From Adineta vaga (Eukaryota > Animalia > Rotifera), in the NCBI GenBank assembly GCA_021613535.1, contig CP075497.1, positions 9,610,001 through 9,674,000 on the forward strand: a stretch of 64,000 nt of DNA, written 5' to 3'. A program made the position numbers and the translations under genes. Position 1 is the stretch's first letter, and each line of letters begins with the position of its first letter. The notes beneath the pieces were generated by a model. The model had not been told where the DNA came from. It did not search any database and saw nothing but the letters and a program-made list of their open reading frames with translations. Below, in pieces: positions 1 through 64,000 of the stretch.

Positions 1-1660
1 TTTATTGCGATCATAAATTCATTTCATATAGATCTCGATATCTTCATTGGCGTATTGGTCTTTATTGTATGCTACTGTTACTTGTATTCTTAATTCCATT
101 CTATATTGCATATCTATTACTAAATTCAGTTAAAATCGGTAGGATATTTGTTATTTTGAAATTAAATTCATAGTTTTATGACCATTATTTAGTTCGAGAT
201 TTTCGTCTTGTCATATTTTTTACATTAATTGCGTGGTGTTTTTATTTGTATATGTTCTGGAAACTGGGCAATCCATTTCCGATTTCCAATCGACATGAAT
301 TCTTTAGTATTGAACAGTGTATAAGTCGAGTTGGAATTATCGGTGTTACAGCAATGGCTATTCTAAGTGGATTTGGTGGTAAGTTAAAAAAACATTCCAC
401 TCAAAATTAATGTACAATTCAGATGTTTTCTTTCAGCTGTCAATTGTCCATATACATATATGACGTATTTCATTAAAGTAAGTGTAACAAAAATCTATAC
501 TTTCAAATGGATAAGAATTTTTAATCGTTCGTTTAGCCTGTTACTGATAAAGATATTAGTGATGCACAAAAACGTTTGAAACAAGTCATGGAAATTGTTG
601 CTACTAAAAAGAAACGTGTTGCTTATATTGAGTATGAAAATTCTTTGAAATCTACATATAATTCTTCATTAAATTCAATGAATAATCGATTGAATTTTTT
701 CCGTCGAGTATTAAATTCAAGTTTTATGTCACCATCGAATTCAAATATGTCATATAATCTATCAACAATTAAGCAAGATATTGTAACATATGAAGAAATT
801 TCTTCACAATTATATGGTGTTCTTGTCGATTTACAAGGTGTACAACAACGAATTGAATATTCAAAGACATTGAAAGGCAAATATTTTCATGTCTTAGGAC
901 ATTTTTTTTCATTATATTGTATATGGAAAATTCTTATCTCATTCATTAATATTATTTTTAATCGAGTGGGAAAAGGTAAGATCAAAGAAATAAATTCAAA
1001 CAAAGAAATTTATTTAAAAAAATATTTTTCTTATTTAGTTGATCCAGTAACACGAGGTATTGAATTAACAGTACATTATTTCAATCTTCAATTCGATGTT
1101 AAATTTTGGTCTCAATATGTTTCATTCATATTGATTGGTATTATTGTTGTTACAAGTATTCGTGGTTTATTAATCACATTAACAAAGGTTAATTAACCAT
1201 TGATTTATCATCATTTTTATCATATTTTCCTTTTTTTGTTCTATAGTTCTTCTATATTATATCCAGTAGTCGTTCGTCAAATGTTATCGTTTTATGTCTT
1301 GCTCAATTGATGGTAGGTAGTTTTCATTGAAAGACTAGGAAATCCGGGATGATTATTTAATGCTTCTTTTCAGGGTATGTATTTCATATCTTCCGTTCTT
1401 CTGATTCGCATGAATATGCCTGCACAATATCGGTACAGTTAATCTTGAAGAGAAGGATATTCTAAATAAAAATAAATTTTGATTTTAGACAAATTATTTC
1501 GCAAGTATTGGGTGATTTACAATTCAATTTCTATCATCGATGGTTCGATTGCATCTTTCTTCTTTCGGCATTATTCAGTATTGGCATTCTTTATTTACAT
1601 TATCGAATATCTCAACAATCAATTACACTCTTTGATAAGAATGTTCAAAAGGTTGAATGA
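1..1660 (+). CDS. GPR89: Golgi pH regulator GPR89/GPHR, multi-exon, 5' end outside the window
   Basis: Spliced exons give FWKLGNPFPI, EQCISRVGIIGVTAMAILSGFG|AVNCPYTYMTYF, YSKTLKGKYFHVLGHFFSLYCIWK, DPVTRGIE, FDVKFWSQYVSFILIGIIVVTSIRGLLITLTK, GMYFISSVLLIRMNMP and VLGDLQFNFYHRWFD. Stop TGA at 1658-1660. Confidence 0.95.
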
Positions 1661-2267
1661 ATGAAAACAAAAATTCCGAGTTTCTATTTTTCGTCTTTTT
1701 TTTATTTAGGTTTATTCTTGATATTTGATTCCTATCTTCCGTATGTGTATGAATGTGTATTTGTCAGCAATAAATGCATTTATGGAAAACTATTGTTGAT
1801 TGATGTCTTGTCAAAAGAGAAAAGATTTCGGCTTCTTTTTTTTAACATATGAAACGAGAAATAAACTTATGTATTTAAATTTGAATTATTATTCAAAGAA
1901 AAACGAATATGAGTAAAAGTATTTAATTTGTGACTGATACTGAGGTCAAACAGCATATTAATCAAAAGAAAATTCTACCACCCACATGTTATTTGCATAG
2001 ATACAGCTTCTTTTCTCTTTGCTGTACAGAAATTCGATCAGATTTTCGATATCACCTTTGTTGTCATCAACTGAAGAGAAACAAAAATTCGATACGTTTC
2101 CCTCTATGTTGGCACCGAAATGAGAAAATAAGGATTTGTAATATGACTCGTTTTTATAATTGATTAAGAGACAACAGAAGATAGATATTATTGTATAAAA
2201 GAAAGTCGAATCACCTTCATTCTGTCATTTTGTTATTTGAAAGTCGAATGAAAAATATCTTTTGTTC

Positions 2268-3476
2268 ATGGTGAGGAAGCAATTAAAAATATGATATTTA
2301 CAAACGGTTCAGTATATATTTAGATTTGTTGGAAATTTATATTTATTCTTGCCGCATTAACAACGGCAACACAAGCGGATTGTCCATTGAGCCAAAATCC
2401 AAAAGCTGTCATTGAATGTCTTCGTTACATAACATCAGGTCTTTATGGAGCTATTACAAAAGGTGAGTGAAACATCAAGGTTAGAGAAGAAAAACGATGT
2501 TTCCAATGATCTATTATAGATTTAAAAATAATATGTAATATCGCATCTGATATTGCAAGTTGCGCAAGAAGAGAATTGGGTGATTGTGTGGCAGCAGAAG
2601 TAAAATAATAATTCTAAAACTATTATTGTTATCATCTATAGATATTTTTATTAGGTTGGAAGAAAAGCACTTGATGAAGTTAGAGATTTGGCTGAAAACT
2701 GTTGTCCAGATCGAAATCATCCACGATGCCCGATTCGAGGTTTGTCTAGAAAATCCATTCGATAATGATATTTCATCATATTTCATTCTACTCTCATTAG
2801 ATTCAATAATACATGACCAACGTTGTTTTGCAGCTGATTCTCTTGTTACTCTTGCAAATGGTCAACACAAATCTATTGCACATCTACAATCTCATGACAT
2901 ACTTCTCGCCTATAGCGACAAAACAAAACAGATCATTCCAACACACCTTCTTACCATGCTCGACTTTCAGCTTCATCGATTCGGTAACTCACTGCATTCA
3001 CTTGTCATTTCAAACATATCTACACACGTTTATCCACTCTAGCTCTCTTCAAACAAGTGACAACTACTAGTGGTCGACAGCTATCACTCACTTCATCTCA
3101 TCTTCTTCCAACAAACGAACATGGCTATGTGATGGCCAAAGATCTTCACATAGGAATGAGCATCTATGTGATGAGTGATGAGAAGGTGTTGAGAAGTGAA
3201 ACAATTACGAATGTGACAGACGTTATGAAACAAGGATATGTTGCTCCACTGACTGCTGAAGGTACATTGATCGTGAATGATGTTGCAGCATCGTGTTATG
3301 CAACAATCAACAGTCATCATGTTGCTCATTTTGCAGTGGCACCAATGCGGTGGTGGTATGGTGTGTTTGGAATGTCACGGAAAGGATGTGATGAAATAGA
3401 AGGTGTGCATTGGTTTGCAAAGATGCTGTATGAAATAACTGCATATCTTGTTCCATCGATCATCCACAAAGGATAA
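2268..3476 (+). CDS. Hedgehog-related Hog protein, copy 1: signal peptide + 8-Cys domain + Hint + sterol-recognition region (6 exons)
   Basis: ATG 2268 is followed directly by an intron. The spliced product is M-ICWKFIFILAALTTATQA-DCPLSQ...CCPDRNHPRCPIRDSIIHDQR/CFAADSLVTLANG...LSLTSSHLL...GYVAPLTAEGTLIVNDVAASCYA...HVAHFAVAPMR...GVHWFAKMLY. These are Hint and SRR motifs of the Hedgehog C-terminal domain. Confidence 0.92.
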
Positions 3477-5336
3477 ACAAATTTCTCTTCTTTTGTAATC
3501 TATCTATTTACATGTTAACACGAACGGACTGATTTATTTAAGAACGAAATTAAAGTGATTCAACATACACATACAATAATAGATACTTTATAAGATTTGA
3601 ATGACGAAGGAATTCGTGTGTTTTCAAAGATTTCTAATCATAAATAATCATTGATGATAAAATATATGACAACAATCATGTTAGGTAAATCTATGTCTAA
3701 ACGTCCATCTTTCAGTTTACTATTGCAACCTCACTTTTCCGAGTTATTTTGTTTTCTACATTTCGAAATCGGATACGAATTTGTTTATTTGGCAAAAGGA
3801 AGTATATCCAGTGATAGAATTGTCAACACTTGATTTAAATAAAAATGCATCACGTTTCATATATCATAAACCAGCACTAACATGATCTTTCTGTGTGATG
3901 AATTAATCGCTCGAAATCTTTGAATATTTATTTTTTTCAATTTCGAGAAAACGAAATCAATGTATGCAGTCGTTTGTCTTATGCACCAGAAAAAAAGGTT
4001 TGTAATTTCAGCTTCTCTTATCACAAAGAAGTGACATGATATAAATGGTGAACAACATTTGCATATTCATTTGTCGAACGTTATTTTCGAAGGCAATCTA
4101 CCTTGCCACTCTCGTAATACTATTCATCATGGTAAGTTGATTATAATAATATAATATATTATTGATAAATGATTATGACGGATCGATATAGATATTGTTC
4201 AAAATCCTATGTTTCTTTGGTTGTTTTGTTTTGATCACAAATGCCAAATGTAATTTAACAGCAGAACCATTGGAATTAATTGATTGCCTATCGCATATGA
4301 GCACCATATTACTTGGATTTGCAAAAAATGGTTCGAATAAAAGTGCATCTTTTATATGTTAACTATTGAATATGTTTCAGATATCGGAAGGGTATGTCGA
4401 TCAACTTCCTTGATTGCGCAATGTGCCCAAGGTCATTTATCGGAATGTGTTGGACAACAGGTTTGTTAAAATACCGTTCTTCGTGTAAGGAACTATTGCA
4501 GTTCCTATATTTTCTCTATACAGCTTGGTATCGCAGCTTTAAACGAAATCAAAAACTTGGCACTAAATTGTTGTCCAGATCGTAACAGTGCAAACTGTTC
4601 TTTTCGAGGTTTATTTCATATAGGCAATCTTAGTCTATGTATTGTTCCCTTTTCCTATAGACTCGACACTAAAAGATCAACGTTGTTTTGCAGCTGATTC
4701 TCTTGTTACTCTTGCAAATGGTCAACACAAATCCATTGCACATCTACAATCTCATGACATACTTCTCGCCTATAGCGACAAAACAAAACAGATCATTTCA
4801 ACACACCTTCTTACCATGCTCGACTTTCAGCCTCGTCGGTTCGGTAACTCACTGCATTCACTTGTCATTTCAAACATATCTACACACGTTTATCCACTCT
4901 AGCTCTCTTCAAACAAGTGACAACTACTAGTGGTCGACAGCTATCACTCACTTCATCTCATCTTCTTCCAACAAATGAACATGGCTATGTGATGGCCAAA
5001 GATCTTCACATAGGAATGAGCATCTATGTGATGAGTGATGAGAAGGTGTTGAGAAGTGAAACAATTACGAATGTGACAGACGTTATGAAACAAGGATATG
5101 TTGCTCCACTGACTGCTGAAGGTACATTGATCGTGAATGATGTTGCAGCATCTTGTTATGCAACAATCAACAGTCATTATGTTGCTCATTTCGCAGTGGC
5201 ACCAATGCGGTGGTGGTATGGTGTGTTTGGAATGTCACGGAAAGGATGTGATGAAATAGAAGGTGTGCATTGGTTTGCAAAGATGCTGTATGAAATAACT
5301 GCATATCTTGTTCCATCGATCATTCACAAAGGATGA
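2821..5336 (+). repeat. Direct repeat 2821-3476 / 4681-5336 (offset 1860 nt) covering the Hog module
   Basis: Manual line-by-line comparison finds 11 substitutions and no indels in 656 nt. The 59-nt introns at 2984-3042 and 4844-4902 are identical. Confidence 0.95.
4128..5336 (+). CDS. Hedgehog-related Hog protein, copy 2 (same exon structure, divergent N-terminal domain)
   Basis: ATG 4128 is followed by a gtaagt donor. The spliced product is M-ILFKILCFFGCFVLITNA-KCNLTAEP...CCPDRNSANCSFRDSTLKDQR/CFAADS..., with a Hog domain nearly identical to copy 1. Confidence 0.92.
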
Positions 5337-6227
5337 ATAATATACGTGATTGACCTGTATCGACAATACTATAAACGATAATTTCCCGCTTTTAATATAT
5401 CTGTATTGTATAACAAATATGCGAATATAAGAAATTAAAATAAAATTCTTGAATATTTTATATCAAAGTGATCGTTAAGTGATGAATCGACAGCTAGTGT
5501 GCATTTTATGTAGACTGATGAGTAGGATAGAATTGATATTTTACTATTATTGTGTACGTTATTCAACTCTTTCTGGAGTTGTTACACAATATGAACAGAT
5601 AACCAGCACTATAGTAATAAGGTCTTTTCGTAGAATATACGATACAAAAGAGAATAGATAGTCGGCGGGCCGATTTGTTCATTTATGTAAAATATCTTTT
5701 TCTTCTGATGATGCAAATATGAACGGATACATACTCTCTTCAAAGTAAAATCATACGTTACATACACTTGCCTTTCTATTTACTACATGCCATAAATGTT
5801 GACAGAAAAATGTACTAAAATAAATTATAAAAATCACGCGTCAAAACAGAATAGTGATGATTTTTACGAAAAAAAGAAACGAACGTTTAGTAGACTATGT
5901 GTATGTTTATTCTAAGACGATTGAAGATTACGAGAATTTCAAGTATAAAAATTTAATTGTGCGTAAAAGGAAGCTACAGAAAGAGCATATGAAAACAAAA
6001 AAAAGAAAAAGATACGCAAATCCAAATGAATGAGCAATAGAATATTTCTTCTCGACAAAATAATCATGTTTTGTTTACGTTTTCTTCCGAAGTTTCTTTT
6101 ATTAAAACTGATATTCTGCGAAATTTCTTTCCGATAAAACTAAAATCAATAATTCTCTTCTGAAATCTCTATTCATTGTGCGACAACACTTTGATTTTCA
6201 TTTCACATGCATTGTTTTTCTAAACTT

Positions 6228-7203
6228 TCAACAGAGAAGATTTCTTGGATATGATTTTTTAATCCAAAAAACATTTCCTGGCCATTCTTTATTTAGCCAT
6301 TCATTTGGATTAAGTTCTTTACAATATGGATCTGTAGGAATATAATCACGAGCAGCAAAAAAATTCACTATAAATTGATATCGTTTTTTATGATTAACTC
6401 GCCAAGAATGCCATTCCATCATAATATAAGGAATATTAATCTGATCAAATATTTTCGAACCAGTTTGACACATATAACTTTCTGATGTTTCAATATCTAT
6501 TTTAATCATTGCTGTTTTAACTTTTCGTTCGATTAATATTGGTAGTAAATCATCGAATTCAATCGTTTTGACAACAAATTCATTTTTCGATTGTTTTTCT
6601 GTTGTTCGATTTACTAATCTTATACCACTTGGATCATCTGTTGTTAGAGTTAAATATTTACCTGCAACTGAATAAAGAGCATTTTGAACAAGAACAACTC
6701 GTTGTTGAGCATTTCGCATTTGTATTGCACGAGCTATGCGTTCAATTCCCGGTCGATAACATTCAATAACTAAAGTGAAACGTCCAAGAGCACCTGCTGT
6801 GAACATTGTAAATCCACCAATATTGGCTCCAATATCAATCATGTCCATTCCCGGATTACGAATTAGAATATTTAACAAACGTGTCACATCCGAATCTTCC
6901 CAAACTCGTAGGACACGAACTCTCACTGACTGTATCATGTTTTGAATGCAGACAAAGATTAGTATGATATAAATTAAATAATTTTACTGTTTCAATACAT
7001 GTAAAATTCCTGTCAAGAGATGGATCATCCGGATTAATAATATTAACATTAGGAGAGAGAAGTTCAGATGTTTGAAATGATCCATATTTGTATTTTTGAT
7101 GGATTACTTGAAAAAATCGCAGAATGAATAAGCATAGCGAAATGAATATAATCAATTGGAAAACATTACGACCAACTTTAATAGTATATGTCGATACACG
7201 CAT
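6228..7203 (-). CDS. FkbM-family (Methyltransf_21) SAM-dependent methyltransferase with N-terminal membrane anchor; intronless, frameshift near 6918
   Basis: Motifs are MIDIGANIGGFT, VLVQNAL and MIKIDIETSE. The overlapping upstream ORF supplies the hydrophobic anchor (VFQLIIFISLCLFIL) and HDTVSES, which continues as RVLRVWE in another frame. Confidence 0.8.
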
Positions 7204-8420
7204 TCTTCGATTGTTCAATGATTAAACCAGTTTTGATAATTCGATAGCTTTTTTTCTGTCCTAAACAGAAACTTTTAGAATGAATATAGTACACAGTTAA
7301 CGTACTGTATAAATAGAAAATGAAATGGATGAAAAAGAATCAGAACGCGAAAGTTATGAATCATTCATGCTATGTTATTTCACCTTTTTCGAGGAAAACA
7401 AAACTTTGCAATTCACTTCTTTGTCTGTTCGAAAAAGGCCCATCTACTATTCTCATTTCAAAAACAAAATACGAAATATTTACTTATGTTTTATGTAAAT
7501 ACTTCCTTAATTGCGTGGAAACACTTAGAAAAACTGCTTTTATGTATTTATAGTTTCCATCACATGTAATGTTTGAATTTTATTGCCTATAAGTAGTTTT
7601 TTATGATCTAGTCTGAATCATTTGTATACAATTTACTTACAATTACTTCAACTTAATATTCTAAGTATTTGAATGGATCTATACACTGTTGAAGAAATAA
7701 CATAAATTATACTTGTAGTTATTCTATGTATGGAGGAAATGAAGAATATTTATAGATAGAAAATAGTTTTCTCTCTGAAATTACATCGTTCATCATTTCA
7801 AATATCGTTTGAAAATGTATAATTCATTCTGTTCATTTCCATATCAATTCACAAGAATGCGTTATCAACATCGTCAAAATATTTACTTTTCTTTGAATAT
7901 GAAAATTTATGATCTTCACTATCAAGTTTCTCAAAAAAATTATCGAAACAAAATGTAAAAGTAATGATGAAATTTTGTACGCATCTTAAAAAGATTTGTA
8001 TTGAGAAAGTCAAAAGCATTCTATTTAAATTACTTGTACAACGATGTTTGATGATACAAAATATAATGTACACAACTCTCGTATATTTACAGATCAAAGA
8101 GAATTAAGTGTTATATAATGATGAAATTAATTTTTCGTTAAGCTTTTTGTTTTTGATATTTGGTTGTATTGTATATTGAGGACATTTGTTTGTTATTATT
8201 AAAAGAACTGGAGAAATCATTCCTATTTGTTTTTTATGGAATGAAAGGTCATTGGAAGGGAAATGAGAGTGACTTTTTTTTATCTTGATAAGACCAACGG
8301 ATAGAAAAGGTCTTATATGAGAAGATTTCAGATTTAAGCTGAAATGACAGCTTTCTTTTTCTTCCAGATATTTCTACATAAGTAGAATATTGTAAGATTT
8401 TTCAGTCGTAAAGAGACAAG

Positions 8421-11147
8421 ATGAATGATCTACAATACATTATTATCACTATCATTACTATTCTATTAATGAACAATATGAACAGTACTTTTATTCCTAA
8501 TCGAACCGATTACAATGCATATGGTGTTAAAATAAGCATGAATGAAAATTTTCTTGTTTTAGCTCAAAATCAAAATGATCCTCCAACTTTTCTTATACAA
8601 TTTGCTCCTTATAATAATACACCACTACCACTTCAATGCACTACTTATCATGCAAATCTAACAAATACTTTTATATATACCGTTGCTGTTGGTAAAAATC
8701 AACCTCAAAATAATATTCATTTCTATTTCATTGGTGAATTAACAAATAATCATAGTGGAATTCTAGTTGGTATGGCCATATATAATCGAACGAATGTCAC
8801 AAAAAATCTTGATTCAAATTCATCGTTAATATGTAATACAAGTTTTACATATTATTTTCAATGGATTACTAATTATCAACATCAAGAATATCTTATACTT
8901 GGTGTTGAACCTTCAGGTCAATTTGTGTATGGATTTTCGAATGAATTTATTTTTATATTTGATTCACGAAATACATCTACGCTTGATATTTGGAAGGGAA
9001 ATTTAACATGGCCTGATGCATCGTTTATACCTAATGCTGTCGATATTCATGAAAGATTCGGTGTCATTTCAGGATTTATTTATAATGGTCAAAATTCTAC
9101 AGTAAAATATAGTCCAATGATTTATTTAATGAATTATAATCTGTCAAATCATCATCCAATTGTAGTTAATCAATATCAACCTATTGCAACACCATCAACA
9201 TGGCAAGATTTATTATCAAATGCTGATGCAAATTATTATTCAGCTAAATATGATATGTCTGTTAGTATCAATGAATATGGAGATGTTTTAGTTGGAATGC
9301 AATTTATCAATCGTGTATTTCTATTTTCTGTTAATATCACAAAACCAACGAAACTTAATTTTATTAGTAGACATACAAATGGACGAACATTGGGCAATGG
9401 AAAGAATATCGCTTGGTTACAAAATGGTATTGCTGCATTAATAGTCAATGTGTATTCATTGGATTATATATGGTCAACATCTCAAATTCATATTTATGGT
9501 ATTCAATCGGATGGTTATAATTCAAATAGTACACCACTTTCAGTATTTCCGAATAATCATCAAAAACTACCGACAAGTATTGATCCTGTATTCTTAAATA
9601 TAGTTTCATCACCGTCATCCTTAGCCTTACTTGATAATCGAGGACATATTATTATATTTCTTCCCACATTACCAGGTTTCTATTTAACCATACAAGAAAC
9701 GGGTACAATGCCGTTAATTACTACAGCACAACCATGTTTAGCTGGAACATATAAAAATCAATCAGGAATTCACGATTGTACTCTTTGTCCAGTTGGTACA
9801 AAAAATCCTGGAAATATTACTACATACTGTACTCCATGTTCACCAAATACATTCTGTCCACTTGCATCAGTCAATGAAGTATCTCAAACAGCATTACATA
9901 CTGTTAATCAAGCTATTCCATATCCTAAATCACCAGAAAGTGTCATCTTTGATGATATTCTTATTCGAAATATGTTTAGTATTGGACCTGGTCGTTGTTT
10001 ACCTATTTCACCTTTATTTTGGACATTAATCGTTGCTGGTTTAGCTGTTACGGTCATCACAATTATGGGTATTTTAAAATTTTTTATTAAAAATCCACGT
10101 GGAGGACAAATTCGTTCATTATTAAAATGTATTTTTCGACATACAGATCTGATTGGTGAAGGTGAATTATGGGTTGGTGGTTTAGCATCATTTTCTCTAG
10201 TTGTATTAATAACATTTGCATGCGTATTCAGTAATCATTATGTAAAACAATATCCTATAGAAACATCATCAGATTCTTTGTTTGCATGTGATGCATCTAT
10301 AAGAAATGCTAAATTTGAAACGAGTGTACAATCTTTAGCAATTCCATTAACAGATGCTGATCAAAAAATGTTTGACTTATTAAATAATCAAGCATTTCTT
10401 TTAAATGTTGATTTTGTTAATACGGTAATTAAATGTGATACCGTTTCACTTGAAGCATTATTTGGTATAACATGGTCAACAATTCGATGGTTAGATTGTA
10501 ATAATAATAATTCAACTTTATCTTTATCAATACCACTTCCTTATCAAATTATATCCGTACAGATTTCTATAGCTGATATACGAACAATAGGAGCAATTCG
10601 TATTGGTCTCTATGGACGAGAACAAACGAGTGAGAATTATGTTTTAAAAGAATTAAATTTTTATCATGCATTTTATAAGAATGAATATATCTTAGCAAGA
10701 AATTTACCTGTCGCACTTTCATTAACTAAAGTCGTAAATGAAACATTATCAATCGATGGAGGAGATGCAATTTTTAGTGGAATTTATATTCCAACATTTA
10801 CAGTTGATTATAATAGTTTATTTTTTTCAGCTGATCAATTTGTTCGTTCAACATTAACTTTAACAACATTAACACTTGTTATTACTGAAACACCATATTA
10901 TGTAAAAAATCTACAAGAACCTATTGCTAAACCATCGGAAGTTATTTTTCAAAATTTATTATTTACTACCGTATGTTTAGAATTATTTGGTCTGATATTT
11001 CTATCATACAAATTACTTTTTAAACCATTTTATTTGAATGTTATGAAGAAACATCGACATGAAAAAGGAGAACAAAATAATTATGAAATAAAACAATTGA
11101 ATGACACATTCCTATCTTTAGACAAGATTCACACGGTATATTTCTAA
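8421..11147 (+). CDS. 908-aa intronless membrane protein: signal peptide, large beta-rich ectodomain, Cys-rich ephrin-receptor-like (GCC2/GCC3) repeat, about 3 TM segments
   Basis: Long open ORF containing CLAGTYKNQSGIHDCTLCPVGT...CTPCSPNTFCP, hydrophobic segments LFWTLIVAGLAVTVITIMGIL, VGGLASFSLVVLITFACVF and LLFTTVCLELFGLIFLSY, and many NxS/T sequons. Confidence 0.8.
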   Translation: MNDLQYIIITIITILLMNNMNSTFIPNRTDYNAYGVKISMNENFLVLAQNQNDPPTFLIQFAPYNNTPLPLQCTTYHANLTNTFIYTVAVGKNQPQNNIHFYFIGELTNNHSGILVGMAIYNRTNVTKNLDSNSSLICNTSFTYYFQWITNYQHQEYLILGVEPSGQFVYGFSNEFIFIFDSRNTSTLDIWKGNLTWPDASFIPNAVDIHERFGVISGFIYNGQNSTVKYSPMIYLMNYNLSNHHPIVVNQYQPIATPSTWQDLLSNADANYYSAKYDMSVSINEYGDVLVGMQFINRVFLFSVNITKPTKLNFISRHTNGRTLGNGKNIAWLQNGIAALIVNVYSLDYIWSTSQIHIYGIQSDGYNSNSTPLSVFPNNHQKLPTSIDPVFLNIVSSPSSLALLDNRGHIIIFLPTLPGFYLTIQETGTMPLITTAQPCLAGTYKNQSGIHDCTLCPVGTKNPGNITTYCTPCSPNTFCPLASVNEVSQTALHTVNQAIPYPKSPESVIFDDILIRNMFSIGPGRCLPISPLFWTLIVAGLAVTVITIMGILKFFIKNPRGGQIRSLLKCIFRHTDLIGEGELWVGGLASFSLVVLITFACVFSNHYVKQYPIETSSDSLFACDASIRNAKFETSVQSLAIPLTDADQKMFDLLNNQAFLLNVDFVNTVIKCDTVSLEALFGITWSTIRWLDCNNNNSTLSLSIPLPYQIISVQISIADIRTIGAIRIGLYGREQTSENYVLKELNFYHAFYKNEYILARNLPVALSLTKVVNETLSIDGGDAIFSGIYIPTFTVDYNSLFFSADQFVRSTLTLTTLTLVITETPYYVKNLQEPIAKPSEVIFQNLLFTTVCLELFGLIFLSYKLLFKPFYLNVMKKHRHEKGEQNNYEIKQLNDTFLSLDKIHTVYF

Positions 11148-11691
11148 ACATTCATGTTAGATGTCGATAATGATAGAAAATAAATCGATGTATTTTTGTA
11201 ATTGTTTGATGTAGATTTAAATTAAAAAGAAGAAAATATTTACAATACTGCTGATATAAGCTTAATTAATTTTATTTTGTTTTTCGTATAAATTCATGAA
11301 TCTTAATCAATACTAGTTCGCAAAAATGTCTAAACCTTATCTTATCAAGCAAATTCTCTTCTTAAAAAATACATATAAACATGAGTAATGACAATGAATT
11401 GATTTCCCAAAAGCGTAAATTAATTTTAACAAGACCAAATGCGAACAGAAACACTTGACTTACAAAAATATCCAAATAAGGATCAGCAAATCGAAAGAAA
11501 AATCAAAATTCAGGAGGGTAACAAGGAGAAAGCTCAAAACAAAAGAGAAAATACGTTAAGCACACGCACAAGAGACAAGATGAGAAACGAAAAGAAAAAA
11601 GCAGGAATTTTTTTTGATAGTTTTTTTGTTTGTCTTCATTTTTCTTCTTTTATATACAATAGACCTGAGTTGTGATACATCCAGAGAGATT

Positions 11692-14600
11692 TTAACACAT
11701 AGTATTTGAACAAGCACATTGTTTGAAAAAATCAAGTGACTGTCTATATGTAAAACCACTTGTACATGTCATACGAAAGAATCGACGTTTGGGTTCAACT
11801 GGTTTACAACATGATGATTGAGTACCATTTGTTAATGATGGACATAAACCTGTACATTTTGACATACGTAAACGTCGATTACTTGTACATTTTGTCAATG
11901 GATCAATATAATATCCTGTTTCAATACTTAAACCACATGAATGTATTAAGGGTAATGCAACTGATGTTGATATTGCTAAAAGAAATATTAATAACTACTT
12001 TCGATTTAAAAGTAAAAAGAAAAGATCATTTACGTTGACTACATGTCGAACCAGTATATCCATCATGACAAATGCATCTGTAATTGAAATTATTTAAACG
12101 ACATTGACCATGTTGACATGTAGCAGTTGTACATGATGATTGATCGGATTCATTATTTTCACAACCAGGTAATATTTTATGACGATAATCAACATTAGCA
12201 AAATTAACTGGATCATCATTGATATAAAGTGCATGAACACAACCTTTGAAATCGAACAGAAAAAAGTTATTTTTCAAAAATTTGTTTTAGAATATTGTCC
12301 TACCTTGAAATGATGTTGCTTCGCGAATATGCCATAATTGTAAAGCTCTCGCTGTCATATCATTAGGTATACCAGCAATGTATAAAGCACGAATTTCAGT
12401 TGTATTCAAATAAGCACGCTGACCACGATTATTAATATACCGTGTATAACCTCGATCAACAGTTAAACTAAAGTTTTGTCCAACACTAATCAATTGTAAT
12501 TCATGAATTTTACCTAGAAGAATGAAATTCAGATATTAATTCTTCTTAAATAAGATTATATAACAGAATGAAAATTAAAATAAACAAATTTCTTACCATC
12601 ATTAACAGTATCATAACTAAACATGACAGAACCTGGTGAATTGCTAACATCATAACTAACACGAATTCTTCCCATAAAAATTTCCGCAACCATATGTCCC
12701 AAATGTCCAAAATAAACTAAAACTCCGCTACTATGTGTTGTACTAAATATAATTGTAATATTCGAACGTGGATAAACATTTGGTTTAGGTAATTTCATAT
12801 ATGAATCATTTGTTATTGAATGAACACTCTTTAACATGACACATCGATCACCAATAAAACCTGGATAACATCGACATCGAAGTTTATTCATGGATGCTTC
12901 ATAACAAATACCATTATTGGAACAAACTTCAGGTGAACATCGTGTAGTTACTGTTTGATTTATAGTAGTTATAAATGATGCTTTTGATTGTGGAGCAATT
13001 TCACAATGTTTACCACTAAATCCTATGTCACATTTACACGTATAACCATTGACATCATCAACACATACACCAAATTGACAAGCATGATTGGAACAATCAT
13101 TTAAATTGTCAGTACAATTTATTCCTCCCCAACCCGATGTACATTCACATCTAAATCATACACGTATTAGACAATCCTTGACATATTCGCTTTTTCAATC
13201 GCCTTACTTATAGCCATGATTTGTTCTAGAACAGCGTCCATTATTGTTACATGGATTCAATTCTTTTTCACACCAGTTTAATTTTACTTCACAATATTTT
13301 CCTAGATAAATCAAAACATATTTAAATGAAAAGTTCTTGATCTCTCTCTCTCTCTCCTCCTTACTTACCTGTAAACAATGGTGAACAATTACATGAATAA
13401 TCATTTATTTTATCAATACATATTCCATTATTTATACATCGATGAGAAATACAATCATCTATATTAATTTCACATCGGTGTCCTGTAAAACCTATTGGAC
13501 AATGGCATTTAAATCGACCATCGGCAAGAGCTTGACATCTTCCATTCGATTTACATGGATTATCAAAACAAGCATCAATTATTTTTTCACATCGATCACC
13601 ATGATAAGTAGGCAGACAATCACATGTAAATTTTTCTGTTGATAATGCACGACATGAACCATTATTAAGACATCGATTTTCTTCAGCGAAACATGGATCA
13701 CATTTTCCACGATGACGTCTCGATTCACTTTCATCTAAAGATTTGTTTTTTCAAGTTACATAATCAGAAACAAAAGAGCAAAAATAATAGATGACATACT
13801 GTGACATTGAAAGAAAAATATTGGAGATGTAAGAAGCAGTTTGTTTGCCATCGGAGGTGGTCCAGCACATCGAGCAATACCTATTTAATTATGAGAGAAT
13901 TTTACGAAAACAATCATCGAAACATATCCAACTGTGAGATAAATATTTATTTATTACTAAGAAATATCAGTTGTCATTACGTAATCAAATTCTTATTGGT
14001 AACAAAACATTCGTAAGAAAAAGTTTGTTCTTTCTACCAATGTACTCAAGATGAAGTATTAAAGTGATAAAAGACTCTTCCAATTCAATTTTAGAAGTTA
14101 AGATGTCTATGATCTAATCGTTACTTTAACAATTCAAGGATATTCACATAACAAATCGAAAAAACTCCTTACCAGGTTCGACATAATCCGTTTTAATCCA
14201 TGATGATAACCATCCAAGATGACAATCACAATAGAGTGGATTGCCACCCAATGCACTAGAAAACAGACAAATATAATTTTTACTATAAATCTCTCATTCA
14301 ATTTCACTTACACATGTGATAATGCTGTCAGATCATTGAATGAACCTTCTGGTATGGTTGAAATTTCATTTCCATGTAATGATCTATAAAAGAAGATGAT
14401 ATAATTTTTGACAAAAAAATCTCCTTCCTAAAGTTCATACGTACAAGATTCTTAAATTTTTCAATCCTTTGAATGACGATGATTCTAAACAACGAATTTT
14501 ATTATAGGATAAAATCAATGTTTCCAATCGAGTTAAATTTGAGAATATATTTGCTGGTATAGCACGTAATTTATTATAACTTAAATCGATTCTCATCAAA

Positions 14601-17600
14601 TAAATAAGACGATTGGTTAATTCTAATGGAATATCTTGTATATCATTCGCATCTAGATATAATTCTTCAGTATCGATCGGCATTTGTTCGTACGGTATTT
14701 GTGTTAATTGAGCATGTGAACATCGGACAACATGGTTGTAACATGAACAATTTTGTGGACAAGAATTTGGATAAGAAACATCGCATGCATCGACTTCAGT
14801 AGCTAGATAAAGAAATTCAAAGCATTTTGTTTTAGAATTTATCATTATATACTTACGATTACAAACAAAATCATCATCAGTTAAATTGACAATCTAAAGA
14901 AGAATGAATGAATGATTATTTCATTGAATTTATCTAATAACTGAAAATACTCACTGGAATATTTCGTAATTTCGTAGGTGACATACATCTATATACGAAA
15001 AAGAAATTAATAAACAATGACAGGAACATGAAGACACTTACTTTGGATAACCTGTGACAATTTTACTTTGTTCTAACCAATTTTTCAACCATCTCATATG
15101 ACAATTACATACAAATGGATTGGATAAAAGATCTCTACAAAAATGAAGATGAACAAAAGATTTTTTTTCAAATAATCAATCTTACAAAGTCGATAATGAT
15201 TGTAATCGATCGAAAGAACCAGGTGCAATACATTTAATACGATTATCATGTAATGATAATGTTTTAAGTGTATCCAAATCCAAAAATGTATCATTTTTAA
15301 TATGAGTTAGTTTATTTGTTCGTAACATTAATGTATGAATATTTTTTAAACCATTGAAAGTATTCGTTGTTATTGTATTTAAATTATTATCACTTAAATA
15401 TCTGAGAAGAAAAGAATTAATTGGGTATTTGAGTTCAAAAAAATTCAAAAGAAAATATTTTACAATTCAGTGAGAGACTCAGCTCCATCGAAAGCATCAT
15501 CATCAATTTCTTCCAAACGATTATTTCGTAAATCCCTAAAATACGATCAAGAAAATAATGAACAAAATCTAGGAAATCATTGTTCAGATACATACAATGT
15601 ACGAAGACTACGTAAACGACGAAAACTACCATCACGTGACACTCGTTTGATTAAATTGTCTTGAAGATGACTATAAAATCATCAAAAAAAAATGAATAAA
15701 CTAATTTATCTGTAGAAAATATTCTGATATCTCTGGTACGATTTCTATCGGTATTATCGTCAGATATCGATGCAAAACTTAACATATGACTTACAGTGCG
15801 GTGGTAAATGCTGGTATATCACTAGGTATTTCTTGTAATTGTAGTCCACGACAGGTAACAATTGTTCCATCACATGTACAACTTTTAGGACATTGAACAC
15901 TACACTGAGCACTATAAGCTGTTTGTTCATATTCCATTCGATCTAATCAAATAAGATTTTTGTTTTGCTTTTTCAATATTAGAAATTAAGATTAAGAAAC
16001 AAACTTCGACAACGAAATCTTCGATCGTTTAAGACGCCAAATTTACGTTTTGCCATACGTCGTGGTCCAGCACATCGAACGCCACTTGTTTCAATTTGTT
16101 TTCCACGTAAATAAGCATTTAACCAACGAAGATGACAATCACATATAAATGGATTACGTGCCAAATGTCTGGAAGAATATAATTAATGATTAAATATCAA
16201 TTTAAAAACGAAGACCTATAAACTTACAATGTTTGAATACTTTTCAATGGTAAGAATGTTTCATTTGATAATGTTTTCAATTGATTGTCATACAATGATA
16301 ATAAACTTAATTTTTCCAATCCACGAAATGTATCCCCACGTACACATACTATTTTATTTGCATTAAGTAATCTATATACAAAATAAAGATATCATTCTGA
16401 GTAAGAATTCCTCAGAATATTCATTATCTTTACAAATAGATGCAATCATGTCTACAAACAACAAGCATTCTAATCTAAGCTTACTCACAAGAGTTGCAGA
16501 TGCGTGAATTCATGATGAAATACACCGAATGGTAAATGCACAAGCTGATTGTTTGAGAGTATACTATATCCATAACCAATAAATAAGAATAAATAATTCA
16601 TGCAAGTGAGTATGTGAAAGATATTTTTAAAAAAATGATAAAATTTATCGGCATGACAAATTAATTTTCATGCGATTTTCTTTTTTTTTCTATTAGATTA
16701 GAACCAACACCAAATATCATGACAAAAGTGTAAATATGCAAATGTGAGTATTTAACATGCCTTAACTCCTATATCAATCTCATTCATTCATTCTCGATCA
16801 CTCACAAAAGCTGTAAAGAGTTCAATTCATTGAACACTTCAGATGGTAACATTTTGAGATTATTTCGATAGAGAATACTAAATAATGTTGATACTCATGG
16901 AAAATGAAAGAAAAATCATATACGTACAGTGAATTAAGTGATTTCAGACCGGCAAATGAATCTGGATAGATTGTTGTTATTAAATTATTGCTTATATCTC
17001 TGAAAGTAACATTATCATTTTTGTGAAATGTTATTTTTATAGGAAAAGTCTTCTTACAATCGTCGAAGTTTTTTCAAATGAGAGAATATTTTCGGTGGAA
17101 TTTCTGTTATTTGATTTTTTTCCAAACGTCTAAAATTAGTTTAAATTCAATCAAATGAAATATAAGAAAGAAATCATCATACAATTCAATTGTTGTATCT
17201 GGTATATTTCTCGGGACTTCAATAAGATCTTTATCTTTACAATCAACAACACCATTAAAACATGTACACGGATATGGACATATAGGTACATTGCATGTAT
17301 AATCGATGTCATCGATATCTATTTACGAAAAATGAACACGCGATAACATTTTTCTAATGTAAATTACTTAGTTTAGATCTTACCCATACTATTGCATTGT
17401 TTTTCATCATCAATTAATGATGTTATATCTCTCAAAGTAAGTGTATTTGAATCTTGACATCGAGCATTGAGACCAAGAAAGGGATGTAATTTAAGATATT
17501 TAGCAAGCCAAAGAAGCCGACAATCACATACAAATTGATTATCATGGATTCGACTATAATGAAGAAAACAAATAGATGACATTTTACAAGAAAAAAGAAA

Positions 17601-20600
17601 AAAAAGAACAAAGCATGCAAGTACATTATGTAAGTGACAATTGTTTGATGAATACTTACAAAACCCTTAAATCGATAAGTCGTGCAAGTGGTAATATAGG
17701 TAGAGTTGTTAAATTGTTGAAATTCAATGTGCTAGAAAAGAAAATACTCTATAAAACACACACACAACAACAACAACAACAAAATATTCAAAAAACAAAA
17801 CAAGTATATATGCAAATACTAATCAATTACGATTTCTAATTGAAATAAAATTCTACTCTACTCTATTCTATTGTTATTCATAATCAACTATATTGATAGA
17901 AAACATCACAGAACGTCTCCGGATATTACTTACATAATCTCCAATCGATTAAATCCATTGATAGTTTCTGCTTCAATACAACTGATTTCATTGTGATCCA
18001 ATTGCCTATACGAAACAATATGTCGGATGTGATATTATACAGGAAAAAGAAATTACACTTACAAATTATCAATCTCTTGAAGACCTTGTAATGTGCCTTT
18101 TTTAATCGCACGCAGTCGATTAGAACTAAGATCCCTATTTGTATGGAAAATTAAAATAGATCTGTTTTTATTTTTTAGTCAATAGAATAGCATACAATCG
18201 TTGGAGTTGTTTAAGGGATGAAAATGTACCATCAGTAAGGTGATTTAGTTTATTGCCGTTAAGACGTCTACAAGAAAACATAAATATACAGTTTTCTATT
18301 GATCTGTCAAATAATTTATCAATCACTCTCATCATCATCATCATCATCATCCCATTTTTACATCTTAGTCATTCATTCATTCATTCATTCATATTATATA
18401 AATACACTCCACTAAGTACTCCTGGATATTGATTGCCTGTCATTAGACGGCTTCAGGCAGGGAACAACAAGAAGGCAGGTTACATTACTTGTTCATTTCA
18501 ATTAGTCTCTATCAATATGTCTGTTCAGTGAACCGAACAATGTATAGTCAGACAAATGATATGGTCGGTCATAAAAATACGAAAGAGAGGGAGGAGAAGA
18601 AACAAGCATTGAGCTTGTTCTCACTCTCTAAATACAGTTATCGACGGGTCACAAATAACTATAATTTCAAGAGTAAGAACACAGCGGTCATTGCAGACAT
18701 ATGGTAGCAATTGTTAAATATTACAAGCTCATATGCGATGAACTATGATGATGATGATGATGATGACGACATAAATAATTTGGAACAAAAGCATTGTCTG
18801 AAAATACTTACAGTTTTTCTAAGGATATCAGATCTCGAAATGCATCAGTATCAATTGTATGAATTTGATTGTCTTGAAGATTTCTAGAGAAAAATCAAAT
18901 ATATAAATCATAAGAAGATGTTTACACCAAACTGACAATTTCTCAAGCTTTCTCTTTAGATAAAAAAAAAGAATTCACATCAATGTGACCTCGATACTTG
19001 TTATCATCACGTCTTAATGTCTTTGAAGTGCATGTATGCCTTGAACTTGAACATGAGCATATTCTCTAATCTTCAGACATTTTCATTGTTTCAAATATAT
19101 ATTACTGTAATTATTTAAAAGATATGAACATCCGATTAATAAAAGTCATGAGTTTTTTTTTTCATTTGTACATATAAACATATAAGAAGAAAAGATGAAT
19201 AGAGTAATCCTTTTCAGAGAAGGTCATTAGAGTAGATATTCTCTTATTTGTATTCTTTCAGCCTGAACTACATACAAAAGTTTATTGAATGTATAATTTT
19301 CATACAATATATATATATGTACATTATATGAAATCTTCAACAGCTTGTGTGTGTGTGCTTATTCTCTTGTTCTTCTGCTTATGTGTCTACTTGACCTTGC
19401 CATTGTACGAGTGTCGGAAGAGGAAAAAGAGCTCTTCACCTTGTCAATAGAAGAATATCCATTTTGTTCAAAAATGTTCAAAACGAATTTCTTTTAAAAC
19501 GATTTCATCTTTTGTTTTTCTAACATTAATCATACTTACAAAATACGTAGTTGTCGAAGTGCTTTTAGATCATCTTTACGGATTATTGATAAATTATTGA
19601 ATTGTAATTCTCTAGGAAACAAGAAACAAAAAAAATAATAAATAAATCAATCAATCAAATACTAATAAAACAGATTTATATCAATTTGTCAAATTCAATC
19701 ATCTGTGATAATAAACAGAACAGAATTCAGTTTTTTTTCCAATCTAATAACTTTGAAGTTCTCTTGAGAAATGAACTTTATCAGAAGTCTCTTTATTACA
19801 CATCTTGTGTAACATGTGGCAATCATTTCCCTCTTCTTTTGCTCTTTATTGTAGATAATTTATCCAATATTATATATTTTATTGATGATTACAAAGAAAT
19901 CATCACATCGACACGTTCTTCCTATTCCCTATCTTTCACATACGTCAATTATGCAAATAGATGAATATTTAAGAAACTAAAACAAAATTGTGTAATATAT
20001 TAATGGGAGAATTTCGATATAGAAGATACATGAAGACTAATTTAACGGTCTATTTACACATTTATGCTTTTATATATATATATATATATATTGATTAGTA
20101 TTTGGTTCATTTATGCCTTGATTTATTAGAATGTAGGTGACAATGAATAAAGCGAGGTCATACAAACAAAATCTATGTATACACAGAAAAGAAAAGAAAT
20201 AAAAGCGAATAAACCATTATGATAATCGACCAGAACACAATTTGCTCTTTAGACTGCTTCAACAACACGAACTCTTCATTTGCCACATCCTTCTTATATT
20301 TCTTTCGGATAAGCATCGATAATTGAAGTAAACTGATTTCTATCATTACTCAGTGGGTGTGATTGAACGAACATAATTGTCCTTGATATTTCATCGTCTA
20401 ACTATTTTCTCTTTAGGTTTAGATGATTGAGTGAGTGTAGAAGAAAACGTTCTCTAAGTTTTGTTATCATCGATTACTCGCTGAGCTCTTTAGTATGATG
20501 CAATAATTCATCTCATCATACTTGTAGTTGACAGGGCACCTTTGGAGTTCGAGATACTAGTAGTTGTAAATGGGCGGGTCATGTTAGTAGTCGTAGTTTT

Positions 20601-22443
20601 TTCACATCAGTATGTCAAGCTTTGGTTTGCTCTCTTTCTCTCTATTGTACATATCCAATTCTTTATATGTCCATGGTTGGTGTGAACCATTTATTCATTA
20701 TAATGAAGGCGAAAAAGTCGAAAAAGAAAAAAATGTTGGTTCTATCGTATTTGTATACATATATGTATATACATATTTAAAATACAGGTGAAAAGAGAAA
20801 CCTTTCAATCATTCTACTTTCGCTGAACACATTTATGAACTATAATCATTGTTCTTTCGTACAAATACTTTTCGAATGAAACCATAAAGAGTAAAAAGCA
20901 ACGGCACGAACTTTTCTTCTTTTTTCTCTTCTTATTGAACAACAGATGTATTAGGTCAATACAAGAAACAATATTCCTGTCTTGAAATATAAAAGAAATC
21001 AGGCGATTTTTACTTCTTCTTCAAACATCTTGTCCGAATTTGAAGGTACCTGATCTCTAGTTGCATCACGATTGATGAACATTGACCTTTTTCTTTTTTT
21101 TTCTTTTCCTATTGTATGAAGAAATATACTGACAAGAAAATGATTCACACAAATAGAACAATGATAAGACACAATACATCGATTTATATAGATGAACAAA
21201 GCTTGAGCGTCAATCTTGTCTACGATCATCTAAGGTGTGCGTGCATACTGCATTTTATTCTTTCTCATCATTCACATTCAAACGATTGTTATTCTATATG
21301 ATCAACAAAAACACTTGGCATTCACTTTACTTTTGTTTACGAATAGCGTGTGTATGTCGTAATCTCTTTCATATATACCGTTCATTGATTCATCTCAACA
21401 TAGCGAGAAAAGCTAAAGAGCGTGCACACGCGTCAACGACAACGTTAGTAAGAAGTATACATATATCTATATCTCTGCGTATATCTGTATACAATGATTA
21501 TTTGTTCCGTTCCATACTCAAAGATCGATATAAATACTTGCCGATTATGATTAAGGTTGCATAAAAGATTTTATGATGTAATACATAAAGAAATTGTACG
21601 GTAGCATAAAAGAAAAAGAGAAGAAAACGAGCGGAAAGATTGACGCAAAGGGAAGGTCTATTTATCTGTCTGTGTTTTTTGGATGAAGACATCTTTATCA
21701 GTCTTCAATATCTCCATATATACATATATATATGTCTATCTAGGAACGATCATAAGCTTAATCGATATGATTTAAATCGATCGAGACTAACTGAAAATGA
21801 CAGGCGAGTGATCGTAAAGACAACAGTTATATTACATCAGTATGAAGTTATCAATGGAGCGAAGCGACGCGGCGATGTCTTCTTTACGAAGGACATAGGA
21901 ATTCATCTGTACATTCCTTTCTGATAAGATATAGAAGAAAAAGAAATGCGAGAAGCTCGTGAATTTCTCGTTGACTCTCATTTTCCAGTTTACATCACAT
22001 CGATATACACCTGGAGAATTCAATCACATTCTTACTAAATTCAATTGTGCGTAATGACATCATCATCACCATCAATAGATTGAGCAGTTGAACTACTCTC
22101 TTACAAGTTAATCCCATTGAATCGTCATGCAAACACGTCTCAAAAAGAAAGATTAAGGTCTTCTCTTTTTCATTCATTGATTATATATATATATATATAC
22201 GTTTATCAAGGCCAAATGAACAACTTTATCTTTCTTTTCTTCCGTTTTTTCTCATTAATTAATTAAAAGTACTTACAGTTTGAAAACATTTCGTGGGATA
22301 CCAGATGGTAGAGTTTGTAGTCCTCGATTGCTACAGTCAACATTTGGTCCATGACATGAGCAAACAGTTGGACATGCATCAGTAATGTGTTGTTGAAGTA
22401 ATAAAAGAACATAGATACTACACGTTAATAAAAGTAGTGTCAT
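11692..22443 (-). CDS. slit: Slit axon-guidance ligand (4 LRR domains, 6 EGF, laminin G, EGF, cystine knot), many exons
   Basis: Exon 1 (22277-22443) is [42 protein letters not shown]. 72-nt LRR exons follow (e.g. 19540-19611, 18812-18883, 18196-18267). Also [15 protein letters not shown]...[14 protein letters not shown], an EGF series at 12830-13735, LamG at 12170-12830, and the C-terminal ...SSCCKP...[10 protein letters not shown]. Confidence 0.97.
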
Positions 22444-22719
22444 CTTATTGCTATGAAAATTCGTCTTTGTTGATTTGGTTTAAACATCAGTCGTAACAAT
22501 CAGAGTATAGTGGGTTATATGATTATAAATAAGAGTTCTGGTAACCAGTATCAGCAGGCAAGCAGATACATAAGAGAAGAAATGCGATAATTGTTATATG
22601 ATGAGAAGAAGGAGTTATAGAAGTAACAGCATCAGCAATAGAAGAAGTAGCAGTGACGTTGCTCTTTATTCATATACGTTACTTGCATATATACATATAC
22701 ACTGGACATTCAGCAACTC

Positions 22720-22892
22720 TCTTCTCGTTCGTTCGTTTGTTCGTTCGTTCGTTTTTACACTCTCTTTCTATAAGAACAAAAAAAAAAGAACTAAGAAGAA
22801 AACGAGCGAGAGAGAGAGAAGAAAGGGAGAGAGACAGACAGACAGAAAGAAAAGAATAAGACCAGAGGCGAAAAGAGAGAGAGAGAGAGAGT
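22720..22892. repeat. Microsatellite cluster ((TTCG)n, (GA)n, (GACA)n) upstream of slit
   Basis: Directly visible: ctcgttcgttcgtttgttcgttcgttcg, gagagagagagaa and gagagacagacagacag. Confidence 0.8.
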
Positions 22893-24905
22893 AAAAGAAT
22901 TGATTGTGATACTGATTACTAATAATCGTCGATGAGAAAAGAAGAATCGAACAACTATATTATAGACATTGCAGACGCAACATAACTACTGATCAAAAAG
23001 ATAGTTCTCAAATTCAGCGTGACTAACGATGAGAACGATTGTACTATTCAGATAACCTCGAAATCCGATCTCATCTGACTGTTTTGAGGCTTCAGGATCG
23101 CTGACAAGTGTCCTGGCGGTGGGTCAGTGAAGTGAAAGAAGGCAAGTAAAAGAGAAACAGGCTAATATATTTATTGAGGCGACAATCGTTGCCTCGAGGG
23201 TAGTAAACAGAATAGCGGACTCGTTCATTCTATTGTCTCTTGATGTATTTTTCATACAACAAAATGGAATAGGCAACATCATTGTCATTTGTCTATTAAT
23301 ACTCATCCATACCACTTGATAATCAGATTTAAAAGAATCAGAAGAATAGAATAGCACGAATAAAATTGATGAGAATGAAGAAAATCGTTACGTCGATCAT
23401 TCGCTTTTGTGAGCAATTAGACGTGCTACACGCGTATATATATATATATATACATATACGTACTCATCTATACATTGCTTTCTTCTCGTTCTAAGTGTGT
23501 ACAATTGGACTATCATCATGTACTACTAGTACTCATCTACTATTTACATCGTTCATCAACTTCTTTTATAGTCAGACATGATGCTTTTTTCACAAGAAGT
23601 ATTTGCAAATCATTCTTTTTTTCTAATCAAATACTTCGATGTGATATGTTCAAACAATGAATTATTCTCACGATCACTTGTCTGTCATATGCATTTTGAT
23701 ACAATACAAGAAATATCTATGGAAAGAAACTTCTAACTCAATAGAAAAAAACACGTTGTTCGATACATCAATTTTATTCTGTTAATTAGTAAATATTCAC
23801 TAAAAGCATAACATGTCTATTCTAATTATGATAGACAATGATGATCAAAAAGAAAATTTAGCAGAAGATAAATGTAGTCTACAATATCGAAGAGCAGACT
23901 GATAAACAATAGCCTTGTACATATTATAATTAATCAAATTAATCAGTTCGATAGATTTCTTATTGTTTATCTTCAAATAGATTTGTTCGGGTTTTCTATT
24001 TTTTTGTAAAATAGTACATCACTTATGAAATCAACACTTTCTTGTAGGAAAATATGTCAGCTAAGATTTATCTATATCTATCATGATGATGATGATGATG
24101 ACATATCATCGATTATCTAAAGACGAACTGTCATAATGATACGTAGATGAAAATTTATCAATAATAGTCAATTGACATCAACGAGAAATTTGATATGAAG
24201 ATATTTTAGAATGAATATTTCAAAGAATTTTATCATGCTGGTTATGTACCATGATATTTATTTGTGTACCGTCAATATAATGATATACTTAGCTAAAGAT
24301 TATTTGAAGGACAAATGAGAAATGATTTGATTAGGCTTCTTATCGACGATTCAATAATCTGATTAAAATATGGCTTCCATATTAGAATAAAAAGAAAACT
24401 TTTTAAGTTTGAAAAATGAACGTGTGATGGATCGATTGATACTTCATATCCAAAATTGATGAAGAGATTAGATTCGGTAATCAAACATAAATTAATATTT
24501 ATTTTGATTTTTTATTAATGTCGAAACCTTGAATGTCCAATGGTTTCTTTCTTTTATTGAAATATATTAAATCAAACGATCTTTTTTTCTTCTCTTTCAA
24601 AAATTATAATACACTATCGCGTCTTCTCGCAGATAAAAGAAAAAGCTCCTATTGGAAACTAGCGACCTCTGATGATCCAAAAATTTTCTATGGATGTTCA
24701 AATATCCATGGAATGTTATTTATAAAATGACTCAACTCAATATCAATAGAAGAATAGATTTAGCACGTTTCGTTCACTCTGTGGTAGAATTACAAAACTT
24801 TTTTGTCCCAAAAAACGAGTCAGAACTTACGCAATTCAATCTGTACTCTCTGTATATAAACGATATGCGCACTTAGTCTGTAGAATATTTTAGATCAATA
24901 TTCAA

Positions 24906-27900
24906 ATGTCTTCAAAACGTCTCCAACGTCTCGAACAGCTCGAAAAAGGTGTCAGTGATCTATCTTTAGGAATAGGTCAAGCTGGTGATGATTCCGATGA
25001 TGATTCCAAACGAAAAAATAATAAGAAAAAAGGTGGTGCTGCAAAGAATAAACAACCACCACAATCAGTCAAAGTAGTTGCTGCAGAAAAACAAGTTTCC
25101 GATAATGACGATGATGATCAATCAACAACGACAAAAAATACTCGACAACATGATTCTGATGATGAGAAGCCTCGAAATAAAAATGCTAACAAGAAAAATA
25201 AAGGAAAGAAAAATAATAAACATATAAATGATGATGACGATGATGAAGATGATCAAACTTCTGTTAAACAAGGTAAACTATTTCTTTCAAATCTATATTT
25301 TCATAGGAAAACTATTTTTTCATTTAACAGCTTCACTTCCAGCTGATTCCGATGATGATCGTAATCAACGAAATAATAAGAAGAAAAATAAAGGAAAACA
25401 GAAAACGAAAGATGATGATAATACATCAGTAACGACGGAAAATAAATCTGATCGAAAAAAACCAAAAGGTGGAAAGAAAGGTGCTATCACAGATGATGAA
25501 GAAGACGAAGACAAAAATGAAAATGATGTACCTTCAGCATCAGCACCTGTTCGAGAAGAAGCTCAACAAGGTAAATTCTTTTTCTGCATCATTCTTTCCT
25601 GAATACTTTTTTTGAATAATTCTAGCTACAGTCGATTTTTCTGATGAATCCGATGATGATGATCGATCGAAGAAGAAAAATAAAAAACAAAATAAACAAA
25701 AGAAAGGTGGAAAACAACAAACAGTGAAAGGTACGTTTTCAATTATGTACAATTTTACCTATGAAAATTTGATTTTTCTAGCTGAAGCAGATGAAGAAGA
25801 AGTTCCAGAAGAACCTGTTGTCTCGTATACTCAACCAATTGCAAATAAAGAAGTAACACAAGGTTTGATTTCATTATTTCCAAAAAAATTTATTTCTTTT
25901 TCAAACTATTTTTTGTTTTCAGCACCAATTGAATGGAGTGATTCTGATGATAATGACAAAAAGAAGAAATCAAAATCGAAAAAGAAACAACAAGAAAATG
26001 TTGTTGAACAACCTATACCAGCTCCTGTTCAACAGAACCCACACCACCTATTATTGAACCACAACCGACACCAACTGTTACTGAACAAGAACCACCAGTA
26101 TCACGTATGTATTTCTTTCATTAACATTCGAATCTTGTACATAGCTGAATGGCATCCAATAATAGTCTCATACTTTGTTGTATGAATCATTCAGCTTAAA
26201 ATTTGTCGATATTGAAAAATCGCTTATCTGTTGTTTACTTTGTGAACTGATTGACAGATTGATTTATGCAAGTCGATGATATTTACACATTTTTGCTCAA
26301 TTTTAGCTGCTGTTACAAAAACAACAACAACAACAACAACAACAAAAAAGAAGATTTCAAGAAAAGAATTAGAAAAATTAACAGCTACTGAAGAATCAAC
26401 ACCAATGGATGAAGATGTGAAAGAAGAAGATGAAGATGCTACTGTCGAAGCAGAAAAAGAAGAATCAGTCGATAAACCAACTGAAAAGAAATTAACACGA
26501 AAAGAACAAAAAAAATTGGAAAAGAAATTAGAATTTGAAAAAATTATTGCAGCTGCACCAGAAACTGATCAATTTTCTGTGTCGCAAACAACAACACAAA
26601 GCCGACAAGCTCAACTTTTTGATACAGCTATCGATATTAAAGTTGAAAATTTCTCCATTTCTGCTCGTGGTAATGATTTATTTGTTAATGCAAATTTAAA
26701 TATTTCCAATGGTCGTCGATACGGTCTTGTTGGACCTAATGGTATGGGTAAAACAACATTATTAAAGCATATTGCCAATCGACAATTAGCTATTCCACCT
26801 AATATTGATGTTCTTCTATGTGAACAAGAAGTTCAAGCTGATGAAACATGTGCATTAGATATTTTATTAATGGCTGATAAGAAACGTTTAACATTACTTG
26901 AAGAGCAAAAACGACTTGAATCTCAACTAGAAACATCACATGATGATACTTTACAAGATAAATTACGTCATGTTTATGATGAATTGAAAGCCATTAATGC
27001 AGATGCAGCTGAACCAAAAGCACGACGTATTCTTGCTGGTCTTGGTTTTACTCCTGAGATGATAAGTCGTCCATCGAAAGCATTTAGTGGAGGTTGGCGT
27101 ATGCGTATTTCACTTGCCCGTGCTCTTTATATTGAACCAACATTATTAATGCTTGATGAACCGACAAATCATCTTGATTTAAATGCTGTTATTTGGCTTG
27201 ACAATTATCTTCAATCATGGAAGAAAACTTTATTAGTTGTTTCCCATGATCAATCGTTTTTAGATAACATTTGTACGGATATTGTTCATTTAGATGCGAA
27301 GAAATTGTATTATTATAAAGGCAATTATTCACTATTTAAAAAGATGCTTTTACAAACACGTGCACAACAATTAAAAGATTATGAAAAACAAGAACGTGCA
27401 TTGAAAGCATTAAAAGACCATGGACATTCATCAAAACAAGCATCAGCAAAAGTTGGCAAACGTGAAGAACAAAAGAAGAAAGAGAAAGATCGAGGAAGAA
27501 AGCACGATACTGCTGATGATGAACTAACAACTGGAAAAGAATTATTACAAAAACCAAAAGAGTATCAAGTTCGATTTCGTTTTCCATCACCACCACCACT
27601 CAATCCACCAGTATTAGGTGCATATGATATGACATTTGGTTATGAAAATCGTGAGCCACTTTTTCGAAAACTTAATTTTGGTATTGATATGACAAGTCGA
27701 ATAGCAATTGTTGGACCTAATGGTGTTGGTATGTAAACGATTTAAATAATTATTACAGACAAGTGATTTGAGAGTAAAGAATATCTTCATATGAGGTCAT
27801 CTAAATGAGAAACAAATAGTACTTGACATTGTATTTTCTTATGACATAATCATTCAATATTGAGACTTTTACTAGAAGGTTAAGACTAGGAGAAAAGAAT

Positions 27901-28507
27901 TGAAAATATCTCTAACTTTTATGTTTAATTAGGCAAAAGTACATTCTTAAAATTATTAATGGGTGTAATTGAACCAAGTCGTGGTGAAATTCGTCGAAAT
28001 CATCGTCTTCGTATTGGTCGATTTGATCAACATGCTGGTGAACAATTTGATTTAGATTTAACTGCTGTTGAACATCTCAGACGATCGTTTGATATGCCTG
28101 AACAAGATACACGAAAATCTTTAGGAAGTGTTGGTTTACCTGGTCGTGCTCATCTCATCAAAATGAAAGATCTTTCCGGTGGACAAAAAGCTCGTGTAGC
28201 TTTGTCAGATCTGATAGCACGTGCACCCGATGTATTAATTCTTGATGAACCTACGAATAATCTTGATATTGAATCTATTGATGCATTAGCTGAAGCCATT
28301 AATGAATTTAAAGGTGGTGTGGTTATAGTATCGCACGATGAAAGACTTATTCGTGAAACTGATTGTCAACTTTGGGTGATTGAGAATAAACAAATAAATG
28401 AAATCGATGGAGATTTTGATGATTATAGAAAAGAATTACTGGATTCATTAGGTGAAGCAATGATCCATAATCCAAGTGCAGCAGCAACAGCCGCTTCTTC
28501 AATTTAA
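24906..28507 (+). CDS. ABCF1: ABC-F family translation-associated ATPase ABCF1 (ABC50); 1-nt frameshift in exon 25923-26104
   Basis: K/D/E-rich N-terminus and two NBDs: [42 protein letters not shown], then VGPNGVG|[33 protein letters not shown]. No TM domain. Confidence 0.93.
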
Positions 28508-28758
28508 GTTTTATGTTATCTTTTTTCCTTTTCCATTCGTTGTATGTCTGTTAGGCAACAAACTATCTATTTTTTTTCTTTGCTAAATAAACGTATGACG
28601 AAGTTACTTATCAATACAAGAAATAACAAAAGTTTTATATTCAATCATTTATTATAGTGTTTTGCAAGATACTATGATAATCAAATGAGAAGAAAATTAC
28701 ATAATAGTTTTGAATAGATATAAATCATAATTAAATAAATAGTTAGAAAAAAAAAGAC

Positions 28759-29322
28759 TCATTGTGTTTTGTTTTTATTATTTAATGAATTGAGTAAGTT
28801 CAATATTTGTCCACCAATATTCCACATACAAAAAAATGGAAATACAACCCACAATGAACTTGGTAGAATAAACAGGCAAAGATGTTCCCATGTTTCGATT
28901 TTAATTGGTAAATCTTGAGGGTGTAATGGTCGTTCATAATAGTCATGAACAAAATATAAAACAGTTTTTGACCATGTCATCACACTAGCAATTAATAGAA
29001 GAAGACAGCCTGCATTTCGTCGTCGAAATATATGATAAAGAAGAACAGAAATGAGTGCTAGACTAAGTTCAACATAATTCATCCAACTTTGTCCAATGAC
29101 GAAGGCATTTTTTAAATTACCATACAATGGATCAACCGTTATATATTTCGCATAAGGATAAAATATATGAAATAGGTCACCTTTAGCCATACTTCGTGGA
29201 CGAACTAGGACATATGTTGCATCATATATGCAAGTCAATGAACTAATGACAGCCCATGCTGTTGCCCAACCGGGCATCGAACATTGATTAGATCGAATGT
29301 TTGTACTTGATTTCGGTGGCAT
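28759..29322 (-). CDS. EXPERA / emopamil-binding-protein-like 4-TM membrane protein, intronless
   Basis: Motifs YDATYVLVRPRSM, YAKYITVDPLYG, FVIGQSWMNYVE, MTWSKTVLYF and FILPSSLWVVFP, with four hydrophobic segments. Confidence 0.75.
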   Translation of the reverse strand: MPPKSSTNIRSNQCSMPGWATAWAVISSLTCIYDATYVLVRPRSMAKGDLFHIFYPYAKYITVDPLYGNLKNAFVIGQSWMNYVELSLALISVLLYHIFRRRNAGCLLLLIASVMTWSKTVLYFVHDYYERPLHPQDLPIKIETWEHLCLFILPSSLWVVFPFFCMWNIGGQILNLLNSLNNKNKTQ

Positions 29323-29930
29323 TGATTCGTTTCGTGCTTCTTTTAAAAAAAAGTAGGAGTGAGGTTTTTACCTTGTAAGAAAACAGATAAATGCAATGTG
29401 TATCGTCCCATATGGGCTGATGTTTATTATTGAATGAAACGAAGAACGAATCGCAATCGACGTTTATTATACATAAACACTTACTAAAACATTAAAATTA
29501 TGAACAATGTTCTTGTCATGTTTATATATATATATTTGACTTTCAAGGTTATAACTTCTTGTACATGTTGTTGATTTTAAACTAAATTGACTATTTTCGT
29601 GAAAAGGCCGTTGCTGGGTAACGTTTTTTTTCTTCATTGTAACAATATAAAAAAATATCTTATCTCACGTGTACATTCAAGGGTACGAATCTTTGTCCTT
29701 GATTACACTTTGAAAGATCTAATTCAACCAAAAAAAAAGGATTTCGCGTTTATTTGACAAAAGAATAAATAATTAATACACATATGAAAATGCTCGAAGT
29801 CACTTAATTCTAATCTATTTAACAGTTACATCACAGAGTAACACATACATGTAGATAGGAAGAACAGTTGTGTTATAATCCTGAGATTTCGAATAACAAA
29901 AAAAAACAACAAAAATTAGTTTTGTTTATT

Positions 29931-32900
29931 TTAAACGTCATTGGAATTGTGTTCAGATGTTTGTTGGTCATCATTAACAATCGTTGACGACGTTTGTGTA
30001 CGTCGAGGAATAGTGGAATAACGATGATGATGATGACGATTGCGAGGTCTCTGTTGAGGACTCAAATCTGATGGAGAAATTGAACGTTGAATTTGAGAAT
30101 TAAGTAACATTAGATTATTTAAAGATGTTTGATATTGTGGATGATATGTATGAATTACAGCGGAAGCTATCGAATAAAAGAACAAAGGATCTATCAATAA
30201 TAATAGAATGAAATATTCATACCAGAAGCAACTGAAGATTCATCATTATTAGTTTGTGTCATTGGACGGAACAATGCAGCAATATTCGTTTGATTATCTA
30301 GTTAGAAAATAAACATAGAATTCATTTTTTTTGTCTTAAAATAATGATATATTAAAATACCAATAGGATGTAAAAGTATATTTTGTTGATCATTTGAACT
30401 TCGTTGTAGGAGATCTGCAAGTAATAAATCGTCGTTATTATCAAATGATAATGTTTCATTCGAATGATTTGGATTATTTATTGCTAATGTATCTGTTTTC
30501 CAAACATGAAGAGCATGTTGAACAATATCATCAATATCTGCAGATAAAACACTAAGTGTAATTGGATCTGGTGCTATACTATCCGATTTGATAATTGCCG
30601 ATGCAGTATTTTGAGTCGTTGGTGCTGAAGAATTAAGAATATCATTTGATCTGACAGCAGGTGAAGCAACAATAAGAGAATAATGTTGATGAAGATTTTG
30701 TTCATTTGGTGCTGATTGACTACTGAGAGTAACGGTTGTAATATCACATGTTGTACCACTTTCAACATCATTTTCAGTTAAGCTATAAAAATCAAAATCG
30801 TATTATAATTCTAGTCAAATATTATTCCATAGAACTGATCAATTAGAATTTTTTTTTCAAGGTTTAATATTGTTGAAAGAAATCTTATGATAGTTTGAAG
30901 AATTTTTTGTTAAATTCTCTTGTTCAAATAAATAAATCTTACTTACGCATTTTCAACATCAATGTCATTTTCATCGTCTTCATTGTCATCATCTTCATCT
31001 TCATCCGAACTTAATTCTTCTGAATCAACTGGACATGATACATCAGACTATAGGACAAAAAGAATATTTTTTCATATGAATAGATTAAGACATTTTAATC
31101 TTACTTCAAGTGATGTATGTTCGTCATCATCGTCATCATTTTCTTGTTGTTGTTGTTGTTGTTGTTGTTCATCTCTTCTCATTGTATCTACAACATGTGT
31201 CTTTACTGTATTATCATCTTGTTGCTGTAGTTGCTGTTGTTGTTGTTGCTGCTGTTGTTGTTGATAATGATGTTGATTATCATCATTGATTGGACTAGTT
31301 GAAAGAATCTCTTCATTATCATTTTTTTCTGATGAAGGTAAACTACGTCGTTTTGTTGTCATAAGAAAATGAATTTTTTCACGTAAAATTTTGATTTCAT
31401 TATGTAAATGATGATTATCATTTTCCACATGTGTTATATACCATTGTTGATCTCGACATTTTTGTTGATATGTTGGTGGACGGACTTGAAAACGTAAGAT
31501 TAATATATCACTATCAGTATCCAAAAAGCCTTCGCTTATCAAAGCATCAAGTAAAAAAAATCGATTATAACCCCAACATTCTCCAACTTCAAAATCTGAC
31601 GCAAATTCTCGAACAATATTTTTCGATGGATCTTTACTCAATTGATGAATCATTTCTACACGATATTCATATTTCGATGGTTCATTTAAACCATTTGTTA
31701 ATTCAAGAAAGACGGATAAATATGTTCCACGAACAGTTCCATTCCCATCGGGATATACTTTTAAACGCCATGTTAAACCATTGACATGTAATGGTTGACT
31801 ATAAATTGGATCGACATTATGTCGAAGAATAGAAAAATTTGTAATAACAAATGTACTTGAGTCATATTGTGGAACAATTTCACTACAAAGTAAAAGATTA
31901 TTTTTCCTTTTCGAAGAAAATAATAAAAGAATTACCTTGGAAAATCACATGGAACAGGTGTTGTAACAAAACTTGTCATTGGTTTTCGATAGATCATTTG
32001 AATAGAATTTAGAAGATCTTGTTGTTTACCAATAACTTCAGCTTTTCCACTTGTTGATACTCGATGTTCAATATCTTGTAAAACATGTTCGATTAATTCT
32101 GTTTCACGTGAAAATTGAAGACGTTGAACTAAATCAAACGATAAAAACAATGTTTTATTATCTTCATAAGAAACAATAATCTCATCTTCTTTTAATCTAC
32201 ATACCATTCAAAGCATCTAATTTAACTTTAAGTTGTTCATCTAATTTCGCTTGCATAACATGCATAGCATTTCGAGTTTCTCGAAATCGTTCATCTTTTG
32301 CTGCTTTTACACTTTCAACATTTCGTTCCTAATATGAAATGTATCATTAAATAAATGTTAATTTTTTTTATCAAAAATATTATAAATACATACCACATCT
32401 TGTATCAAACAAATCAATTCAACATGTCGTCGTTTCAATTGACCAATATGTTCGTTCACTGCAGATATATTAGCTTGATAAACATCATCAAGTGGTACAA
32501 ATAGATGACCAGCATGCTAATTAATATAGAAAAGGAAAAATCAATGAAACTTCTGTATCAATATGATGTCTTACTGAGCCATTGAATAATGCACATTGAT
32601 GACAAATACATTTCGAACATGAAGAACAGAAAACACTCAGCTTTTCTCGATGTATTTCACATCTAAAATAAAAGACAAGAATTCAATTTCTTTTAAATCG
32701 CAAAAGAAAACAACAAGTTACTTACTTGTCTTTTTCTTCACGTTTTTGTTTACTCATTTCATTAACTTTTAAACTATCGAGTTGACTGGTTACTTCTTCT
32801 GCCCATCGACAATTAACTAGATCATGTAAACGAAGTGTTGCTCGACAATGTGGACATTGTTGACGTTGATCTGTCAACCATCTCTATTTCATAAAAAAAA

Positions 32901-33159
32901 ACAAACAATCGAATTCAACTTCTTCAACATCAAAATAAAAATTCAACTACTTACTCGAATACATGGATAACAACATAGTTTCGAACAATGTGGACAAAGA
33001 CGAGCATCACGTAATTTTTCCATACAAATGAAACAACGAAATACTTCAGCAAGTGACTGAACATGAAAAGAAAATCAAATGAGTTTATCTCGATGTTCAA
33101 TAGCAGAAAAAAAGTATTCATACTTCAACACTAGCTGTTCCATTATTTGATGATGACAT
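29931..33159 (-). CDS. TRIM37: E3 ubiquitin ligase TRIM37 (RING, B-box, coiled coil, MATH)
   Basis: [102 protein letters not shown] and [20 protein letters not shown]. Confidence 0.96.
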
Positions 33160-34974
33160 TTCGTTTTATTTTCAATCTTCAAAGAAATCGAATAAAAATC
33201 AAAGTTTGACAGCACACCTGAAATCGATCGAATGAGTACGTGAACGAGAAGAAAAAGAACAACAATTGATCGATCAATCAAATCAGACACTCAAAAAAAG
33301 TTTGCATCCACAGATTTCCACTAGTCCATTGGTGTCAAGGACAACAATCTCTTTCATTTCTATTAGATGTCGCTCGTAGACATTCATCATATTCAAAGGT
33401 TCAATAGTTGAACTCTTCTCTTCTCAAAATGTTCATTGTTGAATAGAAAAACGTACAGCTATCATTTGATTTATTCATATTCCATTCTTTTCAATAAGGG
33501 AAAAACCAACTATTGTGGGTTTTTTCACAGAGTTATTTCGTAGATTATTTATTTGCTATCGTTTGTTGTTTCGCACTTGAAATACGATTTATGTTACATT
33601 TCGAAGAAAAAACAAATTTTTCCCATATACTTGGAGAACGTTTATCTATTTACCAATGGCATAAGAATCCATCTTCTTTGCACGTGATAATCATGCATTC
33701 ACAGTTAAAATAGATATTTGTCAAATTACTTTATTCTCTCAATAGTATATTTATTACATAATGACATGCAATATAGTTTTTGCACTGATAAATTGTTTGG
33801 ATTCAACGTAGTTCTGTTTTTTCTATATCATTCACAAATATGCTACTTAGTAAAACTTTCGTAAGTAGAATCACTTTAGGAATTTTGAAATCTAACAACT
33901 TTTAATCTGAAATTCATGTATCTATACACTCAGTTAAGTTTCTTTTATCTTGAAGAATACGATATTACTGAATAAATCCCGGACATCGTACGTCATTTTT
34001 ACTCATATCATATTTGTTTTTATGTGAATTTTATCATATTCTGACATATACAAAAATATATGCGTAGAAATAAATGAGATTAAGTGCTTTCTTTTTTTAG
34101 ATAAAACGGAAATTTTTCTGTACTACTCGATCTATTTTTATCGATACGGCTGTATGCATGTCACATTCTGTAACAACGACTAATACGGACACACCTTTTA
34201 CGTAGTTGGATAAAAACCAGATTACGCAATGTATATTTACTCTCAATAATTTACTGCGAAATAAGAATCAAACAATGAGAAACGAAGAGATTGTTTTTGT
34301 TGTTGTTTTTCGTCGTAAATTTTTCTTTGTTTCAGAGAAATGTTTATTCCTTATCAGTGAAGGTAATTGTAAAGGAAAGTACAGGTATCGGTCCATTTAT
34401 AAAAAAAAGCGAGACAAATAACTTTACGATTAACAAGTGATCGCAGTTCTCAAAATGGTACAACTCTAAAATCATAGGTTTTCAAAAGCAATTATGTTAA
34501 TTGACAAGACTAGATCACAAATTATATTCAAGCTAAATAATTTAGTCATTCATTTATCTCTTTGATTAAGAGTATTTCTATGAAGATTAATACTAATACC
34601 AAATCAATAAGTTCGAAAGTATATAAAGATCGTATTTCTTCTTCCTTATTTTAAACGATCGCCAAGTTGGAAACTTTTTCTTTATCAATGACGAAGAAAA
34701 AAGTGCGGAAAAGAAATTTTTCGAATAATGATTCATAGATTATGAGTGCATGTCTAGGGCAAAGAGAAAATTAATAGGAGAGAAATAAACTCTGCCAATA
34801 ACGAAAGTGGGTGTGTCTTTTATGAGGAAAAAAAGTTATATTTAGATTACAATTGCGTTCGATAATTTGGAACTTCTCGTATATAAATATGCAAATAGAT
34901 CATATATGAAAAGAAAATTTCTATATTCAATGCAACTTACATACTCTTAATATATCAATCATTACAAATTAACA

Positions 34975-36273
34975 ATGAATTCACCAAAAGTATCTAGAGC
35001 TATACTGGTTAAAGGTAATGTTGGTGTTCAATCCGAATGTGGAAAATTAGATGTAGTTCTTATGCATCGGCCTGGTCAAGAGCTTCGACGGTTGACCAAG
35101 GATAATATTGAACAACTTCTTTTTGATGAAATTCCCGATGTTAATCAAACACAAAAATCACACGATACATTTTCCAAATATCTACGGGCTAATGGTACAC
35201 ATGTATTATATATGAAGGATCTTTTAACTGAAACATTAACTGTTAGCCGTGATGCTTGTCAAACCCTCATCGATGGTATAATTACCAATAGCATGTTGAA
35301 AGGCAAACGTCAACAAGAATTATTAACAGCATTACGTCAATGGTTAACAGATCGAACTCCAAAACAGTTGGTTGATGATATTATCACTGGTGTTGCTCGA
35401 TTATCACGTGAACTTGGTTCTTCTCTTGCTGCTCAAACAATTCTCAGAGAATCCGATCCAACTACTGAATTCATCATCCCACCATTGCCTAATTTATTAT
35501 TCACACGTGATGCATTCTCAATCATCGAAAAACATGTCTTCATTTGGAATATGGCTAAACCAGCTCGACGAAATGAGCCACTTATTTTTCGTGTTATCTT
35601 TCAATATCATCCTCAATTATCAACTTCAGGTCTCAATATAATGGAATGGCAATCGATAATCAATGATGGACAGATGGCAACAATTGAAGGTGGTGATGTG
35701 GCTTATCTTGGTCAAGGCATTTTACTTATTGGTTCTGGTGAACGAACAAATCGAGCAGGTATTGAAGCTCTTGCTCGAACAAGTGTATTTCAACGAATAA
35801 TTGCTGTTAAAATTCCAGCACAACGTGATTATATGCATTTAGATACTGTTTTAAGTTCAGTAGGTAAAAATACTTTTACTTTACACGGATTATTAGCTAA
35901 CCAAATGGAAGTCTTTACGGTTGAAATTCGTGATGATAACAATAATGTTTTTATTTCTGCAAAATGGATTTCATATGGTTCGGATGTTCGTGGAGCACTT
36001 CGAAAATTATTGAATGATAATAGTTTGATATTTTATGACGCTGCAGATGAAGCAACATCGATAGTTGAACAACGAGAATGTCGTCATAATGTTTTAGCAA
36101 TTGATGATTGTCATGTAATGACTTATGCTGGTGGTAATATGGAAAAAGGAATGGTCAGTCAAATGATGCGCAATAATGCTTGTCGTGTTGGTCTTATACC
36201 ACCTGAAGGTTTATTAGAAGGTGGTGGTGGTGCTCATTGTATGACAAATGCCATACGAAGACGTGCTAAATAA
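34975..36273 (+). CDS. arcA: Arginine deiminase (ArcA-like), intronless
   Basis: GVQSECGKLDVVLMHRPGQELRRLT, LLFDEI, PLPNLLFTRD, IEGGDV, ERTN, MHLDTV and GGGAHCMTNAIRR. The catalytic Asp, Glu, His and Cys are all present. A TATA-like tataaata lies near 34882. Confidence 0.93.
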   Translation: MNSPKVSRAILVKGNVGVQSECGKLDVVLMHRPGQELRRLTKDNIEQLLFDEIPDVNQTQKSHDTFSKYLRANGTHVLYMKDLLTETLTVSRDACQTLIDGIITNSMLKGKRQQELLTALRQWLTDRTPKQLVDDIITGVARLSRELGSSLAAQTILRESDPTTEFIIPPLPNLLFTRDAFSIIEKHVFIWNMAKPARRNEPLIFRVIFQYHPQLSTSGLNIMEWQSIINDGQMATIEGGDVAYLGQGILLIGSGERTNRAGIEALARTSVFQRIIAVKIPAQRDYMHLDTVLSSVGKNTFTLHGLLANQMEVFTVEIRDDNNNVFISAKWISYGSDVRGALRKLLNDNSLIFYDAADEATSIVEQRECRHNVLAIDDCHVMTYAGGNMEKGMVSQMMRNNACRVGLIPPEGLLEGGGGAHCMTNAIRRRAK

Positions 36274-36796
36274 TTTCTTTTTGGAAAAGAAAACTGTATA
36301 TAAATATGATGTATATAAATTTTAAAAGTAGTGTTATAGTTTTGCTTCTATGAAATAAATCACAAACTCATGTAATTACCATAAACATTAATCGGCTAGA
36401 TATTTTCTGTTTATATGAAAATAATGTATATATTGATTGGAAATTTCTTAAAAAGAAGTATAGATAATAATCAATCCAGAGCTTTTTAATCATCGTATTG
36501 ATGTGAATATTCTATTTTTAGAGGAAGAAAACATTTGCGCAACGTGTTACAAAATAAATAATGTTCGATGAGGACACACCTTCTGTATAGTTCTCACACG
36601 CGTGTTTTGCTTTATTTTGTCATGTCTATCGTAGACGACATAGTTTACAGTAGAACAAAAAAATTTATTATACTAGTTGTGAATGTTTTTTCGTGTTTAT
36701 GACATACCTTTATTACCGATAAAGTTTTCTATTCTTACACGTTTTTTTATTGAAAATATAAGAAAAAGAAATCAAGTATCAAAAATGTAAAGTTAA

Positions 36797-38073
36797 TCAC
36801 CATTTAGCATAATGATTCTCAGCAACGCCAAAACCATTTTCAATGATATATTTATGATTCGACAGTTCAATCGTTCCATGATAAGTACCAAAAGCTTGGA
36901 TAAAATCTCCTTCAAGGACAAATAGATTTATATGTTCTTCTTGACTACCCCATGGTTGAAAAGTCAAACGAATATTTGGAACTTTTCGATCAGTAGTTCC
37001 TGAAGAATATATTTGCCATGATTGACTTGTTTGATGTTCTTTGTCAGGTAACTCATAGACAATTAAATCGACAGTATAAACTTTCCCAGCAATCCTGTCA
37101 TCAACTTTAAAATGAAAAATAAATCCTTTCATTTTTAACTTACCAAACAGCACTTTCCATTGATATACCATTAGCATCATTATAGACCATATCTGAAAGA
37201 TTTATGCCAATTGTAACTGTTTCATTATTCGATGAATCAATTGCTACTACCGAGAGAGAAACCCTAAAATATTAAAATGACATTTCAAATAGTTTATTAT
37301 GTTGAATGATTTACCATTTCCAACGAGATAATCTTTCTGAATAAGCTAATGTCCAATCCATACTACTAAGGCCATTGGAAAGATCTTGTTTCTTATCTTT
37401 ATTACCTAAATAAATATGTCCTCGAGATGATAAACCTGCTATTTTATGTGTATATGCAGGACGTGTTTGTTCGACAGGATACAACAATACCATGGATTGA
37501 TCTTTTTCACTCGAATAATCAATTGTAAAATCAAAAGACATTTGAAAAGTATCATTTATTGGTACACTTGCGTCAATTTCATAGACTTTCTCTTTTTTCT
37601 TATAACACAAACGAATATATTCTGTTGATGATTGAGAAAAATGAGTACAACCGTCGATTGATGATTTTGCTTGTTCTCTAATTGCCTTTGATAAAATTGA
37701 TCTAGCTGAATATTGATAAACTGATCTATCCTTGTTTGGTTCGATCAATAACATAAACAAATGCATGAGCAACATAATTGAAATTAGCAATTGCAGCTGC
37801 AATAAAATATTTTTCAGTTGATATCGATTTAAAATCCCAATGTTTTAAATTGACAAAATTGAAGAATTTTGATACAGAAACCCAAGAATGATCAATCACT
37901 GAAAATGGTTTCGCATAACGACCGTATTCATTGGTTTTCAATGGTACACGATTTTGTATTGAACCAAGAGAAGTCGGTTTAGGTAAATTAACATACTGAG
38001 CATCTTCAATGGTACCAAATAAAATTGCTAATAAAGGTATTAAAATTGTAATAATAACAATAGAACGAAGCAT
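36797..38073 (-). CDS. DUF2804-like protein with N-terminal signal/anchor; two introns, frameshift near 37736
   Basis: LKHWDFKSI, PAYTHKIAGL, SMDWTLAYSERLSRWKW, IGINLS, W-x-LF, LTFQPWG, FIQAFGTYHGTI and GFGVAENHYAKW* fit my recollection of the DUF2804 pattern. Introns lie at about 37264-37314 and 37085-37143. Confidence 0.75.
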
Positions 38074-38815
38074 ATTTATTTGGTAAGAAAAACTGTTCGT
38101 TTCTATCTGCAACGTGACCGATGAAATCGACAATCGTTGTCTTTTTCTTGTTCTTATCATTATTTTCCTTAGAGAAACAGAACAAAAGAAAGTACCATAT
38201 ACAAATATTTACCAATGTATTTTCTAATTCACGTGTTGATTATTAGAAATAAACTATTGAAATTTACAGTGATTAAGATAATTGAATATGCAGATCAAGA
38301 CAACACTATGACGAAGATCTTTACAATATTAGTAATGTATAAAAGAAAACTTTCGATATTGATCATATTTAGCTTCTTAATAGTCTTCTAAAGTTTCATT
38401 GAATCGATGTATTTGTTAGTGACTTTGTTGATAATGATTAGCATACGGATATTTAGTTAAAGTTATCTGTTCATTAATTTCATTATGACAATTTGACAAA
38501 AAAAGATATGACGAAGTTTTAAGATCAATAAACACGACAGGAGACAAAAGAGAAAAATTATTCACATTACATTGAACATATACGTAGATCTGACATAAAC
38601 ATAGAATTGTCTGTATAGAAGGAAAAAAAGAAAAAAATTCGATGAATTCTGCGTATTTTGTGATTGATTTTGAAGAGAACAAGATAAATCAAGCATATTT
38701 AAGAGTAAAATGTACACACATGCCCAATGCTCCAATGTGGTATGTTAATGCCACGGATAGAATGTGAAATAATGATATAGTTTAGGAAAGAAAGAAAGAA
38801 AGAAAATGATAAATG

Positions 38816-39269
38816 CTATTTCATATGTACAGCATTGTACTGTTGTTGTTGAGCAGCAGCCGCTGCTGCTGCTCGTTGCTGTTGAACTTGCATACTGACT
38901 TTAAGTGAACGACGAAATAACAAGATATGTGGTTCTAAAACGAAATTTTTTGATGATTTTCCTGCAAAATTTTAATTCATTACCTGGCTCATGAATCATA
39001 AAATGAACCCAACCGAGTGATTGTTGTACACCGAGATGTCGCCATTCATGTTCTGTTAATAGTCGACCTTTCGGTACTTTCTTCGCAATTTCCTTGGGCA
39101 AAATGACATGTCGATATTCGTATGCTTCCTAAAAGTATAATAACAAAAAAAAATGATTACGTAGAAAACTCACGTAAAAGAAGTTTCTTACATCTTTATA
39201 TGTATCTGAATAATAAATCTGTTCTTTTTGTGATTCTTTTTCTTTTGGAACAGCTTCTTTAGCGGCCAT
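38816..39269 (-). CDS. CKS1: Cyclin-dependent kinase regulatory subunit CKS, copy A (3 exons, Q/A-rich tail)
   Basis: [10 protein letters not shown]|[48 protein letters not shown]|EPHILLFRR. Confidence 0.95.
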
Positions 39270-39579
39270 TGCTGACGACAGAAGCAGATAAAGACGACGA
39301 ACAAAAACTTAGTTTGTATTTGTACTCTCTTATTCTACAATCAGTTCAGTAATTCTCTTCAATTGATAGATTTCTTTCTCGTCTAAAAATATAAAGAAAT
39401 GAAAATATTCGATCGGATTATGATATTCGTTAAACGAATGAAGTATAAAGAGAAAAGAAATATCTGACAGATAGAAATTTAAAAAAGAAGAAGCAGAAGA
39501 AGAACAATAACAACAAAAAAAAGTTATCTAACAATGACGGTGAAATGAAAAAGAAAAACATTTAATACACAAAAAGTAT

Positions 39580-40194
39580 CTATTCATCACAATGACTAGC
39601 AAAGCCTGATTCTTCAAGTTCATTATCTTCTTCATCAATATGATCATGTGTCATTTTATAAGTATTAACAGCACCCAATCGAAGATTCGTTGTCGAATTG
39701 CCACCACGTGTAAGTAAACTCTTTTTTGTATTTGTTGAATCACCAAGTGGATAACTTGTTGATATATTCATGGTTGCACTAACTGGCATGCGTGAAGTTG
39801 GAAAATGAGTATTCTGTTGTTGCATACCTGGATCAGGTTCAACACGATATTTTAATAAACGACGAAACATAAGTACAAATGGTTCTAATGGACAAAATTC
39901 AGTACAAAAATACTTTCATTGAGAAGAATTTTTACCAGGCTTGTGGATGAGATAATGTTCCCAATGAGGTCCTTGTTTAATTCCTAATGCACGCCATTCC
40001 ATTTCATCCATTAAACGATTTTTTGGCATTAATGAAACCATTTCTTTATCCAAAATAACATGCCGATATTGATATGCAGCATCTTCATCTAAATAAAAAC
40101 TTTCCAAGTGAAATAAAAGAAACAAGAAGTTATTTCTTTTTCTCCTACAAGTTGATGAATAACGAGGTGGCTTCGATTGTTGACCATGTGGCAT
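39580..40194 (-). CDS. Divergent CKS paralog, copy B, with about 90-aa C-terminal extension
   Basis: PRYSSTYEDAAYQYRHVILDKEMVSLMPKNRLMDEMEWRALGIKQGPHWEHYLIHKP|EPFVLMFRR. Confidence 0.88.
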
Positions 40195-40362
40195 GATGTT
40201 AATCGATCAGATTGAATCTAAAACAATAATAACAAATATATCCAGTAATCGGTAAAAACAAATAAAAATATCTGTTGAAATTTTTTCAGAACAAAACTGG
40301 GTACATAAATGAAAAACCGAAAACAGAAAATAACAGTACAATCTGATTCAATTCTTTTTTTT

Positions 40363-41992
40363 TCATTCTGTTTTAAGCATTTCATAAAATTTCCGTTGTT
40401 CTTCATGTCGATAATCAGCTTTTGGCAATGAACGTTTCAATCCACCATCCCATTCTAAATCAACAAAACCACCTTGTTTAGCAATAGCTGCTTTTACACG
40501 ACGAGCAAAATCAATAGATAGTTCATTCGGTTGAATTTTCATCGGTGGTAAATAATAAACATCAACAACAATTGCCCATGATGTCATCATTAAAATTAAA
40601 TATTGAACTAGTTGATGCTTCGATGAATTCCAAAATGCATCACCAAAACGATTATCATATTTAATTGCAACAGGATATATTGGTGCTTCGCTTATTTCAA
40701 AACAACCTTTCTTAAACATCATGACGGATGTATTGTTTATACAAGTACCTTCGGGAAAGATTAGAATAGGTAAATTGGTTTGATTTTCAATATGTTCACG
40801 CATTTTTTCAGCAACCATATGACGATCTTTTGCTTCAGAACGTTCAAACCAAATATGATTTGCAGTTTGAGATAAAGTTCTTTGTACTAAACCAAAAAAT
40901 CCGCCATGTTTTTGTCCAATCATAGAAAATCCATTATCAGTTGATAGAATAATCACGTCAATCGGTACGTATGATTTGCAACACAAATTGATCCACATTT
41001 AGCACGATGTTCAGTATTATGAAAGGTAATAATAGCTGAAAAGACACGTGATAAAATTCGATGTAGAACAATATTAATGTAAAAACCAAAACGAAATTTT
41101 GCTTCTGAAATTGGAAAATATCTTAGAAATATAATTGAGCCCATCATCCAAAACATGGCCAAAAAGAATAAACATAAACGAAATGGAAATAAAATAAAAT
41201 AACGTATAAGAAAACCAAGAAACCATAAGATTGTCACACGTAAAGAAAATAATTCATGATGTTGTTGAGTACGTGTCAATAAGTTCCATACAGCCATTTC
41301 ATCAGCTGATGTAAAACGTTTTGTTACTTCATCGTCAACAATAGCTTCTAAACCTTGACGAGTATAATCCATAATGTCACCTAAGTAAAAGGAAATCTTT
41401 TTGATAGTTGTTCGTTTAGATTTAAAATGAATAAATTTACTTAATTTAAACTGAATATCAGTTTGTGATGGTACTCTTAATATTGTTTGATTTTGTTGTT
41501 CAATAGTGACATTTGATGAATTATACATATCGTCTTTTTGTGATGCGTTTGTTATCGATGTAGTTGGACTAAGTTCAATTGCACTATCAAATGAAGTATC
41601 AGTAGGATGTGATTCAATTTGTGGTGTTGATAAATTCATCGATGCAGGAATAGCATCGATCGATATTTCTTTATCTTTTTTGATTTTTGTGGCATAATCA
41701 AATAGAAACGTAAGAATTTTCACATAAAATCTTCGTATTCCAAGTGTCATATTAAGTACAGCAAGAGTAAGAACAAGAGCAGCTATACTAATCACTGGTA
41801 AACACAGAATCCCTAAAATGGCAAATAATTGTATTGCGAATGTCACACGTTGTTTTAAACTGTATGAAGACCAATGATGATAAATTCTACTAAAAAGAAA
41901 TAGCAAAAAAAAAGGGATCAGTAATTTTTTCGTTAAATTTCCAAAAGAAAGTTGATTTATCAAGCATACTTAAATCTCTTGATTTGAAGCAT
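40363..41992 (-). CDS. Glycerol-3-phosphate acyltransferase GPAT3/GPAT4 family; 1-nt deletion near 40966
   Basis: AIVDDEVTKRF, WNLLTRT, ICVANHT(S)PIDVIIL, IGQKHGG, IWFERSE, LPILIFPEGTCINNTSVMMFKKG, YPVAIKY, FGDAFWNSS and LEWDGGLKR. Confidence 0.93.
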
Positions 41993-42501
41993 TCTGTTCA
42001 CAAATAAATTTAAATGACGAAAATAAGTAAACGAGAAAATGATAGCATTTCGTTTTTGTTTTCTTTTTCTCTCTGTGATATGTATATCTGTACGTATATT
42101 CTCTATATAGAAAGAACATCATCGTCGTCGTCGTTTTCGGTTAGAAGAAAAATACATGATTAGTTTTCGTTTATACTGATGTGCGATGAATCCCTCGATT
42201 TGAAATAGACAAATGTGCTGCTTATTTACGATCATTCCTTCGAAGGATTAAGTACGATAGATATAGAACAGCACTGATTATAAATTAATCGTATGATTTT
42301 TATATTTAATAAAAGTATTTTAACATTGAATTCAATAAACTACAAGATTATAAAATTAAAACAAAAAAAGAAGATATGTCAAAATGATTAAGTTTATTTA
42401 TCACATCATTGTTCTTTTTTTTATTATTATTGAAATTGCAGTATTATCACAATAAATGTGACGGAGATTTCTATTAAGCAGATCTTCACTGTTATGATTA
42501 A

Positions 42502-44613
42502 TCAAATTTGTTCATTCATGTCTTCATCCTTTGATGAATTCGACATATGTAATAATCTGTCATGTTGTGTAGTTAATAGATTAGCTGTTGGAGATAATGA
42601 TATAGTACGATGGATTGTTAATCTAGAATGAGAAAATGATTTATTGTAATAAGAAAATTGATTTTTAGTTTAACGTAAAACTAACTTATGCAATAGAAAC
42701 ATGCTAACAGCAGCAAGGATTAGAAAGAAGACACAGCTCATAAAAATAATCTTTAGATGAAAATCCTAAAAAAGATAGAACAATGAAGAATTTCATTCAA
42801 ATCAAATGTTATATCTACCTTGAGTAATATAACAACGACTATAAAATTTAATGGAATTCGAATGTAATTCATTACTGTAGCACGAGCTAAAATATTCATA
42901 GAGATTTTTGTTTCAATCATGAATTAGTCAAATCTTTCAACTAACCTTCTTCTGGAACATATTTACTTCGCATTGTTGCCATTGCTCTACAATCAAATCA
43001 ATACAATGAAATTTATAATTTACACTATACTTACGGCCAGAACAATCCAATACAAAATTCAAAGATCAAGAATGCAATAAACATAGTTACTTGATCCTAT
43101 ACATAGAAATCAATTTCAATTTAAACCAGAAAATGACAAGTTGACTTTGACTTACATCTGGTAAAAAGACTGGTACACTGAGACAAAATGCTGAAATGAT
43201 CATGATATATCTATAATACCAATAAATTGAATGCATAGAAATCAAAATCAAATTATCGAACCTTGTAAATGATTCTGGTGTTGTTTCATTACGAAAAATT
43301 TCGAATGCATTCGAACCCATCATCATTGCAACCATATAACTAGCAAAGATATATCCTATATATATATAGAAAGATGTCGTTCTGTTTCATCCTTTTCTAA
43401 TCGATCTGTACAAACCATGTGGGATAGGTGGATTTTTACTATTTGTTTTATCGATATATGTTCTATTTAATGCTTGAGTTAATGCTGGTGTCCATTCCAA
43501 TATAAATACATACATCGATGCTTCGAATAGTGATTGAACAATACCCAAAAGAAAGATTTTTCGATCTTAGAAAAAATGACTAAAGTGATACGAATGAAAT
43601 TCTTTCGACTTCTATACCGGATCGAATTGAAATCCAAGCGGAAGAAAATGATTGAGAAACAGGTGCATTAGCATCACCATGATTTTCTGACCAAGTTACC
43701 ATTAAAAACAAACACATTGCAACAAATGTTAGAATGGCACTATCGAACGGTGCTCTAGAAAGAAAATATGAAATAAGATCACACTATCTTATCGATACTT
43801 ACACATATCCAAATGTATTAGCTACAATCTGTGCAGTAATACCTGATAGTATTGCTACAATTGAATTTCCAAAATATGCATTGGTAAAAATCATTTCTAA
43901 TGATCCTGGATCAAAATTTCGCTAATAAAAAAGAAATGACAATGCAATTATGTAATATACGATTGAAATTCTTCTACAAACTCGTCGATGTTCATTGTTC
44001 AACCAAGATTCAAATGCACTGTATAAAATTGATGTTGCCATGCCAGCAAGTAATCGTCCGACGAATAAGATTTGAAAATCTGGGAAATGCTACAAATTTC
44101 AATGTTCTAGATCAATATGGATTCTTAGTTGTTAATGATTCACCTTTGTTATACATGATACTCCATAGAGTATTCCATATAATAAACAAATCTTTCGTCG
44201 ACCACTAAACAAAGAATTTCAATCAAAATCGAATATTTGTTTCCTATCTTGATTTAGTATACTATTTATCTGCCAAAGATGCAACTATTGTACCAAGTAT
44301 CATCGATGATCCAAAACCAGCAATAAATAATATTTCAATTTCGTGTTTTTGTATTCCATAACTTTCATATAATGCATAAACATGTGGTCCTTGGAGCCAA
44401 TCACCAGCTAAAAACAGGAGGCTATTTCATCAAAAAAGTCAACATTTATTTTTATAATCATTTACCAACAGCTAATAAATATACAACTAAATAAACTCGT
44501 TGAAAACTTCGAAAATTTGCATCTTTTGGTGATTGTTGTATTCGGCGAGTATAAAGATGTAGAAGGAAACATAAAAATATCAAAAAACCAAGAACAAGAA
44601 GGAATACATCCAT
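42502..44613 (-). CDS. MFSD5: MFSD5 / molybdate-anion transporter family MFS protein, multi-exon
   Basis: FRSFQRVYLVVYLLAV|AGDWLQGPHVYALYESYG, LFIAGFGSSM, LADK|YGRR, GRLLAGMATSILYSAFESWL, WSENHGD, QSLFEASMYVFILEWTPAL and RATVMNYIRIPLN. Largely missed by the ORF track. Confidence 0.92.
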
Positions 44614-46063
44614 AGAAATGGAAATCCTTCACTATTAAATAATAGAAATGAAGATGGGAATTCTTCTTTTTTTTGTCCTATTTTTTCTTTAAGGTTGATT
44701 GCTAGAGTGATATTGTTCCTTTTTTTTACATGGTTCGTTTTTCATCAATAGTAAGCAAATAATTATTGAATATACGTGAGATTTAACCAACCCTAGAATT
44801 GAATTGAGAAAAAAAGATGTCGTTACTTATCAAAATTTTGATATGACATATTATCACTGTCTATTCAATTTTTTTCCATGATCGATGATGTATCGTACAA
44901 TGTTAAGGAATACTCTCAAGCAATAATAAAACATCATATACGATTACTAGTGCTTGAGAATACACTTAGTTTTACGAAATAATATTTAGAGAAGATGTTC
45001 AATATTCTTACTTAATAAGAATCATTTCTATATGAGCTTGCTACAAACCAAGAAAGAAATCGCGGATTGAAGACATAAAGAAAGTTGTGTTCTTTCTCTT
45101 GTCATTCAGTTAGTTACTGATCACAATCGAATTTTATTCCTTTTTTCTTTTTGTTTGATCTTTTTGTTCTCTTGGAGATTTTCTCTCTCATTTTCTCTTT
45201 CTCTTCATTGTCGTTTTGTTTTCATTCCATACAATGATAAGAATGATGATGTGACAACACCATTTTAGTTTACTTATTCCGCCTCCTACTATTGCTAATA
45301 TTATGCACATACAGTTTAACCAGTCGGAATCTCAGTTAGACTGAATTAGTTGATTTATGCTTCTAATTTTCTTGTCATCGTCGGAAGCATAGATACAAAG
45401 GACAAAAAAATGATGTGGAATATTCTATTTCTTGTTTTAACATATATTGAATTAATTTGCTTTTCTTTCTCTTGTTCCTCCCCTTTTGGTTCATTGCTGG
45501 AAATTGGCCGTAGCACTAGTGACGATGAACAAAAAAGAAACTGAGAGACAGCATGTATCATTTATGAATACAAATGAGTACCCTAGAGAGAATCTAATCA
45601 TAGAATATTTTAGTTTGTCTTCTATATTTATATATGTTTGGCTTATCTGTATTTGTATATATTTGAACCTAATAAAAATGGTATTTCCTTTCAATAACGA
45701 TAAGAATGAACTGACAGAAAACTCATGTAGAAAAATACAAGGAGTACTGTATCTCTAAAATTGTTGATATCCAACAGAAGAAAAGAAAATGTAGAATTAG
45801 AAGAACCAAAGACTATATGTATAAGAGAAGAACATCACTGTAGTATACACACAAAGAAAAGAGTATGTTGGAATAAGAAAAGATTTCCCCTGTATGACAA
45901 CATCAGATTGGTTGAATAAAAAGAAACGAATAAACAAAACAAAGAAAGGAAAATGAATGAGATATTCAAAAAAAACATGAAAGAAAAAAAGAAATCATTT
46001 TTGTACAAAAAAAAAGAAAGAAAAATGAAATGACAAATTAATATATATGTATGTATGTAAAGA

Positions 46064-49000
46064 TTAAGGCGTTAATATTTTGTCATCATCACTACTATGT
46101 GTTTCATCATCTTCCATCGATGTAACAGGTGGTTGTTCTTGTAAATCAATATTGATTGTCGTTGTAGTTGGTTGCATCGGATGACTTGAATCATCTGTTG
46201 TTAGTCGCACTGCTGATGTTCCAGATATAAATTGTCTCATACGATCGCGTAATGTATTGATTGGTATTTGTCGTTTACGAATACGATACAACGATGAATT
46301 TGAAGTCGATCGATTGTTCGTTTCAATATCACTACCACCACCACTACTGCTACGACGGCTATTGGTTGTTGTTGGTGTTGTTAATGAATTTATTGATGGA
46401 TTTAATGATATTAATTGTTCTTCAGCATAGGGTGGTGGAAGTTCTCTTGGTTGTATAAAATCAGAATTTGAATATGGACGGGTTGGAAGAACATTCGGAT
46501 GATTTTGAATAGAAATCGATGGATTCTGACGTTCATAAGTATCAAATTGATTTGAATTCGAATTTGATTGAATACTGTTATTTCTATTATTGTTGTTGTT
46601 GGTGGTGGTGGTGGTAGTAGTAGTAGTAGTGTTAGAACGCGTCGTTGTAAAGAACGAAAGAAGATGAGAACGTAAACGATTTAAAGAAAATGGTGCGGAT
46701 GGTACAGGAAACGCGTTATTAGGAATGACAACATTTGGTTCCAATAAAGCCACTCGAGAACCTTAAGTAACAGTCAAATAAATATAAGAAAACAAAAGAC
46801 AATATTTTATATGCATTTACCTTCACTATGAGCACGTCGATGGTGGTGGTGGTGATGATGATGATGACGATGTCTTCGGTGTCTTCGATGTCGATGTCTT
46901 GATGTTGATCGTGATGTTCTTGAACTATTCAGTAGAGGTGGTAATGCAATATAATTAGCTAAACCAGCTAATCGTAAATGTTCAGCAAGAGCTGCTTGTC
47001 GTTCTTCATTCTCATCCATCAGGCCCATTGTTTGATTGTAAGATGGTGGTGCTATTCGCCTTGATTCATTTGATATTTCTAATGAATTCTCAATCGTCGA
47101 TGTTGTTTCCGAATTTAGATGACGATTATGTCGATTAGAACGTCGTTGTTGTTCACGTTGAATTTGTTGACGACGTTGTTCGATGTATCGTTGAGGATTT
47201 AATAATCGAGATGTCGCTCGTCGTTCGGAGGTACGTAGATGAAATAATTTACATGTACAACCAAGTGCAATAATGAATAGAGTCGAACAAACAGTTGCAC
47301 CAATCACAGCAGCGGTGACAATACGACGTGGTACTCGTGAAGGACAATTTGTTTCATCGGAATGATCACCACAATCATCCGTACCTAAACAATCAATATA
47401 GATTTTGAATGAAAGAAAAGTTTATATTCTTTCTAGGATTTTCTTACCATCACAAACCCATGTTTCATAGATACAATTAAGATTTTTACATAGAAATGTT
47501 CCATTATTTGAATTACACCACCAATTCGAACAAAGTTTTTCATCGGAACGATTTGCACAAAATGCATTTCCATTACAACGTTCCGACCATGTATAACATC
47601 GTGGTTGATCTGTTGGTAAACGTAAACGATCATTACATGAAAACGTTGTTGGACATGATTCTGGCGAACAGCCAAGTTCATCATCACCACTAATACAATC
47701 CCAAATACCTTTTGTTTTAGAAAAAGAACAAACAAATTAAATAAAATAAATTCCAGAACAAAGTATGGATTTCTCTTACCATCACATCGTTGTTCTTTCG
47801 TATAACATTTCGTTTCAAAATTTCCACCACAAAGCATCTGATCATCAGGGCAAATACTTGTAATCCATGTTATATTCAAAACTAAAGAGTTAATATCACG
47901 TCGTTGAATATATCGATGAGTTTTATTTGAATCTAAATATCCTAAAACATCATCACTTATTATTGATATTGGTTTGATTGAATGTTTTCGTATAACAATA
48001 GTTGCTATATGATTATCTTTTGTTTGTATCGTTTCTTTTTTCAATAACCAATTTGATGATGTCAGTATTTGATTTTGTTCTTCACTACCATCATAGATAA
48101 TCATTTCAAGATCGGATCGTTGTTTAAAAAATTCATATTGATTTGAAATAAATTTGATTTTATATTCTTCTTTTGCAATTATAATCAAACATAATGATTG
48201 ATTTTTGTTTAAAAGATCTTTGTTCAATAAAATTTGACCATGATCTTGATACCATGCAAGAATTCTCTCACAATTCGATGTTCTTGTTGAATAGAAACAT
48301 TGAGAATATCCATTACGTGGAATACACACACCTACAAAAGAGAAAGAGTTGAAATTATAATCAATATTCTTTTCATTACCTTTTGGATCGATTCTTCGAC
48401 TATAACTAATATGTGATTGCACCCAATCATCACCATCATATTCTAAATCAATAAGATTATCACTAAAAGATCTCGATGTTTTTGGTAGACACCAGATTTC
48501 GTTCGATTGACATAACAAACTAGTTGCTGGTTCATACATTGAACATAATGGACAATTTTCTTCATCACTTCGATCATCATAAGAACATTCATATATACAA
48601 TTACATTTCCATTGTTTTGGAATTAAAATCCCACTTGATCGACATTGAAAATAATTTTCATTCGAATAATCATTATTGACATGAAGAAATTCAATTAAAA
48701 ATCGACGAATACGTAAATTTGTACGTATATAAGGATTGTATGTTTGTAAAAGAGGTGGTCTTGAACGAAAAAAGATTTTTAAGGAGGAAGTTGTTAATAA
48801 AAATGTTCGTTTATTAATATCATCAACAGATATTTGTTTATTTCCTGTCCAAAATGTTAATTCATTAGACCAATGTGTTGGATCATTTTCTAATTCAATC
48901 AAACGTAATGAAAGTATATAATTTGACCATGGGGATGCTTGAAGATTAGTTAATATCCATGAACAAGATATATTTGGTGGTTGAGATTGACCTGAATAAA

Positions 49001-49169
49001 AATTGAAACTATGTATCACACCAAAGGATTGATTTGTTATTGTTATATTGGTACATAAATTGGCAGATAAGGTTAAATCAGAAATAAGATTTTTACAAAG
49101 ACCATAATCAAAGAAAAGAATAGAAATAATTAAATAAAATAGTCGAAGGCCAGGAGAATCAATCGACAT
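46064..49169 (-). CDS. LRP12/LRP3/LRP10-like receptor (CUB, LDLa, CUB-like, LDLa repeats, TM, PPxY tail)
   Basis: Signal peptide, NISCSWIL, LDLa repeats (CIYECSYDDRSDEENC, CYTKEQRCDG, WVCDGTDDCGDHSDETNC), RRIVTAAVIGATVCSTLFIIALGCTCKL, APPSYNQ and LPPPY. Confidence 0.88.
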
Positions 49170-49933
49170 ATTTTTATTAGAATGATTTGTTGTATGTCAA
49201 TGTCATAACCTAGACCTAGAAAAAAAGAAAAGAACAGATGATCAACAGATTGATGAACAACCATTTTTTTATTTGTGTAAATAACCTCTTTGAAATTTGT
49301 CGTAACAATCAATTGATTTGAGAAAAGATTATATTTAAATTGAAACGTAAATTAAAGTTAGAATCATTATTTAATGGATATATTTTGAATTTTAAAGAAT
49401 AAAACAAAAAAATAAAACAAAAAAAATATAATCACGAAAGAGGATACAATCGATTCGTTCATTCGTCGAGAGATTGACCAATGATAAAATAAGGCAAAGA
49501 ATTGTTCTTTTTCGATCCATGTGATTATCAGGAGTTGTTGTATGCCATTTTTTATGACTAGATAACTGAACACTGAATATGATTATCCACTGCTATTTTA
49601 TAAGAGAAAATATGTTTTTAATACAAGGAAGAAGTCGAAATTGATTTCATTGAGTTTCATTTTTGAATGCTAAATGATGATAAGATAACTTTAAGATGAA
49701 AAACTTATCAGTTTCTTTTGATAACTATGCAGATCAGATTATGAAAGGTCGAGTTCTTGTAAAAGATATTTAATCAATGCTATATATGTATATGTGCGTG
49801 CTTTGTAGATTGAATGAAGAAAGAGGCGAAGAAGATTACATGTTCGTTGTTAAGTTTACATTTAAAATACTTTCACTACTTACGATCGGGCTGTGAGTAA
49901 AACATTGAATTGTTTTAGCGTTTTTAGATAAAC

Positions 49934-51220
49934 ATGAGACGTATTCGAGTGTGTATTGTTGGTGGTGGTGCATCTGGTTTAGCGTGTGCTCGTGTTTTTG
50001 CATTAGATGAATACAATTGTGAACCCACTGTTTTTGAACAAAATTCATATGTTGGTGGGCAATGGCATTATGATTCAGATGGTACATCGGAAACGACCGC
50101 TGTTTATAAAAATTTACGAACCAATCTTCCATGTTGTGCAATGCAATATAGTGACTTTCCATTTCCAAGTAATCCACCTGAATCTTATGTAGATTGTAAA
50201 ACAGTTGAAGATTATTTAATTGCATATGCAGAAAAAAATCAGCTTTATCAATATATATGTTTAAATACGACAGTAAATTCAATTGACGAGACATATACCG
50301 TTACATATACAGTCAAATGTAATTCACAATATGAATTACCACATCGTCCTCATCGAAAATTACTGGAAAAGAACGAAAATTATGCTATTTATTCAGAACA
50401 ATTCGATGCTATATGTGTAGCGAATGGTCATTATTCCGATATTTATATGCCGAATGACATACCTGGCTTATATAATCAAACATTTCCTATTATTCATTCT
50501 CGTTCCTATCGTACTCCTGAAAATTATCGTGATAAATGTATTATTGTTGTTGGTGCTAGTCATTCTGGTGTGGATATTTGTGGTGAATTAACATCCGTTG
50601 CTAAACAAGTCATATTATCAATGAAAGAAGGGAATGAAGCATCCTTCGAACTTGTGATAAAACTTTTACAACAAAGTGGAAAAACAATATGTACAGATTA
50701 TTTATCGACAATATTTTCTATTGTTCCATCTATTGAACGTATTGATCGAGATACAGTCTTTTTCAAAAATCAAACATCAGTTAAACCAGATTTGATCATA
50801 TTTGCAACTGGATATGAATATCGAATGCCATTTCTTCAAGGCAAATTACAAGTTGATCAAACGCGTTTATTACAAGATCATTATGTTTATCCATTGTATA
50901 AACAACTTTTTCATGCGAATTTTCCCGATGGTACACTTTCATTTCTTACAATTCCTTATCGAATTGTACCATTTCCATTGGCTGAATTGCAATCACATGT
51001 AGTAGCACGTGTTTTACGTAAAAAAATCTTGTTGCCATCAACTGAACAAATGACTTTTGAAATTGATAATTCATCTTTACCACGCAATCGAACCTATCAC
51101 TGTGTAGATTGTATTAAATATGTTGAAGATTTTCTTGAAATGATGAGAGAAAGTGATAAGGATTTTAAATATAAGTTCACTATAGATAATCAACGATGTA
51201 TGCGCCAACAAATTCAATAA
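49934..51220 (+). CDS. Flavin-containing monooxygenase (class B), essentially intronless
   Basis: VCIVGGGASGL, VGGQW, YKNLRTNLP, MQYSDFPF, ICVANGHY, IIHSRSYR, VVGASHSGVDI and IFATGY. Confidence 0.92.
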   Translation: MRRIRVCIVGGGASGLACARVFALDEYNCEPTVFEQNSYVGGQWHYDSDGTSETTAVYKNLRTNLPCCAMQYSDFPFPSNPPESYVDCKTVEDYLIAYAEKNQLYQYICLNTTVNSIDETYTVTYTVKCNSQYELPHRPHRKLLEKNENYAIYSEQFDAICVANGHYSDIYMPNDIPGLYNQTFPIIHSRSYRTPENYRDKCIIVVGASHSGVDICGELTSVAKQVILSMKEGNEASFELVIKLLQQSGKTICTDYLSTIFSIVPSIERIDRDTVFFKNQTSVKPDLIIFATGYEYRMPFLQGKLQVDQTRLLQDHYVYPLYKQLFHANFPDGTLSFLTIPYRIVPFPLAELQSHVVARVLRKKILLPSTEQMTFEIDNSSLPRNRTYHCVDCIKYVEDFLEMMRESDKDFKYKFTIDNQRCMRQQIQ

Positions 51221-51245
51221 CTAGATCTTCTTCTTTTTTTTGTAG

Positions 51246-52263
51246 ATGCCACAGTATAGTTTTGACGAAATACCCCAAATTGAACCACGATCTCGTGTAG
51301 CAATTGTGACTGGTGCTAATGAAGGAATTGGTAAAGTTACTGCACGTGAGTTAGCACGAAAAGGTTGGCATGTTATTGTTGCTTGTCGAAATGCTGAAAA
51401 AGCACAAAATGCAATCAATGATATTCGAAAAGACATCAAAATGCCCGATGCACCATTAGATTTTCTTTCACTTGATCTATCTTCATTAATAAGTGTTCGA
51501 AAATTTGTTGATGAATTTCATCAACGACAATTACCTTTACATCTTTTGATCAATAATGCTGGCATATTTGCATCCGAATTTCAATTATCAGAATGTGGAG
51601 AAGAAATACAATTTACAACAAATCATTTAGGACATTTCCTTTTAACAAATTTATTATTAGATGATCTACGAGCATGTATACCATCACGTATTGTTATTGT
51701 AGCTAGTGGAGCACATTTACAAACAACAAATATTGAATTTGATGATCAAAAACGTAATCAACCGTATCCAACATCATCAGTTGGACATTTTCGAGCCGTA
51801 TTACAAAAATACAGTGAATCGAAATTAGCTAATGTAATGATGTGTACCGAACTTGCAACTCGACTTGGTCCTGAATCAAGAGTTTATTGTAACTGTTTAC
51901 ATCCAGTATGAAAATCATATCCTATGAGATTGATGCACTGAATATAAACGTGTTTTTTTCTTTTATTCAAAGGGTGTAATTAAATCAGCTATTTGGAATA
52001 ATCATAAATGGGAAGAACGTTTGATGAGACCATTTATGCGTTCAGTTGATAATGGTGCTATGACAACACTTTATGTTTCAACTCATCCTGACATTGAATT
52101 GAATAATATTCGTGGGGTTTATTTTGTACCCAGTAAAATATTACCACCACCCTATTGTCGACCTGTTTCTGGCAAAGTGAATCCTATAGCAAAAGATGGA
52201 GAACAATGTCGTCGTCTTTGGGACTTAAGTAAACATTTAACAAATTTAAATTCAACAATATAA
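51246..52263 (+). CDS. Retinol dehydrogenase/WWOX-like short-chain dehydrogenase (2 exons)
   Basis: VTGANEGIG, LDLSSL, LLINNAGI, TNHLGHFLLTNLL, YSESK and LHP|GVI. Intron at about 51906-51972. Confidence 0.92.
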
Positions 52264-52496
52264 TTTTTTATAAGAAATCTTTTTTGTTTAACTACATAAA
52301 CAAATACTCTATTGTGTGTTCAATCGAAATCAGTTGTCGCCCTTGATTTCTTTCGCTAACATATCGATTTTTTTTTGTTGCTTTTTTTCTCTTCTAACAT
52401 ATGATCTCAAACATTTCTGTAATGATTAATTCTATACAATAACGTACATACTCTTGTACTAATTATGTATGTTTTTCTCTCTCCTATTCAAATAAC

Positions 52497-53400
52497 ATGA
52501 TATTATTTTTGTTTGACAATCAAATATTGAAATTGATGTGCTTCATTGTTGTTCTGATGCCAATCGTAGTCATATGTAAGTATCTATTTCTATTGTAAAA
52601 CGAAATGAACTGATTTTTCTTATCAATCGCTCTTAAAATTTCAGGTGATGAATTTCGTCGAAATATTCAAAGGAACGATGTAGTGTAGTATAAGTTTTAA
52701 CTATTCTCTAATGCCAATGTCAGGAAAACGAGAATATCACTTCAGTTTTCATCTGTTAAATTAACACAATAATAACAAATAACGTTCGTCGAGATGATTC
52801 GCTTAACCTTCAACTGATTTTCGTTGCTCTGTCATATCTTCTACAGTAATTTTGAATATAAATCAAATAATTTCGTTTGCTTTCGAGCATCGTCGTCCAC
52901 TCCACCCTCCACACCTCTCTGCTAGATAGCATGCACTAAATCTACGATATCTTTCAAAACTCACTGCTTTTCCTTTCGACATCTCATCAAAAAAATTAAA
53001 CCGTTTTGGCGAATCGTACGTAAGGAGAAGGCTTATGCAGTCACAGTATTTACTAGTAGTCATATCGAGAGATTAGGAAACACACCTCAATATACCAGTG
53101 ACCGTTTGAACTTCAAAACAAAGTTTAGTAATGTTGATACGTATCGAATAGAATGAATCAATATAGTTGACCCAACAGTCAAACAGGTGAACGTATCTCC
53201 AATACAAATGTGTAGTGTTTCAATATATTTTTCTGAACTATAATTATCAAATATTCATCTACCTCAATACTACTACAAGTGTTTAGAAAGGTAAATTCCA
53301 TATTGTGCAAAACTCTCATGAATAGAACTATTTCTTATCGTTAGTATAACAAATCCTCTTTTAAGCGTAATAATCTTTCCCATGACCATTTCTGATGAAG
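52497..53400 (+). pseudogene. Possible decayed gene for a secreted, perhaps LRR-like, protein
   Basis: A signal-peptide-like exon (MILFLFDNQILKLMCFIVVLMPIVI) is followed by a gtaagt...tttcag intron and then Leu-rich fragments broken by stops. Confidence 0.25.
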
Positions 53401-54725
53401 TCATGATTCTCATTAGAAAGTGTTAATATCAATTACACATAATACATAAGTATCGCGTACAACCGAATAAAGAACAGTCTGTCAGTCTACCTCATTCTAT
53501 AAGTCAATACTAAACAGTAATACGAACTGTGGCCAAAATTCGAACAGAAATCCATTCAACTTTCGAAAGTTACTTCAAATAAAGTGTTATACAGAGAGAC
53601 TAGTCGCTCTCATGTCGGTCCAATCTCAAACGCGATTCGTCGGTTTTTGAGGTCTTCGATACCACTGATTGATCAATTTCATCATCCTTGAATTTGAATT
53701 GATCGATTTTATAAATTGGACAGTTTTGTCATGTACGTGATCTTTAACACTAACAAAGAGAGGCAGATAGACAAACACACAAACGCTTTTCCATTTTTTT
53801 TCCATATCACTCTCACTTCTATCGAGGGAACGATCTGACAAACGATGTAAACTTTGATGAATCTCCTTTTGAATGAAACTTCTAATTACGTTCATGATGT
53901 ATAATTATACAAATTCTATTGATTGTCAAGTGTTTTTAATGTATTTACAAAAGAATATTTCTCACCATGTTCTATATAATTCAGTAAGATAGATATGACA
54001 TTTAATTACGAAAATAAAGAAAGCCGATATTATATAACTTTTATTCAACGAATTTCATTAGGATATGTTTCTTTACACGATGGAATATTTAAATATAGAC
54101 TTAAACATTTATTTTCTATATCAAATTACAGTGTTTTTTTGGCGCTAAACAATGTCTTAAAACCTTGAACTGAAAATTTTATGTTATATACAGCTGGAGT
54201 TTCTATTTATTCTTTATTTATAAATAAAAACATTTTTGCATAATACAACATCTAATCATGTGCTTATTTTTTCAGTTCTTTTTCTCTTTAAATTATCGAT
54301 TTATTCTGTATTCGCGACGTCATCTTGATTTTGCTATTAATCCTTTTTTTGTTGACTCAACTACAATCACAAAATATAGAAAATTCGAGAAACAACGAGA
54401 GTTCGAGTGTAGGATTTCTTCAATGCTTTATTCTTTCTTTTTCTTCTCTCTATCAGCCCCCTCTCTTCGTTTTTTTACCTTGTTTGAACTAATAATAAAG
54501 TCTCTTACAAGTTACACTCGTAAAATAAACACTAAAAAGTAAGCAAGATTTTTTAGACGAAATGCGTCTATTCCTTTTTCTTTCTTATGTACTCGGTTTT
54601 TTTTCTCCATCAAGATATAAGAGGAAAAACGAATCAGCAGCTCTGATTTTATCTGTTCAACTATTCAATTCTTCTTTAGAGTAAAAAAAAAAGTTTAACA
54701 TATTATCTGTAGATTATTAAATATT

Positions 54726-56766
54726 ATGGGTAAAGGTAGAAAAAATTCTGAATCACCTATATTAGTCGATGAACAACAAAAAGATCTAATCATGACAACA
54801 ACTTCAAATTTTGGAATTCTTGGAAATAGCAATAATAAAGGACAATATACATGGGAAGAAATACGTCGTCATTCGAGTAAAACAGATCGTTGGATTGTTG
54901 TTGGTAAACGCGTTTTCGATATTACTCGTTGGACGAAACATCCTGGTGGACAAGTTGTTCTTAATCATTACGCTGGACAAGATGCTACTGTAAAGAAATG
55001 TGACATTAATTGAACAAAAAAATCTATGTACGTTTGTTTTTATTAGGAAGTTTTTCATGCATTTCATCCTGATATAACAACTGTACAAAAATATCTCAAA
55101 TCATTTTGTATTGGTGACGTCATTGATGACACAACAGATGACGAACAAGCATTAAAAGATGATTTTGAAAAATTACGACAAAAGGCAATTTCAAAAGTAA
55201 TGTAATTTATTGCGAAAAATTTTAGTTCTAATTTGTTTGTGGATCTTTTAGAAATTCTTTGAACCAAGTCGATGGTTTTTTATACTAAGTTTCTTACATA
55301 TTCTGGCATTTGAATTCGCGGCTTATTTTGTTCTCTTTCGTTTTGGTACCAGTTGGATACCTTATTTGACTACACTTCTTTTTTATATAATTGCTGAAGT
55401 TTGTTTAACAAAATTTTCTTTTTTTATAAATCGAATTCTATTCAATATCTTCTCTAGGCACAGTGTGGTTGGATTCAACATGATTTCGGACATTTATCTG
55501 TCTTTAAAAAAGCTTCATGGAATCATTTCTTACATCGATTATCTCTTGGTTTCATTAAAGTTTGTTATCGAAAATATTTCAACTGGAAAAAATAGGAGTT
55601 TTTTTAATATAGGGAGGTAGTGCAGATTGGTGGAATAATATGCATTTTCAACACCATGCAAAACCGAATGTTATTGATAAAGATCCCGATACACGTATTG
55701 AAACTTTATTTCTATTGGGTGATACAATTCCAATCCGAGTAAGTTGATTTTCTTTGTTTTCTTTTTCGAAATTATATTTGTTTCTTTTATATGATCGGAT
55801 AGAAAGCTCAACAAAATGCAAAAAATGGAAAGAAGATCCCCTATAATCTTCAACATTTATATTTTTTTATTAGTAAAATTCAATTAAGAACATTTTGTTG
55901 AAAGAAAACCATTGAGAATTATGTTTTTTTAGTTGCTCCTCTTCTGTTTCCTATCTATTTTCAATTTATGACAATACGTCATGTGATAAAACGACAAAAA
56001 TGGGTGGTAAGTATATTCGAATTGAACTGTTAAAAGATTGATTTAATGTTTGTTTAGGATCTTGCTTGGTTATCTTTGTTCTATATCAAATTCTTTGGTT
56101 TAATATCGTTAAAACTTGGTCTTATTGGCGCATTAAAACTTTTCTTTTTAATTCGGTAAATTTTTATGACTAATCTATTCCAGCGAATCTCTTTTCTTTA
56201 CTGTTTCTAGAGCCATTGAAGGTACTTGGTTTGGTATGTTCGTTTTCTGAAAAAAAAACACTTTTTTTGTGAACGAAAATTTCTTCATTAGTTCTTGTTG
56301 CACAATCGAATCATGTTGTTATGATGTTTCACATGATAATTTGAAATTATCATGGGTTCGTATGCAATTAAAAGCAACATGTAATATTGCAAAATCAGCA
56401 TTTAATGATTGGTTTACGGGTCATTTAAATTTTCAAATTGAACATCAGTAAGTTGAAATGAAACGTTAGTTGAAAGAGAATTTTCTGTAAAAAATCTTTA
56501 GTCTTTTTCCAATGATGCCACGTCATAATCTTTACAAAATTCAACCAGATGTGATGGATTTATGTCGAAAATATAACATTCCATATATTGTGAAACCTAT
56601 GGGACGAGCTTTTCTGGATATTTTAACGTAAAAAAATTTCGAAATACTTTGTATTTTGATCATTATAATGTTTTCTTATTCTCTAGATCACTCGAAAAAT
56701 CTGGTCGAATGTGGCTTGAAGCTTATGAAGAATTGATTGAGACGACTGATACAAAAATAGACTAGA
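54726..56766 (+). CDS. Front-end (delta-5/delta-6) fatty acid desaturase, FADS family; 1-nt deletion near 56323
   Basis: Cytochrome b5 HPGG...YAGQDAT and His boxes [15 protein letters not shown] and [16 protein letters not shown]. Confidence 0.95.
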
Positions 56767-56888
56767 TGAAACAAAAGACTAACATGAATCACTTATGTTT
56801 CTAATAAAAATATTATCATTTTTTTTCCCAATATATCAGCAAAAACGAAAATCAGAAATAGAATATTTTCTCTTTCATTTCTTTCAAG

Positions 56889-57964
56889 ATGGATAATCAG
56901 AAAGTTATTCTAAAATGGAATAAACAAGAGTTAAGTTTTGATCTTCAACCGACGCAAACTATCAGTGAATTAAAAAGTTTAATCTATGAACAAACACATA
57001 TCCTACCTGATCGACAAAAACTCATGGGTTTGAAATTAAAAACATCAGGTGCCATTACAAATACAACAACAATTGATGAACTAAATCTTTCATCTAAGAT
57101 GATGTTAATGGGTACACCTGAAGAATCAATTACAGAATTAAATTCATCATTAGCTGTACAACCTGATTTATCGGAAGGACAAGAAGAAGAACAACAAGAT
57201 ACAACATGTATTGAAGATCCGGATACAATTCCATTGGACAAACGAGAAGAAGTTCGAACTAAATTAGAACGACGTATCAATACTTATCAAGGCAAACTTT
57301 TAAATGAGCCACGAGTAGGAAAGAAATTACTTGTCTTAGATATTGATTATACATTATTTGATCATCGAAGTGCTGCAGAAACAGGTGCAGAATTGATGAG
57401 ACCATATTTACATGAATTTTTAACGACTGTTTATGAACATTACGATATTGGAATTTGGTCAGCTACATCGATGAAATGGATCGAATCGAAAATGAAATTA
57501 CTCGGCATCGAAGGCATATCACAAGGACGTACAACTAATACAGAATTTAATTATAAAATTATTTTCTATATGTATGTTTATCATTCGAATTGAATAGATA
57601 AAATTTCCTTTTTCTTTCAAGGGATTCTGGTGCAATGATTTCTGTTTATACAAAAGAATTTGGTCTTCAAGACGTTAAACCATTACCTGTTATCTGGGAA
57701 AAATATCCTACACTCTATTCAGCAAAAAATACCATTATGTTTGATGATGTTTCACGAAATTTTTTATTAAATCCATTAAATGGATTAAAAATTCGTCCAT
57801 TTAAACGTGCACATTTTACACGTACAACTGATCGAGAATTGTTTCACTTAACGCAATATTTAGTTATGATCGCGCAATATGATGATTTAAGTAAACTCGA
57901 TCATCGTCGTTGGGAACAAATGCTTGAACGACAACAATTTATTGAACGACGAAAAACAAATTAA
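56889..57964 (+). CDS. UBLCP1: Ubiquitin-like domain-containing CTD phosphatase 1 (2 exons)
   Basis: UBL domain ([19 protein letters not shown]), [53 protein letters not shown] and [25 protein letters not shown]. Confidence 0.96.
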
Positions 57965-57983
57965 TAAAATAAAGACACACTTT

Positions 57984-58576
57984 TTATTCATTTTGATCTC
58001 TAGCAATTTGTGCGAGTAATCCTTGGCATGTGGGAAAGATTCCTTTTACCTAAAACAAAGCAACAAATGAATTTTATTGTCTGATAGAAATGAAATTCTT
58101 ACTTTTGAATATGTAATTGCTAGTTCGGTCACTTTCGGTTGCATTTTTACTAATCCGTAGATGTAAATATATTTTACTTGAGGAAAATCATGAATATTTG
58201 GAATCATGGCGAATGAAAGTTCGGGAGGAATGATTAGAAATAGTTTTTCTCCATTTAATAATTCATTATCATTCATTTCACCGATTTGTTCAATATATTG
58301 TTCACATGTAGGAATATCTGTAAATGTTCGAAGATAACCAATTAGATTTTTCAATTTGATTTGAACATCAATATTCGCTGGTTGATTGTTTAGTTCAGGA
58401 TCAAGCCAAACTAGAGTTAGATTACCATTATTCGATGATGAAGATGCATTTGATAATGAATCTTGATGGATTAATTTTGGTAATGATAATTCGTCATTTT
58501 TTGATTGTTTTTTTTCTTCTGAATCATGCAAACTTATCTTCTTATCGAAAGCGTATTTACCAGTTTTCGATCCCAT
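57984..58576 (-). CDS. Small putative N-myristoylated protein with an alpha/beta receiver-like domain (2 exons)
   Basis: MGSKTGK..., LTLVWLD...LRTF...CEQYI...KLFLII...IHDFPQVKYIYIY...YSK|VKGIF...DQNE*. The gtaaga...ttttag intron at about 58051-58102 keeps the frame. Confidence 0.7.
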
Positions 58577-59300
58577 TTCATTCGACCAAAATAATCAATA
58601 GAGTTCTCACGAAATATAACTTGTCTTTTATTACTTTTTCTTACTTGTGTATGAGTAAATTTTATATTCACTTGTTTTACTTGATATTGCACATCAATAT
58701 TTATGATTTTACAAAAAAAACGTCGAAGGAAGTTTTTATCGGTCTTTTTACTTTTTCTTTGTAAAAAAACTCTATCGAACAGTTTTACATTATGCTAATC
58801 ATGAAAGGAATTCTGTATTATTAGTTACGTTTAATAGAGCAAAATATTTTCGTTTTTTGAAGAAAATTAATGTTAGATACTTTATTATAGAAGTCCTTTT
58901 TGTTTCAATTTTATGATGATGTTTTCTAGTAGTAAATTCTTTTATGATGTATTTATGTTCTTTGAGTTATCTTTGGATGCCCAGTAATGTGTTTGATCAT
59001 ACGATATACTGTACACATAGTTTGAAAATAATATACTGTTATATCATCTGAAAGATGCAAGTGATTATGTAATGTGCACTGTAAACGTTACCATATGATC
59101 CATGAGCCACGTTAGTGAGTGTCGTCAGATAAATTATATTGTTTTTCTATTTGCAAAGAATAAACCAAATGTATTCACATTCGAATGCTTGAATGACACA
59201 TTCGCTTGTCTTTGCTTAATCAATAATGAAAATAACAGAACATGAATTCAGTCAAGCAAAAGGCTCGGTATATTCCGAATGACATCAACCGTCAACTCAC

Positions 59301-60490
59301 ATGATGAAATTGAAGAAACAAAAATTTGACTCAATTTTGCTATGTAAAAAAGTAACGTATAATGAATCTTACACGATGAGTACTTCACAAGACATAAGTA
59401 AATTCAAGCAATTCTCCAATGAAATATTGGTGAACATTTTCGAATATTTCAATAGAATAGAAGTTTATCCAATCGTAACATCAATCACTTGGACCAGATA
59501 CAACTTGTTTGATTTGATATCAAGATATTATTAGAGTCAGAGATAAAGAACGAATTTTTCTCTTTAAAACTATTGGATAATGCCAGTAAGGATGCTATAC
59601 AAACAATATTTTCTTTTATTCTAATTGATGAATTTTCACAACTGAGATCAATAAAGTGAGAGAACGTGTATGGTAGAATTATTGAATATATACTTTCTTT
59701 ATTATATGCTTTGCCTAATTTACAAGATCTTCGATATATGAGACCGTTTGATGATATAAGTACAACAGTGATTTCAGGATTAAAATCACGGATGATACAG
59801 ACATTAATACTGACAAAGAGTCTCACTTCGACATCTACGCATCAAATAATCTATTATAGATCTAATTTTGATCCTCTGAGGATTATGTCGGCGAAAATAC
59901 CCGTTCTTACATATTTACAGATATCAAATATTAACAAGGACGATCTGATTGATGCTCCTAACTGGAAACGCTTAATGAAACGGTCATTACCTTGATTGAA
60001 AGTATTTAAATTTCATGTTTCGATTCATTTGACTAATGAGAGCAATGATATTATTCATAAGTTTCAACAATTTCAAACGAAATTTTAGTATGCACATCGC
60101 TAGTATGTCTTGTAGAATTAAGTCACCATCAATATTATTATGTCTATTAAACGAAGCACCATTCTCGCCATGATTAAAAATTGACGAAAACAGTTTGTTC
60201 TCATTGTTTGACAATGATGAACTATTTAATCAAGTTAACATTTGTAAAGTATTCTTGAATCTGGAAACTTTTCGATGTACGGTGCGTAAAATATGTGCTT
60301 AGAGATAATATTGAATGAACTCTCCAAATTATCGAAGATCAAAAGTTTTCAATATGAAGAATTGCGCGTTATAGATGACCGTTATTTGTCACAAAATTCA
60401 ACACCACTGGTTGATACTTACTCATTCACAATTCAATGCACATACAATGGAGATGATTACATATACACTGATAGTTCAAATACTGATTGA
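59301..60490 (+). pseudogene. Degenerate F-box/LRR-like gene
   Basis: F-box-like KFKQFSNEILVNIFEYFNRIEVY, then Leu-rich fragments (LPNLQDL, IPVLTYLQI, NWKRLMKRSLP*LKVFKF) interrupted by several stops and frameshifts. Confidence 0.6.
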
Positions 60491-61125
60491 TGCCTGTTTC
60501 AACAGTATAGACATTATTTGTTGTACTAATCTCATCATATTCTAGATGACTAATTATTCTTTGTTTAGGTACATAAATCATTCATAGCGTTACTTCAAAT
60601 GATATATGTAGAAGCTAACTTACCTTAAAGGTGAGGGTGATAATGGCAAGAGTTGAATATACGTGACGCGAAGTGTGCTAAATATCTAGGCTAGTTGGAT
60701 TAGTTAAAAATTGACTATTTGCATTGAGAATATGAATAGTTATAATTATTTTCTTGTTTCTGTTCATGAATAGATAAAATTCACTTAAAATGTGGAATTG
60801 ACTGTTCTCGACATCATTCACTCTGACTATGAAATGAAAATAGTTCATTTAATACTTGAATTCAAGTTTGACACTACGAGGAATAGTTAGACCATGCGAA
60901 AATATTCATATATGATTTTTATAAAAGAATAATTCAATTATTGCAACAGAACTTTAAAAAAACCTAGTTATATCAGTATGATTTTGTAAAAGACATATTA
61001 CACAAGACACAGTTTATTCTTGAAATACTTGAGAACATGTGTACAGTTAAGAATAAGAACAGAATACTTCAACGCTATTCAACCGTGACACATGTGTATT
61101 ATATACATCTAACCAACGTAATAAA

Positions 61126-63041
61126 ATGCATATGATAATGATAAATGATGGTCATGAGAAACCGGCAATGTCGTCGCCGTTTTCTCGAAAACTTCAGTCA
61201 AATTTTCTGATAGGATATCTTCTTCTTTCGAGTAAATATTTTAAAATTTTAATCGATTGTTCTCCGATATTTTATTTCTATTTCAATGCAATAGTCGGAG
61301 GATATCTACCAAGTGCTTATATTTATATCCTTTTCAATAGTTATAACATTAATCATTCGACTATTGAACATTTCTTTATTTATTGTTTTATTGCATCGCT
61401 CTTCTGTGGAACATTTATTGCTTCACTTGCTGATCATTGGTAAGTATAAATATTGGTCGATCTAAAAATAACTTCGATAGAAAAGAAAACCGTTTTTACT
61501 TTTCTTTTGCAGTGGGCGTCGTAATGCATGCCTTCTATGTAGTGTCGTCTATGGATTGTATCATGCATCATGTGTAAGAAGAAAAAAAACTAGATGAATA
61601 TTCGCGAGAGATATTAATGTAAAGATTCTATTTAGAATTTTTCTGATGAATTCATTTTAATTATTGGTCATATCTGTCGGGGAATAGGCGATGCACTTTA
61701 TTCAACAGCATTTGAAGCATGGTTAATGCAAGAACATGAACAAGTTTGTTGAAATTATCATTTATATATATATATGATAGATTTTTTGCATTACCATAGC
61801 ATGATTTAGATACTCGTGTGTTGGAACGTATTTTGTACAATTCGAGTATATTTTATTATTTGTTTATTGAATATTGAGTATTTATTTTTATATTTTAGAT
61901 GTTTATTTGAATATTGTAACTATAGGAACAGGTCTTGTGGCACAAATTCTTTCTCAATTTTATGGTCATATGTAAGAATCGAACTGCTTTTTATCTCTCT
62001 CTATGCACGTGTACTAATAATCGATTATTTGATGAATTTAGTGCTCCATTTAATGTCGGTATTGGCTTTTTTGTTTTGGCATTTTTATTCATTCTCATTA
62101 AATGGCCAGAAAATTATGGAAGAAAAAGAATCTTTATAAACACTGCTCATGTTCCAGCAATGAGGCTACTTCGTGCTAGTTAGTCTATCTACTTATATAA
62201 TAATCATCCTTCAATCTATTTTTAGATCCTCGAATTATTCTATGTGGTTTAAGTAATGCATTATTTCGTGCATCTTTTTATATTTGGTTAATTGAATGGA
62301 CACCTACATTACAAGCAGCAACAAATAAAACATTTGCTGAACCATTACCATTAGGTTTTCTATATTCAATTTATTTAGTAAGTAGTAATATGGATTATGA
62401 AATCGATGAGCATTCCTTTCTGACTATTAGCTATGTCGTCTATTGGGTTCGTTTGCTTTCGGTTCACTTATCAAACGATTTCGCGTACAAACATTTATGA
62501 TGTATGTTAAAATAGAAAAGAAACACTGTTATGATAGTCATCTTATTAATATTTGTAGAGTTATTTTTCTTCTTGCCGCTATTGGATTGAGTGCACCAAT
62601 TCTAACTCCGAATGTAAATGTTTGAAATTGACTTATAAAATTCGTTGGTTTCTTTTTAATTTTTTTAGGATCAATGGATTATTTTATTAGGTTTTCTTCT
62701 ATTTCAAATTTGTGAAGGTATCTTTGTACCATCGATTGCTTTGTTAAGAAGCGAATATATTCCAAATGAATGTAAGCAATGAATTCTGTTCAGAAATTTC
62801 TCTTCATTCAGTTCTTAGTACGAACTACATTGATGAATTATTTACGTGTACCTCAACTTATTCTCATGCTTATTATTTTACTCGGCGTAAGTATTAATAA
62901 CTAACAATAAAATGAATGAAATTTTCTATATGTTTCAATTGAAATTTCTTCTAGCACTTTCCATTATCTGTCGTATTTACATCTTGTGCATATATGTTAC
63001 TAATGGCAATGTTTATCATGATGATATTAAGAAAGTTTTAG
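61126..63041 (+). CDS. Divergent MFSD5-like MFS transporter, many short exons (start codon uncertain: 61126 or 61168)
   Basis: GTFIASLADH|CGRRNACL, LYSTAFEAWLMQEH, WPENYG, WLIEWTPTL, PLPLGFLYS, GIFVPSIALLRSEYIPNE and RTTLMNYLRVP. Confidence 0.85.
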
Positions 63042-63471
63042 ATTATATGTAGATTGATGAAATAAAAATAAAGAAAGTTGACAATTTAATTGTTATAAAT
63101 TTGATCAATTCAATAAAATGTTGATATATTATACAATCAATGTAGTTTTGAATAGAAGAAAGAAATCGATTATAATATTTCTTCTTTTCTTTTTAATATT
63201 CAGACGAAAGAGCAATGATAAATGATGAGTTATAACATGTACATTGAGTATCTTATTAACAGTTGTTTTTAAAATCATATATTGGAGTAAAAACTTCAAA
63301 ATTCATTATTTGACTTTCTTTTTATTTAAAAACAATGTTTTCAACTATTAACATCTAATATATTTATATTTGGTATAAAAATTATAATATAAAGATTTCC
63401 ATATAAAGAGTTACTTTTGTTCGAAAACAAAAACAGTTATTTAAAATACTATATTATTGTCGGAATATTTT

Positions 63472-63980
63472 TTAATAACGATATGGTGAGATAACTAATG
63501 ATTCACCGTGCAATTGATATCGATCAGCATGTTTAATTACATCTGCTGCTTCTTGTTCGGTATTGAAAAGCAGAAAAGCAAATCTATGAAAAGAAAACAT
63601 TTGACATTTAAAATCCAATTGAAATATTCAAACATGAGAACTATCAAATCGATAAGAACAATGTTTTATCTTACCCTGTCAAAACTTTAAATGCATTCGT
63701 TGGTTTTACTGATCCGGCTGAGCGAGAAATGACACGTGCGGGACTATATTTACTTATTTGACAACCAACGAATAAGTACTTTAAATCAAATTCATCAATA
63801 TTAGGGGGTATACGAGTCACAACAACCTTTCTGCAACGGATATCAGCATCTGTAGTGGAGAAAAATGAACGATTATTGGCAAATTCGACTCGGCAGTTAG
63901 GTCCAAGTAATAGTCGATTTATGGGTCGATAAAGATTTCGTTTAGCTTGTGAACATGTACGATGTAAAACAAAAGCATAT
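63472..63980 (-). CDS. 3' exons of an RRM-domain RNA-binding protein (5' end outside the window)
   Basis: Hand translation gives YAFVLHRTCSQAKRNL...CRVEFA...KVVVTRIPPNIDEFDLKYLF...VLTG|FAFLLFNTEQEAADVIKHADRYQLHGESLVISPYRY*, with RNP2- and RNP1-like motifs. Absent from the ORF track. Confidence 0.78.
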
Positions 63981-64000
63981 CTAAAAAGAAATGATGAGAA

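Follow-up and report, generated by a model that had tools for sequence, protein, structure and literature searches.

Probable gene conversion confined to the Hog halves of a tandem pair of hedgehog-related genes in bdelloid rotifers

Proteins in which a Hog domain follows varied N-terminal domains are described from nematodes, cnidarians and protists in the available text of PMC2362128. Like the rotifer pair examined here, these proteins (nematode Warthog, Groundhog and Quahog, Enop, and the cnidarian and protist forms) have a predicted signal peptide, a cysteine-rich N-terminal domain, and a Hint domain with a sterol-recognition region (SRR), and tandem Hog pairs such as Xhog1/2 of T. spiralis are also on record (PMC2362128). 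The rotifer N-terminal (N) domain sets itself apart from the known Hog proteins by matching no Pfam family above the cut-off. In the accessible main text of that paper, the terms ‘rotifer’, ‘gene conversion’ and ‘concerted’ have no occurrences. Canonical Hedgehog proteins, represented by Drosophila Hh and human SHH, have all catalytic and SRR motifs of the Hog domain in common with the rotifer proteins, whereas the latter lack a Hedge domain and carry Arg in place of the Gly that precedes the Cys in human and Drosophila Hh. Lophohog is described from the molluscs Lottia and Acanthochitona and the annelid Capitella (PMC5103448, PMC9695228), and the accessible parts of both papers make no mention of rotifers. 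The rotifer family may be the rotifer branch of Lophohog.

The closest parallel for the evolutionary pattern comes from primate red/green opsins and other duplicates, in which concerted evolution is limited to one region (PMC3924837, in the parts available). In the opsins, as in the rotifer pair, paralogues are closer than orthologues in one part and the reverse is true in the functional part (PMC3924837). The rotifer case differs in scale: an entire ligand domain is protected, its synonymous sites being close to saturation, what is converted is an entire enzyme module, and the pattern spans two genera. A literature search by title and the start of the abstract, with most subscription papers lying outside it, found no account of this rotifer family or its tract. 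What we describe is a known process (conversion) and a known architecture (the Hog protein) in a new, replicated form.

The window, by which we mean the whole 64,000-nucleotide stretch of Adineta vaga DNA that was analysed, carries two such genes in tandem with an offset of 1,860 nt. Their features, together with the neighbouring gene, are as follows.

1..1633, + strand: 3′ part of the GPR89 (Golgi pH regulator) gene, a synteny anchor outside the system
2268..3476, + strand: gene A (g1), 307 aa, an open spliced frame with all 5 introns in spliced contigs
2268-2270, 2324-2462, 2520-2599, 2655-2739, 2801-2983 and 3043-3476, + strand: exons of gene A
2268..2817, + strand: N part of gene A, with a likely signal peptide, the type A 8-Cys helical domain and introns 1-4
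2818..3476, + strand: putative conversion tract of gene A, Gln-Arg and then Hog (Hint plus SRR) with intron 5, to the stop codon
2824, + strand: codon of the predicted catalytic Cys of gene A
2984-3042, + strand: intron 5 of gene A (59 nt)
3477..3569, + strand: 3′ UTR of gene A, not homogenised, with a poly(A) loose end at 3569 in run X18
4129..5336, + strand: gene B (g2), 307 aa, an open frame with introns 1-4 in spliced contigs
4129-4131, 4192-4330, 4381-4460, 4524-4608, 4661-4843 and 4903-5336, + strand: exons of gene B
4331-4380, + strand: intron 2 of gene B (50 nt), from spliced contigs
4129..4677, + strand: N part of gene B, with a likely signal peptide and the type B 8-Cys domain
4678..5336, + strand: putative conversion tract of gene B, the Hog domain with intron 5 at 4844-4902

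The GPR89 assignment is based on a Pfam ABA_GPCR match (E 6e-15) on 537-1193. Genes A and B are alike in having six exons of 3, 139, 80, 85, 183 and 434 nt, and both sequence comparison and spliced contigs bear out the common layout given in the preliminary description. Contigs from runs X13 and X15 lack all 5 introns of gene A, and those from X18 and X20 show splicing of the last three. For gene B, all four of introns 1-4 are spliced in X15 contigs and three of them in X13. These runs are only guessed to be RNA, as none is recorded so, although their contigs do skip GT-AG introns. In X18 and X20 the N exons of gene B are uncovered, an absence that does not count as evidence of silence. The gene A protein is identical to the annotated Adineta vaga protein P0028, and its first 19 residues, judged by eye to be hydrophobic, form a likely predicted signal peptide.

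The C-terminal half of each protein is readily recognised. Exon 6 scores 115 bits with Pfam Hint PF01079 (cut-off 29.7), and the C-terminal 197 residues align end to end with Drosophila Hh (6td6_B, E 5.9e-24), the alignment reaching weakly into the linker before the Cys. The active site of hSHH consists of C198, D243, T267, H270 and SCYA, and is accompanied by HPR and HWY motifs (PMC7906309, available text). In the rotifer protein, C111, D157, T180, H183 and SCYA (C248) align with Hh, while in the SRR H259, P264 and R266 are spaced as H374, P379 and R381 of hSHH, with HWF at 286. The relatives inspected retain the catalytic motifs. From the intact active-site, SCYA, HPR and HWY-type motifs we predict that the precursors are likely to self-cleave before Cys111 and to transfer a sterol, with the Arg at position -1 as a point against.

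The two halves of the genes have diverged to very different degrees. Counting the intron, 11 of 656 nt distinguish the Hog module at 2821-3476 from its copy at +1860, exactly as first described; these differences comprise 6 synonymous and 4 non-synonymous changes and 1 change of stop codon (TAA/TGA). Intron 5, with its 59 nt identical in both genes, reaches an alignment score that none of 300 shuffles attained. By comparison, the mature N domains align without gaps and share 38 of 91 residues, a count that holds with the contig-based model of gene B. Over the 199 codons from Gln109, 195 are identical (dS 0.044, dN 0.009), whereas the mature N domains have a dS of about 1.5 and a dN of 0.6. The preliminary description had said that similar divergence in the two parts would undo its reading, and divergence is not similar. 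Third positions place the change point at codon 108/109, with 68 of 108 differing before it and 6 of 200 after it. Identity between A and B begins at 2818, in the Gln codon two codons ahead of the cleavage Cys. It is 13/20 in 2800-2819 and 3-8/20 further upstream and past the stop, in agreement with the collapse of similarity previously noted at both ends of the module. The introns of the N part had been called unalignable by eye, and the cores of introns 1, 3 and 4 indeed score within the range of shuffled sequences (p 0.38, 0.19 and 0.80); the value for the intron 2 core (p 0.73) was obtained only with an incorrect 38-nt version of the gene B intron. Likewise, the 3′ UTR of gene A shows no similarity over shuffles to the 3′ flank of gene B (p 0.74). 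The 5′ flanks of A and B give a marginal local score that 2 of 100 shuffles matched.

The Hog tract was also compared for base composition. Its GC3 is 63/199, against 604/4060 in a comparison set (p 1e-8) of 12 frames with Pfam matches, selected out of 30 long frames. GC3 in Hog also exceeds that of the gene A N part (17/107, p 0.003), and it does not differ significantly from that of the gene B N part (30/107, p 0.60). A raised GC3 in the tract (0.32 versus 0.15) would fit GC-biased conversion, although the gene B N part is raised as well, so that this observation is suggestive only.

Relatives in other rotifers bear on how the contrast arose. Hog searches returned 27 and 38 proteins, and every named one is bdelloid. 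They sort into type A, which lies behind GPR89, type B, which adjoins A, and type C, a copy behind another GPR89 at what is likely the ohnologous locus. The A and B pair is present in five bdelloids besides Adineta vaga, making six species in all. These other species are represented by proteins only, and two kinds of evidence indicate their tandem order: fused models (GPR89 plus A in A. steineri, R. sordida and R. sp. Silwood1; A plus B in R. socialis) and adjacent accessions on contigs of equal length. Adineta and Rotaria belong to different families that split tens of millions of years ago.

Within each of the six species the A and B Hog domains are 97.7-99.4% identical, whereas between species, with one A and one B taken per species, Hog identity has a median of 79% (69-95). 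The N domains show the reverse: A and B are 35-48% identical within a species (five species, the Silwood1 B domain being partial), while orthologues between species are 47-78% identical for A and 56-82% for B. The R. socialis Hog pair matches at 175/176 residues when trimmed just after HWF; a figure of 92% for this pair proved to be an artefact of mis-predicted tails. Each species has 4-31 private Hog residues common to both of its copies. No column among 182 in Hog separates all A from all B sequences, compared with 24 of 94 in the N domain. The unlinked C Hog is about 71% identical to A or B in 4 species and has not been homogenised, and a pair of Didymodactylos genes lying on separate contigs have Hog domains that are 80% identical.

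The preliminary description had looked to separate trees of the two parts, and these are discordant across species: the N tree (28 rows) groups by position and the Hog tree (29 rows) by species. The N domain of gene B clusters with its B counterparts from Adineta steineri and four Rotaria species (support 94/97); the root of the N tree is unstable. AU tests give the same picture. With the Hog data a B clade is rejected (lnL drop 404, p 0.0004); with the N data each of 5 species pairs is rejected (p ≤ 0.0005) and the B clade is not (p 0.43). These tests used 15 rows, omitting the unnamed and partial sequences, the A. ricciae C copy and one Didymodactylos gene. For A. steineri and R. sordida, the two members of the pair used in the trees came from different assemblies.

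The contrast in dS and the discordant trees uphold the earlier proposal of an old duplication with a Hog module homogenised by conversion. The account that we regard as highly probable is that of one ancient tandem duplication followed by recurrent gene conversion confined to Hog, with precursors predicted to be secreted and cleaved at Cys111, releasing sterol-tagged, disulfide-rich ligands of 91 residues. A single duplication would have given rise to A and B before Adineta and Rotaria separated, after which the two Hog halves in each lineage would have exchanged sequence repeatedly at the DNA level. Within the tract the trees and identities carry the signature of conversion, with paralogues closer than orthologues, and outside it the order is reversed. 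Neutral sites are homogenised too, as judged in A. vaga from the dS of Hog and the identical intron 5. Because intron 5 lies in the tract, we infer conversion from DNA to DNA, and a route by way of cDNA is ruled out. Such exchange would be tolerated as harmless in Hog, since A and B rely on one and the same chemistry, and in the N exons it would likely be purged by selection because ligands A and B presumably do different jobs. The diverged N exons, intron 4 and the 3′ UTRs would likely block pairing, locking the tract from about Gln109 to the stop.

The near-coincidence of the tract edge with the cleavage site is partly a matter of geometry. Intron 4 lies 8 codons upstream of the cleavage Cys and the linker is poorly conserved, so the closeness of the edge need not mean selection at the junction. 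In five species the identity between A and B begins 2-3 residues ahead of the Cys, and in R. magnacalcarata it reaches 12 residues upstream of the cleavage site; thus the edge is not fixed.

Among the alternatives, repeated recent duplication of Hog or unequal crossing-over, in which A-B-B birth and death or module replacement mimics conversion, comes closest to accounting for these data. Two direct repeats of 650 nt placed 1.86 kb apart are a substrate for unequal crossing-over, and an A-Hog-Hog arrangement appears in some models from R. sp. Silwood1 (P0001). However, two genes in the order A then B are found again wherever the arrangement is legible (P0085, P0090), and P0103 and P0106 hold partial B exons. 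Edge sites such as 3464 bound unitigs in four runs, which also counts against this route and would be expected if exchange fades toward the tract ends. Independent duplications with near-identical edges in six species would be unparsimonious, and we judge this alternative unlikely, though unequal crossing-over may have been the physical route of the exchange. The module swapping that the preliminary description offered beside conversion is likewise not borne out, as each gene keeps its own Hog copy.

That description also proposed a modular system in which a standard engine releases different, fast-changing cargoes for defence or cuticle. The N domains of A and B are indeed only about 41% identical, and the hh-related proteins of nematodes bear many different N domains (PMC2362128, available text). 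In the rotifers, by contrast, every full-length relative retrieved bears the same 8-Cys domain, and none joins Hog to an unrelated N domain. Rather than variable cargo, the two N domains are paralogues of one family kept by position, and some pairs of A or of B domains are conserved nearly as well as Hog. This positional conservation fits stable ligands instead of rapidly diversifying defence effectors. With about three copies per species among the proteins retrieved, a modular effector system appears quite improbable.

A further concern, already raised when the locus was first described, is that two moderately similar Hog domains were collapsed or polished toward each other in the window. In runs X2 and X3 short-read unitigs on the A side stop at 2847 and those on the B side at 4707 (2847 + 1860), and the shared A/B unitig begins at 2818 in X2 and X5. 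A B-side contig of X1 spans 4009-4793, so that it enters Hog, and carries 5 letters that differ. This pattern is expected if both N parts truly run into the same sequence. In X1 and X3 both Hog copies fall on one unitig of 484 nt, leaving the middle of the other copy bare. Of its 10 differences from gene B of the window, 2 match gene A and 8 are found in neither copy, 3 of these 8 lying within intron 5. Polymorphism common to both positions may be partly mis-assembly, as short-read assemblies can blur copies that are 98% identical. The common unitig constitutes support and not proof, because unitig depth over Hog is only about 1.1-2.0x that of the flanks, which gives no copy number, and because records may be filtered out.

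Two further observations leave some room for an assembly artefact. No contig or long read bridges the whole locus, and the annotated protein P0002 is gene A with the gene B residue at 256, a hybrid that indicates that annotation pipelines confuse the A and B copies. Nevertheless, contigs of other runs (X1, X2, X3 and X5) merge both N parts into a common Hog, so the near-identity is not peculiar to the window. The same pattern recurs in five further species, and errors could change a few sites but not lift 70% identity to 98%. We therefore consider an artefact very improbable. Weakest of all is strong purifying selection on Hog, with relaxed or positive selection on N and no conversion: although the Hog dN/dS between copies is about 0.2 and the catalytic motifs are kept, synonymous sites and intron 5 are homogenised as well, Hog orthologues are about 21% apart and paralogues 1-2%, the unlinked C Hog reaches only about 71%, and the species-wise Hog tree refutes a proposal that can be given almost no credence.

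As to the ligand, eight cysteines of the N domain are invariant in sets of 20 and 42 relatives. No Pfam family scores above the cut-off among 20 and 19 members, the window protein giving no match, and the Hedge domain matches 0 of 20 N domains at E ≤ 1. No family of the Wart, Ground or Qua type is among the Pfam matches of the 20 and 19 members. An N-domain profile search of 1.84 billion representatives gave 34 matches. The 18 of these that were looked up include named proteins of Didymodactylos (2) and Seison nebaliae (3), each with the N domain before Hint, and the family therefore appears to be rotifer-wide, from Seison to the bdelloids. Short N-domain matches on short contigs look like fragments.

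The cysteine spacing of the N domain resembles what we take to be that of RGM proteins. Five cysteines align with RGM, including FC-x8-C-x7-C, and the N domain, too, is predicted to form a three-helix bundle. Unlike the RGM domain, with its three disulfides, the rotifer N domain has eight Cys, and Hog (the C-terminal 197 aa) takes the place of the C-terminal part and GPI anchor of RGM. Two deeper N profiles match the RGMA N domain (E 0.011 and 0.0077), followed by RGMB and RGMC, and for one deep profile all 6 non-Hedgehog matches at E < 2 are RGMs. RGM_N (PF06535) is detected in 3 of 19 members, with a best E of 0.028 that does not pass the Pfam cut-off. A bdelloid-only N profile searched against the PDB gave 3 matches at E ≤ 10, none of them RGM. 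The modelled B domain of A. steineri is a three-helix bundle (mean pLDDT 82, pTM 0.56), with which Foldseek ranks RGMB first at a non-significant E of 0.87; an earlier N-domain model was poor (pTM 0.46) and gave no Foldseek match at E ≤ 0.001. VIA structure searches returned only generic bundles (Z ≤ 6.9), with RGM chains absent among the 50 matches listed in each of two runs. An RGM-like ancestry of the N fold is about evenly balanced on these data.

RGMs are lipid-anchored BMP co-receptors, and RGMB needs a Leu and a His to bind BMP2 and GDF5, residues that follow the helix 2-3 Cys together with a BMP-binding Gly (PMC7354924, available text). The Leu (+4) and His (+7) after this Cys are absent in A and B, and the Gly is kept in type B only. 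BMP binding by the rotifer N domain is doubtful. Somewhat more broadly, A and B might be tethered to the membrane and signal over short distances, as ligands or as co-receptors that may have an RGM-like three-helix fold, a proposal that is weakly supported. Most speculative in scope, and tentative at best, is the scenario of an ancient rotifer family in which an RGM-type three-helix domain became attached to a Hedgehog-derived Hog exon, yielding modulators of BMP/TGF-beta-type signalling with a sterol anchor in place of a GPI anchor, whose bdelloid A and B ligands would be kept apart by selection across genera while their Hog domains are homogenised by conversion.

Genes of this kind carry a practical warning, in that trees based on Hog misdate such duplications and annotations merge or fuse the genes. 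The locus is an unusually clean and replicated case of domain-limited concerted evolution, observed in six species with the unlinked C copy as a built-in control. In bdelloids it could serve as a direct marker of how fast ectopic conversion proceeds, how long its tracts are and how GC-biased it is, and it offers a test of whether selection alone can wall off a functional domain from homogenisation. These genes also represent a hedgehog-related family that apparently spans the rotifers and whose ligand domain is uncharacterised. Should this N domain be RGM-like, the family would link two lipid-anchored signalling systems.

The annotation of A. vaga assigns a single locus tag to both 307-amino-acid proteins of this locus (window positions 2268-5336), P0028, which is identical to the gene A product, and P0002. 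The latter matches the gene A protein except at Tyr256, which is the gene B residue, and its sequence looks as if exons 1 through 5 of gene A had been joined to exon 6 of gene B. This chimaera-like form is likely a mapping artefact. Alternatively, P0002 may be the product of real cross-gene splicing from gene A to gene B, or it may represent an allele.

A GPR89 gene (positions 1-1633) ends approximately 630 nt upstream of gene A, and in several annotations of bdelloids GPR89 and the Hog gene are joined in one protein model (related proteins P0001, P0019, P0021 and P0023). These fusions are probably wrong, because the A. vaga gene has its own spliced exon with the ATG. Furthermore, short-read contigs from sequencing run X5 carry loose ends at positions 3040 and 5219, which point to a further, more distant Hog gene of the same species, possibly the unlinked C copy. 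Other genes in the window are listed below.

Other genes in the window (coordinates, strand, description)
6231-6983, minus, FkbM methyltransferase
12559-16164, minus, fits a Slit-like gene: LRR, EGF and laminin G domains, and LRR-N-terminal motifs that occur repeatedly
26255-27733, plus, ABC-F type ATPase
31075-31944, minus, MATH-domain protein with a polyglutamine-like tract
34951-36270, plus, long open frame that could be a horizontally acquired gene, with a match to arginine deiminase (Pfam ADI, E 1e-70)
40366-40998, minus, acyltransferase
49928-51908, plus, flavin monooxygenase-like frame, then, after 28 nt, short-chain dehydrogenase frame
56862-57590, plus, ubiquitin-like NIF phosphatase

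Among relatives of the Hog proteins, the catalytic Asp (the D46 position of Hh) is replaced by His in P0023/P0081, P0113, P0116, P0122, P0130 and P0138. These comprise the A. ricciae copy and several more distant family members, two of them from Seison. An engineered autoprocessing mutant with the D46H change is deposited as PDB entry 6tyy.

Upstream of the cleavage site, the linker Cys-x-Ile/Phe-Arg/Lys-Asp-Ser (positions 2729-2823) can be aligned to the last part of the Hedge domain in Drosophila and human Hh. This alignment hints that the Hog exon was derived from a true hedgehog gene.
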